64,000 nucleotides of DNA, taken from contig CAKJZJ010000003.1 of assembly GCA_918292005.1 (NCBI GenBank), forward strand, positions 4,161-68,160. Direction: 5' to 3'. Position numbers and translations under genes: made by a program. The notes below the pieces were generated by a model. The model had not been told where the DNA came from. It was given only the letters and a program-made list of their open reading frames with translations, and ran no database searches. Positions 1 to 64,000 of the stretch are shown here, one piece after another. This DNA comes from Clostridiales bacterium. Lineage in GTDB: Bacteria; Bacillota; Clostridia; Christensenellales; UBA1242. Within the stretch, counting starts at the first letter, position 1; each line of letters starts with the position of its first letter.

Positions 1-876
1 GGATTTAATGTAGGAGATCCATTGGTTGTCAAGTCTGTGGATACACATACATTACATGAGCATGATATGATAGCATTCTACACTTATCCCGAAGATTACA
101 AATCATTCGACGTAGATATGTGCATTCGAGTAAAAGAGAGTGATATACCGAATACATATTTTACTACTAGTTTTGCTTCTATCTTTGGTATACAACCCAA
201 GGCTATCGCAAAGGCTGCAAAATCTGGAGCGAAATTGGTTTTCCATCATATCAGAGAAATATATGAAGACGAGACTGGTACACGTTGGTTCAAAACATAC
301 GGGTCATCCAATAAAATAGATGACTCATGGTATATATCTGAAAATATGGTTGTAGGGAAGTATGTAGATAATTCTTCTTCTGGTACGATTGCTCAGATTA
401 TACAGGCTACAAATTCTAGATTTGGATTTTTGATTTTGCTTATTCCAGTTGCAATGCTTGCTGCTGTTATAATTTTAGAATCAATGAAGAATGTTCAATT
501 GGCAAAATTGGAACTAGATTGTGTAGAAGAAAAACGTAAAATAACCGATCCAATATGTGTGAAAAATAATGTTGGCTTTAATATGGATAGTAAAACCAAA
601 TTTAAAATACTAGCGCAGGCTGATACTAGCAATTACAATGAGTATATATCTTTGCTATGGCGTAAAGGTCAGACGCCCGAGAATATTAGAAAGTATTATA
701 TCAAAAAAGATATATTACTAGGCTACAATAGAAAAATGGTTGAACTCAATAGAGAATGTGAGAATATGTTTAAGGCTGGTGATAAACCTGCCAAGATAGC
801 GAAATATTATCATGAACAAAAAGCCTTTTACGAAGCAGAACAGCAGAAAAGGGCAAAAGAATTGAGATCATACTAG
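1..876 (+). CDS. SipW/ER-type signal peptidase I-like protein, 5' end cut by window edge, with TM helix and K/E-rich C-terminal extension
   Basis: Frame is open from nt 1 (GFNVGDPLVV...), so the N-terminus lies outside the window. VFHHIREIY...FKTYGSSNKIDDS...NMVVGKYV resembles the HRI / TKGDNN..D / GK boxes of SipW-type peptidases. This is followed by a TM segment (FGFLILLIPVAMLAAVIIL). The TAG stop is followed by a hairpin terminator. Confidence 0.4.
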   Translation, partial: GFNVGDPLVVKSVDTHTLHEHDMIAFYTYPEDYKSFDVDMCIRVKESDIPNTYFTTSFASIFGIQPKAIAKAAKSGAKLVFHHIREIYEDETGTRWFKTYGSSNKIDDSWYISENMVVGKYVDNSSSGTIAQIIQATNSRFGFLILLIPVAMLAAVIILESMKNVQLAKLELDCVEEKRKITDPICVKNNVGFNMDSKTKFKILAQADTSNYNEYISLLWRKGQTPENIRKYYIKKDILLGYNRKMVELNRECENMFKAGDKPAKIAKYYHEQKAFYEAEQQKRAKELRSY

Positions 877-884
877 AATAAAAA

Positions 885-914
885 AACAATCTACAAATGT
901 GGATTGTTTTTTAT
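885..914 (+). terminator. Rho-independent terminator
   Basis: Stem aacaatctac / gtggattgtt with a 4-nt loop, followed by a T-run, 9 nt after the TAG stop. Confidence 0.6.
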
Positions 915-972
915 TTTGAATAATGTTAGATTTATGATAGACTAATACAGTAATAATATTTGGGAGTTAATC

Positions 973-1242
973 ATGAGTGGCAAGTCGATTAGGTTTAGTA
1001 TATATTCAATAATACTATTTGCAGCGATATTGGTAGGTATTATATTTCTATTCAAATTTCATTTTTTGGTTGGTATAGCTGGTGTAGTACTTTTGATTTT
1101 TCCAGTAAAGTTGCAAAGAATCGCTCTTGACGAGTCTAGTGGAACTTTGGATAAAATAATTGCAAAATACGTTGTTCCTATCTTGGCTGTTGTGATTACT
1201 TTTTTTGCGATAATGAGTATTGCACTTTGGATAAAAATGTAG
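973..1242 (+). CDS. Small integral membrane protein (89 aa), function unknown
   Basis: ATG preceded by GGGAG. Translation is mostly hydrophobic helices (IILFAAILVGIIFLF, GIAGVVLLIFPV, ILAVVITFFAIMSIALWI). Confidence 0.5.
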   Translation: MSGKSIRFSIYSIILFAAILVGIIFLFKFHFLVGIAGVVLLIFPVKLQRIALDESSGTLDKIIAKYVVPILAVVITFFAIMSIALWIKM

Positions 1243-1253
1243 TATGGCGTAAA

Positions 1254-1283
1254 TAAAAAAGCAGGATTTGTCCTGCTTTTTTT
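1254..1283. terminator. Bidirectional rho-independent terminator
   Basis: GCAGGA-TTTG-TCCTGC hairpin flanked by an A-run and a T-run, between convergent genes. Confidence 0.7.
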
Positions 1284-1755
1284 AGTCTACCACAACGTAT
1301 TGATATTTGATATAAGTCTGAGTTTCTGCATTGAGTACTATTGTTACTATATAGCCTTTGTTATTAGCAGTTAGTTTATATGCGGAGTCTTCGTCCAGAC
1401 CATCTTTGGTTTCTGCTAAAAGTATTTGTGTTTCATTCTGTCTATAGTAACCACTATCTAGTATCTCATTGTCTTGATTTTTGGTGGAATATTTACCATC
1501 GGTCCCGAATGTGGTGACTCTATTGTTTCTATTATTCCTAGTTTTGAATACATTGAGTAGTTCATTGTCATTTTCTACTTGATATTCGGTGTAAATAGCC
1601 GTTTTGTTTTCATCTGTAGCAGTTCCCCAGTCTATTGCAACACCACCATATCTAAAAGTTTTGCCTGCAACGCTCATAGTTCCACACGATGCTAGTATTA
1701 GACAGGGGATAATGAGAAACATTGATAATAATATTGCTTTAAAATTCTTTTTCAT
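1282..1755 (-). CDS. Lipoprotein, function unknown
   Basis: N-terminal signal sequence with lipobox (LILASC|G). Confidence 0.6.
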   Translation of the reverse strand: MKKNFKAILLSMFLIIPCLILASCGTMSVAGKTFRYGGVAIDWGTATDENKTAIYTEYQVENDNELLNVFKTRNNRNNRVTTFGTDGKYSTKNQDNEILDSGYYRQNETQILLAETKDGLDEDSAYKLTANNKGYIVTIVLNAETQTYIKYQYVVVD

Positions 1756-1965
1756 ACATACCTTCCTTTTGAGTTTTTATATATTATATTACAGGGTGAA
1801 TATTAGGCCTAAAATAGTACAGGTCATATAATGGGGAATTATATACATCTTTACTTAATTATGTAGAAAGTGTTTTACGAGTACATTATCAATAATTATT
1901 TTTAGATTAAGTCTATATGAATTGATAAAAATTTGGAAATATAGTAAAATATTTCTAGGTGTAAT

Positions 1966-4518
1966 ATGGATAAATTTGTGATCATTGATGGAAACAATCT
2001 AATGTATAGAGCATTCTATGCTTTGCCACAACTTGCTAATTTTGATGGTGAGATTAGCAATGCTGTTTTTGGCTTTGCTAATATGATTGTTAAATGTATC
2101 AAGGAAGTATCTCCTAAATATATTGCTGTAACTTTTGATATAGCGAAAAAGAATTTTAGGCATGAGAGATTTCCCGAATACAAAGGTACTAGAAAACCAA
2201 CACCCGAAGAATTAAAATCACAATTCCCGATTGTAAAAGAAATGTTGAGACGTATGGGTATCTGCGTAGTAGAAAAAGATGGACTGGAAGCAGATGACCT
2301 AATGGGAATATTGAGTAGAAAATTTGATACCGAAAATGTAATTGTATCTGGAGATAGAGACACATTTCAATTAATCAATAATAATACGAGTGTCATGTTT
2401 CCTAAAAAAGGTCTCAGCGAAACTATTGAATTGAATACCAAAAATCTCAAAGATTATTATGGCGTAGAGCCTAACCAAGTAGTCGACCTAAAAAGTCTAA
2501 TGGGTGATGCTAGTGATAATATACCTGGTGTGGCTGGTATTGGAGAAAAAACTGCTCTGGATTTAATAAATAAATATAATACTCTGCAGGGTGTATATGA
2601 CCATATAGATGATATAAAAGGTAAATTGCAAGAAAAACTAATCAATGGTAAAGATAATGCCTTTTTGTCACAATACCTAGCAGAAATTGTCACAAAGTAT
2701 GACTTGGATTACAAATTGTCGGATTTTGAATATGTATTCCCATTCGGAAGTGATGTTGTTGAATTGTTTAAACGATATCAATTCAATTCATTACTTAGGC
2801 ATGATGAATTGTTTGGTGATGTACAAAATATAGAAGAGAGCCATTGTGAAAAAATTTTGGTGGGAGACAATGAAGCGCTTGATTCTATGTTGGATCAAGT
2901 ATTGCATTCCAGCGAAATATCTCTGTATTTAGACGATGGCAGTTTACACATATACGATGGTCGTGAGTATGTTGTTAATTTTGTTCAAGACTTGCTTACT
3001 GTTGGTCTTGATTATAATTCTGTTATTCAAGAGTGCAAAAGTGTTTTCGAGAATGGAGATATTCACAAGGTTGTTTTTAATACCAAATCTCTTAAACATA
3101 CGTTACACAATTTGGGTATAGAATTGCACGGAGTTTCTTTTGATTGCTTGATAGCTAGATACTTAGTTAATTCTATTGCGAAACAGAATGATTCTATATC
3201 CGAAGTTGCTTTAGAATGTGGTATTGATGTTGGCGATGAATATGCTTATTCTTTGCATTTGATGAAAGAAAAATATTTGTCCAAAATGAATGAATTGGAA
3301 CTAATGAATGTATTTGAAAAAATTGAGATGCCACTCATTGATGTTTTGTACGATATGGAAATATTAGGTTTTAGGGTAGACAAATCCGAACTATCTAAAA
3401 TGGAAGAGAAGTATAGGGCTGAGATATCTACTCTAGAGAATGATATATATGATTGCGCAGGTAAAAAATTTAATATTTCTAGTCCTAAACAATTAAGTGA
3501 ACTTTTATTTGATGAATTAGGTTTAAATATTAGATCGAATGAAAAGAAACGTAGTACAAATATTGATGTACTAAATGAAATAGTGGATAAGCATCCAATA
3601 ATTGAGAAGATTATCAGGTATAGACTCATTACCAAATTATATAATACTTATATAATCGGTTTTCAGGATTTACTAACTAATACTGATAGAATTCATACGG
3701 TATTTAATCAAACATTGACGGCTACCGGCAGACTCAGTAGTAGTGAGCCAAATCTACAGAATATTCCTGTAAGGTCAGATGAGGGTAAAATACTCAGAAA
3801 AGTGTTTATCCCTAGTGAGACGAATGGGTATATAGTTAGTGCCGACTATAGTCAGATAGAATTGAGATTATTGGCACATATGTGTGGAGATGCTAGATTA
3901 ATAAGTGCATTTAATAATGGGGAAGATATACACGCTAGGACTGCTAGTGAGATATTTGGTGTTCCGATGGATATGGTTAATGATAATATGCGTAGGAATG
4001 CAAAGGCTATCAACTTTGGTATTGTCTATGGCATTAGTGACTTTGGTCTTAGCCAGAATATCGGCATATCTCGTAAAGAAGCCGCAGAGTATATCTCACT
4101 ATATTTCAATAGATATCCCAAAATCGAAGAGTACATGCATCACAATGTTGAGTTTGCTCGTAATAATGGCTATATTAGGACACTGTTTGGACGTATTCGT
4201 CCTATTCCTGAGATTACCAATTCCAATAAGAATTTGCAACATTTCGGCGAAAGGGTGGCTATGAATATGCCTTTGCAGGGTACTGCTAGTGATATAATCA
4301 AATTGGCAATGATAGAAGTATACAATAGATTTATTCAATTGGGATTGAAAAGTAAGATTATTCTGCAGGTGCATGATGAATTGCTTGTGGATACACATCA
4401 TGATGAATTGGATACAGTAAAACAAATATTGAAAGAAACTATGGAAAATGTAGTAAATCTAGATGTAAAATTGACCGTAAATGTTGAAGCAGGCAAAACT
4501 TGGTATGATGCTAAATAA
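1966..4518 (+). CDS. polA: DNA polymerase I
   Basis: 850 aa. N-terminal 5'-nuclease region, and family A polymerase motifs A (SADYSQIELRLLAH), B (RRNAKAINFGIVYG) and C (QVHDELLV). Confidence 0.95.
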   Translation: MDKFVIIDGNNLMYRAFYALPQLANFDGEISNAVFGFANMIVKCIKEVSPKYIAVTFDIAKKNFRHERFPEYKGTRKPTPEELKSQFPIVKEMLRRMGICVVEKDGLEADDLMGILSRKFDTENVIVSGDRDTFQLINNNTSVMFPKKGLSETIELNTKNLKDYYGVEPNQVVDLKSLMGDASDNIPGVAGIGEKTALDLINKYNTLQGVYDHIDDIKGKLQEKLINGKDNAFLSQYLAEIVTKYDLDYKLSDFEYVFPFGSDVVELFKRYQFNSLLRHDELFGDVQNIEESHCEKILVGDNEALDSMLDQVLHSSEISLYLDDGSLHIYDGREYVVNFVQDLLTVGLDYNSVIQECKSVFENGDIHKVVFNTKSLKHTLHNLGIELHGVSFDCLIARYLVNSIAKQNDSISEVALECGIDVGDEYAYSLHLMKEKYLSKMNELELMNVFEKIEMPLIDVLYDMEILGFRVDKSELSKMEEKYRAEISTLENDIYDCAGKKFNISSPKQLSELLFDELGLNIRSNEKKRSTNIDVLNEIVDKHPIIEKIIRYRLITKLYNTYIIGFQDLLTNTDRIHTVFNQTLTATGRLSSSEPNLQNIPVRSDEGKILRKVFIPSETNGYIVSADYSQIELRLLAHMCGDARLISAFNNGEDIHARTASEIFGVPMDMVNDNMRRNAKAINFGIVYGISDFGLSQNIGISRKEAAEYISLYFNRYPKIEEYMHHNVEFARNNGYIRTLFGRIRPIPEITNSNKNLQHFGERVAMNMPLQGTASDIIKLAMIEVYNRFIQLGLKSKIILQVHDELLVDTHHDELDTVKQILKETMENVVNLDVKLTVNVEAGKTWYDAK

Positions 4519-4530
4519 AGGGTATAACTT

Positions 4531-5799
4531 ATGAAAAAAATTATAAAAAATGCAATAATTGTGACATTGGATAAAGAGAACACCATTATTAGAAATGGAC
4601 AATTAGAAATCCAAGACAATATTATTACCTATGTGGGTGAGATGAGAGATAGCAAAGGTCAAATAATAGATGCTGGTGGTAATATTATTATGCCAGGGTT
4701 TGTTAATACACATTGTCATCTTGCTATGACTTTATTCAGGGGATATGCAGAAAATTCCAATTTCAATAATTGGTGGTATGATTATATGCGTCCACTAGAA
4801 GATAAAATCGAATTGGGAGATTGTTACTATGGTGCAACTCTTGGTATTTTGGAATTATTGAAAAATGGTGTGACGACTGTTGCAGATTTTTATTTGCACC
4901 CCGAAGAAACTGCCAGGGCTGTAAATGATACTGGTATTAGAGCACACATTGGTATTGGTGCTATCACTGGTAGAGAGGTTGTGGGTGAAGAGTATTTAGA
5001 TGGTGAAGTGGAAAAAATATCAATAAATCCACTTATAAAGCCAATTTTGTATGCTCATAGTCTGTATTCGTGTGATGAAAGTCACTTTCAAGAACTCAAT
5101 AAATATGCTGCCAAACATCATCTAGTAAAGTCCACACATGTGAGTGAAACTCTGACAGAAGTAGGTACTATTGACCAAAAAACTGGTATGACACCTATAG
5201 CATATTTGGAGAGTTTGGGCTTTTATGACACTCCTAGTGTACTGGCACACTGTGTACATGCTGACGTGGGTGATATAGAGATTTTGGCTAAATATCCTGT
5301 GACTGTTGCTACCAATCCATCTAGCAATTTGATTTTAGGTAGTGGAATAGCACCTTTATACAGTTTTGTAAAGCATAATATCAATGTTTCTATTGGTACT
5401 GATGGTGCAGCAAGTAATAATAATCTAAATATGTTCAAAGAAATGTATTTGGCAGACAATCTCCAGGCGGGAGTATTGAATCAAGCACAGGCATTGACTA
5501 CGGTAGATTCTCTCAAAATGGCTACGCTCCGTGGGGCAGTTGCTCTTGGTTATGACAATCTAGGAAGATTGGAAAAAGGCTACCTAGCAGATATAATTAT
5601 GATTGATATATCCAAACCTAATATGCAACCATTGAATGACATACATAGCAATCTAGTGAATGCTTGTGAATCTAATAATGTTGTTATGACTATAGTAGAT
5701 GGCAATATTGTATATGACCATGGGGAATGGAAATGTGGGGTGGATTATCAGGATATAGTGGATCACTGCAATAGAATAATTAATAGGATTGATGGATAG
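4531..5799 (+). CDS. mtaD: Amidohydrolase, 5-methylthioadenosine/S-adenosylhomocysteine deaminase-like
   Basis: Metal-binding HCHLAMTLFRG near the N-terminus, HVSET, and GTDGAASNNNLNM, typical of the MtaD/guanine deaminase-type amidohydrolase family. Confidence 0.7.
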   Translation: MKKIIKNAIIVTLDKENTIIRNGQLEIQDNIITYVGEMRDSKGQIIDAGGNIIMPGFVNTHCHLAMTLFRGYAENSNFNNWWYDYMRPLEDKIELGDCYYGATLGILELLKNGVTTVADFYLHPEETARAVNDTGIRAHIGIGAITGREVVGEEYLDGEVEKISINPLIKPILYAHSLYSCDESHFQELNKYAAKHHLVKSTHVSETLTEVGTIDQKTGMTPIAYLESLGFYDTPSVLAHCVHADVGDIEILAKYPVTVATNPSSNLILGSGIAPLYSFVKHNINVSIGTDGAASNNNLNMFKEMYLADNLQAGVLNQAQALTTVDSLKMATLRGAVALGYDNLGRLEKGYLADIIMIDISKPNMQPLNDIHSNLVNACESNNVVMTIVDGNIVYDHGEWKCGVDYQDIVDHCNRIINRIDG

Positions 5800-5903
5800 T
5801 CTGACCAACATTTGACCTTTTTACTATCATTAGCGAAATAAATGTTTGTGTTTTTCGATAAAAAATAATAATAATTTTTTAGAATTTTAATCAAATATGT
5901 ATA

Positions 5904-5936
5904 AAAAATCCCTATATAATAGGGATTTTATTTTTA
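5904..5936 (+). terminator. Rho-independent terminator downstream of mtaD-like gene
   Basis: ATCCCTAT-ATA-ATAGGGAT hairpin followed by TTTTATTTTT. Confidence 0.55.
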
Positions 5937-5968
5937 TTGCATAATATTTTAAATTTGTCATAAAACCC

Positions 5969-5997
5969 TTGACAAAAAGATATAATGGTAGTAAGAT
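5969..5997 (+). promoter_or_regulatory. Sigma-A-type promoter of the ctsR operon
   Basis: TTGACA (5969-5974), 17-nt spacer, TAAGAT (5992-5997). Confidence 0.5.
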
Positions 5998-6007
5998 ATA
6001 GGTGTAA

Positions 6008-6025
6008 AGGTCAAAGAAAGTCAAA
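6008..6025 (+). promoter_or_regulatory. CtsR operator (direct heptad repeat)
   Basis: AGGTCAAAGAAAGTCAAA matches the published CtsR box A/GGTCAAANANA/GGTCAAA. It lies just downstream of the -10. An extra GGTCAAA half-site at 6040-6046 abuts the TTG start. Confidence 0.75.
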
Positions 6026-6046
6026 CTTTATAAGGGGGCGGTCAAA

Positions 6047-6499
6047 TTGAATATTAGTGATATTATAGAAGAGTTTATTCTAGAACAGTTTGATAATTCT
6101 AATGATGTTAGTTTGTCTAGGAATGAACTAGCAAATTATTTTAATTGTGCACCTAGTCAGATTAATTATGTTTTGTCCACTAGGTTTACTACACCCAAGG
6201 GATTTCTTATCGAGTCTAGGCGTGGTGGTGGTGGATATATTAGATTGTCTAGAGTAGATCTAAACAAAAATGACTATATCAATAATCTACTTTGTCATGT
6301 TTTAAATGCCGATTTGGATTATCCTACTAGTCTACAGATATTGAAAAATCTTAGTGAACTAAATATTATTAATTCACAGACTGCACAGGCTTTAGGTTAT
6401 GCACTTTCGCCTAAGGCATTAGCTATGCCAGTCAAAATAGAAAATAAGCAAAGAGCAAATATTTTAAAAAATGTATTAATTAATATTATAAAGGGGTGA
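6047..6499 (+). CDS. ctsR: Class III stress gene repressor CtsR
   Basis: N-terminal winged HTH and the RRGGGGYIRL glycine loop characteristic of CtsR. TTG start with GGGGG RBS. Operon context with clpC. Confidence 0.9.
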   Translation: MNISDIIEEFILEQFDNSNDVSLSRNELANYFNCAPSQINYVLSTRFTTPKGFLIESRRGGGGYIRLSRVDLNKNDYINNLLCHVLNADLDYPTSLQILKNLSELNIINSQTAQALGYALSPKALAMPVKIENKQRANILKNVLINIIKG

Positions 6500-6503
6500 T
6501 AAT

Positions 6504-6968
6504 ATGTTGTGTGATAAATGTAAAAAAAATGAAGCCAATGTTCATTGTACGACTATTATTAATGGGGTAAAAGAAGAAAAGCATTTGTGTAGCAAGTGTG
6601 CTGAAAAAGAAAATTTACAACCATTCAATAATATGTTTGACAGAGATTGGTTTGATGAATTTGATGATTTTATGAATTTCGATGATTTGCTACCTTGTTC
6701 ATGTGGTACTACACTTAGACAGATAGCCGATACCGGTAGTGTAGGTTGTGATAATTGCAGTGGACATTACAAAGATATCATTAGTCAGGCTATGGATAGT
6801 ATTCATAAAGGTGCTCAAAAGAAATTGGAAGAGAATAAGAATATGTCTGATAGTGATAAAAAGATTTTAAAATTAAAGCAAGACATTGCAGATGCTGTGG
6901 CAAAAGAAGACTATGAGACTGCAGCACAATTAAAAAAAGAAATAGATAAACTAAAAGGAGATAAATAA
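6504..6968 (+). CDS. mcsA: McsA-like zinc-finger / UVR-motif protein
   Basis: CDKC...CSKC and CSCG...CDNC zinc-finger pairs plus a C-terminal UVR motif (DYETAAQLKKEIDKLK). Located between ctsR and clpC. Confidence 0.7.
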   Translation: MLCDKCKKNEANVHCTTIINGVKEEKHLCSKCAEKENLQPFNNMFDRDWFDEFDDFMNFDDLLPCSCGTTLRQIADTGSVGCDNCSGHYKDIISQAMDSIHKGAQKKLEENKNMSDSDKKILKLKQDIADAVAKEDYETAAQLKKEIDKLKGDK

Positions 6969-6969
6969 T

Positions 6970-9504
6970 ATGGCGAATATTAGATTTACAGAGAATGCTG
7001 ATGAAGCATTACAATATGCAGGTAGTATTGCATTACAATTCGGTAGTTATGCTATAGACACAGAACATGTTTTGTACGGTCTTGCTAGAATCAAAGATAG
7101 TATGGCATCCAAGATTTTGTCTTCTTATGGTATAACTTCTGACAATCTAGAGACACTTTTTGGCAAAATGTTTAGGGGAAATAGTACAATAATATCCGAT
7201 AATGTTGATATATCTCTCGACTGTAAGGAAGTAATATCTATTGCTACACAATTTGCTACTCAGATAGGTCATGACTTTGTGGGTACAGAACATCTGCTAA
7301 TTGCATTACTAATGGGAGATAATTATAATGCTTGCAATATAATGAAACATAATTATCGTGTTAATATTAATGATATACGTAATTCTGTATTGCAGGTACT
7401 CAAGTCTCAGGCTTTTAATAGTGGCATGGGACAGAATAATGTGTACACTAATTACAATACTCAGTTTGGTGGTTATCCTAATTCAAATTATCAAAATCCA
7501 GGTATGAATACTCAGACCAATTATACTTCTGCACCAGGTGAACTACCAGATTTCATTAAGTCTATGGGTAGAGATTTGACGGAAAAGGCTAGAGCAGGCA
7601 AAATTGATCCTATCATTGGTAGAAAAGATGAGATAGCTAGAACTATTGAGATACTGTGTAGAAAGAATAAGAATAATCCAGTACTTATTGGTGAGGCGGG
7701 TGTAGGTAAAAGTGCCGTTGTAGATGGTCTAGCTTTAGCTATTGTTAATGGAGAAGTTCCTGACATTCTGAAAAATAAAACTATCTTTTCACTAGAATTG
7801 GGTGGTCTGATGGCTGGCACCAAATATCGTGGTGAATTGGAAGAGAGATTAAAACAGCTCATAGAATTCATTTGTAATAATAAAGATATCATTGTATTTA
7901 TTGATGAGATTCATACATTAGTACAAGTGGGTGGCGATAAAGGCGAAGTCAATCCTGCAGACATGTTAAAGCCATATCTAGCTAGGGGAGAATTCCAGAC
8001 AATTGGTGCAACGACTACCGAAGAATATAAAAAATACATTGAGAAAGATAAAGCACTAGAACGTAGATTTCAACCTGTAATGATAAATCCACCTACAGTT
8101 CAGCAGACTATAGAGATTTTGCGTGGACTCAAAGATAGTTTTGAAGTTTTCCATAAAGTAAAAATCTCTGATGAAGCGATAGTGGCTGCTGCATCTCTAA
8201 GTGATAGGTATATCATGGATAGGAGTTTGCCAGACAAGGCTATTGACCTAATAGATGAGGCTAGTAGTAAAGCAAAGATTGTAGGTAAAAAGAAGCCAGA
8301 AGAAATTACGGCTCTAGAAGAAGATATCTCTAGATTTGAGGCCGAAAAGAAGGAAGCACTATTTGCAGAGAATTTTGAAAAAGCCAGTGAATATAGGGAT
8401 AAAATCAATAAAGCACAAGACAAATTGAAAGAATTGCAAACCAATTTCAATACATCTGGTGATTTGGTAATTACTAAAGATGATATATGTAATGTAATAT
8501 CTGCTTGGACCAAAATTCCTGTGAATAAAATTACCGAGAATGAAAAACAAAGGCTACTCAATCTAGAAGACATACTTCACAAGAGAGTCATTGGACAGGA
8601 TGAAGCAGTTGTTGCTGTTAGTAAGGCAATTAGACGTGCAAGAATTGGATTGAAAGATAATAATAGACCTATAGGTAGTTTTATGTTCTTAGGTCAAACC
8701 GGTGTAGGTAAAACGGAACTTTGCAAGGCTTTGGCTGAGGCGATGTTTGATGATGAAAATGCTGTTATTAGACTAGATATGAGCGAATACATGGAGAAGC
8801 ACAGTGTGAGCAAATTGATAGGTTCTCCTCCAGGATATGTTGGCTTTGATGAGGGTGGTCAATTAACAGAAAAAGTTAGACATAAACCATATTCTGTAGT
8901 GCTATTTGATGAAGTCGAAAAAGCTCATCCAGATGTATTCAATCTGCTATTGCAGGTATTGGATGATGGTCGACTCACCGATAGTCAGGGTAGGACGGTA
9001 TCTTTCAAAAATACAATTATTATATTTACTTCTAATGTAGGTGTAAGTGAATTGCCTAAAAAGAAAGGTGGTCTAGGATTTGGTGTAGACAATGGTGACG
9101 ACAAAGGGCTAGATTATGAAGAAATCAAGACAATACTTACCAATGCACTGAAAAAACATTTTAAACCAGAATTTATCAATAGAATAGATGTAGTAACAGT
9201 CTTTCATCCTTTGAACTTTGAACAATTAACCAAAATTGCCAAGTTGTTTATCAGTAATCTTAATAAAAGACTAAATAATCAGGGAGCAAATCTGAAGGTT
9301 ACCGAGAGTGCCCTTAAGTACTTGATAGATAAAGGTTATGATAGTGAATATGGCGCTAGACCTTTGCGTAGACTCATTGAGCAAGAGATAGAAGATAAAC
9401 TTGCCGAGCAATTCCTAGAAGGTAATATTCCTAATGGTTCTACCATTATTATTTCTTGCAAAGACGGAAAACTGGGCTTTAAGATAACACAAAAAGAAAA
9501 CTAA
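6970..9504 (+). CDS. clpC: ATP-dependent Clp protease ATP-binding subunit ClpC
   Basis: Clp_N repeats, two AAA+ modules with Walker A motifs GEAGVGKSAV and GQTGVGKTEL, a coiled-coil M-domain, and a C-terminal GARPLRR. Confidence 0.92.
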   Translation: MANIRFTENADEALQYAGSIALQFGSYAIDTEHVLYGLARIKDSMASKILSSYGITSDNLETLFGKMFRGNSTIISDNVDISLDCKEVISIATQFATQIGHDFVGTEHLLIALLMGDNYNACNIMKHNYRVNINDIRNSVLQVLKSQAFNSGMGQNNVYTNYNTQFGGYPNSNYQNPGMNTQTNYTSAPGELPDFIKSMGRDLTEKARAGKIDPIIGRKDEIARTIEILCRKNKNNPVLIGEAGVGKSAVVDGLALAIVNGEVPDILKNKTIFSLELGGLMAGTKYRGELEERLKQLIEFICNNKDIIVFIDEIHTLVQVGGDKGEVNPADMLKPYLARGEFQTIGATTTEEYKKYIEKDKALERRFQPVMINPPTVQQTIEILRGLKDSFEVFHKVKISDEAIVAAASLSDRYIMDRSLPDKAIDLIDEASSKAKIVGKKKPEEITALEEDISRFEAEKKEALFAENFEKASEYRDKINKAQDKLKELQTNFNTSGDLVITKDDICNVISAWTKIPVNKITENEKQRLLNLEDILHKRVIGQDEAVVAVSKAIRRARIGLKDNNRPIGSFMFLGQTGVGKTELCKALAEAMFDDENAVIRLDMSEYMEKHSVSKLIGSPPGYVGFDEGGQLTEKVRHKPYSVVLFDEVEKAHPDVFNLLLQVLDDGRLTDSQGRTVSFKNTIIIFTSNVGVSELPKKKGGLGFGVDNGDDKGLDYEEIKTILTNALKKHFKPEFINRIDVVTVFHPLNFEQLTKIAKLFISNLNKRLNNQGANLKVTESALKYLIDKGYDSEYGARPLRRLIEQEIEDKLAEQFLEGNIPNGSTIIISCKDGKLGFKITQKEN

Positions 9505-9580
9505 TATAATTTTATTTGTGAAAAACAATTTTGTTTGCTACAATTAAAATGAAGCATGATATATGCTGAAGGAGAGTATT

Positions 9581-10108
9581 ATGGAAATAAAATATGTATC
9601 AAAGAACTACAAAATCTCCGATAAATTTAAAGATATCGTAGAAAAAAAATTATCTAAATTAGACAAATATTTCACTAGAGATGTTGATGTAAAAGTGGCA
9701 TGCTTGGAACAGAATGACACATGCAAATTAGAGATTACGATTAATAGTAAAGGCTTGTTTATCAGAAGTGAAGTATCATCGGATAATATGTATAATAATA
9801 TAGATATGGCACTTCCTAAACTAGAAAAACAAATACTCAAAAATAATAAAAAGTATCGTAATAAATTTGCTGAAAAAGTAGTCGATGAGACTCTAGAATA
9901 TATCAAAGATATGCCAGAACCTAGCAAAGCAAAGATTGTTAAAAATAAATCATTTACTTTGGAAGCTATCTCCGTAGAAGATGCTCAGGCATATATGGAA
10001 GCAGTTGGTCACAATTTCTATGTATTCCTAAATGGCGAAACAGGGGAGATTAATGTACTATACAAAAGAAATGATGACAACTACGGTCTAATTGAAGTTT
10101 TGAAATAA
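9581..10108 (+). CDS. hpf: Ribosome hibernation promoting factor (long form)
   Basis: S30AE-type N-domain (MEIKYVSKNYKISDKFKD...) and C-terminal dimerisation domain (FYVFLNGETGEINVLYKRNDDNYGLIE). The ATG at 9581 follows GAAGGAGAG, so the upstream ATG at 9563 is less likely. Confidence 0.88.
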   Translation: MEIKYVSKNYKISDKFKDIVEKKLSKLDKYFTRDVDVKVACLEQNDTCKLEITINSKGLFIRSEVSSDNMYNNIDMALPKLEKQILKNNKKYRNKFAEKVVDETLEYIKDMPEPSKAKIVKNKSFTLEAISVEDAQAYMEAVGHNFYVFLNGETGEINVLYKRNDDNYGLIEVLK

Positions 10109-10113
10109 AAAAA

Positions 10114-10142
10114 CGCCCATCAATGTGATGGGTGCTTTTTTT
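10114..10142 (+). terminator. Rho-independent terminator of hpf
   Basis: CGCCCATC-AATGT-GATGGGTG hairpin followed by a T7 run. Confidence 0.7.
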
Positions 10143-10175
10143 ATATTATGTTGAGGTGTCGTTTTGTAATTTTTG

Positions 10176-10206
10176 AAAAAAAAGATAAGGGAGTCGCACC
10201 CTTATC
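10176..10206 (-). terminator. Orphan rho-independent terminator (minus strand)
   Basis: On the minus strand: GATAAGGG-TGCGACT-CCCTTATC followed by T8. No annotated gene lies upstream of it on that strand within about 340 nt. Confidence 0.6.
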
Positions 10207-10275
10207 CTTTACCTAAATATATGTATATAGGTAGAATGAAAAATGGAAAAACATTTTAAGTTCTTTAAAATGCAC
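10176..10275 (-). ncRNA. Candidate ~100-nt small RNA (orphan promoter to orphan terminator)
   Basis: The predicted promoter and the perfect terminator sit about 100 nt apart, inside a 430-bp gap between convergent genes that each have their own terminator. The only internal ORF is 13 codons and has no RBS. Confidence 0.25.
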
Positions 10276-10279
10276 CTAT

Positions 10280-10308
10280 AGTGTAGCACCGAAAAATACC
10301 ATTGTCAA
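10280..10308 (-). promoter_or_regulatory. Candidate minus-strand promoter (extended -10)
   Basis: Minus strand reads TTGACA (10308-10303), 17-nt spacer, TGC-TACACT (-10 at 10285-10280). Confidence 0.35.
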
Positions 10309-10543
10309 TACCTTTTTAAAAATTTTTTATTTGTCAAAAAATAATGGCTATTTTTAGGCAAAAAATAACAAAAATTTATTTTTAAAAATATGACGTTTTC
10401 TAAATTTTGCATCATAATTATTGTATTTTGTCAAACAAAATAAGGCTGTTTTGTATAAAAAATATTTAAAAATTTTTTTAATTTTTTGTTAATTTTTTTA
10501 AAAATTTGATGTTAATGCAAAAAAAATAGCAGGGTAGTCCTTG

Positions 10544-11797
10544 CTATTCTTCTTCTTTCGCTACTGATCTTCGTCCACGATTTTGTATTTCATTATTTTG
10601 TAGGTAGTCCACTAGATTTTGTCTGCTTTTTTCTTCTCCGTATGGAATAATTAGACTAGAAGCACTCATAGTTATGCATATAGATATAAATATAGCAATT
10701 AGCCCAAAGAAACCTAACGAGTAACCTATACAATATGCGAATACGCAACTGGTCTCCCTAGTGAATAGGGCAGAATTGGAACATGCCATTATTCTTGATT
10801 TGATCAACATTCTGTCTAGAACAAATAATGAAATGAATGGATATGTGAAACCAATAATTCCATATATAATGCAAACCAGTATAAATTGTGTTACAACATT
10901 AATAAATGGTAGTGACATAGAGCATATTCCAATTAAAACGCAGAATATTGAGACTATTATTGTTGTATCTTTCTTTTCATTGATAATGCCGGCTACATAG
11001 AAACCAACTGCATAGAATGAATTAAATACAGCATTTAATATACCTGCCGTAGCAAATTCGCCATTTTGAATAAATACGAAAAGGCTAAATGTGGTGGTTA
11101 GTAGGTCTGTAAAAGCGAATGAGAAATACACAATGCCATACGTTAATAGTAATTTTTTTGTAAGTTTTTTGCTTTCTTTGGCGGTAATATCGCTTTTTTC
11201 ATTTGTTATTATTGCATTTGAAGTAGCATCTTTATTGAATGTTTTTTGATTTTTAGATTTGATGTAATACATTACTAAAGGTATTACACTGATAGCATAT
11301 ATTGTTAGTGACATTATGAGAACTATGGTTTTATTTAGGTCGAGCAGATAACCGCCGACTACCAATGCTATAATTATTCCAATTTGTTCAAATAGTCTTG
11401 TAACACCTATAGAATTATTGCCTTCGCTTTTTGTAAGTGATGCATAATTAAATATGATTTCTTTAGATAGGTTATTAACAGCATTATCTATGGCTAAAAA
11501 GAATGTTACACCTATTACACCTAGAAGTAAATTGGCATCTATTACAAATATAAATAAGTTGCCAATAGTAATTGGTATTATTCGTATTAGTAATAGTAAT
11601 TGTGGGTATTTATTGTATAGGGGACGAATAATAAAAGTAGTAATAAGTCTCAGTATATTGTATCCAACGCAATAACTGATTGAATACAAAATATTATTCG
11701 TTGCTTGATATATTATGAGTGGAATAAAAGCACCAACTAGATTGTTGGCGAAATTCGCAAGCATTTTGTGAAAATTGAGTAGTTTTAATTGATTCAT
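10544..11797 (-). CDS. MFS-type transporter (paralog A)
   Basis: 417 aa with about 12 hydrophobic segments. Clear paralog of the 11936-13195 product, with a shared N-terminus (KLLNF..MANF..LVG.FIP) and a shared C-terminal EEK.R..LVD.LQ.NE. Confidence 0.65.
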   Translation of the reverse strand: MNQLKLLNFHKMLANFANNLVGAFIPLIIYQATNNILYSISYCVGYNILRLITTFIIRPLYNKYPQLLLLIRIIPITIGNLFIFVIDANLLLGVIGVTFFLAIDNAVNNLSKEIIFNYASLTKSEGNNSIGVTRLFEQIGIIIALVVGGYLLDLNKTIVLIMSLTIYAISVIPLVMYYIKSKNQKTFNKDATSNAIITNEKSDITAKESKKLTKKLLLTYGIVYFSFAFTDLLTTTFSLFVFIQNGEFATAGILNAVFNSFYAVGFYVAGIINEKKDTTIIVSIFCVLIGICSMSLPFINVVTQFILVCIIYGIIGFTYPFISLFVLDRMLIKSRIMACSNSALFTRETSCVFAYCIGYSLGFFGLIAIFISICITMSASSLIIPYGEEKSRQNLVDYLQNNEIQNRGRRSVAKEEE

Positions 11798-11827
11798 ATT
11801 CTTTCCATTTTCTCTATATTCGAGTAT

Positions 11828-11846
11828 ATATTAACATAGTTAATAT
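11828..11846. promoter_or_regulatory. Perfect 8-3-8 inverted repeat in divergent MFS promoter region (possible operator)
   Basis: ATATTAAC-ATA-GTTAATAT read directly. Confidence 0.25.
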
Positions 11847-11888
11847 TTTTTTAAAAACGATTTTGGGTAAACTATCAATTTTATTTGT

Positions 11889-11916
11889 TTGACTAAAAGT
11901 TGTTATGTGTTAAAAT
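11889..11916 (+). promoter_or_regulatory. Candidate promoter of MFS paralog B
   Basis: TTGACT, 16-nt spacer ending in TGT, then TAAAAT. Confidence 0.45.
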
Positions 11917-11935
11917 GTAGGTATAGGTAAGTATT

Positions 11936-13195
11936 ATGGAAGGCAAATTGCTTAATTTTAATAGGGTTATGGCTAATTTTTCTACCAAATTGGTGGGTGG
12001 TTTTATCCCTGCTATAGTTTATAAATACGCTACTGATAGTAAGATGCAATTAGCAGTGCTTACTATTATTTTAGAGTTTCTTATTAGTTTTATTTTTAAT
12101 GTAATTCTTAAAAATTGGTTGATAAAAAAACCACAATTATTTTTGTTTTTAAGGGTAATACCAATTATTGTTTATCAAGTATTGTTATTGTATGTTGCTC
12201 ACAATCCATATTTGTGTGTAGTGGGTATAGGTATTGCTTTTTCACTTAGTTACACATTTAAAAACATTCCTAATGAAGTCCTTTTTTCGTATATTAATGC
12301 TACTAGAAAGTCGGGTACTGGTAGGCAATTAGCATTAACAAAACTACTGGATCAATTCGCACTTATTCTAGGTACAATCGTGGGTGGTATTGCTCTAGAT
12401 TATATAGATGCATACATACTCGTCATTATATCAATAATACTATATATTATAGGGGCTTTGCCATTACTCATATACTATATTACACACAAAAAGGATGGCA
12501 ATCTAAATCAAGAGTATTCTACATATGCACATATTTCTCTGAAAGAGACTAGTCATAATTCTGTTGTGGCCAATCAAGTTTCTAGGAAAATGCAGTTTCT
12601 GTATTTAATTTTCTATTTCTTGCAAGAGAGTGTGAATGCTATATATGTTCTTATTCCTTTATTGACTTTCGTCTTGACTGGTAGATTTACCGATGCGGCT
12701 ATCGCTACAGCATTATTTGATGGGGCATATGGATTGGGCTGTTATGTCGCTGGGATTATAGATGCTAGAAAAGATTTGACATGGGTAGCAATGGTTTGTG
12801 GCATATTCGTGGGTATTATCGGTGTATCTATGATATTCATAAAAAGCGAGTTTTTGTGGGCATTTTATCTACTTTGCATACTACTTGGTATTTGCTATGC
12901 TTTTGCATTTATATTTATGTACAATAGGATGCTTACCAAGACCAAACTAGTAGGTCGTGGTACTACTTGTGTTATTAATAGAATCAATATGTATTCACTA
13001 TCTACGTGCTTTGCTTGCGTGTTTGGATTGGTATTTCCAATAGTATCTTGTTTCATTGTGGCAGGACTTTTATCTATAGCGAGTGGTGTAGCATCACCTT
13101 TTATTGAAGAAAAAACCAGACGAATACTGGTAGATCATCTACAGGATAATGAAGTTCGCAAGGAAGAGTCGCCTATAACTTATAGGGATTTTTAA
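11936..13195 (+). CDS. MFS-type transporter (paralog B)
   Basis: 419 aa polytopic membrane protein, paralogous to the divergently transcribed 10544-11797 gene. Confidence 0.65.
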   Translation: MEGKLLNFNRVMANFSTKLVGGFIPAIVYKYATDSKMQLAVLTIILEFLISFIFNVILKNWLIKKPQLFLFLRVIPIIVYQVLLLYVAHNPYLCVVGIGIAFSLSYTFKNIPNEVLFSYINATRKSGTGRQLALTKLLDQFALILGTIVGGIALDYIDAYILVIISIILYIIGALPLLIYYITHKKDGNLNQEYSTYAHISLKETSHNSVVANQVSRKMQFLYLIFYFLQESVNAIYVLIPLLTFVLTGRFTDAAIATALFDGAYGLGCYVAGIIDARKDLTWVAMVCGIFVGIIGVSMIFIKSEFLWAFYLLCILLGICYAFAFIFMYNRMLTKTKLVGRGTTCVINRINMYSLSTCFACVFGLVFPIVSCFIVAGLLSIASGVASPFIEEKTRRILVDHLQDNEVRKEESPITYRDF

Positions 13196-13228
13196 AAGAA
13201 AAAGAGTGTTGCCTAACACTCTTTTTTA
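13196..13228. terminator. Bidirectional terminator
   Basis: AGAGTGTT-GCCT-AACACTCT hairpin with flanking A- and T-runs, between convergent genes. Confidence 0.7.
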
Positions 13229-13232
13229 TTTT

Positions 13233-13916
13233 CTATTCAAGATTTTTTCTAGCCACAGTGAGTTCGTTTGATTCTATTTTGATTAATTTTGGATTTTCCA
13301 ATACTATATCATGCATGAATTTTTTAAAGTCATCTCTGTCTCTGTATGCTTCACAAACGATATCTAGTGTAGGCTGAGAAACTTTATGATGCGATGTGGA
13401 TTTGGAATATTCTGCTATATCAAAAGATATTGTCATTTTTAGTCCAGTATTGTTTACCACTCTATAAGAGTCTCTTTTTTTGAAAACTTTTACCTGTGGC
13501 TTACATTTACGTAAATATTCTTCAATGTCTACGTTTAGGCCAGTAGGGTAAACTTTATATATTGCTTCGCTGATACTATCGTAATAGTTTTCTATGCCTT
13601 CTTTCTTTCCAATTTTCATTTTAAAGAAATTAGGAATATTTTTCAAAAACTCTATTCTAGTTACTTGTTCGCTATCATATCTAATTATTAGTTCTTTATT
13701 ATCGCCATTGATATTAACTGTATAAATGTTTATTCCTTTCTCTGCAAAGAAAAAGTCTTCGGTATCATAATATACCTTTTCATTATATACGCTACCAAGT
13801 GAACCAACTGAATAACTAGATAGCATTTGTCCCTTAAGTATTTGATTTTTATCACTTTTTATATTTGATAGAAGAAATCTACCATTCAAAAAATTTGCTA
13901 CTTGTATCAATTCCAT
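13233..13916 (-). CDS. Hypothetical protein, possibly CYTH/triphosphate-tunnel-like
   Basis: 227 aa. The VYYDTEDFFF...GINIY and VFKKRDSYRV...ISFD strand patterns loosely resemble CYTH domains. No EXEXK motif was seen. Confidence 0.4.
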   Translation of the reverse strand: MELIQVANFLNGRFLLSNIKSDKNQILKGQMLSSYSVGSLGSVYNEKVYYDTEDFFFAEKGINIYTVNINGDNKELIIRYDSEQVTRIEFLKNIPNFFKMKIGKKEGIENYYDSISEAIYKVYPTGLNVDIEEYLRKCKPQVKVFKKRDSYRVVNNTGLKMTISFDIAEYSKSTSHHKVSQPTLDIVCEAYRDRDDFKKFMHDIVLENPKLIKIESNELTVARKNLE

Positions 13917-14071
13917 ACAAATATTATAGTATACCTATATTTTTTTAGCAAATAATTTTTCGACTTTGTGGAGAGTTTATTATTGTTAAACATCAGATTT
14001 TAAGCATATTCTATTGTAAAATATTATTTTATTTGATAAAATAATAGAGATTAATTAAGGAGATTACAGCT

Positions 14072-14974
14072 TTGAGTAAGAAATTTTTGGCTTGTATTAT
14101 GTTATTACTGATGTCAATTTGTTGTTTTTGTGGCTGTGCACAAGTCGAGTTTTTACGCACTGTCGATGATTATGAAGTAATCACCGATAAATTGGTTGTG
14201 GTCTTAGACGAAGCCAAACTTAATAAACATAATGTGAGTTTGGAGACGGTTACTGCCGAAATAAATAACGACTTTATTAGATTCAGACAACATGTAGGCA
14301 TGTGGGTTGATTCTTTTGCACCTTATCCTGAATTACATGAGATGTTGGAAAAGGGTGTTTATTGCGAATATACATTTGTAAAAAGAAATGAATTGAGTGT
14401 ATTGGTTCAATTTGCAAATTGGGATTGCTTCGCTATTTTCTATGGGCTAATTGATATCAAAGATTGTGAGTACAATCGTGCTATGGAAGATATTGGTCCA
14501 TTTATTACCAAGATTATTAATGGTGAATTTGAAAAAGAAAATATTGGACTTTTCTTGTATAAGTATTCCGTGGTAAATGATGCGGGAATAATTGGTAAGA
14601 TTAGAGATAATGGATATTCTATTGAAGGTATCAATACTGATTATGTGCAAAAATATAAGAATATCACCAAATATTCACTAGATGACATTGAAATGTCACA
14701 AGTATTTGTTTATCCTGATGACAGGATATATAGTAATGCCACCTATGAAGACCATGTGGGTGATCTAACAATGTTATCTTGGGATCTGACCGATTGTGGT
14801 GAAGGTTACCAGATGAGTATTTATAAGGTTGCTCCACGTGCAGTTAGTTGGTATGTATTAGCAATAGTTATATCTGCTATTGTGGTAGTAGCGTTGTTTG
14901 TTTACATCAAAACACATGCGCAGAATCAAATTGTTGTGAAAATAACCAAACAGGATGTTGAGAATAATGGGTAG
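14072..14974 (+). CDS. Lipoprotein with C-terminal TM anchor, function unknown
   Basis: TTG start after AAGGAG. Signal sequence with lipobox (CFCGC|A). C-terminal helix WYVLAIVISAIVVVALFVYI. Confidence 0.55.
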   Translation: MSKKFLACIMLLLMSICCFCGCAQVEFLRTVDDYEVITDKLVVVLDEAKLNKHNVSLETVTAEINNDFIRFRQHVGMWVDSFAPYPELHEMLEKGVYCEYTFVKRNELSVLVQFANWDCFAIFYGLIDIKDCEYNRAMEDIGPFITKIINGEFEKENIGLFLYKYSVVNDAGIIGKIRDNGYSIEGINTDYVQKYKNITKYSLDDIEMSQVFVYPDDRIYSNATYEDHVGDLTMLSWDLTDCGEGYQMSIYKVAPRAVSWYVLAIVISAIVVVALFVYIKTHAQNQIVVKITKQDVENNG

Positions 14975-15452
14975 TGAGTATTATTTCGATAAAAGAAAAT
15001 GGAAACGTATTTTTATAAAATATGGACTTATATTCCTAATTTCTTTTGTACCAATTGTACTATTCAATGTTTATGTAGGTCCATCTTTAGGTAGAGAATG
15101 GCTTGTAATACTCATTGATACAGCAGTCCTATTGGTTTGTGTAATCATAGGTAGTCATATAGCAAATAGTATATTTGCAAAAAATGATGCAAAATTAGAG
15201 AAAAAACGTAGAGAAAGAGAATATGTCAGGGCTAGGTCACAGGCAATTCTAGAAGAAAGTTATAAAAAGAAAAGACAAGCTAAGGCTGATAGCAAAAAAA
15301 ATAAAAATGATATTGTAATTGAAGTTGAAGAAAAAGAAACAGAAAATGACACAGTGACTACAGAAGATGTCAATCCAGTGCCACCTAATGATAAGGCTAA
15401 AAAAAGTAAAGGAACGCAAAAGAAAAATATAAGTATTAAAAGAAGGAAATAA
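14967..15452 (+). CDS. Membrane protein with K/E-rich tail, function unknown
   Basis: Two N-terminal TM helices followed by a charged tail. Overlaps the previous gene and ends 3 nt before dnaB. Start is ambiguous between 14955 and 14967. Confidence 0.5.
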   Translation: MGSEYYFDKRKWKRIFIKYGLIFLISFVPIVLFNVYVGPSLGREWLVILIDTAVLLVCVIIGSHIANSIFAKNDAKLEKKRREREYVRARSQAILEESYKKKRQAKADSKKNKNDIVIEVEEKETENDTVTTEDVNPVPPNDKAKKSKGTQKKNISIKRRK

Positions 15453-15454
15453 TT

Positions 15455-17053
15455 ATGCCTACCAAAAAAACCAATAAAACTAATATTGCTGCTAGAGTTT
15501 TGCCACATAGTATAGAGGCAGAACAATGTGTTTTGGGCTGTGCTTTTATAGATCAAGATGCTAGTTTTAATATTATGAGTACTCTAAAAGAAGATGACTT
15601 TTATTCTCAGACTCATAAAATTATTTTTGCTGCAATGTTTAAATTGTATTGTTCTAATGTTCCTACAGATTTTGTAACAGTCACATCAAATCTAGAACAA
15701 AGTGGACTTCTAGATAGTGTTGGTGGAGTGGATTATCTATCTACACTTACTAATGTCATTCCTAGTGCTAGCAATTATGCTCATTATGTAGAGATAGTTA
15801 AAAATAATAGTGTTCTACGTCAATTGATAGGTGCTGGACAAGATATTGTTAGCAAATGTTATGAAGATGTGAGTAGAGTAGATGCATTAGATTTTGCCGA
15901 GCAGAATATATTCCAGATAGGTGAAAAAGATGAACGTGGTGGACTGACACACATTAGTGTTGCTGTGAATAATGCTATTTCCAATTTTGAATTATTACAG
16001 AGTAATAAAGGCGTTATCATGGGAGTGCCTAGTGGTATATATGGACTGGATAAAATCACTAATGGATTCCAAAAAGGTGCACTTATTTTGATAGCGGCTA
16101 GACCAGGTTGTGGTAAAACATCTTTGGGTATGAATATTATCAATCATGCTGCTGTGAAATGTGGTAAAAAATGCGCTATTTTCTCACTAGAAATGAGTAA
16201 AGAAGAGATTGCTTCTAGATCAATATGTAGTCTGGCATATGTAGATATGACCAGGGCATTACATGGTGAAATGAATGATAAAGAGTGGACATCAATACTG
16301 AGTGCTAGTCAAAAATTCAAAGAAGCAAATATTTATATAGATGAGGGTTTCTCTAAAACACCTATAGATATTCTCAATAAATGTAGAAAACTGAAAAGAG
16401 AGAAAGGTCTAGACTGTGTAATGATAGACTATCTGCAATTAATGGGTGCCAATGATAAAGGTGATAAAAATAGAACACAAGAAATAAGTGAAATCACTAG
16501 AAATCTAAAGATGGCGGCTAGAGAACTAGAAGTACCTATTATTTTGCTATCACAATTATCCAGACAGAGTGAGGGTAGAAAAGATCATAGACCATTGCTT
16601 AGTGATTTGAGAGAGTCTGGATCTATTGAGCAAGATGCTGATATGGTTATATTCATATATAGGTCTGATATGTATAATGATATACCAGAGAATCAAAGAG
16701 AAAAAGACATAGCCGAGCTTATCATAGAGAAAAACAGATCTGGTAAAACAGCAACAATTAAAACCAAATGGGTAGGCAGTATTACATCATTCTTAAATCT
16801 AGAGAAAGATGCCAATGAACAATCATTAATGGCTAGTATGCCAGAGCAAAAATCTACAGATTCTAATGGTGAGCCAAAGTCCGAGATAATTGCAAAGCCA
16901 CTAGATGAAGATGGTAATGTACCAGCAAGTGAAATACCATTTGATATGCCAGAAGAGCAACCAAGTGCAGAATCGGTTGAAGACACCGTAGAAGTGAAAG
17001 TAGAGCCCACTCCCAAATCTATTGATGATGAATTATTAGATATTTTTGAATAA
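15455..17053 (+). CDS. dnaB: Replicative DNA helicase DnaB with acidic C-terminal extension
   Basis: N-terminal LPHSIEAEQCVLG, Walker A ARPGCGKTSLG, LSQLSR, and IEQDADMV. About 80 extra acidic residues follow the helicase core. Confidence 0.92.
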   Translation: MPTKKTNKTNIAARVLPHSIEAEQCVLGCAFIDQDASFNIMSTLKEDDFYSQTHKIIFAAMFKLYCSNVPTDFVTVTSNLEQSGLLDSVGGVDYLSTLTNVIPSASNYAHYVEIVKNNSVLRQLIGAGQDIVSKCYEDVSRVDALDFAEQNIFQIGEKDERGGLTHISVAVNNAISNFELLQSNKGVIMGVPSGIYGLDKITNGFQKGALILIAARPGCGKTSLGMNIINHAAVKCGKKCAIFSLEMSKEEIASRSICSLAYVDMTRALHGEMNDKEWTSILSASQKFKEANIYIDEGFSKTPIDILNKCRKLKREKGLDCVMIDYLQLMGANDKGDKNRTQEISEITRNLKMAARELEVPIILLSQLSRQSEGRKDHRPLLSDLRESGSIEQDADMVIFIYRSDMYNDIPENQREKDIAELIIEKNRSGKTATIKTKWVGSITSFLNLEKDANEQSLMASMPEQKSTDSNGEPKSEIIAKPLDEDGNVPASEIPFDMPEEQPSAESVEDTVEVKVEPTPKSIDDELLDIFE

Positions 17054-17059
17054 TATATT

Positions 17060-17087
17060 ACACCTGTGTAGAGCAGGTGTTTTTTTA
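17060..17087 (+). terminator. Rho-independent terminator of dnaB
   Basis: ACACCTG-TGTAGAG-CAGGTGT hairpin followed by T7. Confidence 0.7.
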
Positions 17088-17147
17088 TCTTTAGATATTA
17101 GTATATATAATTGTAGTATGTAAAGAATTAGAAAAAGGGGATTGTGA

Positions 17148-18482
17148 GTGAAAAAAATCTTTTATGGTTTTGGTGGGTTATCGTACAGTGTAATTAGTCA
17201 AACCATGTCTAATTTCTTTATGTTTTTTGCCACATCTGTATTGCATTTGCATGGTACCATTGTGGGAATAATAGTATCTATTAGTACACTTTGGGACGGA
17301 TTGAGCGATACAATAGTAGGATATTTGAGTGATACTCGACCAATAGGAAAATTAGGTAGACGTAATAGTTACATGTTGATAGCAGTTATTGGGATGAGTA
17401 TTAGCAATATACTTCTATGGTGTGTACCCAATGATATTCATGTGGTATTGAAAATTGTATGGATACTGATTGCACTATTGATTGTAGAGACTTTCAATAC
17501 GATGTTTTCTACACCATATACTGCACTGGGTAATGAACTTGCATCATCATATAGTGATAGGACTTCTATTAATGCTGTTAGTTCTATCTTTTATTTATTG
17601 GGGGTTGTAATACCTAGTATATTATTTTTTATTTTTTTGCCCGATACAAATGAATATCCTGTAGGTCAATTAAATCCAAAAGGCTATGTTTGGATTGCTT
17701 TAGTATCTAGTGCAATATGCTTTATATTTGGCATTATATGTACGCTTTGTGCCAGAAATTCACATGAAAGTGTCAAAAACACAAATTACAAAAAGTTTAG
17801 TATTTTGAAAATATTGAAAAGTTTTTCGGCTGTGGTAAAAAATAATCGTGTTAGGAGATTGATGATTGGATATATACTTACTAGTGTTGCCACAGTGTTT
17901 TTGTGTAGTGTGGGTTTGCATTTTTTTACTTATGCTATGTTTTATACTTCTAGTCAGATTACCATTCTTCTTTTGTCTTTAATGTTAGGCACTATTATTA
18001 GTCAGCCACTATGGATATGGATTAGTAGTAAGTTTAATAAAAAATCTGCTCTCATATTTGGAATAGTGTTTACAATTATTTCTGTATTTCTAGTGATAGT
18101 GGTTTATTTATTTAGAGTGGAGCTTGAAGAGTCTTCTTACTATTTAATGCTTGTATCTATTTTTGCATGTGGTGTGGGTAGTGGCTCTCTCTATTCACTT
18201 CCTACATCTATGTATGGTGACGAGATAATGTCGGGTAATAATTCAAATATGGTTGCAACATTTAGTGGGGCTTTGACATTCTCTGGTAATATTGCTAATT
18301 CCATTACTCAATTATTGGTGGGGGTCCTTTTAGACATAATTGCTTTTGATCCAATTCACGACATTCAGTCTTTGTCCGTTCAGACGGGACTAGCACTTAT
18401 TTTATTTGTGGGAGTTCAGTCTTCGTTAATACTAGCATGTATGGTTTTTGCTAGCCATAAAGAAAGAAAAATTCAAATATAA
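17148..18482 (+). CDS. GPH/MFS-family cation symporter-like transporter
   Basis: 444 aa, 12 hydrophobic segments, and the GPH-like motif WDGLSDTIVGYLSDTRPIGKLGRR. Confidence 0.65.
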   Translation: MKKIFYGFGGLSYSVISQTMSNFFMFFATSVLHLHGTIVGIIVSISTLWDGLSDTIVGYLSDTRPIGKLGRRNSYMLIAVIGMSISNILLWCVPNDIHVVLKIVWILIALLIVETFNTMFSTPYTALGNELASSYSDRTSINAVSSIFYLLGVVIPSILFFIFLPDTNEYPVGQLNPKGYVWIALVSSAICFIFGIICTLCARNSHESVKNTNYKKFSILKILKSFSAVVKNNRVRRLMIGYILTSVATVFLCSVGLHFFTYAMFYTSSQITILLLSLMLGTIISQPLWIWISSKFNKKSALIFGIVFTIISVFLVIVVYLFRVELEESSYYLMLVSIFACGVGSGSLYSLPTSMYGDEIMSGNNSNMVATFSGALTFSGNIANSITQLLVGVLLDIIAFDPIHDIQSLSVQTGLALILFVGVQSSLILACMVFASHKERKIQI

Positions 18483-18574
18483 TTTTTGGACTTCATCTCA
18501 ATATTTCTAGTTGATAAAATGCGTGTTATATGTTAATATATTATTTGATATTATAATATAGGCTAGGTGATGAT

Positions 18575-20413
18575 ATGAAGTCATATACTTCTAAAGAATT
18601 GAGAGAAGAATGGTTGAATTTTTATAAAAGTAAAGGACATGTAGATATTGGTGCTGTGTCTCTTATTGGTGATGGTACTACAGGTGTTATGTTTAATGTG
18701 GCTGGTATGCAACCACTTATGCCATATCTTTTGGGTAAAAAGCATCCTATGGGTACTAGATTGTGTAATGTTCAGGGGTGTGTGCGTACAAATGATATAG
18801 AGTCAATAGGTGATGAGTGCCACTGTACTTTCTTTGAGATGATGGGGAATTGGTCTTTAGGTGATTATTTCAAAAAAGAAAAGACTGCTTGGACATTTGA
18901 ATTATTGACCAAAGTTTTTGGATTAGATCCAAACAAAATTTGTGCAACGGTATTCGAGGGTGATGCTACTGTGCCTAAAGATACAGAGACTGCTAGTCTT
19001 TTAGAGAGCCTGGGCATCAAACGCGAGAATATTTATTTTTTACCTAAAGAAGATAATTGGTGGGAATTGGCAGGTACTACTGGTACACCATGTGGTCCCG
19101 ATAATGAATGGTTCTATCCAATCAGAGAAAACAAGTGCTCTGCAAAGTGTGATATTGGCTGTAAATGTGGTAGATTTTTTGAGATTGGCAATGATGTTTA
19201 TATGCAGTATGAAAAGACATCTGATGGATATATTCCACTACAAAACAAGAATGTCGATACTGGTTTTGGACTAGAGAGATTGCTAGTATTTTTGAATAAT
19301 CTGCAGAGTGTATATGATACAGATTTATTTAGAGATGTTATCAAATACATCTGTGAAAAATCTGGAGTACAGTATGGGGCTAGTGATGATTCGACTAGAT
19401 CTATCAGAATTATCGCCGACCATATGAGAACGTCTCTCATGCTTATTGGTGATCGTAATGGTATTGTGCCTAGTAATGTTGGTGCTGGGTATATATTGCG
19501 TAGACTATTGCGTAGGGCAATTAGACATGCCAAAAAGATTGGTCTTGATACTATTGAGTTATCTAGTATAGCAAAAATATTTATAGAGAAAGTTTATGAC
19601 GAAGCCTATCCTTTCTTATTTGAAAAGGAAGCCTATATTATTTCTGAGATTGATAAAGAAGTCGAAAAATTCAACAAAACTATTGAATTGGGTTTAAAAG
19701 AATTTGAAAAAGTAATTAATGGCATCAATCGTAAAATTGAATTTTTATCTAGTCAAAATCCTAATTTTAAGCCATCTGAGAGCGACACAATTATTAGTGG
19801 TAAAGCAGCATTTAGACTCTATGATACCTTTGGTTTCCCAATTGAAATGACTATAGAAATTGCTAATGAAAAGGGTTATGGAGTAGACATTGACGGCTTT
19901 AATCAGGCGTTTAAAGAACATCAAGAGTTGGCTAGAACTACTAGTAGTGGTGCATTTAAAAGTGGTCTCGCTGGTACGGGAGAAATGGAAACTAAATACC
20001 ACACGGCTACACACCTATTGAATGCTGCATTAAAACGTGTAATTGGAGAGACATCACATCAGATGGGATCTAATATTACATCAGAAAGATTACGTTTTGA
20101 TTTTGCTTGTGATCATAAATTATCCGAACAAGAAATAAAAGATGCAGAGAGTCTGGTTAATGAGTGGATTGCTCAAGATCTAAAGGTAACCAGAGAAGAA
20201 ATGACCAAAACTCACGCAGTAGAAATAGGTGCTGAACATCAATTTTTGGATAGATATCCAGATAATGTCTCGGTATATACTATTGGTGATGTGTCCAAAG
20301 AAATTTGTACAGGTCCACACGTAGAGCATACAGGGGTTCTTGGTAAGTTTGTAATTAAAAAAGAAGAAGCATCTTCTAGTGGTGTTAGAAGGATAAAAGC
20401 AATATTAGAATAA
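18575..20413 (+). CDS. alaS: Alanine--tRNA ligase, short form ending after the editing domain
   Basis: Class II AlaRS core (FFEMMGNWSLGDYFK, NVDTGFGLERL) and editing-domain metal motifs HTATH and CTGPH. The protein stops at GVRRIKAILE and has no C-Ala domain. Confidence 0.8.
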   Translation: MKSYTSKELREEWLNFYKSKGHVDIGAVSLIGDGTTGVMFNVAGMQPLMPYLLGKKHPMGTRLCNVQGCVRTNDIESIGDECHCTFFEMMGNWSLGDYFKKEKTAWTFELLTKVFGLDPNKICATVFEGDATVPKDTETASLLESLGIKRENIYFLPKEDNWWELAGTTGTPCGPDNEWFYPIRENKCSAKCDIGCKCGRFFEIGNDVYMQYEKTSDGYIPLQNKNVDTGFGLERLLVFLNNLQSVYDTDLFRDVIKYICEKSGVQYGASDDSTRSIRIIADHMRTSLMLIGDRNGIVPSNVGAGYILRRLLRRAIRHAKKIGLDTIELSSIAKIFIEKVYDEAYPFLFEKEAYIISEIDKEVEKFNKTIELGLKEFEKVINGINRKIEFLSSQNPNFKPSESDTIISGKAAFRLYDTFGFPIEMTIEIANEKGYGVDIDGFNQAFKEHQELARTTSSGAFKSGLAGTGEMETKYHTATHLLNAALKRVIGETSHQMGSNITSERLRFDFACDHKLSEQEIKDAESLVNEWIAQDLKVTREEMTKTHAVEIGAEHQFLDRYPDNVSVYTIGDVSKEICTGPHVEHTGVLGKFVIKKEEASSSGVRRIKAILE

Positions 20414-20420
20414 AAGTATA

Positions 20421-20455
20421 AGGTAGTATTTTTACATTACTACCTTTTCTTTTTG
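20421..20455 (+). terminator. Rho-independent terminator of alaS
   Basis: AGGTAGTA...TACTACCT hairpin followed by a T-rich tract. Confidence 0.55.
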
Positions 20456-20533
20456 ATTAAAATATTTGCCTAATATAGCACTTATAGTATATAATTTATT
20501 TATAAAATAAATAAAAAACTGTGTGAGAGTGAA

Positions 20534-22066
20534 ATGAAAGCATTAAAAGGTTTGCTGATTTATATTGGTATAGTACTCGCTATATTGTTGGGTTTATGCT
20601 TTATAGTATTTGCCATAATGTATTTTGCACCAAATGTTAGGGTATTCGGTATGAGTTGTGTTCATTATCAAAAGACTACCGAGCCAGAGACTATACAGCT
20701 CAGTGATTATTCTGGATATTCAGATATCGAAATTAATTTAAGTTCGAATAAAATTGGTCTGAAGATTGTACCAGATGAAGAAATAACAGATGTTAAATAT
20801 AGTACCAAACTAAATATATTTGGTCTGGCATTTGATATTACGCAATACAGAGTTATTACCAATGTTGAGGTTAAATCTAATAAATTAATTATTGGTCTTA
20901 ATATGACCGAACCTAATGGACTAATATCATATTCGGATAGTTGTGTTGAGGTAAAAGTTCCTGCTAATAAAAAAATTGATGTAACAGTTAGGACCACATC
21001 GGGTAAGGTAACATTAGGTACGGATAAAGTTAAACTCAAAGTTAATAATATTACTATTGATACTGTGTCTGGCAATCTGATATTAATTGGCATGGCAGAT
21101 GAGAGTGGGGTATTATCTATTAATTCTCTAAATATGTCCACACAGTCTGGCAAATTTGACTTGTCATCTATCACTACATTGAATGTAAGCAGTACTATAC
21201 AAATGATAGCAGGCGACGGATATTTCAAGTTTAAAAATGTTAATGCTCCAATAGATGTCAGGGGTAGCGATGTTAGATTCGATGCAGAAGACATCAATTG
21301 TGGAATGTCGGGACTAAAGTTTATTTCGGATAATGGCTATATTAATTTGAAAACATTACAATCAAATGCAGCAGCTGAAAATACTATAGTTACAGATAAT
21401 TGTAGCGTAAATATCCAGAATATCTATGGTAAAACTGGTATTGTTACTACTTATGGTGGTATAAATATTGGTACAACAAATCATTATACAGTATTAAAAA
21501 GTGTGCATGGTAATATAAAGGTTGAGCATGCTTTATCTGATATTAGCGTTACAACCAAGTTTGGTGGTATCACAGTTAATGAATACAAAAGTAATGGTAT
21601 TTTCATTAGTGAAAAGGGTGATATAAAAGTAATCGATAAGGGTGATTATGTAGACGGATATTATACCAAAATTAATAATATAACTGGTAGTGTTGACGCA
21701 GACATTAATATCAATAAGTTGCTTTTGCAGACTACGGGTAGATCAAAGGTTTCTGTAACTTTTAGAGAAGTAAAAACAGGATTAACACCAGAAACAACAT
21801 TCCAACACCAAGTAAAAATTGGTGAAGGTGGTTCATGTACAGTTTATCTCAATCCAATTATTTCCAAGCCTTTCAAATTTATTGCATCTGGAGAAATATC
21901 TGGAGAGATATCTGGTATTACACTTGAATATGAAGGGTATAATGTTCAATCTCGTGAAGGGTATCAATATTATCCTAGTGTCAATGAGAAGTATCGTGCA
22001 GATACCGAATCGGCATACTTTCTATTCTTAGGCAAGATTCACTTTACTAGTTATTTGCCATCCTAA
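20534..22066 (+). CDS. Membrane-anchored beta-strand-repeat protein (DUF4097-like putative adhesin)
   Basis: N-terminal TM anchor followed by repeated V..TSGKVTL / VSGNLIL / QSGKFDL / HGNIKV strand motifs. Confidence 0.45.
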   Translation: MKALKGLLIYIGIVLAILLGLCFIVFAIMYFAPNVRVFGMSCVHYQKTTEPETIQLSDYSGYSDIEINLSSNKIGLKIVPDEEITDVKYSTKLNIFGLAFDITQYRVITNVEVKSNKLIIGLNMTEPNGLISYSDSCVEVKVPANKKIDVTVRTTSGKVTLGTDKVKLKVNNITIDTVSGNLILIGMADESGVLSINSLNMSTQSGKFDLSSITTLNVSSTIQMIAGDGYFKFKNVNAPIDVRGSDVRFDAEDINCGMSGLKFISDNGYINLKTLQSNAAAENTIVTDNCSVNIQNIYGKTGIVTTYGGINIGTTNHYTVLKSVHGNIKVEHALSDISVTTKFGGITVNEYKSNGIFISEKGDIKVIDKGDYVDGYYTKINNITGSVDADININKLLLQTTGRSKVSVTFREVKTGLTPETTFQHQVKIGEGGSCTVYLNPIISKPFKFIASGEISGEISGITLEYEGYNVQSREGYQYYPSVNEKYRADTESAYFLFLGKIHFTSYLPS

Positions 22067-22074
22067 TAATAATT

Positions 22075-22104
22075 AAAAAACACACCAAATTAGGTGTGTT
22101 TTTT
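22075..22104. terminator. Bidirectional terminator
   Basis: ACACACC-AAATTA-GGTGTGT hairpin flanked by A6 and T6. Confidence 0.7.
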
Positions 22105-22119
22105 ATTGTTTGCATAATA

Positions 22120-23523
22120 TTAATTGTCATATTTATTTAGGAATGAATGTATGTATTTCATATTTCTTTCACATTCGATTTCTGTTGGGAATTCCATATA
22201 TACTTTTAGTAGGTCTTCAGTACCAGAAAATCTAATTAAAATCCAAGAGCCATCTTCAAATATATATTTCCAGCCTTCCATTTTATCTATATGTTCAGGT
22301 TTGTATGAGAATTGTGGTGTGATTTTATTTAGGGTTTTGATTAATTTTGCTTTATTTTTGACTTTCAAATCAACACTTCTGTATGATGAGATGTAACCTG
22401 CGAAATCTTTTACTTCTTCTACAATTTTAGTTAATGGTTTTTTAATAGTTGCCATTGCATCTAGTAGTAGGGACATTGCAAATAATCCGTCTTTGCTAGG
22501 TATATAACCTTTCATTGTTAGTCCACCAGATTGTTCTCCACCGAATATTGCATTAGTTTCTTTCATTTTAGATGATGTATATTTGAATCCTACAGGGACG
22601 GTGTGGCATTTGTAACCAAATTTTTCTGCCAACATATCTAAAATATTGCTAGTTGCAACATTTTTTACTACGTCGCCTTTTAATTTTCTATACTTTATTA
22701 GATAGTAATAAATAATTGCCATCACTATATTGTAGTCTAGATAATCACCTTTTTCTGTAATAACGCCTAGTCTATCGCCATCGCCATCACTGGCTACTCC
22801 TATACTATAATGACCTTTGACTACCATTGATTTAAAGTCTGTGAGTGTTTCTTCATTTGGGCATGGTAGGGAGTATCCAAAATATGGATCTGTATCACTA
22901 TTGAGCAATGTGAATTGTTGTAATTTGTATGCTTTTGCCAATTCTCCAATATGTTCAGCAGTAGTTCCATGCATAGCATTGAAGATTACTTTTAATTTAT
23001 TATTCTTTATATCTTTAGATATAAATTTCTGTATACCTTTTAGGTATTCTTTATTATTATCGTAATCTACTATTAGTTTTTCTTTTTGTGCTTGTTCGTA
23101 GTTTAGAGCCTTTACATTTTTAGCACTATTGGCTATTTTTTCTAATTTTTCAGTTAATTCTGGTTGCGCATCTTGACCACCATGCACACATATTTTAATG
23201 CCACTATATTGATATGGATTGTGACTAGCAGTAATTATTACACCGTATGCAAAGTCTTCTACCATCGCTGCATACATGACTGCAGGGGAAGAAATGGTGG
23301 TGGTGTAGACATAGCTAGGTATTTTTTGGTTAGCCATTACTTCTGCAAACCATATAGCAAATTGTCTACCCATAAATCTTTTATCGTAACCAATTACTAT
23401 TGGCTTATTATTTTTATCTTGTTTCATTATTTTTGCTAGAGCATAGGCTATTTTTTGTACGTTTTCTTTTGTAAATTCATCGCCAATTATTGCTCTAAAG
23501 CCGCTTGTTCCGAAATGTATCAT
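22120..23523 (-). CDS. Phosphoglucomutase/phosphomannomutase-family phosphohexomutase
   Basis: Active-site loop TASHNPYQYSGIK, metal loop SDGDGDR, and sugar loop GGEQSGG. Confidence 0.85.
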   Translation of the reverse strand: MIHFGTSGFRAIIGDEFTKENVQKIAYALAKIMKQDKNNKPIVIGYDKRFMGRQFAIWFAEVMANQKIPSYVYTTTISSPAVMYAAMVEDFAYGVIITASHNPYQYSGIKICVHGGQDAQPELTEKLEKIANSAKNVKALNYEQAQKEKLIVDYDNNKEYLKGIQKFISKDIKNNKLKVIFNAMHGTTAEHIGELAKAYKLQQFTLLNSDTDPYFGYSLPCPNEETLTDFKSMVVKGHYSIGVASDGDGDRLGVITEKGDYLDYNIVMAIIYYYLIKYRKLKGDVVKNVATSNILDMLAEKFGYKCHTVPVGFKYTSSKMKETNAIFGGEQSGGLTMKGYIPSKDGLFAMSLLLDAMATIKKPLTKIVEEVKDFAGYISSYRSVDLKVKNKAKLIKTLNKITPQFSYKPEHIDKMEGWKYIFEDGSWILIRFSGTEDLLKVYMEFPTEIECERNMKYIHSFLNKYDN

Positions 23524-23669
23524 TATTTTGTCTCCTAATTGATTTTCCTTTTTAGTCTATAATACTTATATAAAAAAATCAAATTTTTATCATTATTATT
23601 ACAAAAAAATATCAATTACTTGAAAAAAAACTTATTATCTAGTAAACTAAATAAAAGTGAGTGAGAGAT

Positions 23670-24335
23670 ATGATAAAAGTAAATCATTTGTATGTAGCAT
23701 TTACCAAAGAGTTTTATACGTTGAATGATATTTCATTTGAAATGCAACCGGGCGATAAAATGGTAATTGTGGGTGGTAAAGAAAGTGGACGTACAGCAAT
23801 GCTTAGGACATTGGTTGGTCTAGAATCTATCGCAAAAGGTGAAATTTTTTATAAAAATATTAGCATAGATAAAGTTGACTTTGAGAATGATATTTCTCTA
23901 GGATATTTGCCCGATATGCCATCTTTTCTGGAGAATAAATCGGTAAAACAAAATATAGAGTATGTATTGAAAATTAGAAAAAATGATCCAGTTTTTATGA
24001 ATGCAAAAGTCAATAATGCATTGGTGGGTTATGGTTTGGATTTTATTAAAAACAAGAAATGTAGAGAATTGAGTATTTATGAGAGAATACGAGTTGCAAT
24101 AGCAAGGCTATCAGTTAGAAATTTAGACGTACTGTTTGTTGATGATATATTTACCAGACTTTCCGAAGATGAAAAGAAAAGAGTGGTAAAAATGCTCAAA
24201 GAATTGATAAAGATGAATAATGCAACTGCTATTATTATGGTGGAGAGCGAAGATATAGCCAAGGCCTTTGGATATAATAAAAAATATCTGAATTATGGAA
24301 CTTTGACTGAAGAAGAAAATCATGAATTTGATTAA
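23670..24335 (+). CDS. ABC ATPase-like protein with degenerate catalytic motifs
   Basis: ABC fold is recognisable. Walker A is GGKESGRT (K to R), the signature is LSIYE instead of LSGGQ, Walker B is VLFVDDIF (no catalytic E), and there is no H-loop histidine. No permease gene is adjacent. Confidence 0.6.
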   Translation: MIKVNHLYVAFTKEFYTLNDISFEMQPGDKMVIVGGKESGRTAMLRTLVGLESIAKGEIFYKNISIDKVDFENDISLGYLPDMPSFLENKSVKQNIEYVLKIRKNDPVFMNAKVNNALVGYGLDFIKNKKCRELSIYERIRVAIARLSVRNLDVLFVDDIFTRLSEDEKKRVVKMLKELIKMNNATAIIMVESEDIAKAFGYNKKYLNYGTLTEEENHEFD

Positions 24336-24366
24336 TAAAGAGTCGATTATTTATCGACTCTTTTTA
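24336..24366. terminator. Bidirectional terminator
   Basis: AGAGTCGAT-TATTT-ATCGACTCT perfect 9-bp hairpin followed by T5, between convergent genes. Confidence 0.65.
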
Positions 24367-24769
24367 GTTTTTCTATATCATATTTATGCGTATTGGGGAA
24401 ATTCTCTGTATTGTCTATGTTTTGTTTTTTGATGTTATTAGAGAATAAAGAAAAAATTTTTTCCATCTGTGGATTGTCTTTGAATAATAATTTCGACATT
24501 ATCTTCATCATATCATTTGGTTTTTTTTCTTTCTGTGTAAGGATTTGAATTAGTGGTAATATTGAATCAATATCAGAGTTTTGCGAGTTTGTCATTTGTG
24601 GCTCGGTGGTATTTTCATACCTATGCTCAGATTGAATCCTAATTTTTTCTTGACCAGATTTGGTGTATTTTATGGGAAATTGACCATAGGGATATTGATT
24701 CATGATCTCCTTTGGTATGTTATTATTCTCAAATCTAGTGTCGGTTGTCTGACTCATAATTCCTTCCAA
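24347..24769 (-). CDS. Hypothetical protein (140 aa, N/Q/K-rich)
   Basis: ORF with a terminator directly downstream. No motif recognised. Confidence 0.45.
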   Translation of the reverse strand: MEGIMSQTTDTRFENNNIPKEIMNQYPYGQFPIKYTKSGQEKIRIQSEHRYENTTEPQMTNSQNSDIDSILPLIQILTQKEKKPNDMMKIMSKLLFKDNPQMEKIFSLFSNNIKKQNIDNTENFPNTHKYDIEKLKRVDK

Positions 24770-24866
24770 AATCTATTTGTATATTTTATATGCAGATTTA
24801 ATAATATATGTGCCATATGTAATCACAAAGAAAATCGAATACATATAATGGAATAAGGGGGATGAG

Positions 24867-25166
24867 ATGAAACTAAGTGATTATGTGAATGCATGTAATT
24901 CAAATAAAGATAATGAGAAAATACAAAGTAGTGAAATATCAGTTAGTCAACATTCTAACAATCTAAATGAAATGCTGGAAAAATATAGTACATATAACAG
25001 TAATGAATTAATGAATGAATTTATTAGAGTGACCATAGAAAAAAAGAAAAATGGGGAATTGAATAGCAACGAATTAGAAAATCTGAAAAAAACGATAGTA
25101 CCATATTTAAACGATGCACAAAAAAATGAATTAAATAGATTATTGCAGTTGGTACAAAATGTATAA
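24867..25166 (+). CDS. Hypothetical protein (99 aa), translationally coupled to S8 protease gene
   Basis: GGGGGATGAG RBS region. The stop overlaps the ATG of the next gene by 8 nt. Confidence 0.5.
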   Translation: MKLSDYVNACNSNKDNEKIQSSEISVSQHSNNLNEMLEKYSTYNSNELMNEFIRVTIEKKKNGELNSNELENLKKTIVPYLNDAQKNELNRLLQLVQNV

Positions 25167-26295
25167 TAACAAAATTGATAAACGACTATTAGAAAAAATA
25201 AGTATTCAGTCATACAATGAAAAAATAAATGTAATAGTCTTGAGTAAAAATATTAATTGCATAAATAGAAGCCTGAGCTGTTCTAGTAAATATATCATGC
25301 CATCACTAAATTGCGCTTTTGCTAGACTAAATAAAAAAGAAATATTTAACCTAGCTATGAATGAAAATATAGAATATATATCATCTGATGCAATAGTAAA
25401 AAGCATGGTGTATGAGTCAAAAAAATTTATTGGTTATGATGATGTCTATACAATGTTTAAAAACAATGAGGCTCATACCTGTGTTGTTATTGATACTGGA
25501 GTATATCCACATATTGATTTTTGTCTAGGGCATAATCGTATTATAAAGTTTGTTGATTTGATTAATAATCGTGATGTTATGTATGATGATAATGGACATG
25601 GTACTTTTATTACAGGTGTAATAAGTGCGAATAGTATTACCAATAAATATAGTGGTTTTGACAATAATTCACATATAATTGTCATAAAGGCATTAGATAA
25701 GAATGGAGAAACAACTACATCAAAAATACTAGAAGCAATACAGTGGGTGCTAAATAATAGAGACTCGTACAATATAAAAGTAGTATGTATGAGTTTTGGT
25801 AGTCTGAATGATGGGTATGCCGATCCTTTATCTAATGCAGCAGAAATACTATGGGATAATGGTATTGTAGTGGTGGCTGCTGCTGGTAATAGTGGACCAT
25901 TACCTAGGACAATTATGTCGCCAGGGACATCTAGAAAGATTATTACAGTCGGGTCTCTCGATAGTGTTTATTCTGGTAATATTGCTGTTGCCAATTTTAG
26001 TAGTCGTGGACCTGTTTTCGATTATTATAAACCTGATATGTTGTTGCCTGGAGTAGATATTATATCTACCAATATATTTTCTCGTGGTAAAAAATTTTAT
26101 ACTTCTATGTCTGGTACGAGTGTATCTACTCCAATGGTTGTAGGCATTGTTAGTTTACTATTTGCCACCAATGAAAGTTACACTCCCGATCAGATTAAAT
26201 ATATGTTAGTATCTTCGTGTGTTCGTATTACTGGTAATCGTGATGCAGAAGGTTTTGGATGGTTGGATTTGCGAAAATTAAATCTTATTAAATAA
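25159..26295 (+). CDS. Subtilisin-family (S8) serine protease, no signal peptide
   Basis: Catalytic triad motifs VIDTGV (Asp), HGTFITG (His) and SGTSVSTP (Ser). The N-terminal ~90 aa look like a propeptide rather than a secretion signal. Confidence 0.85.
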   Translation: MYNNKIDKRLLEKISIQSYNEKINVIVLSKNINCINRSLSCSSKYIMPSLNCAFARLNKKEIFNLAMNENIEYISSDAIVKSMVYESKKFIGYDDVYTMFKNNEAHTCVVIDTGVYPHIDFCLGHNRIIKFVDLINNRDVMYDDNGHGTFITGVISANSITNKYSGFDNNSHIIVIKALDKNGETTTSKILEAIQWVLNNRDSYNIKVVCMSFGSLNDGYADPLSNAAEILWDNGIVVVAAAGNSGPLPRTIMSPGTSRKIITVGSLDSVYSGNIAVANFSSRGPVFDYYKPDMLLPGVDIISTNIFSRGKKFYTSMSGTSVSTPMVVGIVSLLFATNESYTPDQIKYMLVSSCVRITGNRDAEGFGWLDLRKLNLIK

Positions 26296-26326
26296 AAAGG
26301 TGGAGACTATTGCTTCACCTTTTATT
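26294..26326. terminator. Bidirectional terminator
   Basis: AAAGGTG...CACCTTT hairpin between convergent genes. Confidence 0.5.
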
Positions 26327-27451
26327 TATATCTTGGATGATTTCCTTTATTGCATATATTAGTTTATCTATTTGTTGTTTACTATTTTTTTGATTTAGGC
26401 TTACTCTAGTGAGTCCGTTTTTGGTTGTTCCGAGATATTTATGTATGAGTGGTGCACATTGTAGACCAGACCTTGTTGCAATATGATATTTTTCATCTAA
26501 TATATTTGATACTTCGCTGCTGTCAATTCCTTTTATTGTGAAAGATATTATTCCTGCATTATTTATAGGAGAATATAAGTTTAGATTTTTAATATTGTTT
26601 AGTTGGTCTCTTGTATATGCGGTTAGTTGTTTTATTTTTTCATTAATATATTTTTGTTTTTTAATTGTGTATTTTAGTCCTGCCAACATTCCTAATATGC
26701 CTACTATATTTGGAGTTCCACTTTCTATTCCATCTGGTATATCTGTAGGTTGTTTTATTTTATCACTGTATGTACCAGTACCACCATATATGAGTGGGGT
26801 GACTTTTACATCGTTTAATAGTAATGCACCTATGCCTTGTGGTGCAAATATACCTTTATGACCAGACATAGTTAGCATGTTTATATTCATCTTCTGCATA
26901 TCTATATTTTCATGACCTATGCTTTGTGCTCCGTCTACTAGGAAAATTAATTTGTTTTTTTTGCAAATTTTACCGATAGCATCTATGTTTTGTGTGTCAC
27001 CAGTTACATTGCTGACATGATTAATAATGACCATGTATGTATTGGGTTTAATAGCATTGATGATATCTTTTGTGCTTATCTGTCCATTCTTATTGGGTTC
27101 CAATGTGGTGTAGGTTATATTGTGTGTAGAGTGTAGATGCTCCAGAGTCCGAAGAACGCTATTGTGTTCGAAAACTGTTGTTATTATATGGCCATCTTTT
27201 TTTATAGTTCCATTTAATGCAATATTTATTGACATGGTACAGCCACTAGTTAATATAACATTGTCGGGCGTTGTTCCTACATACTCGGCTAGTAATTCTC
27301 TGCATTCGTACACTTTTTCTTCTGCTTTTGTCACAATATTATTACCAGATCTATGTGGATTGACACTATATTTACCTAAACCTTGTAGGCATGCCCATTT
27401 AACACAGAGAGGCTTAAAGTGGGTGGTAGATGAATTGTCTAGATATATCAT
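26315..27451 (-). CDS. Class V aminotransferase / cysteine desulfurase family protein
   Basis: PLP-lysine motif SGHKG, and overall NifS/IscS-like layout (IYLDNSSTT, HNSV, GGTG). Confidence 0.8.
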   Translation of the reverse strand: MIYLDNSSTTHFKPLCVKWACLQGLGKYSVNPHRSGNNIVTKAEEKVYECRELLAEYVGTTPDNVILTSGCTMSINIALNGTIKKDGHIITTVFEHNSVLRTLEHLHSTHNITYTTLEPNKNGQISTKDIINAIKPNTYMVIINHVSNVTGDTQNIDAIGKICKKNKLIFLVDGAQSIGHENIDMQKMNINMLTMSGHKGIFAPQGIGALLLNDVKVTPLIYGGTGTYSDKIKQPTDIPDGIESGTPNIVGILGMLAGLKYTIKKQKYINEKIKQLTAYTRDQLNNIKNLNLYSPINNAGIISFTIKGIDSSEVSNILDEKYHIATRSGLQCAPLIHKYLGTTKNGLTRVSLNQKNSKQQIDKLIYAIKEIIQDINKR

Positions 27452-27521
27452 ATAATCTCCTTTTCACAAAAATACTCTATTATAAATATTATGAAATAGA
27501 ATTAATTTTTGTGGAGTGAAT

Positions 27522-27779
27522 ATGAATAATATTTTAGCAGTATTTGGTAATAGAAACCATACTATGCAATTTGCATCATATATGCGTAAATCAGGCAAGT
27601 TTTGCAAAATAATAGATACGCCTAGAGACATATCAAAAGCATGTGGAATATCAATAGTTTTTAGTAATAGAGATCTGACTGTAGCTAGATTTATACTGAA
27701 TCGTTTTCAATTATCTTCGTTTAATGGTATGTATGAAATACACGAAAATGGCATATTCAGAAATTATCGCAGGATTTAG
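27522..27779 (+). CDS. DUF3343-like small protein (putative S/Se carrier-like)
   Basis: 85 aa. The FGNRNHTMQFASYMRKSG...IIDTPRDIS..CGISI pattern is typical of DUF3343. Divergent from the cysteine desulfurase gene. Confidence 0.5.
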   Translation: MNNILAVFGNRNHTMQFASYMRKSGKFCKIIDTPRDISKACGISIVFSNRDLTVARFILNRFQLSSFNGMYEIHENGIFRNYRRI

Positions 27780-27823
27780 ATATTACACTTTGAGATGGCG
27801 ATAATTTGTGATATAATAATTAT

Positions 27824-28468
27824 ATGAAAAAATTATCGGCTAGTTTTATTGAAAAATATTTGGATTCAATCATAGAGAGTCCAAAGTCGGAATTGCAGTT
27901 TAATAGTCCTTTTGAGCTTCTGGTTGCTGTTATGCTTTCTGCACAATGTACAGATAAGAGAGTGAATATTATAACCAGCAAACTTTTTCCGGTTTATCAC
28001 ACACCAGAAGCATTTGCTAAATTGACTACCGATGAACTGGAAAAATATATTCATTCTTGCACATATTACCACAATAAAGCCAAAAATATCATTAATGCTA
28101 GTAGGGATATAGTCGACAGATTTGGTGGTCAAGTGCCTACCAAACATGCCGATCTAGTGAGTCTAGCTGGTGTTGGAAATAAAACTGCCAATGTTGTACA
28201 AGCAGTGGCTTTTGGTCAACAGGCTTTTGCTGTAGATACCCATATTTTGCGTGTATCGAATAGATTGGGACTAGTCGAAACTAAAAATCCTGATATCTGT
28301 GAGAGAGTATTAAAGCAGTTTTTTCAAGGTAAAGATTATAATAAAATGCATCATCTAATGTTGCTGTTTGGGAGATATTATTGTACGGCTAGGTCTCCAC
28401 GGTGTAGTGATTGCGAGTTGTGTGATTATTGTATAAAAAAGGTGGGAGAGAAAAATGTTTCTAGATAA
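27824..28468 (+). CDS. nth: Endonuclease III
   Basis: HhH-GPD motif (LVSLAGVGNKTANVV...D) and a C-terminal 4Fe-4S cluster C-x6-C-x2-C-x5-C (CTARSPRCSDCELCDYC). Confidence 0.9.
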   Translation: MKKLSASFIEKYLDSIIESPKSELQFNSPFELLVAVMLSAQCTDKRVNIITSKLFPVYHTPEAFAKLTTDELEKYIHSCTYYHNKAKNIINASRDIVDRFGGQVPTKHADLVSLAGVGNKTANVVQAVAFGQQAFAVDTHILRVSNRLGLVETKNPDICERVLKQFFQGKDYNKMHHLMLLFGRYYCTARSPRCSDCELCDYCIKKVGEKNVSR

Positions 28469-29720
28469 AGTAAAAATTGAATGTAAAGCAGGTAATGGTG
28501 GTAATGGTATAGTTGCTTTTCGTAGAGAAAAGTATGTGCCAAATGGTGGTCCGTCGGGTGGCGATGGTGGCAAGGGTGGAGATATCATCTTTAAAGTTAA
28601 TAAAAATATAGATAATTTAGGGGATTTTAGATATAAAAAGAAATTCAAAGCAGAAGATGGTGCTCCCGGTTCAGCCAATAATAAATTTGGTCAAGATGGT
28701 GCAGACCTTATCATATATGTGCCTAGAGGGACAATAATTAGAGATGCTTTGAATAATAAAGTTATTGCAGATATGCTTGATTATGATGATGAAAAAATCA
28801 TATTAAAGGGTGGTCAAGGTGGTAGAGGAAATCAACATTTTTCCACACCTACTAGACAGGCACCACGCTTTGCTGAGCAGGGCAATGTAACAAAATCGTA
28901 TGAACTAATATTGGAATTGAAAACCATAGCAGACGTTGGTCTGGTGGGCTTTCCAAATGTAGGTAAAAGTTCGCTTTTGTCTAGTGTAAGCAATGCACGA
29001 CCTAAGATTGCCAATTATCATTTTACAACATTAATGCCTAATATTGCAGTGGTAAATGCTTATAGCAAATCTTTTGTTATGGCGGATATTCCAGGTCTAA
29101 TTTCCGGTGCTAGTGAGGGTATGGGGCTAGGTATTGATTTCCTTAGACATATTGAAAGAACTAGATTGTTAATACATGTGATAGATATTGCTGAGACCGA
29201 AGGAAGAAATGCCTATGAAGATTATCTGGCTATTAATCACGAATTGGAGAAATATGGTAAACATGTAGCAGATTTGCCACAGATTATTGCTCTTAATAAA
29301 GCAGATATGCTAATAGACAGGGCAAAAATTGATGATTTTAAAGACAAATTAGATGTTAATGCAAAAGTTTTTGTAATTTCTGCTCATACTCATGAAGGAC
29401 TAGATGATTTGATGGAATGTGTGGTAAAAACTCTGGAGAGATTGCCTAAGCCAGAGAGAGAAGAAATTGAAGAAGAAGAGATAGATAAAAGAGATTTACG
29501 CGAATTCAGTGTACGAAAGGTATCTAATGGTTTGTACGAAGTTACTGGTGAACTGGTATTCGAAATTATGAAAAGGGTAAATCTAGAAGACATGGTATCC
29601 AATGCATATTTTCAGAAAAGGATTAAAAGTGATGGGATAATAGATGCCTTGCTTGAAATAGGTTTGCAAGAAGGTGATATTATTCGTATTGGAGACTATG
29701 AATTGCAATATTTTGAATAA
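28455..29720 (+). CDS. obg: GTPase Obg
   Basis: Glycine-rich Obg fold (GGNG..AFRREK, GGDGGKGG), G1 GFPNVGKSS, G4 NKAD, and a C-terminal OCT domain. Confidence 0.95.
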   Translation: MFLDKVKIECKAGNGGNGIVAFRREKYVPNGGPSGGDGGKGGDIIFKVNKNIDNLGDFRYKKKFKAEDGAPGSANNKFGQDGADLIIYVPRGTIIRDALNNKVIADMLDYDDEKIILKGGQGGRGNQHFSTPTRQAPRFAEQGNVTKSYELILELKTIADVGLVGFPNVGKSSLLSSVSNARPKIANYHFTTLMPNIAVVNAYSKSFVMADIPGLISGASEGMGLGIDFLRHIERTRLLIHVIDIAETEGRNAYEDYLAINHELEKYGKHVADLPQIIALNKADMLIDRAKIDDFKDKLDVNAKVFVISAHTHEGLDDLMECVVKTLERLPKPEREEIEEEEIDKRDLREFSVRKVSNGLYEVTGELVFEIMKRVNLEDMVSNAYFQKRIKSDGIIDALLEIGLQEGDIIRIGDYELQYFE

Positions 29721-29730
29721 GGAGTGAATT

Positions 29731-30027
29731 ATGTTAAAACCACAAGAAAGAGCCTTTTTGTCGGGGTTGAGTACCAATTTGAAAGATTTGGTTTTTATAG
29801 GCAAAGAAGGTCTTACACCTAATGTTATTAAACAGATCAATGACAATTTATTTGCACACGAGCTGATAAAAGTAAAAGTTCAAAAAAGCGCAGCAGATGA
29901 TTTAAATGGTCTAGCAGGACAGGTTGCCACAGAATGTATGTGTGAAGTGGTATGTGTGCGTGGTAGCAAGATAGTTCTGTACAAGGTAACAGAGAAACCT
30001 AAATTCAAACATTTGCTACATGCCTGA
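29731..30027 (+). CDS. yhbY: YhbY/CRM-domain RNA-binding protein
   Basis: 98 aa with FIGKEGLTPNVIKQINDNL..HELIKVKV. Located immediately after obg. Confidence 0.8.
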   Translation: MLKPQERAFLSGLSTNLKDLVFIGKEGLTPNVIKQINDNLFAHELIKVKVQKSAADDLNGLAGQVATECMCEVVCVRGSKIVLYKVTEKPKFKHLLHA

Positions 30028-30777
30028 TTTATTGTAACTATGATTGTATCTCGCAATTACAGATAGGAGCAATAAAAATGTTCCTATTATGATGTAATAT
30101 ATCGGAAATAGTGTAAAGAGACTGAGAAACAGAGTCAGTAGTCCTAGGTGTAAATATTGCTTAGCATTGTTTTTGTTTAGTGCTATGCAGAGTATGTCTT
30201 TATACCTATATTTATGCGTTTTTAGTGAATCGATTGTGATGTTGGGTGGGCTATTTATTTCTACTATTTTTTTGTATATAATATCGTAATTATAGATTGT
30301 GATGTCATGGTTTTGATAAATATAATTAATATTTTGGTCAATGGTAAATATGACGATATTTCTGTTATTACAATATTTAATGTGGTTGTCCAATGGTTTG
30401 TCTTTGTCTAGTAAAAAGAGAATATCTTTATCATCACTATCTACATAATGGCATGCATCAATTTGTTTAATAGTAGAAATATTGAAAAGTGCTAGAAGAT
30501 ATGATATATTATATTGTAAATTTCCATAAATGAATTGATTTTTGATATTGTCTTTTTGTGTTCTTTCGTCAATTGATTTATGGTGTTTCCTATTTATTGT
30601 GGCTATGATAGGTAGAGTTGTTATTATGCATACAGATGTTATAGAGAGTGCAATATATAGTGAATAAAGCATTTTATGGGTATAATAATTTATCCATATA
30701 AAGCCAATTATTAGGATTAATGAAAAGATAAAAATATAATTTGATATTTTACTAAATAGTGTGGTTTTGGTATTCAT
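30016..30777 (-). CDS. Membrane protein, function unknown
   Basis: 253 aa with TM helices at both ends. The 3' end overlaps yhbY by 12 nt. Confidence 0.45.
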   Translation of the reverse strand: MNTKTTLFSKISNYIFIFSLILIIGFIWINYYTHKMLYSLYIALSITSVCIITTLPIIATINRKHHKSIDERTQKDNIKNQFIYGNLQYNISYLLALFNISTIKQIDACHYVDSDDKDILFLLDKDKPLDNHIKYCNNRNIVIFTIDQNINYIYQNHDITIYNYDIIYKKIVEINSPPNITIDSLKTHKYRYKDILCIALNKNNAKQYLHLGLLTLFLSLFTLFPIYYIIIGTFLLLLSVIARYNHSYNKSGM

Positions 30778-30844
30778 ATTATATTATTGTCTGTATTTTA
30801 TAATTATATTGTTATAATTTGAGTTTTAAGTAGGAATTTTGTAT

Positions 30845-31270
30845 ATGGAGACTATTATTGTTAAAAATTTAAAAGAAACTAAAGAATTGGCAAGTAAATT
30901 TGCAAAACTTTTAGTTGGTGGCGAAAAGATAATTTTGAGTGGGGATTTGGGTGCTGGTAAAACTACTTTTACAAAATATGTTTTGGAAGCTTTGGGTGTA
31001 AAGGATACCGTTACTAGTCCTACATTTACTATTATGCGTGAATACAAGACCAAAAGATTTAAAATTTATCATTTTGATATGTATAGAATTTCGTCCAGTG
31101 CTGAAGCTTTAGAATTTGGCTTGGATGATTATCTATATGCTGGAGATAGTAATAGTCTAGTCTTTATTGAATGGGCAGAAAATATACAAGATATATTAGA
31201 AGGTAAATTCATCAATATTAAAATTTCAATTGAAAGTGATGATAGAAGAAAATTTGAAATTAGTAGGTAA
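30845..31270 (+). CDS. tsaE: tRNA t6A37 biosynthesis ATPase TsaE
   Basis: P-loop GDLGAGKTTF followed by SPTF. ATG at 30845 with an AGGAA RBS. Confidence 0.85.
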   Translation: METIIVKNLKETKELASKFAKLLVGGEKIILSGDLGAGKTTFTKYVLEALGVKDTVTSPTFTIMREYKTKRFKIYHFDMYRISSSAEALEFGLDDYLYAGDSNSLVFIEWAENIQDILEGKFINIKISIESDDRRKFEISR

Positions 31271-31273
31271 TAA

Positions 31274-31903
31274 ATGAAATATTTAGGAATAGATACAACT
31301 AGAAAAAAAGCAAAGGTATTTAAAATTGATACAGAAAATGCCGAACAAAATATGTTTATTGATATAGATGAGAATATTAAACATAGTGAAGGAATGTTTT
31401 TGTACATAGAAAAATTGTTACTAGATACCGATAGCACCATAAAAGATTATGATGGTTATGTGACAATAGTGGGACCGGGCTCTTTTACTGGTATCAGAGT
31501 GGGTATGGCTACGATAAAAGCATTTGGTAAAGCTACCAAAAAGCCAATCATACCTATAAATACATTTGAAATTCTGAAAGGAATAAATAAAAATGCTGTA
31601 ATATTATTACAATGTACTAAGAATAGTTGGTATTATGCCGATATTGTTTCTGGTAAAATTGGTAATGTTGGTGTGGTTAATACAGATAAAATTGTTGATT
31701 TGATTGGTGGCAAAAAACTAGTTGTGCTAAAAGATGAACAAAAATATCTGGATTTGGAATATAAGAATATAAATATTGTAGAAAACTTCAATAATCTATA
31801 TGTAGAAGCACTAAAAGAAAAACTTAATGGTGTAGAGAAATTTGAAGTGGTACCATACTATATTCAATTATCTCAGGCCGAAAGGAATGAGAAACATGAG
31901 TGA
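31274..31903 (+). CDS. tsaB: tRNA t6A37 biosynthesis protein TsaB
   Basis: GPGSFTGIRVG motif. Located between tsaE and rimI. Confidence 0.8.
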   Translation: MKYLGIDTTRKKAKVFKIDTENAEQNMFIDIDENIKHSEGMFLYIEKLLLDTDSTIKDYDGYVTIVGPGSFTGIRVGMATIKAFGKATKKPIIPINTFEILKGINKNAVILLQCTKNSWYYADIVSGKIGNVGVVNTDKIVDLIGGKKLVVLKDEQKYLDLEYKNINIVENFNNLYVEALKEKLNGVEKFEVVPYYIQLSQAERNEKHE

Positions 31904-32351
31904 AGTGATAATTAGATGTGCCACAATAGAAGATATTGGAGATATCTGCAATCTAGAAAAACAATATCCTGTAGATATGTATTCTATAGATACTATACGA
32001 GCCACTTTTGATAATGATTATTATGAAAATTTGGTTATAACTATAGATGGTATGGTAGTAGGATATATATCTATTACAATTATTTACGAAGAATGTAATT
32101 TGGTCAAAATTATTATAGACGAAAAACATCGTAAAAGGGGATATGCTACATTACTTATCAAAAAGATTATGAGTGATGCATTATGTAATAATGCTAGCAA
32201 AGTGTATTTGGAAGTTCGTTCTGACAATATTCCTGCTAAAAATTTGTACGAAAAAATCGGTTTCAAAAAAACCAATACTAGAGAAAAATATTATGCGGAT
32301 GGTATGAATGCAGATATATATTGGTATTTTTTAAATGATAGAGCAGATTGA
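31896..32351 (+). CDS. rimI: GNAT acetyltransferase, RimI-like
   Basis: The ATGAGTGA overlap with the tsaB stop sets the start. GNAT motif A is HRKRGYATLL. Sits in the conserved tsaE-tsaB-rimI context. Confidence 0.75.
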   Translation: MSEVIIRCATIEDIGDICNLEKQYPVDMYSIDTIRATFDNDYYENLVITIDGMVVGYISITIIYEECNLVKIIIDEKHRKRGYATLLIKKIMSDALCNNASKVYLEVRSDNIPAKNLYEKIGFKKTNTREKYYADGMNADIYWYFLNDRAD

Positions 32352-33060
32352 TTATTTATATATTGATGGTGAAAAAGAATATACATATGTATTTTTACAT
32401 GGTTGGGGTGTGAATAAAAATGCCTTTGACATGGTTGTCCAATCAATGAATAATCATCATGCAAAATTAATATTAGATTTTTTAGGCTTTGGTAAATCTG
32501 GTATGCCACGAGAGTATTATGATACTTATGAATATGCGTATCAGGTTTTTTTGTTGTTAATCAAACTAGATATAAAGAATGTGGTTTTGATAGGTCACTC
32601 ATTCGGTGGTAGGGTTTCAATAATTCTGAGTAGTATATTCGGTATTAAAATTAAATGTCTTGTGCTTACATCTAGTGCTGGTCTAAATAAGTTTGAGATA
32701 AAGAAACAATTAAAAATTATGTTTTATAAAATAAAAAAATATCTAGTACGTTTACATGTATTGCCAGCATGTATTTTGAAAAATAGTGGTAGTGCAGATT
32801 ATAGAAAATTATGTGATACTATGCGTTCGGTTTTCGTACGTGTGGTGAATCAGGACTTGGGGTACTTATGCCACTTAATACAATCCAAAACAATTTTGGT
32901 ATGGGATAAAAAAGATGCAGAGACTGGCTTTTGGATTGCTAAAAAACTAAATAGTTTAATCCGTCATAGTCGTATATATCTTTGTAGTGGTGGTCATTTC
33001 TGCTACTTATATAATTACTATAGGTTTGCAATAATATTAGACAATATATGTATTTATTGA
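32335..33060 (+). CDS. Alpha/beta hydrolase
   Basis: HGWG oxyanion region and nucleophile elbow GHSFGG. Confidence 0.65.
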   Translation: MIEQIDYLYIDGEKEYTYVFLHGWGVNKNAFDMVVQSMNNHHAKLILDFLGFGKSGMPREYYDTYEYAYQVFLLLIKLDIKNVVLIGHSFGGRVSIILSSIFGIKIKCLVLTSSAGLNKFEIKKQLKIMFYKIKKYLVRLHVLPACILKNSGSADYRKLCDTMRSVFVRVVNQDLGYLCHLIQSKTILVWDKKDAETGFWIAKKLNSLIRHSRIYLCSGGHFCYLYNYYRFAIILDNICIY

Positions 33061-33121
33061 CATTAATTATAATATTATTGACAAAAACTAATATATATAC
33101 ATATATATTCATAGGTGTAAT

Positions 33122-34786
33122 ATGTATGGATATTTTTGTTATTTAGTTGCGTTTATGGTCTTTGGGTTGTGTGTTTTGCATTTAATCCAAATGTCGTATT
33201 ATTTGCAATTGGACGGTTATAATTGCAAAGCATTGCTTGTGGCATTTAGTAGATTGTTATATAAAAAACAAATTAATTGTTTTTATGTGTTGCTTGTATT
33301 AATGGTGTTTGTTTTTGTTTCTAATATTTTTTGGATTGATGTTTTATACTTAATATTGTCACTTGCGTTGTTTGGTTATTATTGTGTTGATTACAGCGTG
33401 TTTAAAAAGATTGTTTTAACTCGTCGACTTTGTAGGATTTTGGTTTTGTCCGTGCTATTATTGCTGTCATTTTTTTGTTTTTTGTTTTTGTGTGTTAGGC
33501 ATGATTTATTTTTTATTCTACTGCCTGTGTCTATTATATTTGACTATTTGTTTATTCTTGCTTCTTTATTTCTCTTATTGCCAATAGAAAAAATCATTGG
33601 TCATTATTATATACATAAGGCTAAAAAGATAATTGCTAGTAATACAAAATTGATAAAGGTGGGTATTACTGGTAGTTTTGGTAAAACTAGCACAAAAGAA
33701 ATCCTGATGACTATACTTGCTGAGTATTATGATACTATTGCTACTCCACGTAGTTACAATACACCTTTTGGAATATCAAAAACCATAATTTCATCTTTCA
33801 AAGATGAAAATGAAGTTTTTGTTTGTGAGATAGGCGCAAAGAGAAGGGGAGATATTTCTTTTCTGTGTAAAACTTATGGTTGTGATTGTGGTATTATTAC
33901 GGCTGTTGGTAGACAGCATTTAAAAACATTTAGGTCGATTGATGGTGTTTATAATACAAAGAAAGAGCTTCTAGACTATTTGGATGGGAGAATGTGTGTG
34001 TTCAATCTAATGAATGGATACACACATAATATGTACAGACACTATAATGGGAAAAAGATAGGTGTGTATGTGTGTATTGGCGCTACTCATTCAAATAAAT
34101 TACTAATTAAAAGTAAAAGAATATATTCGGTAAATCGTTTAAAAAATTATTCACAATCTAAATACTATGCATATTCTAAAAATAACGCTGTTTTTGCTAA
34201 GAAAATTGTATGTGATGATACAGGTACTTCATTTGATATTTATAGTAACGAAAAATATTTTTGTAGCACAAAAATTGAATTGATAGGCATATACAATGTT
34301 ATAAATGTGCTATTGTCTGTTGCCTTGGCAATTCATTTAAAAGTGCCTAAAAAATATATACTTATTGGATTAAGAAAAATCCATCAAATTTCTGCTCGTT
34401 GTGAGAGACGTGTGGCTCCCAATGGGGCTATGGTTATTAATAATGGTTACAATTCGAATATAGATTCTTGTAAATATGTGTTCGAAACATTGTCGTGCTA
34501 TGATAAAAAATACAAAGTAATAGTAACTCCAGGTATAGTGGAAACTGGTAATGATTATGAGTATAATAAGATTTTTGGAAATCAAATGACCAAATATTGC
34601 ACAGATATTATTATTGTAAAAGAATCTAATAGAAGGGCACTATTGGATGGAATAAAAGCTTCTGGTTTTGATATGTCTAGGGTAAAAATTTCTGATAATA
34701 TTAGAGATGTATTGTCCGAAATTAATAAGGCAAATTCTGACTATGTTTACTTATTAGAGAATGATTTGCCCGATAATTATTTGTAG
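33122..34786 (+). CDS. murF: Mur ligase (MurF-like D-Ala-D-Ala-adding enzyme) with polytopic membrane N-terminus
   Basis: P-loop GITGSFGKTSTKE at about residue 181 and Mur ligase middle and C-terminal domains. Directly upstream of ddl. The first ~165 aa contain 4-5 hydrophobic helices. Confidence 0.65.
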   Translation: MYGYFCYLVAFMVFGLCVLHLIQMSYYLQLDGYNCKALLVAFSRLLYKKQINCFYVLLVLMVFVFVSNIFWIDVLYLILSLALFGYYCVDYSVFKKIVLTRRLCRILVLSVLLLLSFFCFLFLCVRHDLFFILLPVSIIFDYLFILASLFLLLPIEKIIGHYYIHKAKKIIASNTKLIKVGITGSFGKTSTKEILMTILAEYYDTIATPRSYNTPFGISKTIISSFKDENEVFVCEIGAKRRGDISFLCKTYGCDCGIITAVGRQHLKTFRSIDGVYNTKKELLDYLDGRMCVFNLMNGYTHNMYRHYNGKKIGVYVCIGATHSNKLLIKSKRIYSVNRLKNYSQSKYYAYSKNNAVFAKKIVCDDTGTSFDIYSNEKYFCSTKIELIGIYNVINVLLSVALAIHLKVPKKYILIGLRKIHQISARCERRVAPNGAMVINNGYNSNIDSCKYVFETLSCYDKKYKVIVTPGIVETGNDYEYNKIFGNQMTKYCTDIIIVKESNRRALLDGIKASGFDMSRVKISDNIRDVLSEINKANSDYVYLLENDLPDNYL

Positions 34787-34794
34787 GGGTGTGT

Positions 34795-35919
34795 ATGCAA
34801 AATATTTTGTTATTTTTTGGTGGTAAAAGTTGTGAGCATGATATATCTATCATAACTGGAATGCAATATGCACAATGTGCAGATGAATATTTATACAAAA
34901 TTATTCCTGTCTATATTGATCAATTTGGTGAATGGTGCACTGGCAAAAAATTGTTTGATTTGAGTTTTTATAATGCTGGTGGTCGTGGTAAAATATATAA
35001 ATGTGCAGTGGTCTCTAATGATAAAAATCTATACATATATTCCCACGGTAAATATAAAAGATATATATACATAGATGCGGCTGTTTTGTGCTTGCATGGT
35101 GGGTTGGGTGAGAATGGTGGGCTGGCTGGAATACTAGAAAATAGTGGAATACCATACACTTCGTCTAGTATGTGTGGTAGTAGTGTGTGTATGGACAAAG
35201 TGGTGTTCAAATACTTTTGCAAAGGTCTCGGTGTACCAGTTGTTGATGGTGCCGTGGTGACTGATGTTGATTATTATGGCGATACCCAAAAGTGTAAAAG
35301 TGATGTGGAAAAATTAGGTTATCCAGTTATTATCAAACCAAGTAGGCTGGGAAGTAGTATTGGTATAGAGATTGCAAAAAATCCCGAAGAATTAGATGAT
35401 TGTATAGCAAAATCAATGAAATTTGATAAAAAATTATTAATTGAGAAACTAATTGATGTAGATAAAGAAGTAAATATTGCGGTTTTTGAATACAAGGGAG
35501 AATTGATTGTTTCTTTATGTGAAGAGCCGGTGCGTAGTGGAGATATTCTTTCTTTCAAAGAAAAATATGTTGCCACTGGCTTCCAGGGAATAAAAAGAAA
35601 AATACCTGCAGACATAGATGATGATGTTTATCGTGCTATAAAAGATATGGCATGTTTAGTTTATCAAAAATTAGGCTTGTTTGGTGTTGTTAGATTTGAT
35701 TTTTTGTTGACGCCTAGTGGGGATATCTATCTAAATGAAGTCAATACAATACCAGGTTCAATGGCCAATTATCTTTTTGATAAAACCAAATTTGATTATC
35801 GTAAATTGCAGAATATGTGGATACATGGTGCTATTATGAGAAATGAAAATAAAGAGAAATTACAGACCGGTTTTGATAGTGGTGTATTAAAAAATGGTAT
35901 TAATTCTATTAAAAAATGA
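34795..35919 (+). CDS. ddl: D-alanine--D-alanine ligase
   Basis: ATP-grasp motifs (GGKSCEHDIS, KPSRLGSSIGI, NEVNTIPG). Confidence 0.9.
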   Translation: MQNILLFFGGKSCEHDISIITGMQYAQCADEYLYKIIPVYIDQFGEWCTGKKLFDLSFYNAGGRGKIYKCAVVSNDKNLYIYSHGKYKRYIYIDAAVLCLHGGLGENGGLAGILENSGIPYTSSSMCGSSVCMDKVVFKYFCKGLGVPVVDGAVVTDVDYYGDTQKCKSDVEKLGYPVIIKPSRLGSSIGIEIAKNPEELDDCIAKSMKFDKKLLIEKLIDVDKEVNIAVFEYKGELIVSLCEEPVRSGDILSFKEKYVATGFQGIKRKIPADIDDDVYRAIKDMACLVYQKLGLFGVVRFDFLLTPSGDIYLNEVNTIPGSMANYLFDKTKFDYRKLQNMWIHGAIMRNENKEKLQTGFDSGVLKNGINSIKK

Positions 35920-35942
35920 ACGAAAATTATCGTTCATTTTTA
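35916..35942 (+). terminator. Rho-independent terminator of ddl
   Basis: ATGAACGA-AAATTA-TCGTTCAT hairpin followed by a T-run. Confidence 0.6.
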
Positions 35943-35970
35943 TTGTATAAATATACACAATATAGAATAT

Positions 35971-37023
35971 TTATAATGAATATTGATTGATTAATTTTAT
36001 GATTGTAGGTGTCCCGTCACTGTTTTTTATTCTACTCATATTTGTTATATAATAATCGGAATTTTTTATTGTTTCATCAATTTTATTGAGTAGGTTTTGT
36101 TCTGAAATATCTTCCTGGTATAGTAGATTACAGAAGCCTGATTCTTGAAAATATTGGGCATTTAGTATCTGATCGCCACGGCTATTGCCTTTTGGTAGTG
36201 GGATCAGTAGCATTGGTTTTTTAATGGCCAAAAGTTCATTGATTGTATTGCTTCCTGCTCTAGATATTACTATGTCACTGGCATCGAAATAGTCTTCTAT
36301 GTTATTACAGAATTCTATTTGATAATAGTTTTTGTATTTGAGTAGGGTATTATCAATATTGTTTTTACCGGTTATATGTATTATGTTATATTGTTTTACT
36401 AGTTTGTCTAGATTGTTTCTTATTGCTTTGTTTATAGGTGTTGCACCTAAGCTACCACCAATGATTAGTATTATTGGTTTATTGTTTATGATGTGTAGTT
36501 GATTTATAATTTTATTTCCATTACCTTTATATATTTGTGTTCTTATTGGAGAACCGGTATAAATAGAGTTTTTCCCATATTTTTCGCTAGTTTTTTCAAA
36601 ACTGCATAGTATATGTTTTGATACTTTTGCTATTATTTTGTTTGCTAGTCCTATAGACATGTCGCTCTCGTGAGTAAGTATTGGTATATGCATTTGAGCA
36701 CCGGCAATGGCTACGGGGACGGATACATATCCGCCTTTTGAAAAAATTATTGATGGCTGTATCTCTTTTAGTATTTTTTTGCATACATGTATACTTTTTA
36801 TTAGAGTAAATGGTAATTTTAAATTTTTTAATGTTATGCTTCTTACAAATTTTGCACTTGGTATCTCTACAAATTGAATGTGGGGGTACTTTTTTAGTAT
36901 TTCTTTTTCCATTCCGGTTGAGCCTAAATAGTATATATTATATTCTTTTAGTCTATCTATTATTGCTAAATTTGGCATAATATGTCCAGCCGTTCCACCA
37001 CCTGTAAATACTATATTTTTCAT
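35971..37023 (-). CDS. murG: Undecaprenyldiphospho-muramoylpentapeptide beta-N-acetylglucosaminyltransferase MurG
   Basis: N-terminal GGGTAGHIMP and GGSLGA, with a GT28 layout. Confidence 0.88.
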   Translation of the reverse strand: MKNIVFTGGGTAGHIMPNLAIIDRLKEYNIYYLGSTGMEKEILKKYPHIQFVEIPSAKFVRSITLKNLKLPFTLIKSIHVCKKILKEIQPSIIFSKGGYVSVPVAIAGAQMHIPILTHESDMSIGLANKIIAKVSKHILCSFEKTSEKYGKNSIYTGSPIRTQIYKGNGNKIINQLHIINNKPIILIIGGSLGATPINKAIRNNLDKLVKQYNIIHITGKNNIDNTLLKYKNYYQIEFCNNIEDYFDASDIVISRAGSNTINELLAIKKPMLLIPLPKGNSRGDQILNAQYFQESGFCNLLYQEDISEQNLLNKIDETIKNSDYYITNMSRIKNSDGTPTIIKLINQYSL

Positions 37024-37286
37024 AAAATTCCTTTAATGTATTGTAATTTAATATATTTTATGATTTAATGATTAGTGTTATTCTACAAATATATTATTTG
37101 ATAGTTTGTTTGATTTGATTAATTTTTAGAAAACTCATTTGTATAAATATAACTAAAATAGTATATTTATAAATTGTCATATAATTAAATTTTTGTAGAT
37201 TATTAAATCAAAAAATAATTGTATTTTGGCTATTTTTGTGCTATAATGCAACTTGAGAGACTATTGCTATAAGGAGATTTTTTGTT

Positions 37287-39251
37287 TTGGCTCAAAATTA
37301 TAATAGTAAAGATATAGTAGTATTAGAAGGTCTAGATGCAGTGAGATTGAGACCGGGTATGTATATCGGTACCACGGGTATCAAGGGTATGCATCATTTA
37401 CTATGGGAGATTGTAGACAATTCCATAGATGAGATAACGAATGGTTATGGTGATAGAATTGTAATCACAATGCACACAGACAATAGTATCACTGTGCAAG
37501 ATAATGGTAGGGGTATTCCTGTTGATAAGCATCCTACTCTAAAAGTAAGCGGTGTTCAGGTCGTTTTTACACAATTACATGCTGGTGGAAAATTCAATAA
37601 TTCTAATTATTCGTACTCTGGTGGTCTGCACGGTGTAGGTGCCAGCGTCACGAATGCACTTTCTGAATGGCTAAAAGTAGAAGTATGTCGTGATGGTCAG
37701 AAATACTTTATGGAATTCAAATGTGTAAAAAAATCTAAAGATAAATACTCGGGCGGCGTGCCTGTTGCACCACTTGTATGCCTTGGTCCTACTAAAGAAA
37801 GGGGGACTACGGTTACCTTTAAACCTGATGAAAAAATATTTAAAGACTGTGTTTTTGATAGAGAAATGATTGCAAAAAGAGTGAGAGAATTGGCATTTCT
37901 GAATAAAGGAATTACAATCGAACTCATTGATGAAAATCAGGTTGAAGAACTTGGCGACCAAAAAAGAGTGTATAATTATACAAATGGTCTAAAAGAATTT
38001 ATTAGCTATATTAATGAAAAGAATAATGTATTATACAAAGATCCTATATATATAGAAGCAAAAACTAATCTTGTTGAATTATGTTGTGCTATTCAACATA
38101 CCGACTTGTATTCAGAGAATGTGTTTAGTTATGTAAATAATATTCCTACACCAGAGGGTGGTATGCATGAGACAGGTCTTAAAGGTGGTATCACTAGGGC
38201 ATTTAATGAAATTGCTAGGAATATGGGACTACTAAAAGATAAAGAAATCAATCTTTTAGGTGAAGATTACAGGGAAGGTATGACTGTAATTTTGGCTATC
38301 AAAATGAAAAATGTTCAATTTGAGGGTCAGACAAAAACCAAACTGGGTAATCCGGAAGCGAAACAAGAAGTAGAAAATATTATTTATGATGGTCTAATTA
38401 ATTTTGCTAATCAAACTAGTAGTAAACAAGTTTTGACAGACATTATCAATAAAGCAAAAGGTGCAGCAAAGGTAAGAGATGCATCTAAAAAAGCAAAAGA
38501 AATTGCTAGACAAAAAAATAGTGTAGATACTTATTCTTTAGTAGGTAAATTGTCTAGTTGTACTGGTAGAAATCCATTACTCAATGAAGTATTTATTGTT
38601 GAGGGAGATAGTGCTGGTGGTAGTGCAAAGCAGGCTAGAGATAGGTCTTTTCAGGCTATACTTCCTTTGCGTGGTAAGCCACTGAATGTTGAGAAGAAAA
38701 AGATTTCTCAGGTACTAGAAAACGAAGAAATTAGGACAATAATTTCGGCTGTTGGAACTGGTATTGGTAGTGATTTCAATATTGAGCATTTGAAATATAA
38801 TAAGATAATTATTATGGCCGATGCCGACCAAGATGGTGCGCATATTAGAGCAATACTCTTAACTTTCTTCTATAGATATATGCGTGAATTAATAAACGAT
38901 GGACATGTGTATGTTGCTATTGCTCCACTATATAAGATATACAAAAAAGGCTTTGAAAAGTATGTTTATGATGAAGCAGATTATGATGCTATCGTAAAAG
39001 AAGCAGGTTCGGGCTATAGTGTTACTAGATTTAAAGGTCTTGGTGAGATGTCTGCCGATCAATTATGGGAGACAACCATGGATCCTAATAGAAGGGTACT
39101 AATTAGAGTAACTATTGATGATGTGGCAGATGCAGAAGAAATGATATCCACATTAATGGGTGATAATATCGATGCTAGAAAGAAATACATTACTGCTAAT
39201 GCTAATTTCAATAAAGTAGATATTTTCGAACAAAGGAGTGCTAAGAAATAA
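37287..39251 (+). CDS. parE: Type IIA topoisomerase subunit B (ParE-like; GyrB not excluded)
   Basis: GHKL ATPase (LEGLDAVRLRPGMYIG, HLLWEIVDNSIDE) and Toprim (EGDSAGGSAKQARDR, IMADADQDGAHI). The partner A subunit has no visible GyrA box. Confidence 0.8.
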   Translation: MAQNYNSKDIVVLEGLDAVRLRPGMYIGTTGIKGMHHLLWEIVDNSIDEITNGYGDRIVITMHTDNSITVQDNGRGIPVDKHPTLKVSGVQVVFTQLHAGGKFNNSNYSYSGGLHGVGASVTNALSEWLKVEVCRDGQKYFMEFKCVKKSKDKYSGGVPVAPLVCLGPTKERGTTVTFKPDEKIFKDCVFDREMIAKRVRELAFLNKGITIELIDENQVEELGDQKRVYNYTNGLKEFISYINEKNNVLYKDPIYIEAKTNLVELCCAIQHTDLYSENVFSYVNNIPTPEGGMHETGLKGGITRAFNEIARNMGLLKDKEINLLGEDYREGMTVILAIKMKNVQFEGQTKTKLGNPEAKQEVENIIYDGLINFANQTSSKQVLTDIINKAKGAAKVRDASKKAKEIARQKNSVDTYSLVGKLSSCTGRNPLLNEVFIVEGDSAGGSAKQARDRSFQAILPLRGKPLNVEKKKISQVLENEEIRTIISAVGTGIGSDFNIEHLKYNKIIIMADADQDGAHIRAILLTFFYRYMRELINDGHVYVAIAPLYKIYKKGFEKYVYDEADYDAIVKEAGSGYSVTRFKGLGEMSADQLWETTMDPNRRVLIRVTIDDVADAEEMISTLMGDNIDARKKYITANANFNKVDIFEQRSAKK

Positions 39252-42200
39252 TGAAAGACGATGATTTTTTCGAAAAATATGTAGATAAAGATAGTACTCA
39301 GACTGGTAAAAGAAAAGGTAGTGTAAAAAAGAATTTGTTTAATTCTGTTGCACCAAAATCTGAACCTATTAAAAAAGCACCTGTAGTGGAGAATAAACCT
39401 AAGGTAGAAAAAACAACGGTTGTAAGCGAAGAAAAAGAAACTCGTACAAGAACTACTGGTGTAAAAAAATCTATTGTAACTAATGAGCAGACAGATATTA
39501 CCAAAGCAACTCCTGCTAAACAAACTGTAAAAGCAGAAGAGATAAAAGAAGAAACTAAAAAGGCAAAAATGCCTAAAACTACAGAAAAAACTACTAGTAG
39601 TAGGACTGCTAAACCTGCCAAGGAACCAGTAATTTCTGCTACAGTATTAGAAGAAAAAGTAGAAACAAATGAAAAACCAAAAGTTACTAGATCAAAAAAG
39701 ACCACAAAAGTTGTAGATATTCCAGTTGAAAAAGTGGATGATGAGATTGTAGAAGAAGTAAAGGAGATTAAGGCTACTCGACGTTCGACTAGAAAAACTG
39801 AAATGGTAGAAGATACCACCGAAGAACCGGTAGAAATGGTAGAAGATACTCAATATTCAGAAGAAACTACTACTATGCAAAATGCAGAAAATACCGAAAC
39901 AAAGCATAGATCTAGGAAAAAAGACAAAAGGGAAATGACTCTAGAAGACTATAATGTTGATTATGTTACAAAGTCATTATCACAGACAATACATGAGTCC
40001 ATGATACCATATAGCGAATTCGTTATACTGGATAGAGCATTACCTAGAGTAGAAGATGGTTTAAAGCCTGTTCAGCGTAGAGTATTATATAGTATGCTAG
40101 AAATAGGCGTATTGCCAGATAGACCTTTTAAAAAGAGTGCAAGTATCGTGGGTGAATGTATGGGTAAATACCATCCACATGGTGATACTAGTATATACGA
40201 TACTCTAGTTAGAATGGCACAGCCATTCAATATGTGTGAGCCATTGGTTGATGGACATGGTAATTTCGGATCGGTGGATGGAGATACTGCTGCTGCAATG
40301 CGTTATACCGAAGCAAAACTTACTCCACTTGCTCTAGAATTACTTAGAGATTTAGAGAAAGATACGGTTCCTTGGCAATTAAACTTTGATGATAGGCTAA
40401 AAGAGCCAGTTATATTGCCAGGTAGATTTCCAAATTTGTTGGTAAATGGATGTCAGGGTATAGCGGTTGGATTGGCAACCAATATTCCTACACACAATTT
40501 TACCGAAGCATGTAATGCCGTTATAGCATATATTGATAAACGTTCTATTACTGTAGATGAATTGATGAAAATTATGCCAGCCCCAGATTTCCCAAGTGGT
40601 GGTTATATACTGAATTCGTCAGAAATCAAGCAGATGTACGAAACTGGTAAGGGTAAAATTTACATTAGATCAAAAATTCATATAGAGAATGGCGACAATG
40701 GTAAGAAAAATATCGTTATTACTGAGATTCCATTCCAAGTAAATAAAGCAGCAATGCTACAGAAAATCGCTAAATATAGAGATGCAAATCCAGATGGCCC
40801 AATGGGTGGGATTCAAGAAATTGTAGATGAATCTGATAGATTTGGTACTAGAGCAGTAATTAAATTGAAAAAAGAAGCCAAGATTAATTCTATCTTAAAT
40901 CTATTATACAAATACTGCGATGTTCAAACTACATTCGGCGCCAATATTGTGGCAATTGCAGATGGCAAACCTAAACAAATGGGTTTGAGAGAGATTCTAG
41001 AGTATTATGTAAACTTCCAACAAAAAGTTATATATAATAGGACTAATTATGACCTAGAAGAAGCATTGAAAAAAGAACATATCTTGGAAGGCTTGCTCAT
41101 CGCTATTAGAAATATTGATGAAGTAGTTAGAATAATCAAAACTAGTAAGAATGTTACTGATGCGAAAATTACTCTCATGCAGACATTTGAATTAACTGAA
41201 ATTCAGGCACAGGCAATTCTTGATATGAGACTTGCTAGACTTACTAGTTTGGAAGTAAACAAACTGATTACTGATCTGAATAGACTGAGAGATTTGATTA
41301 AACGTTATACAGCAATACTAAAGAGTCCAACACTTCAGATGAAAGTAGTGAAGTCCGAATTGCAAGAATTAATTAAATCTTATGGTAAACCTAGAAAGAC
41401 TAAATTTTTGAATGCGGAAGAACATTTCGAAGACAGCAGTATTGTAATCGATATGGATACTGATGAAGACATTGAGACATTCCATTTTATTGCAACTCCA
41501 GCAGGTACAATCAAGACAATTAATTTAAAGAGTTATAAATTGGTTAGCAAGGAATTGAGTGCCAATGCAACACTTAGCGAAGTACCTAGCATTAGCTTTA
41601 AGGTTGATAATAATAAAGATGTATATGTATTTACCAATATTGGTAATTCTATTAAAATCCCAGTTGATAGTATCAATGAATGCAAATTTAGAGACAAAGG
41701 TACATCATTATTTACCATGGCGAAGAATACTACCAAAGACGAAAAAATTGTTAGTGCTGTAGAATTAGATCAAACACTTGCAGATAGTGGACTGATATTT
41801 GTAACGAAGTCTGGTATGATGAAAGTGTCCAAAATATCTGACTATTTGACAACAAAGCAGGTAGTTTCTGCCATAAAACTAGCAAAAAATGATGAAGTAG
41901 TATTGGTTGACGTATTTAATCCTAATAAAAAATTAACATTATTTACTGCTCTTGGTAATGCTGTAAAGGTAGATGTATCTGATTTGAATATGCTAGGTAG
42001 AACTAGTATTGGTGTCAAGGCTATTGCTTTGGAAAAGACAGATTATGTAGTTGGTGCATACCAGACTAGCATTAGTGATGCATTCGCTTTATTTACCAAT
42101 GATGGTTATGCAAAAATTATTAAGCAATCTGATATAGAAGAAAGTGTAAGGAATAGAAAAGGTCTATCATACCTTAGTCCAAAAGCAAAAAATTCTAGGT

Positions 42201-42370
42201 TGGTATATGCTAGTAGACTTAGTGCAAAGAATAATTATGTTATCATGGATAAGAATGAAAAATTACATTTTGTATTAACTACAGCTATTCCTATTGATAC
42301 TCGTACAGGACTTGGTAAAGCTATTGTTAAGGATAAAGTTACTTTTGTTTATCCATACGTTGTTAGTTAA
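39251..42370 (+). CDS. parC: Type IIA topoisomerase subunit A (ParC-like) with ~230-aa K/E/T-rich N-terminal extension
   Basis: Core starts near residue 240 (ILDRALPRVEDGLKPVQRRVLYSM), with the catalytic Tyr in AAAMRYTEAKL. No QRRGGKG GyrA box was seen in the C-terminal domain. The TAATG overlap couples translation to the B-subunit gene. Confidence 0.8.
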   Translation: MKDDDFFEKYVDKDSTQTGKRKGSVKKNLFNSVAPKSEPIKKAPVVENKPKVEKTTVVSEEKETRTRTTGVKKSIVTNEQTDITKATPAKQTVKAEEIKEETKKAKMPKTTEKTTSSRTAKPAKEPVISATVLEEKVETNEKPKVTRSKKTTKVVDIPVEKVDDEIVEEVKEIKATRRSTRKTEMVEDTTEEPVEMVEDTQYSEETTTMQNAENTETKHRSRKKDKREMTLEDYNVDYVTKSLSQTIHESMIPYSEFVILDRALPRVEDGLKPVQRRVLYSMLEIGVLPDRPFKKSASIVGECMGKYHPHGDTSIYDTLVRMAQPFNMCEPLVDGHGNFGSVDGDTAAAMRYTEAKLTPLALELLRDLEKDTVPWQLNFDDRLKEPVILPGRFPNLLVNGCQGIAVGLATNIPTHNFTEACNAVIAYIDKRSITVDELMKIMPAPDFPSGGYILNSSEIKQMYETGKGKIYIRSKIHIENGDNGKKNIVITEIPFQVNKAAMLQKIAKYRDANPDGPMGGIQEIVDESDRFGTRAVIKLKKEAKINSILNLLYKYCDVQTTFGANIVAIADGKPKQMGLREILEYYVNFQQKVIYNRTNYDLEEALKKEHILEGLLIAIRNIDEVVRIIKTSKNVTDAKITLMQTFELTEIQAQAILDMRLARLTSLEVNKLITDLNRLRDLIKRYTAILKSPTLQMKVVKSELQELIKSYGKPRKTKFLNAEEHFEDSSIVIDMDTDEDIETFHFIATPAGTIKTINLKSYKLVSKELSANATLSEVPSISFKVDNNKDVYVFTNIGNSIKIPVDSINECKFRDKGTSLFTMAKNTTKDEKIVSAVELDQTLADSGLIFVTKSGMMKVSKISDYLTTKQVVSAIKLAKNDEVVLVDVFNPNKKLTLFTALGNAVKVDVSDLNMLGRTSIGVKAIALEKTDYVVGAYQTSISDAFALFTNDGYAKIIKQSDIEESVRNRKGLSYLSPKAKNSRLVYASRLSAKNNYVIMDKNEKLHFVLTTAIPIDTRTGLGKAIVKDKVTFVYPYVVS

Positions 42371-42380
42371 ATAATAATAT

Positions 42381-42407
42381 AAGTGCACATTTTTGTGCAC
42401 TTTTTTT
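42381..42407 (+). terminator. Rho-independent terminator of parC
   Basis: AGTGCAC-ATTTTT-GTGCACT hairpin followed by T7. Confidence 0.7.
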
Positions 42408-42552
42408 GTTCTAATTCATTGATAATAAGAATATATTTGTATAGAAATTAGTGTTTTGTTCGTTCGACATAATTAGTCACGATATACCAATTTACTATTG
42501 TGCTAATATTATTAATTATGCTTCTTCGGGTTTTATAATGTAGGAGTACTCA

Positions 42553-43317
42553 ATGAGAGTTTTGGTTATTAAAAAGAAATATCTAATATTATCTATCATT
42601 TCTATAGTATGCGCTATTATTCTTTCTCTTGATTTTACTGGTGGCGTTGCTGCATCTGTATATTTTGGATATGCTCCTAGACTAGTGCCTATCTATAGTG
42701 TAGATACTACTGATATGCGTGTTGCTATATCTTTTGATACAGCATGGGGTGCAGACAAAACTACTCGAATTTTGGATACTCTAGCAGAATATGGTGTTGG
42801 TGCAACATTCTTTATGGTAGGCTTTTGGGTAGAGAAATATCCAGATATGGTAAGAGCAGTCTACGAGCATGGTATTGAGATAGGTACACATAGCAATACT
42901 CATCCAGACTTCACTAGACTTAGCACTTCACAGATGGAATTAGAGTTGTCTACTAGTATCATGCATATAAAAGATGTTGTAGATGTAAATGTTGAATTAT
43001 TTAGATGTCCGTATGGCTCATATAATAATTCGGTTATCAGTACTGCTACATCTATGGGTCTAAAGACTATCCAATGGGATGTGGATACTCTAGACTGGAA
43101 AGGTTTGAGTGGTGTGGAGATATGTGAGAGGGTAATGAGTAGAGTAAAGCCAGGTAGTATTATTCTATGTCATAATAATTCTGACCATATCCTAGATGCA
43201 TTACCACTTGTATTAGAGAGATTGAAGGTGGCAGGATACACAGTGTGTTCGGTAGGTGATTTGATATACAGAGATAATTATAGTATTGATCATTTGGGTA
43301 TACAGCGAAAAAATTAA
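42553..43317 (+). CDS. Polysaccharide deacetylase (NodB homology domain), membrane-anchored
   Basis: N-terminal TM, FDTAWG (variant of TFDDG), and HSNTHP, typical of peptidoglycan/chitooligosaccharide deacetylases. Confidence 0.8.
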   Translation: MRVLVIKKKYLILSIISIVCAIILSLDFTGGVAASVYFGYAPRLVPIYSVDTTDMRVAISFDTAWGADKTTRILDTLAEYGVGATFFMVGFWVEKYPDMVRAVYEHGIEIGTHSNTHPDFTRLSTSQMELELSTSIMHIKDVVDVNVELFRCPYGSYNNSVISTATSMGLKTIQWDVDTLDWKGLSGVEICERVMSRVKPGSIILCHNNSDHILDALPLVLERLKVAGYTVCSVGDLIYRDNYSIDHLGIQRKN

Positions 43318-43338
43318 TAGTGTATCAAGGAGAAAATT

Positions 43339-44013
43339 ATGAATTACAATTTAATGAAAAATAATAAGGTATTTGTTGCTGGTGAGATAGTTACTGAGCC
43401 TAAATTTAGTCATCAGGTCTATAATGAAAAGTTTTACGAGTTTGATTTGAAAGTGTGCAGACTATCCGATAGTTATGACATTATTCCAGTAACAATTAGC
43501 GAAAAACTACTTACTTCTGACATTTGTGTTGGTAAAAAATTGTGTATCAATGGTCAATTCCGTAGTTATAATAAAGTAGAAGATGGCAAAAGCAAATTGA
43601 TGCTTACGGTATTTATTAGGGAAATACTACCATATTTAGAGACAGAGAATCCTAATAGTATAGAGATTACGGGCTATGTGTGTAAAGAGCCAGTATTCCG
43701 TACCACACCATTTAAAAGGGAAATATCTGATGTGCTTTTAGCCGTTAATCGTAGTTATAATAAAAGTGATTATTTGCCTTGTATTGCATGGGGTAGAAAT
43801 GCTAGATATGTAAAAAATTTTGAAGTGGGTGACAAAGTTGTTGTTTCGGGTAGAATCCAGAGTCGTGATTATCAGAAACGTATTAATGATGAATTGGTTA
43901 CAAAAACTGCTTACGAAGTGAGTTTAAACAAGGTGGAATTGGTGAAAGAACCATCGGCAGTAGATACTATGTTTACGTCTATTGGTGAAGTAGACAATTA
44001 TTATGTGAAATAA
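43339..44013 (+). CDS. Tandem OB-fold SSB-like protein without acidic C-terminal tip
   Basis: Two SSB-like halves: VFVAGEIVTEPKF...INGQFRSYN and IEITGYVCKEPVFR...CIAWGRNARYV...VVVSGRIQSRDYQ. Ends in EVDNYYVK, with no DDDIPF-type tail. Confidence 0.55.
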   Translation: MNYNLMKNNKVFVAGEIVTEPKFSHQVYNEKFYEFDLKVCRLSDSYDIIPVTISEKLLTSDICVGKKLCINGQFRSYNKVEDGKSKLMLTVFIREILPYLETENPNSIEITGYVCKEPVFRTTPFKREISDVLLAVNRSYNKSDYLPCIAWGRNARYVKNFEVGDKVVVSGRIQSRDYQKRINDELVTKTAYEVSLNKVELVKEPSAVDTMFTSIGEVDNYYVK

Positions 44014-44017
44014 ATGA

Positions 44018-44042
44018 AATCCATACTATGTATGGATTTTTT
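44018..44042 (+). terminator. Rho-independent terminator
   Basis: ATCCATA-CTATG-TATGGAT hairpin followed by T6. Confidence 0.7.
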
Positions 44043-44100
44043 ATATACGTGATTATTCTATATGTTTGATTAAATCAAGTATATGTGGTAACATAATAAT

Positions 44101-44649
44101 ATGAAAGAAACTGCAGATATTATTGAATTAAAGAAACATCAATTCAAAATGTTGATATGTGTATCAATATTTCTTTTTCTTGCTTTTCTAGGTTTTACAC
44201 TTTATTGGGAGATTAGTTATAGCCACACCATGTCTAAATATGTAAAAACTACGGCAGAAGTAATAGATCATAGTGAGATGTCGGGTGAAATCCACGATGT
44301 TGTGAGATTCGTGGCTAATCGTGGTACGGATAGTGAAGCTACACATGAGAGAGTGCTTACGTATGTGTCCAATCACGAGATAGGTGCTATAGTCATTGTT
44401 TATTATGATGCATCCAATCCTACAATGGGGCAATTATTGATCTCGGATGAACTTGGTAGTCATCAAGTTATGCAGTATGTATTGCCGATCATATCTATAC
44501 TATTTGGTGGTATAGAATGTGCGTTTTTATGGCTATATTATAGTATAAATATTGCCAAATACAATACTACTCAAAAAGTAGAAAATCGACCTAAAGAAGA
44601 TGAAAATCTCAATATTGCTGATGCTGGTGAAAATGATGGAAAAGTCTAA
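44101..44649 (+). CDS. DUF3592-like membrane protein
   Basis: N-terminal TM, a beta-rich middle with IVIVYYDASNP, and a second TM. Confidence 0.4.
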   Translation: MKETADIIELKKHQFKMLICVSIFLFLAFLGFTLYWEISYSHTMSKYVKTTAEVIDHSEMSGEIHDVVRFVANRGTDSEATHERVLTYVSNHEIGAIVIVYYDASNPTMGQLLISDELGSHQVMQYVLPIISILFGGIECAFLWLYYSINIAKYNTTQKVENRPKEDENLNIADAGENDGKV

Positions 44650-45577
44650 AAAAAGAGTTCTGATGGAATGGACGATAATATTCGTATCGTTGGTAGTGTC
44701 GTTTGCTTTGGGATTAATATTCCATGATTATATATTGGGATCGCTTACGTTGTTTTTTGGTTTCATGAATTCATATTATATGGCTGTTGGCAAGTGGCAG
44801 AATTATATATTTGGCATATTATTTACCATTACATATACCATTATTTGTACTATTAATGGTCTATACGGGTGGCTAATATTTTCTATTGTATTCTATGTGC
44901 CAGTACAAATATATGGTCTCGTTAATTGGTCAAAAAATCAACAAAACAAAGAAGTTAAAATGAAGAGTTTTACATGGAAAAATTCTTTAATTATATGTAC
45001 TTTGGTGATTGTGGGAAGTGGAATTTTAGGATTTTTGCTTTCATTGATTCCAAGTCAAAGATTGGCTTTTTTGGATAGTACTAGTCAGATTATCAATATC
45101 TGTGGCGTTGTATTAGTTGCAATTAGATTTAGAGAATGTTGGTATGTGTGGTTAATTAATAATTTAATTGATCTATCAATTTGGATTGTCAATGTGATTC
45201 ACGCAACAGAAAATGCAGAGATGACTTTAATAACATCAATCATGTATCTAATTATGAATGTAATAGGTTTGATTAGTTGGATTGTGATTGAAAATAGGCA
45301 AAAAAAGATGGGGAATAATATGGATAAAATATGTCAAAGTTGTGGTATGCCTTTGCATAATGAAGATGATTATGGTACAGAAAAAAATGGTAATAAATCT
45401 AAAGATTATTGCAAATATTGCTATAAAGATGGGGATTTTATAGATAAAGTTGGTATGGAAGAGTACATAGATATGTGTTCTCAGTATGGCGCACAGGCAG
45501 GTATGTCCAATGAAGAAATGCGTATTTTCTGTATAAATTTGTTTCCGAAACTGAAAAGATGGAAAAAAGATAAGTAG
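44633..45577 (+). CDS. pnuC: PnuC-like nicotinamide riboside transporter fused to C-terminal zinc-ribbon domain
   Basis: Seven hydrophobic helices with PnuC-like W/N motifs (CWYVWLINNLIDLSIW). C-terminal CQSCGMPL...YCKYCYKDGDF zinc ribbon. Start is ambiguous among 44600, 44633 and 44636. Confidence 0.65.
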   Translation: MMEKSKKRVLMEWTIIFVSLVVSFALGLIFHDYILGSLTLFFGFMNSYYMAVGKWQNYIFGILFTITYTIICTINGLYGWLIFSIVFYVPVQIYGLVNWSKNQQNKEVKMKSFTWKNSLIICTLVIVGSGILGFLLSLIPSQRLAFLDSTSQIINICGVVLVAIRFRECWYVWLINNLIDLSIWIVNVIHATENAEMTLITSIMYLIMNVIGLISWIVIENRQKKMGNNMDKICQSCGMPLHNEDDYGTEKNGNKSKDYCKYCYKDGDFIDKVGMEEYIDMCSQYGAQAGMSNEEMRIFCINLFPKLKRWKKDK

Positions 45578-45591
45578 GATTAGGTATTATT

Positions 45592-45885
45592 ATGGCATCT
45601 ACAAAAGAATTTAGAGATTTTGTATTGGACCAATTAAGTGGTTTGGATAATATTACTTGTAAATCTATGATGGGTGAGTTTTTATTGTATTATCAGGGTG
45701 TTCTTTTTGGTGGTATTTATGATGATAGGGTGCTTATCAAGATTACGAATTCAAACGAAAAGTATTCTCTATCATTGGCAATTCCTTACGAAAAAGGCAA
45801 GCCTATGTATATAGTTGAAGATATTGATGATGCAGATTATTTGGTTGCTCTTGTGAGAGATACATGTGTAGATTTAAAAAAATAA
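45592..45885 (+). CDS. TfoX N-terminal domain protein
   Basis: 97 aa with EFRDFVLDQL....KSMMGEFLLYYQGVLFGGIYDDRVLIK. Confidence 0.6.
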   Translation: MASTKEFRDFVLDQLSGLDNITCKSMMGEFLLYYQGVLFGGIYDDRVLIKITNSNEKYSLSLAIPYEKGKPMYIVEDIDDADYLVALVRDTCVDLKK

Positions 45886-45917
45886 AAAAGGAATTAGTTT
45901 GCTAATTCCTTTTTTTA
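45884..45917. terminator. Bidirectional terminator
   Basis: AGGAATTAG-TTTG-CTAATTCCT hairpin flanked by A- and T-runs. Confidence 0.7.
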
Positions 45918-45920
45918 TAT

Positions 45921-48467
45921 TTATTTTTTCTTTTTGATTATAATATAACTAGTAATGATTACTCCTAGTAGGATTATTGATATTACAATTATGACGATCA
46001 GGATTATCTTGGTATTGTCCAATTTATCCATTTTTACATTGTTGGTTTTTACGTAACCTTCTATAGAGTTTAGATTTTTATCTTTATATATGATTTTTGT
46101 ATATTCTTGATTTTTATCGTAAGATTCTACGTATATTCTATCTCCATCTTTTAGGGTTAATAGTGGTGTGGTTAGATTATCGTCATATACAGTAACAGGC
46201 TCATTGGATATAGATTTGATTTGTGCATTCTCTACATTTAGATATGTAATAGTTTTATTGTCATCCAATACCACATCTGCATTAAAAATAAATCCATAGG
46301 TATTATTATTTCTAGTATATAGATAGAATTTCTTACCATCAATACTTACAGGGAAGTGGTTTTGTGATATGAGTATTGATTTATTAATACTAAGTGTACC
46401 ATTTGTAACTATTGAATTATTGGCTCTAAGAATGGTAGGGTATTTGTATATAGGTACTTGTTTATTAGTAGTAATTACTCTGATGCAATTTGTATAATCA
46501 AAAGGTACTTGCTCAACTTCGTAGGTTTTTAGGTATCCCGTAGTGAATGTATTATTGTGATTGAATATTACTCTGTAGTATTCATTATTATAATTCTCTA
46601 TACCTATACATTCGTGTATACCCGTATATGAATTGCCTATGCCATATGGATAATCATAGATATTTGCATTATATTTCACTGTGAATGCAAGTGGCATGGT
46701 GGTAATTTCATTATAGTCTACTATCTGTAGTGGATTTTCTTGTAGAGATATATCGAAATATTTGATGGCTTGTTTTTCCGAATCAAAAGCATACATGCGT
46801 CTATTTAGAATATCATAATTAATTGTCGAGAAATTCTCAAAAGCTTCGTTTGTATTAGTTATAGGTGTAGAGAATTGGTCATTGGTAATATTGATTAATG
46901 ATATTTGATTATTGTAGAGAGTAATGACTGCATTTAGATCTGATGTAATCTCTGTAGCATTGTAATTCATAGTGTGTATTCTGACACCCTCGGTATCTAA
47001 TAGATGTAGGGTGTTGTTGTTTAAAATTACTAGCAGATCCAATGATTTTATATATTCTATTCTACTATTTTCATCTAGATTTATACCACTAGATAGGAGA
47101 TTGGTTTTTTCTTGTAGACCACTTTGTGTTAGATATACGAGTTTATCATTGGTGTAGTCTAGCAGATATATTATATTAGCATTTGTGATAGTCGTATCAG
47201 ATACTAGTCCTAAGTCTACACTGTCAATGGTGGAATACTCATTGGTTTTGGTATAACCGGTAGATGATGGGCTGTATTTGACCAATATAGATTTGCTAGG
47301 TCTATTCTTTACGAAATACACATTGTTGTAGGTGTCAGTCGTTATTCCCCTTGGATAAGAATCGGTCTCAAGGTCGTCGATAACTAGTATATTATTTTCA
47401 GTGATTATTTGTGCTCTATTGTTTTTATTGTCACTTACATAGATCGTATCACCCTGAGTATGTATGTTTTTGATATCATTAAATCTACCAGGTTGTGATC
47501 CGAAACTACATAATAGTACATCTACTGTTTTTAGTTCGGTCGTATTGTTAGTTGTTATTATCTCGTATGTTTGTATGGTCTCATACTTGCTATCACTAGT
47601 ATAGATTATATTATTGTAGCAGTCGATATCCATTACATCAGATATTTCTAGATTATTGAAAAGTGTAGTGGATACCTTGTAATTATTGTCGGAAGTTTTG
47701 AAAAGGTGTAGGGTTTCTTTTGTAAATGCCACTATATATTCTTCATTATTGTGATAGAAACAATCAATTAATTGTACATTGTCTATGATTTCTTCCGGAG
47801 TGAGTGTAGATTCGCCATTGTAATTTAATGAACATATCCTTTGTTTGTTTTCGCTATTTTTAAATAATACGTATGCATTGTTGTCGCTGATTGCTACATT
47901 GTAGGCCGTATCGAATATAGCATTGCTAGTTTGTTTAACTGGGTTGGTTTGTGACGCTTGTAGATTTGTACCATATTTATATAATTCAAATACAGAGTTT
48001 CGAATAAGTCCGATGTATATGTAATCTTGGTCATTGTATATATCTATCGCATCTAGTCCTTCTAGATTGATATCGGTTATTCTCTCCAGGGCATTTGCAT
48101 TGGTAGTTCCTGTATTCCTTACTATTCTTACATAATTGTTATCTACTACTAGTAGGGTGTTGTCGCTTATGTATTTTAAATCTTTGATATTATTGAAGCC
48201 CGTTATTTCTGTATATGACCTAGTATTCTTTTCAAAGATGATTAGATTATTTTTATCCAGGGTGTAGGCTATGTCATTCTGGGTGGCAGATATCTCTGAT
48301 ATGCCATGCAGATTGGTATAGTCTACGACATTGTCGGGATAGTATGTTTCTATCTCTAGTGATGGTTCGTTAGCATGGACTACACGAAAAGACGATGGTA
48401 ATAGAACCATTACCATTAATGCTACGAATATCACAGATAGATATATTTTTAGTCGAATAGCCTTCAC
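45921..48467 (-). CDS. Large secreted repeat protein (beta-propeller/NHL-like repeats plus SH3b-like modules) with C-terminal TM anchor
   Basis: Signal peptide (...VVHA|NE), NHL-like strands (IYVSDNKNNRAQII), C-terminal SH3b-like segments (...IEGYVKTNNVK), and a TM followed by a KKKK tail. Confidence 0.5.
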   Translation of the reverse strand: MKAIRLKIYLSVIFVALMVMVLLPSSFRVVHANEPSLEIETYYPDNVVDYTNLHGISEISATQNDIAYTLDKNNLIIFEKNTRSYTEITGFNNIKDLKYISDNTLLVVDNNYVRIVRNTGTTNANALERITDINLEGLDAIDIYNDQDYIYIGLIRNSVFELYKYGTNLQASQTNPVKQTSNAIFDTAYNVAISDNNAYVLFKNSENKQRICSLNYNGESTLTPEEIIDNVQLIDCFYHNNEEYIVAFTKETLHLFKTSDNNYKVSTTLFNNLEISDVMDIDCYNNIIYTSDSKYETIQTYEIITTNNTTELKTVDVLLCSFGSQPGRFNDIKNIHTQGDTIYVSDNKNNRAQIITENNILVIDDLETDSYPRGITTDTYNNVYFVKNRPSKSILVKYSPSSTGYTKTNEYSTIDSVDLGLVSDTTITNANIIYLLDYTNDKLVYLTQSGLQEKTNLLSSGINLDENSRIEYIKSLDLLVILNNNTLHLLDTEGVRIHTMNYNATEITSDLNAVITLYNNQISLINITNDQFSTPITNTNEAFENFSTINYDILNRRMYAFDSEKQAIKYFDISLQENPLQIVDYNEITTMPLAFTVKYNANIYDYPYGIGNSYTGIHECIGIENYNNEYYRVIFNHNNTFTTGYLKTYEVEQVPFDYTNCIRVITTNKQVPIYKYPTILRANNSIVTNGTLSINKSILISQNHFPVSIDGKKFYLYTRNNNTYGFIFNADVVLDDNKTITYLNVENAQIKSISNEPVTVYDDNLTTPLLTLKDGDRIYVESYDKNQEYTKIIYKDKNLNSIEGYVKTNNVKMDKLDNTKIILIVIIVISIILLGVIITSYIIIKKKK

Positions 48468-48794
48468 GATTTCGCCTTTTATTTATTATTATTGAGTATT
48501 CTTTTAAATTCTATCAATTTTTTATATTTTTGACAATAAAAAAGACAATTGTTTCCTTTGTCCACAATAAATTTTTGTTCAAAAATTCATTTTTTTGAAA
48601 AATTTTTTTTATTAAATTTTAATTGCTCTAATTACTTATAGTAATTATGTTCGATAAAAATTCGACACGTTTGTACAAAAAAATAAAAAACTTTACAAAT
48701 TTTGACATAAAGTTTTGACTTTTGGGTGTTCGATATATTATACTAAGTGTGACGAAATAGCAAAGAGAATATTTTCGTGATAGGAGGTGTGAAA

Positions 48795-49346
48795 ATGAAA
48801 TACTGGACCAAGTCTATTTTGTCCATCTATAAGTATCTCGGTAGGTTGAGCAATGCTTTGGATAAAATTATTTTAGATGTGGGTAAGGGTAGCAATAGTG
48901 TATTGTTGATGCGTAGCCAGACTACTTATTATCAGGCAAATAAAATAATTGAGTTAATGGATAGGAAAAGAAAAACAATTAATTTGAAAGTAGCAGTTGA
49001 GGAGGTAATGAGCAAACTAAGTAAAGAAGATCGTAGGTTATTAACGCTTGTCTTTATAGATGGTGTGAAGTCGGATTTGGTAGCACAATTATTCGGTATT
49101 AGTCTTCGCACTTTTTTTAGGAAAAAAATAACCGCTTTGGAGAATTTTTCGACCAGACTGGACAAAATGGGCTTTACGGAAGAGTTTTTTGAAGAAGAGT
49201 ATAGCAAAGAACCTTGGATGGCACCTGTCTATGATGAGTGCGCTAGTAAAAATATCGAAGATGACTTTACTTTGGATCAATCTATCATCAATCGAGTGAT
49301 GAATAGAATGTCTAAAGTTAATGTCGCCTATAATACTTATATATAA
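48795..49346 (+). CDS. Sigma-70 region-4-type HTH protein (phage late-regulator-like, ArpU/RinA/DUF1492 style)
   Basis: ATG after AGGAGG. LSKEDRRLLTLVFIDGVKSDLVAQLFGISLRTFFRKKITALENF matches the region-4 HTH pattern. No region 2 was seen. Sits upstream of the terminase cluster. Confidence 0.5.
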   Translation: MKYWTKSILSIYKYLGRLSNALDKIILDVGKGSNSVLLMRSQTTYYQANKIIELMDRKRKTINLKVAVEEVMSKLSKEDRRLLTLVFIDGVKSDLVAQLFGISLRTFFRKKITALENFSTRLDKMGFTEEFFEEEYSKEPWMAPVYDECASKNIEDDFTLDQSIINRVMNRMSKVNVAYNTYI

Positions 49347-49354
49347 AGGGGGTG

Positions 49355-50107
49355 TTAGTATTTATCTATAATTTTTCTATTTTTGATTCTTTTGTGTTTA
49401 GTCACACGATGTCTAGGCCAATATAGTATTAATAGGATTAGTACACATGGCATCAACATTATTAGTATTATTATTACACTAGGTAGATGAGTCATTGGAT
49501 TTTCTATATGTGATATATTATCGCTTTTATACGTGATTTTTTCGGTATTTGCATAGGTGGGGGTTATGTGCGAGACGTACTTATTGTAGATGTAACCATA
49601 GTTGCCATTGTAGTTTATGTAATACCATGTAGTACCACCGAAGTCTATTGTTTCTTCTGCAAATATTCTACCTATGTATGATATATTGGTTTCGTTTTTA
49701 TAGATAGTACTTATTACATTACTTTTATTGGATTTTGTGGTGGGAGTAGAACGTAGGTTGCAGTCAGTACCTATTGTTATCAGTATTCCACTAGGGTATG
49801 GTGTGTTTGGGATTTCATTTATGATTTGCACATCATTCTTTTTTACATATCCAGATACACCATTGTATTTGACTTTGTACATATTGTTATTATCCGAAAT
49901 GATTTCTACAAAGTATGTCTTTTCTAATATGCAAATAACATTTTCTATAGTGTCGTTGGATTCGGCATACCTATATAGATTGCTTTCAGTCATAATTCTA
50001 GCATATGTGCTCTGAGCATATACACGTGTGTGTTCTATAGGTAATAATATTATCATGAGTAGATATATTATTGTTAAAAACTTTTTCATATCAATATAAT
50101 AATGCAT
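49355..50107 (-). CDS. SH3b-domain protein with signal peptide and C-terminal TM anchor
   Basis: Signal (..RVYA|Q) and two SH3b-like modules (YKVKYNGVSGYVKKNDV, WYYINYNGNYGYIYNKYV). The TM plus basic tail resembles the C-terminus of the 45921-48467 product. Start may be 50089. Confidence 0.5.
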   Translation of the reverse strand: MHYYIDMKKFLTIIYLLMIILLPIEHTRVYAQSTYARIMTESNLYRYAESNDTIENVICILEKTYFVEIISDNNNMYKVKYNGVSGYVKKNDVQIINEIPNTPYPSGILITIGTDCNLRSTPTTKSNKSNVISTIYKNETNISYIGRIFAEETIDFGGTTWYYINYNGNYGYIYNKYVSHITPTYANTEKITYKSDNISHIENPMTHLPSVIIILIMLMPCVLILLILYWPRHRVTKHKRIKNRKIIDKY

Positions 50108-50164
50108 TTGAATGTTATTGCATATTGTTTAAATGTAAAAAATTACGGGGAATATAGGTATTAA

Positions 50165-51613
50165 TTGCGATTTATGACTAATGAAGAGATAATTGAAAAA
50201 ATTAAAATAATAGAAAATGAAGAAAGCAGGAGAAAAGAAAAACAGCCTATTGATTTATATAATGCAGGTGAAATCAAACATGAAAAACAATTGATATTTC
50301 ATAAATGCAAAAAAAGGAATAGGTGGGTGTTTGGTGGCAACCGTAGTGGCAAGACAGAATGTGGTGCTGTAGAAGTGGTATGGTTAGCACGTGGTATTCA
50401 TCCATATAAAGATAATAAACCTAGAGATGGCTGGGTAGTATCCCTTAGTCAACAGGTACAGCGAGATGTTGCTCAGGCAAAAATATTGCACTATCTAAAA
50501 AGGGAATGGATAGCCGATGTGGTCATGATTTCTGGGAAAAAAGGTAGTGCCGAATATGGTATTATTGATACCATTTACGTAAAAAATGTTTTCGGCACTC
50601 TTAGCAAAATTGGTTTTAAAAGTTGTGATCAAGGTCGAGAAAAATTTCAAGGAACTACGTTAGACTATGTGTGGTTTGATGAAGAACCACCCGAAGATAT
50701 CTATACAGAGTGTCGAATGAGAGTACTGGATAGGTGTGGTGAAATATTTGGTACTATGACACCTTTGAAAGGATTGAGTTGGGTGTATGATACTATATAT
50801 CTCAATAATGCAAATGATGATGAAGTATGGTATGAGCAGATAGAATGGTCAGATAATCCATATTTGGATTCAAATGAGATAGCGAAATTATCATCAACCA
50901 TGAGTAGTGATGAATTGAATTCTAGGAAATATGGCTTGTTTACTAGTGGAATGGGTATGGTGTATAGTGAATTTGATATTAGATACAATGTCATAGAGCC
51001 TTTCGATGTACCGCATGAGTGGTACGATAAAATATCTATAGATCCAGGTTTGCACAATCCACTGAGTGCACATTTTTATGCTTGTGATTATGATGGCAAT
51101 ATATATGTTATTGCCGAACATTATGCTAGTGAGCATACCGTGGAATATCATGCACAGCAGATTAAATGTATTTGTGAAAAATTATCTTGGCCAAAGGTTA
51201 ATGGTAGGTACGAAGCAATAATAGATAGCGCCGCCAATCAGAGAACTCTCTCTAGTGAGAAAAGTGTAACAGAGTTATTTTTTGAGAATGGTATTGCTTG
51301 CAATCCATATGTGAATAAAGATATGTTTGCAGGTATCAATAGAGTCAAGTCATATTTTAAAAATTCTCTAGGCGAACGAAAACTATTTATCTTTAAAAAT
51401 TGTGTAAATATGATTAGGGAGATAAAGGGATATTTCTGGGGTAATAATGATTTGCCCAATAAAAAAGATGACCATAGCCTAGATGAATTGAGATACTATA
51501 TTATGAGCAGACCGGAAAATAAAGAAACAAAAATTCACAAAAAATCAGACATTCAGATTAAAAAGGAAAAATTAATAAAAAAGATAAGATTAAATCATTT
51601 AGGATACATGTAA
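50165..51613 (+). CDS. Phage terminase large subunit
   Basis: Walker A GGNRSGKTECG, Walker B LDYVWFDEEP, and a C-terminal RNaseH-like nuclease region (ISIDPG, IIDSAA, DDHSLDELRY). Start may be the ATG at 50174. Confidence 0.85.
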   Translation: MRFMTNEEIIEKIKIIENEESRRKEKQPIDLYNAGEIKHEKQLIFHKCKKRNRWVFGGNRSGKTECGAVEVVWLARGIHPYKDNKPRDGWVVSLSQQVQRDVAQAKILHYLKREWIADVVMISGKKGSAEYGIIDTIYVKNVFGTLSKIGFKSCDQGREKFQGTTLDYVWFDEEPPEDIYTECRMRVLDRCGEIFGTMTPLKGLSWVYDTIYLNNANDDEVWYEQIEWSDNPYLDSNEIAKLSSTMSSDELNSRKYGLFTSGMGMVYSEFDIRYNVIEPFDVPHEWYDKISIDPGLHNPLSAHFYACDYDGNIYVIAEHYASEHTVEYHAQQIKCICEKLSWPKVNGRYEAIIDSAANQRTLSSEKSVTELFFENGIACNPYVNKDMFAGINRVKSYFKNSLGERKLFIFKNCVNMIREIKGYFWGNNDLPNKKDDHSLDELRYYIMSRPENKETKIHKKSDIQIKKEKLIKKIRLNHLGYM

Positions 51614-51645
51614 GCAATCGTAGAGAATTCTATGGTTGCTTTTTT
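51614..51645 (+). terminator. Hairpin plus T6 directly after terminase large subunit gene
   Basis: GCAATCGTA-GAGAATTC-TATGGTTGC (9 bp, two G-U pairs) followed by TTTTTT. Confidence 0.4.
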
Positions 51646-51653
51646 GGAGCATT

Positions 51654-51935
51654 ATGAATACGAAAAATAAAAAAATAGAAAAAGCATTATTAGACAAGGC
51701 TGTGGGATATACCACAAAAGAGATTGTTGAAGAGTATGGCTATAATGGTGAAGATTTCGTTTTACAGAAAAGAAAAGTAAGCGAAAAAAGTTATCCACCA
51801 GATATGTCTGCTATACAGATGCTTTTAGATAAAGATAATACTTTCTGTGTGGAGAGTATGAGTGATGAAGAATTAAATAGTGAAAAACAAAGGCTATTGA
51901 AATTATTAAAGGAGAATGAAAAGAATGAATATTAG
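51654..51935 (+). CDS. Small terminase-like protein (short)
   Basis: LLDKAVGYTTKEIVEEYG....QKRKVSEKSYPPDMSAIQMLL resembles the conserved C-terminal segment of Firmicute phage small terminases (..GYEYEE...K..PPD..A..FWL). Only 93 aa, and placed after TerL. Confidence 0.35.
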   Translation: MNTKNKKIEKALLDKAVGYTTKEIVEEYGYNGEDFVLQKRKVSEKSYPPDMSAIQMLLDKDNTFCVESMSDEELNSEKQRLLKLLKENEKNEY

Positions 51936-52158
51936 CGAAGTGAATAGGTCGGTCAGATGTGATATGCCTAATTGCAAAAATTTTGCAAAAATCAAAGTGC
52001 AGAAACCGGGATTTATAATGGTGGCGGGAATGTATCTGTGTGACGAATGTGCAAAAGAATTGTATGAAATGTTGGGACACAGATTTGTGCCTAAAAGTCC
52101 AGATAATATGCTGAACAAAAGAATAAGAACCAAAAAGGAAATAAACAATGAAAACTAA
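51925..52158 (+). CDS. Small Cys-containing protein (possible zinc ribbon), unknown
   Basis: CDMPNC...CDEC cysteine pairs. AAGGAG RBS 10 nt upstream of the ATG at 51925. Confidence 0.4.
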   Translation: MNISEVNRSVRCDMPNCKNFAKIKVQKPGFIMVAGMYLCDECAKELYEMLGHRFVPKSPDNMLNKRIRTKKEINNEN

Positions 52159-54034
52159 AAGTGAAGAAAATAAAGAAAAAGAAATAGTGGAAAAAATATT
52201 AGAAGACTTTAAATTTAGACAACAAGAAAGAAAAAATTTTGAGAATACTTGGCAATTAAATATAAATTTTTTCCTAGGTAATCAATATTGTTATATTTCT
52301 CCCACTGGAGATATTACCGATACGGACAAACAGTATTTTTGGCAGGAAAGAGAAGTGTACAATCATATAGCAAATTTAGTAGAACTGAGACAGTCTAAAC
52401 TATCTAGGGTGAGACCAACTCTCACGGTTGTGCCTTTTTCTGATGATGAAAATGATGTTGCTTGTGCCAAGACTAGCAAAAAAATCCTGAAGGCCATTAG
52501 TTCAAAATTAAATATTGCAAAAATACTTACAATGGGTACTATGTGGAGTGAAATATGTGGTACTGTTTTTTACAAGGTAGATTGGAATAATGAAATAGGT
52601 AATGTAGTGGGTATAGACGAGATGGGGCGTGAAATTAAAGAAGGAGATGTGGAAATTAGTGTTGTGAGTCCTTTTGAGATTTACCCAGATAGCAATACTT
52701 ACAATTCTTTAGAAGATTGTGTATCTATTATATATGCGAGATCTTTTCATAGAGATCAAGTGAAAAATATATGGGGTATTGATGTTGAAGGAAAAGATAT
52801 TGATGTCTTTACTCTAGATTCTTTGGGAACAAGTGGTGGGCTAGGTTACTCTACTCTATCTAATTCTATGTCCAAAAAACTGAAAAAAGATCAAGTACTA
52901 GTACTAGAAAAATATGAAAAACCAACAATAGAATATCCATTGGGTAGACTAACTATTGTAGTTGGAGACAAACTGGTTTATATGGGAGATTTACCATATA
53001 TCAATAAAAACGAAGGTGTTAGGGGATTTCCTTTCATTAGACAGACTAGTATACCTACTCCTAATTGTATTTGGGGTACTAGTATAGTAGAAAGATGTAT
53101 ACCGATCCAGAGATCGTACAATGCTATCAAAAATAGAAAGCATGAATTTTTAAATAGGCTTACTATGGGTATTCTTTCGGTCGAAGATGGTTCTCTAGAT
53201 ATAGAAAATCTAGAAGAAGAAGGACTATCTCCAGGTAAGGTGCTTATTCATAGACAGGGGGCACAACCACCACAATTATTGTCGACTGGTAATGTTCCTA
53301 TCGATTTTCAATATGAAGAAAATTCTCTTTTAAATGAATTTAGCAATATTTCTGGTGTGAGTGATTTGCTTAAAAATAAAAATTTGAATTATGGTAATAT
53401 TTCTGGTATTGCCTTGCAATTACTCATAGAACAAGACGATACTCGCCTGATTTCATCTGCAGAAGAAATAAAAAATAGTGCAAAAGAGATAGCAAAGCAG
53501 ATTTTAAGGCTGTATAAACAATATGCTCCTAATGCACACACATCGAGAATTGTAGGCGACAATGGCGAAGTGGAAATGTTCTACTGGAATGGTTGTGATA
53601 TTAATAGTGAAGATGTCGTATTTGAGACAGATAGTGAATTGAATGAAACCATAGCACAGAAACGTAGTATGATATTTGAAATATTAAAAACTGGCTTACT
53701 TCATGACGAAAATGGCAAATTGAGTAATACTGTCAGGTCTAAACTTTTGGAATTGCTAGGACTGGGAATCTGGGATGGTGGTCAGGATATTAATAGTTTA
53801 CAAAAAACTCAAGCCGAAAAAGAAAATATTGATTTGCTAATAGATGGCAAAATGCGAGAACCATTAGAGATAGATGATCATGATGTACATATTGATAAAC
53901 ATATTGAGTTTATGTTAGGCAATCAATTTCAAAAAGCCAATGTTGATGGCAAACTTACTGAGATTGTTCTGGAGCATATTAGAGAACATAAAAAATATAA
54001 AAACGTAACAAAAATAATTGAAGAAGGAAGGTAA
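52148..54034 (+). CDS. Phage portal protein
   Basis: 628 aa ORF between the terminase genes and the scaffold/capsid genes. Call rests on position and size. No catalytic motif is expected. Confidence 0.6.
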   Translation: MKTKSEENKEKEIVEKILEDFKFRQQERKNFENTWQLNINFFLGNQYCYISPTGDITDTDKQYFWQEREVYNHIANLVELRQSKLSRVRPTLTVVPFSDDENDVACAKTSKKILKAISSKLNIAKILTMGTMWSEICGTVFYKVDWNNEIGNVVGIDEMGREIKEGDVEISVVSPFEIYPDSNTYNSLEDCVSIIYARSFHRDQVKNIWGIDVEGKDIDVFTLDSLGTSGGLGYSTLSNSMSKKLKKDQVLVLEKYEKPTIEYPLGRLTIVVGDKLVYMGDLPYINKNEGVRGFPFIRQTSIPTPNCIWGTSIVERCIPIQRSYNAIKNRKHEFLNRLTMGILSVEDGSLDIENLEEEGLSPGKVLIHRQGAQPPQLLSTGNVPIDFQYEENSLLNEFSNISGVSDLLKNKNLNYGNISGIALQLLIEQDDTRLISSAEEIKNSAKEIAKQILRLYKQYAPNAHTSRIVGDNGEVEMFYWNGCDINSEDVVFETDSELNETIAQKRSMIFEILKTGLLHDENGKLSNTVRSKLLELLGLGIWDGGQDINSLQKTQAEKENIDLLIDGKMREPLEIDDHDVHIDKHIEFMLGNQFQKANVDGKLTEIVLEHIREHKKYKNVTKIIEEGR

Positions 54035-54039
54035 AAAAC

Positions 54040-54678
54040 ATGGAAGATAATGTTTTTGGAGAACAACCACTAGATGAAGTAGTTCAAGCCGTAGCGACGG
54101 GAGATAGTGTGGGAACAGAAACAAATAGTGGCTCTCCACTGGGCAAATTTAAAAGTACAGAAGCACTTTTTGATGCTTATAACGAGTTGTAGAGTGAGTT
54201 TACTCGCAAGTGTCAAAAATTGAGTGATGTAGAAAAAAAATTGCAAGAAAGTGTGTCTAAAGATACTAGTAAATTAGATACACAAAGTAAAGATTTTGCC
54301 TGGGATAATAATATTAGTGAGTTTCTGCAATCTCACAAATATGCCAAAAATTTTGTAGAAGATATTACTAATGAAATTATTAATAATTCGGATCTAAAGA
54401 ATGATAGTATGGGACTCGAAAAAGCATACTATAAAGTTTTAGAGAATAAGTATGCATCTGCAGAAGATTTGGCTAAAAATGGTGAATTCTTGGAAAAATA
54501 CATTTATTCAAATAAGGATATAAAAGACAAAATAATAACTGAATATATTTCTAGTTTAAAATCAAAGCAAAATCCCATCAAGGTCAGTTCGATCACTTCT
54601 CCGGGAGTAGCAACCAAGACGGAATTCACCAGCCTTGATGATGCTAGGGGTTATCTAGAGAATATGTTTAGATTTTAG
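54040..54678 (+). pseudogene. Phage scaffolding protein gene interrupted by a single in-frame TAG (54190-54192)
   Basis: ATG at 54040 after GAAGGAAGG. Translation reads ...GKFKSTEALFDAYNEL*SEFTRKCQKLSDVEKKLQE..., which continues in the same frame into the 54220-54678 ORF. That ORF has no credible RBS or start of its own. The product is acidic and coiled-coil-like, and lies between portal and capsid. Confidence 0.55.
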
Positions 54679-54687
54679 GGAGAAAAT

Positions 54688-55860
54688 ATGATTACATTAC
54701 AAACAGCAGATAATGCCCTAAAGACAGTTTATCTAGGGGTTATCGGCAATCAATTAAATATTGGAGCAAATCCATTACTTACAAAAATTAAACATACTAC
54801 AAATAATATCTATGGTAATGAAATAAGAAAGGCTACATCTTACGGTTTTTCTGGTGGCGTGTCCGCAGGTTCAGAAGATGGTTCTTTGCCAACTGCAGAT
54901 AGCAAAAAATATGTTACATTTACTACCACTCTTAAAAATCTCTATGGTACTATAGAAATTTCTGATAAGGCTATTAGATGTTCACAGAATAGTGCTGGTG
55001 CATTTGTAAATCTACTTAATGATGAAATGGAAAGTTTGATTAAATCTAGTGCTTTCAATCTAGGCAGAATGCTATATGGCGATGGTAGAAGTGTCCTTGC
55101 TACTATTGCAGCCGACGTGGCAAGTACAGATGTAGAATTAACACTTGATAGTGTTAGAAATCTTATGGAAAATATGACAATCAATATATGTGATAATGCA
55201 TGTACATTTTATTTGCCTGTTGATCCATTTGTTATTAGATATATTGATAGGGTAAATAAAACTGTTACACTTAGCAGAGCACCAGGATTAAATATTAAAA
55301 ACTATCATTTGACTACAATTAATGGTCTGAATAAAGAAATAACAGGTTTAGGCAAAATATTTGAACCTAATGGCACTCTATATGGTGTAGATAAATCAAC
55401 CAATCCTTGGATGAACCCATATTCTAAGGGTAGTGTTGGCACATTGTCTGAGACTGTAATGCAGGAAGCAATTGATACTGTAGAAGAAAATACAGGTGCA
55501 GAAATTGACTATATTGCATGTTCTTCTGCTGTTAGAAGAGCATATCAAGATGGTCTCAATACATATAGAAGAAATGTAGATATTATGAATCTACAGGGTG
55601 GATTCAAAGCCATATCTTATAATGGTATTCCACTAGTAAATGATAGATTTGTAGAAGATGATACTATGTATTTATTGTCTACCAAGAACTTTGAGATGTG
55701 TCAATTATGTGATTGGGAATGGTTAGAGAATAATGATGGTAGAATCATTAAACAAAAAGAAGGTAAGCCTGTATATACAGCCACTCTTGTAAAATATGCA
55801 GAATTACTATGTGATAGACCAAATGCTCAGGCAAAATTGTCTGGTATTACTATATCTTAA
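54688..55860 (+). CDS. Phage major capsid protein
   Basis: 390 aa, with a strong RBS (AGGGAGA), placed after the scaffold gene and before a hairpin terminator. The LYGTIEISDKAIR....AFVNLLNDEME...RMLYGDG pattern is typical of HK97-fold capsid families, judged from memory and not searched. Confidence 0.6.
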   Translation: MITLQTADNALKTVYLGVIGNQLNIGANPLLTKIKHTTNNIYGNEIRKATSYGFSGGVSAGSEDGSLPTADSKKYVTFTTTLKNLYGTIEISDKAIRCSQNSAGAFVNLLNDEMESLIKSSAFNLGRMLYGDGRSVLATIAADVASTDVELTLDSVRNLMENMTINICDNACTFYLPVDPFVIRYIDRVNKTVTLSRAPGLNIKNYHLTTINGLNKEITGLGKIFEPNGTLYGVDKSTNPWMNPYSKGSVGTLSETVMQEAIDTVEENTGAEIDYIACSSAVRRAYQDGLNTYRRNVDIMNLQGGFKAISYNGIPLVNDRFVEDDTMYLLSTKNFEMCQLCDWEWLENNDGRIIKQKEGKPVYTATLVKYAELLCDRPNAQAKLSGITIS

Positions 55861-55867
55861 TTTTAAT

Positions 55868-55898
55868 GCTAGGGCACATTTGCCCTAGCAAATTTTTT
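55868..55898 (+). terminator. Hairpin after capsid gene
   Basis: GCTAGGGC-ACATTT-GCCCTAGC perfect 8-bp GC-rich stem, followed by AAATTTTTT. Confidence 0.5.
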
Positions 55899-55915
55899 AA
55901 TTAAAGTGAAAAAAT

Positions 55916-56284
55916 ATGAAAATAAAAATAGATGAAGATACTTTTGATATCGTAAAAAGAATAAAAGAAATAGATGAAAATTATTATGTTGTTTATGATA
56001 CGAAAAAAGAAAGATTTGAAATGCATTATGCTGGACTATGCCAGACATTTTGCTTTGTAATTGGCGATGAATTGGATAATAGGGCTATAGATATGATTCA
56101 CTATACCAGTAGTAGATATTTAGATGAAATATTGGATTATATAGACGACAATAATGAAAAATTGGAATCAAAATCTATGGAAACTATAAAGTCCAATGCA
56201 GACTATGTTTTAAGGGAAATTTATAAATTTAGTGCCAATTCTAGCAAAGAAATGAATGGTGCGTTTCAGTCTACATGGAGATAA
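55916..56284 (+). CDS. Hypothetical phage-cluster protein (122 aa)
   Basis: ORF in the structural-gene block. No motif recognised. Confidence 0.5.
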   Translation: MKIKIDEDTFDIVKRIKEIDENYYVVYDTKKERFEMHYAGLCQTFCFVIGDELDNRAIDMIHYTSSRYLDEILDYIDDNNEKLESKSMETIKSNADYVLREIYKFSANSSKEMNGAFQSTWR

Positions 56285-56286
56285 TT

Positions 56287-56853
56287 ATGGAAGTAAAAAA
56301 TATTATATTGAATACTGCTAAACTTTTAAATATGTCAGATTTGATTACATATCTAGACGATATGCAACATGTTGTACCTAGTGCCGATACTCTAAAAGAT
56401 ATAGAAGATATGATTCTGGCTGTTAATATTACTAATAGCAATATTGCTTGCAATTATATAGAATTGACATCGACTAAAAGAGTACATTCGGATAGTGGCG
56501 TCGTTGTATATAATTATTTATCCAATAAAAATATTATTGAAATAAAAAGTGTAAAGGACTTGAATGGTAATAAAGTGAAATATACTGTGCGACCAGATAA
56601 TTTACTTATACCTAAAGGTTCTCATGATATTGAATTTAGTTATTATCCTGCTAGTGTAGGATTGGCCGATAATATTAATTATTATTTGAAGATTAATGAG
56701 ATTATATTTGCACTTGGTGTCGCTGGTGAGTATTTGTTTATTAAAGGAGATATAGATGACGCATATATGTGGGATAAAAGATTTAAACAAATGATGTTGG
56801 GAGCATTGCGACCAAAAAGACAAATTGATATGCCTGTTGATAGGTGGTGCTAA
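56287..56853 (+). CDS. Hypothetical phage-cluster protein (possible head completion/adaptor by position)
   Basis: ATG at 56287 after GGAG. Position only. Confidence 0.45.
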   Translation: MEVKNIILNTAKLLNMSDLITYLDDMQHVVPSADTLKDIEDMILAVNITNSNIACNYIELTSTKRVHSDSGVVVYNYLSNKNIIEIKSVKDLNGNKVKYTVRPDNLLIPKGSHDIEFSYYPASVGLADNINYYLKINEIIFALGVAGEYLFIKGDIDDAYMWDKRFKQMMLGALRPKRQIDMPVDRWC

Positions 56854-58355
56854 TGTTTAATCCCAATACATTGAAATTAAAAAATATCTCTTATCTAAAA
56901 AGAAAATATGCGTCGTTTAAAAATGGTATTAATGTTGATTACGATGAAAATCTTTTGCCGATAAAATATAGTACCAATACATATAATTACGATTATACCA
57001 ATGGAGCATTGCGTGATGGTATTGGTATCAATGCACCAATTATCCATTACTCATATGGTAGATATGATTATACCAAGCATATCAATACTCAGAATAAAGA
57101 TGTTCATGGTAGTTATTTATTCAATTTTTGGTCGCACACTGATCATAGGCATTATTCATTATTGTTGCTTTATTGTGGAGATGGCAAAGTATATTATAAT
57201 GTGCTCCATATGTCGTCAGAAACGATAACGGCAATCCCCAATGTGACTTTTACGAGTATGCCTAAATTTTGCAGTTTCAAATTGAATGGAGTAGATACAC
57301 TCATTATGACTAGCGAAACAGATGGCATGTATACATGGACGCCATATCATCAAGCAGTACATGTGGAGAATGCGCCACAAATTAATAATATGTGCATACA
57401 CAATGAAAGATTATTTGTTACAACTCTGGGTGAGCGTCGTTCGGTATGGTTTAGTGATGATCTGGATCCTACCAATTTTAATCTTACTCTGCAAGAAGGT
57501 GGATTTATAGAAATGGCTGATGATTTTGGTAAATCCAATAAGGTGGTGACTCTAGATGGGTATCTGTATGTTATTAGAGACTTTAATATAGCCAGAATAA
57601 TTGCCTATGCTGATCAAAAGAAATTTACATTACAGCAAATATATGTTGGTAATAGTAGGATATATGAAAACACTGTAGCAGTATGTGGAGATAAAATTTA
57701 TTATCTAGCGAGTGATGGACTATATGTCTTTAATGGATCGTCTGCTAAAAAAGTAAAATTATCTATCAACAAAATGTTTGATGAGACCAATAATTATTTT
57801 GCAGTTGCAGGCTACATTAATGGTCATTATTATTTGGCATGCAATATACATTTTAATGATGAAAAAATAGTGGGCTGTGAGAATAGTCGATTGGCTAAAA
57901 ATAATGCACTAATCAAAATTAATGTTCAGACGGGTGAATTAAATATACTCAGGGGCTATGATGTAAGAAATATTTGTGCAATTAATGATTTGTATGATCC
58001 TTGGTTAATGGTATCTTACTGGGATTATCAAACAGACAATTATGAATTTTGTAGACTAGATATGTCTGGTACTGTTCTAGGGGTGGCTACTAGTAAAGAA
58101 TGGCAGTCTCCTTATTCAGACTTTGGATATCCAGATAGAGAAAAACTAGTAAAAGAAATAACACTATATAGCAAGAGTGATTGTAAGATAGAAGTGTGCT
58201 GTGATGGTCAGAGTAGAATATTTGAGATACAGGGTAAAGATAATTACCAAACCATAAGACCAAAAATGAAAGGTAAAAGAATTGCATTAAATTTTAAGTC
58301 CAATGTTGAAAATACATATATATCAAATCCACAGATTGTGGTGGGGTTGTTGTGA
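56853..58355 (+). CDS. Hypothetical phage-cluster protein, ~500 aa, beta-rich (propeller-like)
   Basis: TAATG coupling to the previous gene. Repeated strand motifs (LYVIRDFNIARII, IYYLASDGLYVFNG, HYYLACN). Confidence 0.5.
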   Translation: MFNPNTLKLKNISYLKRKYASFKNGINVDYDENLLPIKYSTNTYNYDYTNGALRDGIGINAPIIHYSYGRYDYTKHINTQNKDVHGSYLFNFWSHTDHRHYSLLLLYCGDGKVYYNVLHMSSETITAIPNVTFTSMPKFCSFKLNGVDTLIMTSETDGMYTWTPYHQAVHVENAPQINNMCIHNERLFVTTLGERRSVWFSDDLDPTNFNLTLQEGGFIEMADDFGKSNKVVTLDGYLYVIRDFNIARIIAYADQKKFTLQQIYVGNSRIYENTVAVCGDKIYYLASDGLYVFNGSSAKKVKLSINKMFDETNNYFAVAGYINGHYYLACNIHFNDEKIVGCENSRLAKNNALIKINVQTGELNILRGYDVRNICAINDLYDPWLMVSYWDYQTDNYEFCRLDMSGTVLGVATSKEWQSPYSDFGYPDREKLVKEITLYSKSDCKIEVCCDGQSRIFEIQGKDNYQTIRPKMKGKRIALNFKSNVENTYISNPQIVVGLL

Positions 58356-59335
58356 TGAATAGATTTGATGAGATGCTGTGTAGGTATAATGTCCTTACCG
58401 AAGATGCTAAAAAAACAGACAAAATATGTTATAGAATTTTCAAGGGAAATAGAAGGTATACGCTAGAGAGTGATGAAAAAAATACAAATGCCATGATAAT
58501 GATTCAGGTAAGTAGTGCTAGTAGTCTACAGATATATCTGGGTGGAATAAAAATATATGATTATGCAGGTATAAAGAATGCATATGTCCCAGTTATAGTA
58601 AACCAAAGAAAAGAATTACGAATAATTGGAGATTGCGAATATCTGGTAGTAGTAGCGTTAGGAGCAAGTTTTGTAGAAAAAGAAAGAAACTTTTATCTAG
58701 ATAGAATCAATACATACATTGAAGATTGTGGTGAGTTCAGAATTCAGGAATATGCCAGTCTTGCAGATTATGTTTGCTATAATTTCAATACAGTCAAAAT
58801 TCTAGAAGATGTAATCGAAGCCAAGGTAATAAATTATAATGGTAATGAATATTGTGGTGTAATATTCAAGGATAATGATGGGGTGTGTTTTTCATCTTCT
58901 ATAGATAACTATGTAGGGAAAATTATTATTACAAATGATTGTGATGATATTGTCGTACTGGGTAGTACTAGTCATGATAAACTATATTTTGTATACCTAA
59001 TATTTGGAGAAATATATAGAGCAACATATGATATATCCAGTGGTGTTTTGAGTGGTGCCGTGCTTATTGATATTGATGCTAAAATTGATAATGGTTCTGT
59101 GGTTGGGTTTATAAAAACACAAATTAATTCTGACGAGAATGTGTTTGTGTGTATTAATATATCAAACAAATACATGGTAGTTTATGACATAAATAATAAT
59201 ATTATTGTCAATAATTATAAAATATATGACAAAAACGTAAATACAATCATAAATAATAATGAAATATTAATCTTTCAAAAATTATATAAAAAAATGCAAA
59301 TTATTAAAATTATTTATGTATACAATAATAACTAA
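58355..59335 (+). CDS. Hypothetical phage-cluster protein (~326 aa) with N/I-rich C-terminus
   Basis: TGATG coupling to the previous gene. No motif recognised. Confidence 0.5.
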   Translation: MNRFDEMLCRYNVLTEDAKKTDKICYRIFKGNRRYTLESDEKNTNAMIMIQVSSASSLQIYLGGIKIYDYAGIKNAYVPVIVNQRKELRIIGDCEYLVVVALGASFVEKERNFYLDRINTYIEDCGEFRIQEYASLADYVCYNFNTVKILEDVIEAKVINYNGNEYCGVIFKDNDGVCFSSSIDNYVGKIIITNDCDDIVVLGSTSHDKLYFVYLIFGEIYRATYDISSGVLSGAVLIDIDAKIDNGSVVGFIKTQINSDENVFVCINISNKYMVVYDINNNIIVNNYKIYDKNVNTIINNNEILIFQKLYKKMQIIKIIYVYNNN

Positions 59336-59441
59336 TATTTGACAAGTCAAAGTAATTATGTTGTTATAGACAATGTAGATTGTTGCTGTATTGTGGCTGG
59401 TAAATATGTTTTATATAATTGTATAAATACTACGGTGAGTG

Positions 59442-60452
59442 ATGATTTATTCTGAGATTGTTAGAGATGTTGTTAGGTTAAATTTGCATAATAATTTTTA
59501 TAAAGGTGGTAGTACTTTGGAATATAGAATTGGTAATGATGAAACAAATAAAATTAGAGATATGTATAATTCTGATTTGAATAAAAATAACCTTGATGAT
59601 TTGATAGGTAAGATAAAAGTAATCGATGATACATATAGATTATCTGATTATCCAGAATACATTGATCCTGGTTTTGAACGTATGCCTTCTGTTAGTGTTG
59701 ATGCTGATACTATTAGAGAAAATGCTATAGAATCTTTAGGTGAATATAAAAACAAATCTATCGATAGTATTAATTCTGACTATGATTCTCGTAGTCAAAA
59801 GTTACTGGATGCTAAAGATGATTTGGCTTTTGATTTGGAGTCTCAGAAGTCCAATGTTTCTTCTTATTATGATTCTGCTAGAACTAGATCTAGTAATGAT
59901 GCTTTGGATAGGGGGCTAGCCAGGAGTAGTATTATTATCAATGTTTTGGATGCTTTTGATAATAATGAAATTGCTGATTTGCGTGCCCTTGATGATGAAT
60001 ATACCAAGTCTTTAAATACTATTGACTTTCAATTAAATTCTCTCAAATTGCAGAGAGAAAAGGCTTTGTCCGATTTTGATATTTCTTATGCTGTAAAATT
60101 GGGAGATAAAATATCTTCTTTGACTGCAGATATGGAGAAAAAGCGTTCTGAAGTTATTAAATATAATAATGAGATTGCTGAAAAAGAAAAGAAATATTTG
60201 GACAACTATAATAAGTTGGTCTTGGATATTAAGAAGTCAAATATATCTAATAGTAATAAAATGGTAGAGTTGGTAGGTAAATATGGTGATAAGGCAATTA
60301 ATAGGTATCGCAAAAATCAAATATTTGACCTTTTAGATGAATATTTTGCTAATATGAGCAAAGATACTGCATTGGATGTTTTGAATACCAATGATACTTT
60401 AAAGGATGCTCTAGGCTCTGATTTTGATGAATATATAGGTAGGTATCAATAA
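59442..60452 (+). CDS. Hypothetical phage-cluster protein, D/S/K-rich coiled-coil-like
   Basis: Follows a 100-nt gap containing TATAAT (59413-59418). Stop and start overlap with the holin gene. Confidence 0.5.
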   Translation: MIYSEIVRDVVRLNLHNNFYKGGSTLEYRIGNDETNKIRDMYNSDLNKNNLDDLIGKIKVIDDTYRLSDYPEYIDPGFERMPSVSVDADTIRENAIESLGEYKNKSIDSINSDYDSRSQKLLDAKDDLAFDLESQKSNVSSYYDSARTRSSNDALDRGLARSSIIINVLDAFDNNEIADLRALDDEYTKSLNTIDFQLNSLKLQREKALSDFDISYAVKLGDKISSLTADMEKKRSEVIKYNNEIAEKEKKYLDNYNKLVLDIKKSNISNSNKMVELVGKYGDKAINRYRKNQIFDLLDEYFANMSKDTALDVLNTNDTLKDALGSDFDEYIGRYQ

Positions 60453-60697
60453 TGTGGGAGCAAATAGTTAATTTAGCCGTTAGTAATGGTTTATTTGCTG
60501 TTATGTTTCTGGGGCTTCTTATTTATCTATTACGTGATAGCAAAAATAGAGAGAATAAATATCAAAATACTATAGAAAGGCTAGGGCATGCTTTAGAAAT
60601 CGTGCAGGATGTTAAGGATGATGTTGAAGAGATTAAATCTATTATTGATGATAGATATGTAAAGAAAGGGACTCGTGATGTGGAAAAAAAGAACTAA
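60452..60697 (+). CDS. BhlA/UviB-family holin-like protein
   Basis: The N-terminal helix and following motif NGLFAVMFLGLLIYLLRDSKNRENKYQNTIERL match the BhlA/UviB pattern (G.FAVLF..LL.Y.....K.RE.K). Confidence 0.7.
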   Translation: MWEQIVNLAVSNGLFAVMFLGLLIYLLRDSKNRENKYQNTIERLGHALEIVQDVKDDVEEIKSIIDDRYVKKGTRDVEKKN

Positions 60698-61037
60698 AAC
60701 AACTTCTTTTTGGATTGGGCTTTCATCAATACTTGTTTTAATTGTGGATTATGTTAGTAGTGAATTTGGATTTTCTATATGTTCTGATTTAGTGCCTAAA
60801 ATTATTTTGGGTTTATGCTCGTTTCTTGTGTTGGTGGGTTTTGTCAATAAAAAAGATGTTGATGGTGAGCCTTCACAAAAAACTGAAATTTTAGATGAAA
60901 TCAAATCTTTGAATAATTATACAAAAAATAAATCAAATACCAAAAACGAATTATTAAAAAAATCGAACGATAAAAATTTGAATAATTATACAAATATTTC
61001 GCATAATTATTCGGATTCTGATGATGAGACTAAGTAA
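60678..61037 (+). CDS. Small two-TM membrane protein (possible second holin component)
   Basis: Two hydrophobic helices followed by a charged N/K-rich tail. Overlaps the end of the BhlA-like gene. Confidence 0.4.
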   Translation: MWKKRTKTTSFWIGLSSILVLIVDYVSSEFGFSICSDLVPKIILGLCSFLVLVGFVNKKDVDGEPSQKTEILDEIKSLNNYTKNKSNTKNELLKKSNDKNLNNYTNISHNYSDSDDETK

Positions 61038-61055
61038 TTTTATTTGTTTATTAGT

Positions 61056-61091
61056 GTGGCTCCTGTATTTTTATGGGAGTCACTTTTTTTT
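61056..61091 (+). terminator. Rho-independent terminator closing the phage-like cluster
   Basis: GTGGCTCCT...GGGAGTCAC hairpin followed by T8. Confidence 0.65.
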
Positions 61092-61145
61092 ATAATTATT
61101 TGATTTTGGTTTTTATTTGATATATAATGGATTAAGGTATAAGTT

Positions 61146-62096
61146 ATGATATTCAAAAATTCGCTTAAAATACTTTTTTCTAATTTTAATATTGTGTGGA
61201 AGACACTTCTCTATTTATTTGTTGTCTTTCTTTTATCTGCTGTTGGTGTGTATTTGTCTCTTAAGCCTATATACGATCTTTTAGTATTGTCTGGGCTTAT
61301 TGATTCAATTAGCGAGATTTACACTAGTTTTATCACTTCGCTAAATTTGGCACAGTTTTTTATGTCGTCTAGCGATTTGATTGCTTCCATTTGGATGGTT
61401 ATTGTTGGTAATATTTCATCCATCTGGTTTAGTATTGTCTGTTTTGTATTTGTGGTTTTTGTATTTAAGGTATTGGCTTCCAATTTGATTATTATGGTTA
61501 ATTGTGAGTGTTTGCATTATTATATGGGTAGTATGAATAGGGCTTCATACTTTCACGAGTTTGGTGCTACTTTGGGTAAAAATATTAGGATGCAACTTTG
61601 CTATTATCTAGTATCACTTCCTATCAAATTGCTAATTGTTGCTATATGTTACTTTGAATGTATGTTAATAGGTGGTGGGCTTTTACAGGCCATATTTACA
61701 GTTTTCTTCTTGGTGGTTTCTTTTGTAATATTGGTTGCTTTGAAATATACTTTATTTGCCACTTGGATGCCTACTGTGGTGGTAATGAATTATGGTGTAT
61801 TTAAATCACTAGGTAAAGCGCTTAAATTATCTTTTAGGAAATTTGGTCGTATTTTTGCCAATGCGCTAGGGGTGGTTTCTGTTATTTATTTCGTAAATGT
61901 GTTTTTTGGTCTGTTTACATTCTTTGCTGGATTGCTGATTACTATTCCTGCATCATATTTATTCTATAGCGTGTTTGGAATGGTTGTTGTTTATGATTGT
62001 CAGGGTATGAGATATTATGTAGATGTGTATAATGTTGTATCTCCAGCCAAAAAGGAAAAGTCCGATAAATTGAAACAAATGAAATATATTGTGTAA
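61146..62096 (+). CDS. Polytopic membrane protein, function unknown
   Basis: 316 aa with about 7 hydrophobic helices. Has its own TTGATT/TATAAT promoter-like elements and its own terminator. Confidence 0.5.
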   Translation: MIFKNSLKILFSNFNIVWKTLLYLFVVFLLSAVGVYLSLKPIYDLLVLSGLIDSISEIYTSFITSLNLAQFFMSSSDLIASIWMVIVGNISSIWFSIVCFVFVVFVFKVLASNLIIMVNCECLHYYMGSMNRASYFHEFGATLGKNIRMQLCYYLVSLPIKLLIVAICYFECMLIGGGLLQAIFTVFFLVVSFVILVALKYTLFATWMPTVVVMNYGVFKSLGKALKLSFRKFGRIFANALGVVSVIYFVNVFFGLFTFFAGLLITIPASYLFYSVFGMVVVYDCQGMRYYVDVYNVVSPAKKEKSDKLKQMKYIV

Positions 62097-62120
62097 AAGG
62101 CAAATTGATTGCCTTTTTTG
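62096..62120 (+). terminator. Rho-independent terminator
   Basis: AGGCAA-ATTGA-TTGCCT hairpin followed by T6. Confidence 0.65.
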
Positions 62121-62429
62121 TTGTAATTTGGCATTGAAGATGTCATGATGAAAAAAATAATTGTGAAATTATTGATTTTTTATGTTTTTTAATGTATATT
62201 ATTTATAACGAAGTTAGTTTAATATTGTACATAATGATTTTTGCATACGTGATTTGTTGTGGCCAATAATTGATTTAGGTGTTTTTTGCTTTGGTTATTT
62301 TGTGTATGCGTGTGCGATTTCATATGCTTTTATGTGTTCATTTAGTCTAATTTTTTAGACTTTCAATATATTTTGGCTTTTTTCTTGTTTGCAATTACTA
62401 CTAACGAATTTAATTACTTGGAGGATATT

Positions 62430-64000
62430 ATGAATAAACAAACGAGTGGCATCAAACTATCTTTTTTAGGTGGTGTGGGCGAAGTTGGTAAAAACCTAAT
62501 GGTGCTAGAATATGGTAATGAAATGTTGGTTATAGATAGTGGACTCGCATTCCCATCGGACGATATGCCAGGCATTGATCTAGTTATTCCAGATTTTACT
62601 TACCTAATAAATAATAAAAATAAAATTAAAGGTATACTCATTACTCATGGTCACGAAGACCATATCGGTGCTTTACCTTACTTATTGCAAGAGTTACCAG
62701 GTGTGCCTGTTTTTGCTAGTAAATTAACTGTTGCATTGATTGAGAATAAATTAAAAGAACATAGAAAGATTAAATGCAAACCTAATTGTGTGAAGCCAGG
62801 TCAAACAATCAAACTGGGCTGTTTTTCGATCGAATTTGTAAAAGTTACACATAGTATTAGTGGTGCGATGGCTTTGGCTATTACTACTCCTGTTGGTGTT
62901 TATTTCCATACTGGAGACTTTAAACTTGATTACACCCCAATAGATGGCGATGCTATGGATTTGGTCAGATTGGCCGAGATTAGTAAAAAGGGTGTATTAT
63001 TGCTTACTGCAGATAGTACCAATGCTGAACGTCCAGGATTTAGTATGAGTGAGAGAAAGGTGGGTGCTACCCTAGATAATCTCTTTGTTCAGAATCAAAC
63101 AAAAAGGATAATTATAGCCACTTTTGCTAGTAACGTTCATAGAATACAGCAGATTTTAAATATCTGTGAAAAATATGGTAGAAAGATTATTTTTACAGGT
63201 AGGAGCATGCTGAATATCTGTGAGACTGCTGCTAAAATTGGTGAATTGAAGTTTAATAGAGAATTGGTAGTAGACATTAATAATATCGACAAATACGAAG
63301 ATAAACAACTCTGTATCTTGTGTACTGGTAGTCAGGGTGAAGAGAATAGCGCATTGACTAGAATGGCTAATGGCGAATTTAATAAAATAGAAATAGGCAA
63401 TAATGATTATGTTATTTTCTCATCATCTGTAATACCTGGTAATGAGAGAGAGATTAATAATGTTATAAATCTACTATATACAAAAGGTGCATCTGTAATA
63501 TATGAGTCACTTGCAGAAGTCCATGTTAGTGGTCATGCATACCAGGAAGAATTGAAAACATTACATTCTATACTTAGACCTAAATTTTTCGTGCCATGTC
63601 ATGGTGAATATAGACATTTGAGAGCACATAGCAATATCGCAAAAGATCTAGGTATGAATGATAGAAATATTGTTATTCCTGATTTAGGCGATACTATTAT
63701 GGTTACTAAAAATAGTATTAAAAAATCCGGTACAGTTCCTAGTGGTATAAAATTGGTAGATGGCTACGATGTTAGCGAGGCTGGTGGTGTGGTTCAGCGT
63801 GATAGGGTGCAGTTGGCTACGGAAGGAATGTGTATTGTTACTGTTACCATTTCATCTAAATTCTGGTCTTTAACATCCAAACCAGATATTATTACCAAAG
63901 GTTTTGTTGTTGTAAAAGATAATGAAGAATTGCTAGAAGAAGCAAAAGACATGATTCTAAATTTGGTTATTAATACCAATTTTAAAACACAAGATTGGAA
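62430..64000 (+). CDS. rnj: Ribonuclease J (3' end beyond window)
   Basis: ATG after GGAGGA. The frame stays open to the window end, which is why it is absent from the ORF track. Metallo-beta-lactamase motif HGHEDHIG and beta-CASP region (FTGRSM, HVSGHA, PCHGEYRH). Confidence 0.9.
   Translation, partial: MNKQTSGIKLSFLGGVGEVGKNLMVLEYGNEMLVIDSGLAFPSDDMPGIDLVIPDFTYLINNKNKIKGILITHGHEDHIGALPYLLQELPGVPVFASKLTVALIENKLKEHRKIKCKPNCVKPGQTIKLGCFSIEFVKVTHSISGAMALAITTPVGVYFHTGDFKLDYTPIDGDAMDLVRLAEISKKGVLLLTADSTNAERPGFSMSERKVGATLDNLFVQNQTKRIIIATFASNVHRIQQILNICEKYGRKIIFTGRSMLNICETAAKIGELKFNRELVVDINNIDKYEDKQLCILCTGSQGEENSALTRMANGEFNKIEIGNNDYVIFSSSVIPGNEREINNVINLLYTKGASVIYESLAEVHVSGHAYQEELKTLHSILRPKFFVPCHGEYRHLRAHSNIAKDLGMNDRNIVIPDLGDTIMVTKNSIKKSGTVPSGIKLVDGYDVSEAGGVVQRDRVQLATEGMCIVTVTISSKFWSLTSKPDIITKGFVVVKDNEELLEEAKDMILNLVINTNFKTQDW

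Follow-up and report, generated by a model that had tools for sequence, protein, structure and literature searches.

The window, that is, the whole 64-kb stretch of DNA analyzed here, which derives from the chromosome of an uncultured gut bacterium of the Clostridia, harbors a phage-derived block of approximately 12 kb (positions 48795 to 61091), whose co-oriented genes specify, in order, a regulator, TerL, a TerS-like protein, a zinc-ribbon protein, the portal, scaffold, and capsid proteins, five ORF products downstream of the capsid gene (122, 192, 503, 327, and 337 aa), and two holins. The block is closed by an intrinsic terminator (61056 to 61091, plus strand) consisting of a 12-bp hairpin stem followed by T8 (61056 to 61083), and a terminator-like site is found 3′ of the second holin gene at 24 of 32 loci. 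Housekeeping genes abut both ends, and when every ORF of 110 aa or more across the remaining 50 kb of the window was scanned against Pfam, housekeeping genes alone were recovered (PolA, CtsR, ClpC, HPF, DnaB, AlaRS, Pgm, Obg, TsaE/B, Mur ligase, Ddl, MurG, type II topoisomerase subunits, SSB, PnuC, TfoX_N, and RNase J). The head, packaging, and holin block with strong terminator and housekeeping flanks described in the earlier note is borne out by ORF, profile, and hairpin evidence. Its statement that the 64 kb lack an integrase, a repressor, replication genes of phage type, a tape measure, a sheath gene, and an endolysin domain was also upheld, the Pfam scans returning no integrase, recombinase, repressor, or endolysin domain. 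AlpA, primase, and helper-interference genes, tRNA genes, and Rfam matches were also absent from the window, and a search for direct repeats at the borders revealed none of att type flanking the block. In composition, the cluster is fully ameliorated to its host, with closely similar GC content (31.6% versus 32.0%), GC3 (24.2% versus 24.1%), and RSCU (r of 0.973 between cluster and host; 0.980 for the host-host control).

TerL, the large terminase subunit (50165 to 51613, plus strand), was identified through Terminase_6N (9e-13), Terminase_6C, and PHROG 2 (7e-26); it shares a median identity of 63% with its orthologs, of which 71 of 75 are of intact length, and displays dN/dS values of 0.02 to 0.06. 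The 99-aa product of the following gene (51636 to 51935, plus strand) is tentatively assigned as TerS through weak matches to PHROG 309 and 23444 (E of 1e-4), which cover the central part of these profiles only. No recognizable DNA-binding domain was detected in this protein, and its gene is retained between those of TerL and the portal at 99 of 120 loci. The next two genes specify an 80-aa Cys-rich, zinc-ribbon-like protein (51916 to 52158, plus strand; CxxC...CxxC), which has sub-threshold Pfam hints only, a dN/dS of 0.1, and counterparts at 58 of 120 loci, and a portal of the P22/SU10 type (52148 to 54034, plus strand; P22_portal, 8e-14; PHROG 156, 4e-29), which is intact in 124 of 127 orthologs and has a dN/dS of 0.03.

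The gene in the scaffold position (54040 to 54678, plus strand), whose putative function is assigned from position alone, contains the single in-frame TAG which had been noted earlier and which is located at 54190 to 54192. A single ORF fills the gap between the portal and major capsid protein genes at 108 of 124 loci, and the scaffold orthologs are single intact ORFs of 201 to 237 aa reading '...AYNELQSEFTRK...', where the window reads '...AYNEL*SEFTRK...', the TAG thus replacing a conserved Gln codon. In this genome, TAG serves as an ordinary stop codon, terminating 9 of 52 long ORFs. This particular copy may have been recently inactivated through the nonsense codon, unless the base in question is a sequencing error.

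The major capsid protein (54688 to 55860, plus strand) is of the HK97 fold class and belongs to the podovirus/SU10 family, scoring 247 bits against NCBIfam capsid_maj_Podo (NF033394; cut-off, 80) and further matching Pfam SU10_MCP and PHROG 14242 (6e-47). It is of intact length in 135 of 139 orthologs and is merely 23 to 27.5% identical to its counterparts in known phages. Immediately 3′ of its gene lies a terminator-like hairpin with a T-run (55867 to 55890, plus strand), a feature recurring at this site in 71 of 138 loci, compared to 3 to 4% after the portal or nozzle gene and 15% in intragenic controls; this hairpin is likely an attenuator which tunes the ratio of head to tail expression. 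The position of the succeeding 122-aa conserved protein (55916 to 56284, plus strand; 40 of 64 loci by tblastn; dN/dS, 0.06 to 0.2), which has no family matches, suggests a role in head completion.

The five ORFs downstream of the capsid gene had been regarded as of unknown function. Poor annotation does characterize these ORFs, but the 503-aa protein (56844 to 58355, plus strand) is, on the basis of its AlphaFold2 model (pLDDT, 90.6; pTM, 0.89), a podovirus tail nozzle, and the particle is, therefore, predicted to be short-tailed rather than tail-less. The best Foldseek match of this model in the PDB is the Pa223 tail (9nwi_Y; E, 1.7e-22; TM, 0.74), followed by VP1, GP4, Pan3, the PhiM1 nozzle, P22 gp10 (8eap_D), SU10, and T7 gp12, and the gene is intact in 89 of 89 orthologs. 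The 192-aa protein encoded just 5′ of it (56275 to 56853, plus strand; intact in 83 of 85 orthologs) is the probable portal-nozzle adaptor, as judged from its size and position and by analogy with T7 gp11/gp12 and Shocker gp32/gp33, where an adaptor-size gene similarly precedes that of the nozzle; it has no PDB sequence matches, and hhalign yielded a weak match to the Shocker "tail tube protein" (E, 0.014; probability, 3%). The 327-aa protein (58352 to 59335, plus strand), modeled by AlphaFold2 as an N-terminal beta-sandwich followed by a beta-propeller (pLDDT, 86.5), occupies a hypervariable slot and is a candidate receptor-binding protein. It has 2 matches among 5.8 billion proteins and 38 among 1.84 billion representatives, it shares 50% identity with its counterpart in the closest relative, compared to 92% for the capsid protein, and its slot is filled in other lineages by unrelated proteins of 300 to 470 aa with no Pfam matches; searches of its model against PDB and BFVD returned generic propeller matches only and no recognizable receptor-binding fold. 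The last of the five, a 337-aa alpha-helical, coiled-coil-like protein (59439 to 60452, plus strand), belongs to DUF7934 (PF25588, 8e-40) and is encoded just 5′ of the holins at 34 of 53 loci; it has no informative match in PDB or PHROGs.

Lysis functions are represented by a BhlA/UviB-type holin with one transmembrane segment at residues 8 to 26 (60452 to 60697, plus strand; Holin_BhlA, 6e-15; PHROG 2429) and by a second holin-like small membrane protein, also with a transmembrane segment (60675 to 61037, plus strand; PHROG 962 and 297, E of 4e-6 and 4e-5; Phage_holin_1, 5.5e-3), each being present at 37 of 53 loci. Pfam, PHROG, and NCBIfam profile searches of the cluster detected no endolysin.

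At the 5′ end, a candidate late-operon activator with a sigma-70 region-4-like HTH of the RinA/ArpU/DUF1492 type (48795 to 49346, plus strand) was identified through Sigma70_r4_2 (E, 2e-5), DUF1492 (1e-3), and PHROG 36 "transcriptional regulator" (9e-11), its match to RinA itself being weak. Its ORF opens at GTG 48777, with ATG 48795, preceded by GGAGG, as the likely start, and a promoter-like TTGACT-18-TATACT at 48715 to 48744 is not above chance expectation. Divergent from TerL lies the gene for a membrane-anchored protein of 250 aa, which has two SH3 domains of bacterial type as well as transmembrane segments at both ends (49355 to 50107, minus strand; SH3_3, 2e-7). This gene is located immediately 5′ of that of TerL on the minus strand at 29 of 32 loci, including those with differing outer flanks, and is preceded by the plus-strand activator gene at 26 of 32; the opposite-strand SH3 gene is part of the conserved unit. 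An 848-aa protein with an N-terminal signal or transmembrane segment and a C-terminal transmembrane anchor (45921 to 48467, minus strand) is a probable accessory of the element, a minus-strand gene for a membrane-anchored protein of 600 to 900 aa being located 5′ of the activator at approximately 25 of 32 loci. It falls into a common phmmer family with the SH3 protein and has no Pfam, PHROG, or NCBIfam matches, an NHL match being recorded for its ortholog at locus L001. On the 3′ side, a 316-aa polytopic membrane protein with at least five transmembrane segments and no family matches (61146 to 62096, plus strand), whose gene has its own promoter-like site and terminator, is possibly associated with the cluster; it often travels alongside, being encoded 3′ of the holins or DUF7934 at 21 of 53 loci, some of which show no detectable RNase J adjacency.

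A metagenome protein search returned 6477 capsid protein homologs, and relatives of the capsid protein occur in no fewer than 598 species-representative genomes, the majority of them Christensenellales-like MAGs; nearly all of the best 80 of these carriers are labeled Clostridia, Christensenella, Christensenellaceae, or Borkfalkia. Gene order is maintained throughout the fetched loci, L001 (capsid 63% identical) being identical in order from the large membrane protein through RNase J. The cluster often occupies the same position between SSB and RNase J, with RNase J located 3′ at 16 of the 26 loci that are long enough and have a capsid identity of at least 55%, and this position is common to species with saturated synonymous sites. 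The earlier note had named relatives inside complete prophages, relaxed selection, or an integrase beyond an att site as signs against domestication. The examined loci instead sit among housekeeping genes, the scanned flanks of relatives contained no integrase, AlpA, primase, replication, or interference gene, and selection on the cluster is purifying, each gene having a dN/dS well under 1. In L007/L008, a pair with unsaturated synonymous sites, dN/dS is 0.02 for TerL, 0.03 for the portal, 0.065 for the capsid, 0.13 for the nozzle, and 0.05 for the holins, and dS is 0.3 to 0.6 for cluster genes and 0.36 to 0.61 for flanking host genes; divergence of cluster and flanks was also comparable in nine further pairs. 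Other chromosomal contexts were DnaJ...ComEC and FeoB...PhoH/YbeY/Era, and one relative locus adjoins a methylase/McrBC island. As context thus differs between lineages, occasional transfer or relocation is possible.

Since purifying selection maintains the cluster in hundreds of related species, it is most likely a domesticated, GTA-like particle factory and not a dead prophage. Several observations count against this reading, namely, the premature TAG in the scaffold gene of this copy, the lack of a detected endolysin and of a recognizable receptor-binding fold, the weak TerS assignment, the differing chromosomal contexts, the link of the BhlA family to bacteriocin release, the limited co-divergence with RNase J (moderate for portal, with a rho of 0.63, and TerL, 0.56; weak for the capsid, 0.18; none for the nozzle, 0.05), the short TerL ORFs in a few IMG/VR fragments from relatives, and a subgroup of loci (L039, L045, L053, and others) from which the genes for TerL, the activator, and the SH3 protein are all missing. 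The short TerL ORFs, the scaffold nonsense codon, and the absence of lysogeny, replication, and lysin genes would also suit a decaying prophage remnant without present function, a reading we consider improbable given that the same gene set is intact at well over 100 loci in different species, that composition is fully ameliorated, and that the dN/dS values and shared position described above argue against it; the copy in the window is at most a recent loss-of-function allele. The previous view that the pattern speaks against random decay accordingly holds.

A compact module composed mostly of head and packaging genes, many counterparts of which are listed as viral contigs in IMG/VR, might also be expected of a helper-dependent satellite or of the structural part of a full prophage whose other modules lie elsewhere. 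Capsid-forming PICIs (cf-PICIs) similarly encode their own terminase, portal, and capsid, but they possess integrase, regulatory, and replication genes and att sites and borrow helper tails; the cluster has none of these features and encodes its own nozzle, it is abutted by housekeeping genes at both ends, and the same host genes flank it in the IMG/VR fragments. This reading is, therefore, regarded as highly improbable. Of the three readings proposed earlier, the satellite is accordingly disfavored, while the domesticated and minimal short-tailed modules merge into one.

A domesticated particle may instead serve a function other than gene transfer, as a killer or defective particle resembling PBSX, for example, or as a device for programmed lysis with incidental packaging. 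Such a role is possible because the BhlA/UviB family is also tied to bacteriocin release, being filed by PHROGs under bacteriocin production or immunity; the lack of a recognized receptor-binding fold or endolysin and the accompanying conserved SH3, 848-aa, and 316-aa membrane proteins are in keeping with it, and a PBSX-like role was left open by the FpGTA authors (PMC12946183). PBSX of Bacillus subtilis is, like the present cluster, a defective phage-like element of Bacillota, and it packages host DNA and has a holin-based lysis cassette. It differs in being myovirus-like and approximately 28 kb in size, with sheath, tube, repressor, and amidase, and in killing without transfer; none of its tail or lysin genes occurs here. 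The absence of sheath, tube, and tape measure argues against a tailocin, and a short nozzle by itself is not known as a cell killer. Furthermore, DNA packaging itself appears to be selected, since TerL and the portal rank with the genes under the strongest constraint (dN/dS of 0.02 to 0.03). A non-transfer role is, on balance, rather unlikely.

Podoviruses with SU10/P22/Pa223-type tails agree with the cluster in the folds or families of their capsid, portal, and nozzle proteins, and Microbacterium phage Shocker (capsid 27.5% identical) displays the same order of terminase, two small genes, portal, scaffold-position gene, and capsid, with the 214-aa "tail tube protein" and a 514-aa protein encoded further 3′. 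These phages, at 23 to 27.5% identity, differ in having complete genomes of 40 to 80 kb with replication genes, lysis enzymes, and fibers. The RcGTA-type gene transfer agents of Alphaproteobacteria, which are viriforms, share with the cluster vertically inherited head, tail, and lysis genes under purifying selection, the absence of mobility genes, an adjacent or controlling activator of their own that is sigma-like or of HTH type (GafA in RcGTA), and a TerS lacking sequence specificity. In contrast, RcGTA is siphovirus-like, with a tape measure, tube, baseplate, and another capsid family; its regulation by CtrA and quorum sensing is known, and its activity has been demonstrated experimentally.

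Among known systems, the nearest counterpart is FpGTA of Faecalibacterium prausnitzii (PMC12946183, Nat Commun 2026), a podovirus-like GTA of similar operon layout; together with the long-known PBSX, it renders partly out of date the earlier remark that elements of the GTA type are poorly described in low-GC Bacillota. Both FpGTA and the cluster are podovirus-like chromosomal operons of approximately 10 to 12 kb from gut Clostridia without integrase and replication genes, and both encode a TerS in which no DNA-binding domain is obvious, TerL, portal, a product in the scaffold position, capsid, small unassigned proteins, a P22 gp10-like nozzle (PDB 8eap being matched by both), and, at the end, a helical protein. 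Nearly all of its genus carries FpGTA, and the cluster likewise occurs widely in the clade of its host. The capsids are set apart by family name, that of FpGTA being N4-gp56 and that described here capsid_maj_Podo/SU10_MCP, with no match of the latter to N4-gp56 at an E of ≤0.01. FpGTA further has a Prp-annotated gene before the capsid gene and places fiber, RBP, holin, and endolysin in a second operon 125 kb away, whereas here the holins are in-operon, an endolysin was not seen, and the activator and SH3 membrane protein are attached; FpGTA is, moreover, supported by TEM, proteomic, and DNA-size evidence. GTA-like packaging of 4.1-kb and 6.3-kb fragments has been reported for the Christensenellaceae genera HGM11616 and QANA01, the genes not being identified (PMC12946183). 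These fragments are smaller than the 12-kb cluster.

New in the present analysis are the nozzle identity, the occurrence of capsid protein relatives in at least 598 species genomes, the gene order retained among housekeeping genes at the examined loci, with no integrase in the scanned flanks, the intactness of the core genes, the dN/dS values of 0.02 to 0.13, and the host-like synonymous divergence and codon usage. We consider it reasonably probable that the cluster represents a domesticated particle module of podovirus origin, fixed in the chromosome and of the gene transfer agent (viriform) type. As read from its gene content, the RinA/ArpU-like activator would, under host signals, turn on a single late operon from TerL to the holins, and portal, scaffold, and the podovirus-family capsid protein would assemble into small procapsids, with the hairpin 3′ of the capsid gene reducing expression of the downstream tail genes. 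Heads would be filled by TerL and the TerS-like protein and completed by a short tail comprising the probable adaptor, the nozzle, the lineage-variable beta-propeller, and the DUF7934 helical protein, and release would proceed via the two holins, presumably aided by autolysins of the host or by a lysin whose gene lies elsewhere. Since the element is unable to excise or replicate, the packaged substrate would be host chromosomal DNA, which may be taken at random and transferred to recipients.

The co-oriented phage-gene block of the window spans approximately 12.3 kb (48795-61091), and its extent and gene order, which the earlier note had read from the sequence alone, were borne out by Pfam, PHROG and NCBIfam searches. 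The cluster opens with a sigma-70 region-4-like regulator (Pfam Sigma70_r4_2, 2e-5; DUF1492; PHROG 36, 9e-11; and a weak RinA match), its families being those of late-gene activators in Gram-positive phages. There follow TerL (Terminase_6N/6C, PHROG 2), a 99-aa protein that only weakly resembles small terminases, an 80-aa protein bearing a CxxC...CxxC pattern, a portal protein of the P22/SU10 type which, at 628 aa, represents the largest ORF of the cluster, a gene in the scaffold position between portal and capsid which carries an in-frame TAG, and a major capsid protein matching both the NCBIfam model capsid_maj_Podo (247 bits; cut-off 80) and Pfam SU10_MCP. Five further ORFs (122, 192, 503, 327 and 337 aa) precede a BhlA holin (6e-15) and a second holin-like protein. 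The cluster is closed by a hairpin with a 12-bp stem and T8 (61056-61083), and a further strong hairpin and its T-run (55867-55890) are located immediately 3' of the capsid gene.

The remainder of the 64 kb is given over to housekeeping functions, identified by Pfam scan as PolA, CtsR, ClpC, HPF, DnaB, AlaRS, Pgm, Obg, TsaE/B, a Mur ligase, Ddl, MurG, topoisomerase subunits, a deacetylase, SSB, PnuC, TfoX_N and RNase J. Scans of the cluster against Pfam, PHROG and NCBIfam, extended to all other ORFs of 110 aa or longer in the window, upheld the earlier claim that no integrase, recombinase, repressor, phage replication protein, tape measure, sheath or lysin domain is encoded within the 64 kb. 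No tRNA genes were found in the window, nor did any Rfam element, riboswitches included, match within it or upstream of the activator or TerL, and the proposed search for direct repeats at the borders revealed no att-like repeats flanking the cluster. A complete temperate prophage would be recognized by an integrase or recombinase, a repressor, a replication module and att sites, none of which was detected; what was found are chromosomal structural and packaging genes unaccompanied by integration, excision, lysogeny-control or replication modules, a combination expected of a gene transfer agent (GTA) or viriform.

The SSB gene of the window (43339-44013) encodes an N-terminal extension of approximately 100 aa ahead of the SSB domain (Pfam match to residues 106-201); it lies to the left of the opposite-strand 848-aa gene, from which it is separated by three genes, and is syntenic with the cluster in approximately 14 loci. 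In the window genome only, a 97-aa TfoX_N (competence-regulator domain) gene (45592-45885) and a PnuC-zinc-ribbon fusion gene (44600-45577) are also located to the left of the element, and ComEC is encoded approximately 4 kb downstream of the cluster in three relatives (L039, L045 and L053). It is possible that competence is linked to these GTA-like elements, but this may be coincidental.

The nature of the particle is indicated by the 503-aa protein (56844-58355). Its AlphaFold2 model, built from a 58-sequence alignment (pLDDT 90.6, pTM 0.89), was compared to the PDB using Foldseek, and the first 27 matches were all portal-tail or tail chains of podoviruses or crAss-like phages; the best match was to Pa223 (E 1.7e-22, TM 0.74), with VP1, GP4, Pan3, PhiM1, P22 gp10 (8eap_D), SU10 and T7 gp12 among the others. 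Based on this full-length, beta-propeller-based structural match, the modeled protein is a podovirus tail nozzle of the T7 gp12/P22 gp10 class, and the cluster thus encodes a short tail and specifies a minimal podovirus-type particle. Of the five proteins which the earlier note had left without a function, the 503-aa protein is thereby assigned, while the conserved 122-aa protein still lacks a known family. A weak match of the 503-aa protein to PHROG 5107 ("amidase") had offered a lysin lead, which is ruled out by the nozzle fold. As no sheath, tube, tape measure or baseplate families were matched, a tailocin or PBSX-like contractile element does not describe the cluster. The same applies to a capsid-forming PICI or phage satellite, since neither an integrase nor a replication initiator or primase was found and the cluster encodes a nozzle of its own.

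Directly upstream of the nozzle gene lies the 192-aa gene, 83 of whose 85 orthologs are intact and whose product is of the size of the T7 gp11 and P22 gp4 adaptors. Its profile returned no match among PDB sequences, and hhalign comparisons of this protein with the "tail tube protein" of Microbacterium phage Shocker, and of the nozzle with Shocker gp33, were below significance; by size, position and conservation, the 192-aa protein is a probable adaptor. The nozzle and its orthologs diverge much faster than their neighbors: between the related loci L001 and L007, nozzles are 32% identical and capsids 71%, while between L007 and L008 the nozzle dS is 1.14 versus 0.3 to 0.6 in neighboring genes, and nozzle divergence is uncorrelated with that of RNase J. 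This hints at exchange or recombination of tail parts, or at their diversification or diversifying pressure acting on the tail.

The 327-aa protein, which follows the nozzle, is a near-orphan, with 2 matches among 5.8 billion proteins and 38 among 1.84 billion representatives. Its model (pLDDT 86.5) combines a beta-sandwich with a beta-propeller, for which PDB and BFVD returned generic beta-propellers only, with neither a lysin fold nor a specific receptor-binding protein fold being found in either database. In other lineages, the same slot is occupied by unrelated proteins of 300 to 470 aa, nine different examples of which yielded no Pfam match, and between the window and its closest relative, L085, the slot protein is 50% identical versus 92% for the capsid. 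The slot is hypervariable, as would be expected of a receptor-binding protein, and the 327-aa protein is a candidate for that role. Three loci without the slot gene (L016, L018 and L030) harbor a fast-evolving ORF of approximately 830 aa between TerL and the TerS-like gene (e.g., L030 3351-5849), whose matches to GLUG, Peptidase_M26_N-like and InlB B-repeat domains are adhesin-like and which, judged by these matches, may encode an alternative receptor-binding protein. The helical 337-aa DUF7934 protein is encoded just before the holins in 34 of 53 loci, and its profile returned coiled-coil noise only against PDB and PHROGs; no published description of the cluster or of DUF7934 was found in the literature searched.

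Capsid homologs are numerous, with 6477 detected in the metagenome protein set at E <= 1e-5, many of which are 58 to 70% identical and located on contigs of 100 to 700 kb. When each GTDB species was represented by a single genome, a scan identified capsid relatives in at least 598 genomes, and the best 80 of these are almost all metagenome-assembled genomes labeled Clostridia, Christensenella sp., Christensenellaceae or Ca. Borkfalkia, derived from human, ruminant, rabbit and chicken guts. The synteny comparison suggested in the earlier note showed that the core gene order is kept across the fetched loci. In L001, whose capsid is 63% identical, gene order is exactly that of the window: SSB, a large membrane protein (-), the regulator, the SH3 protein (-), TerL, two small genes, portal, an intact scaffold gene, capsid, genes of 125, 187, 501, 362 and 248 aa, the BhlA holin, a second small protein, a 316-aa membrane protein, RNase J, a methyltransferase and a U32 peptidase. 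RNase J lies downstream in 16 of the 26 sufficiently long loci with a capsid identity of at least 55%, but in only 2 of 21 at 50 to 55%, flanks being syntenic inside each subgroup of loci. Loci with other neighborhoods still lie among housekeeping genes: the L039 cluster has DnaJ, RsmE, IMPase and an ABC transporter at one end and ComEC at its opposite end, the L028 cluster is located between FeoB with RluA and a group comprising YqfD, PhoH, YbeY and Era, and a methylase/McrBC/LexA-like island follows the cluster in L036; no integrase was seen in the flanks of these three relatives, three long ORFs having been left out for length. The IMG/VR "viral contigs" carrying this capsid (L087 to L148) are mostly short chromosomal fragments with the same host flanks (SSB and RNase J), indicating that GTA-like elements have been catalogued as gut viruses.

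A reduced variant occurs in L039, L043, L045, L049 to L051, L053 and others (e.g., L039 6765-14308), which retains only the TerS-like, portal, scaffold and capsid genes, genes of 107 to 121 aa and 183 to 184 aa, the nozzle and the holins, with TerL, the activator, and the SH3, slot and DUF7934 genes being absent from the locus. Its portal and capsid are under purifying selection (dN/dS 0.05 to 0.07), and it may represent a split locus in which TerL is encoded elsewhere.

The intactness of the ORFs claimed previously extends to their orthologs, which are intact in length for TerL (71/75), portal (124/127), capsid (135/139) and nozzle (89/89). The dN/dS analysis which the earlier note had called for revealed purifying selection, with values far below 1 in L007/L008, the least saturated informative pair: 0.02 for TerL, 0.03 for portal, 0.04 for the TerS-like protein, 0.05 for the holins, 0.065 for capsid, about 0.10 for the 122-aa and 192-aa proteins and 0.13 for the nozzle, with host RNase J at 0.02 and the 316-aa membrane protein at 0.08. 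Between the window and L085, dN/dS ranged from 0.05 (capsid) to 0.54 (second holin). As dS values of most cluster genes in L007/L008 (0.3 to 0.6; nozzle, 1.14) equal those of flanking host genes (0.36 to 0.61), the cluster and its neighbors diverged together, and parallel divergence was evident in nine more pairs. Cluster composition is that of the host (GC, 31.6% versus 32.0%; GC3, 24.2% versus 24.1%), with an RSCU correlation of 0.973 between cluster and host versus 0.980 in the host-host control. Across 17 loci, distances correlated moderately with those of RNase J for portal (rho 0.63), the 192-aa protein (0.58) and TerL (0.56), weakly for capsid (0.18) and not at all for the nozzle (0.05). 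Conservation, intactness, purifying selection and host-like composition are those of an element subject to long-term retention with the host lineage, albeit one in which portal and TerL distances follow those of RNase J only moderately, capsid distances weakly and nozzle distances not at all.

The window copy is itself an outlier at the scaffold gene, as the gap between portal and capsid is filled by a single ORF in 108 of 124 related loci. Its in-frame TAG (54190-54192) occupies a Gln position conserved among orthologs, which read "...AYNELQSEFTRK...", whereas the window reads "...AYNEL*SEFTRK...". Recoding of TAG or a suppressor tRNA can be ruled out, since TAG terminates 9 of 52 long ORFs of this genome, and thus acts as an ordinary stop, and the window contains no suppressor tRNA; a single CAG-to-TAG change is, therefore, indicated, which may have arisen by recent nonsense mutation or be an error of base calling. 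The contig of L150, whose capsid is 87% identical to that of the window, does not include the TAG position. The window copy may be inactive, although the family as a whole is not.

Linkage to TerL is kept by the regulator in 26 of 32 loci and by the divergent SH3 gene in 29 of 32, and a minus-strand gene for a membrane-anchored protein of 600 to 900 aa precedes this pair in approximately 25 of 32. In the window, the 848-aa (45921-48467, minus strand) and 250-aa SH3 (49355-50107, minus strand) proteins group in a single phmmer family and have in common a C-terminal SH3b-like module, a transmembrane anchor and a basic tail. This opposite-strand pair accompanies the cluster in the majority of loci, including those with different outer flanks, and may act as a receptor, in immunity or in lysis control. 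Only 57 nt separate the divergent starts of the SH3 gene (50107) and TerL (50165). Among promoter-like sites for the late operon, the best is TTGTTA-18-TATAAT (50071-50100), a match no better than chance would produce. It extends into the 5' end of the SH3 gene, an arrangement that would allow transcriptional interference between the two genes. A k-mer search of the AT-rich upstream regions for a common operator yielded nothing informative. An explicit scan for a hairpin plus T-run located such a structure right after the capsid gene in 71 of 138 loci (L005 to L148) versus 3 to 15% in controls, its position being kept and its sequence not, which suggests attenuation between head and tail genes.

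The first podovirus-like GTA of a gut commensal, FpGTA of Faecalibacterium (Nat Commun 2026; PMC12946183), is the closest known counterpart of the cluster. Its 10.5-kb operon encodes a TerS without a DNA-binding domain, TerL, portal, a scaffold-position gene, capsid, hypothetical proteins, a nozzle whose annotation derives from PDB 8eap, together with an abundant virion protein annotated as "TolA," while a distant second operon of 5.5 kb specifies a fiber, a receptor-binding protein, a holin and an endolysin; its particles, of approximately 40 nm, contain 8.4 to 8.9 kb of random DNA (PMC12946183). Judged against that description and its protein table, the cluster shares the layout TerS/TerL, portal, scaffold position, capsid, small ORFs, nozzle and helical protein, and its nozzle matches the same PDB entry. 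The two differ in their capsids, as that of FpGTA (RCH50849.1) is named as N4-gp56 family, whereas the cluster capsid is of the capsid_maj_Podo/SU10 type and, at E <= 0.01, matched NF033394 (capsid_maj_Podo, 247 bits) alone among NCBIfam models, N4-gp56 not being returned; going by the description of FpGTA, the cluster capsid thus belongs to a different sequence family. In a phage genome collection, the best capsid matches were 23 to 27.5% identical, led by Shocker, which shares the order terminase, two small genes, portal, scaffold-position gene and capsid, followed further on by a "tail tube protein" and a 514-aa protein. GTA-like packaging has also been reported in two genera of the Christensenellaceae, with fragments of 4.1 kb in HGM11616 and 6.3 kb in QANA01, the genes responsible not being identified (PMC12946183). 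The cluster is an obvious candidate for these genes, and the packaged fragments are shorter than its approximately 12.3 kb.

Taken together, these observations agree with a particle module of GTA type that was domesticated and then retained by vertical descent: the cluster comprises late genes only, lacks functions for integration, excision and replication, is found conserved, intact and under strong constraint in hundreds of species, and resides in housekeeping surroundings with an age and composition matching those of the host. A decayed remnant, a satellite or a portion of a prophage would not account for them. The domestication reading of the earlier note is supported by retention, selection and the missing mobility genes, and is here refined to a short-tailed particle. 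In the mechanism we propose, the activator would drive the operon from TerL to the holins, the post-capsid hairpin would tune head versus tail expression, TerL and the small TerS-like protein, which has no evident DNA-binding domain, would package host DNA, and the holins would release the particles. As no endolysin is encoded in the cluster, lysis would depend on autolysins of the host or on a lysin encoded at another site, comparable to that of the second operon of FpGTA. We infer that packaging is of random DNA, that head capacity is below 12 kb and that DNA is transferred to recipients; as to delivery, a nozzle is present, but comparison with PDB and BFVD revealed no receptor-binding fold.

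We tentatively propose, as a reading that falls somewhat short of even likelihood, that the cluster is the genetic basis of the Christensenellaceae GTA-like packaging observed in human gut virus-like-particle fractions, having arisen by an ancient podovirus domestication independent of FpGTA and been passed down throughout an entire order of gut Clostridia (at least 598 species), with a hypervariable receptor-binding slot limiting exchange to close kin. The cluster offers a concrete gene set for comparison with that published, unexplained signal, and it provides functional context for uncharacterized, strongly conserved genes, namely those of DUF7934 and the 122-aa, variable-slot, SH3 and large membrane proteins. 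Where chromosomal fragments of this kind are listed as viral, by IMG/VR and similar resources, gut "phage" counts are inflated and host assignment can be misled. Few GTAs are recognized outside the Alphaproteobacteria, and the presence in Christensenellales-like bacteria of a second family, distinct in sequence and spread across the order, would suggest that exchange of chromosomal DNA by means of capsids is common, and selected, in Gram-positive gut anaerobes.
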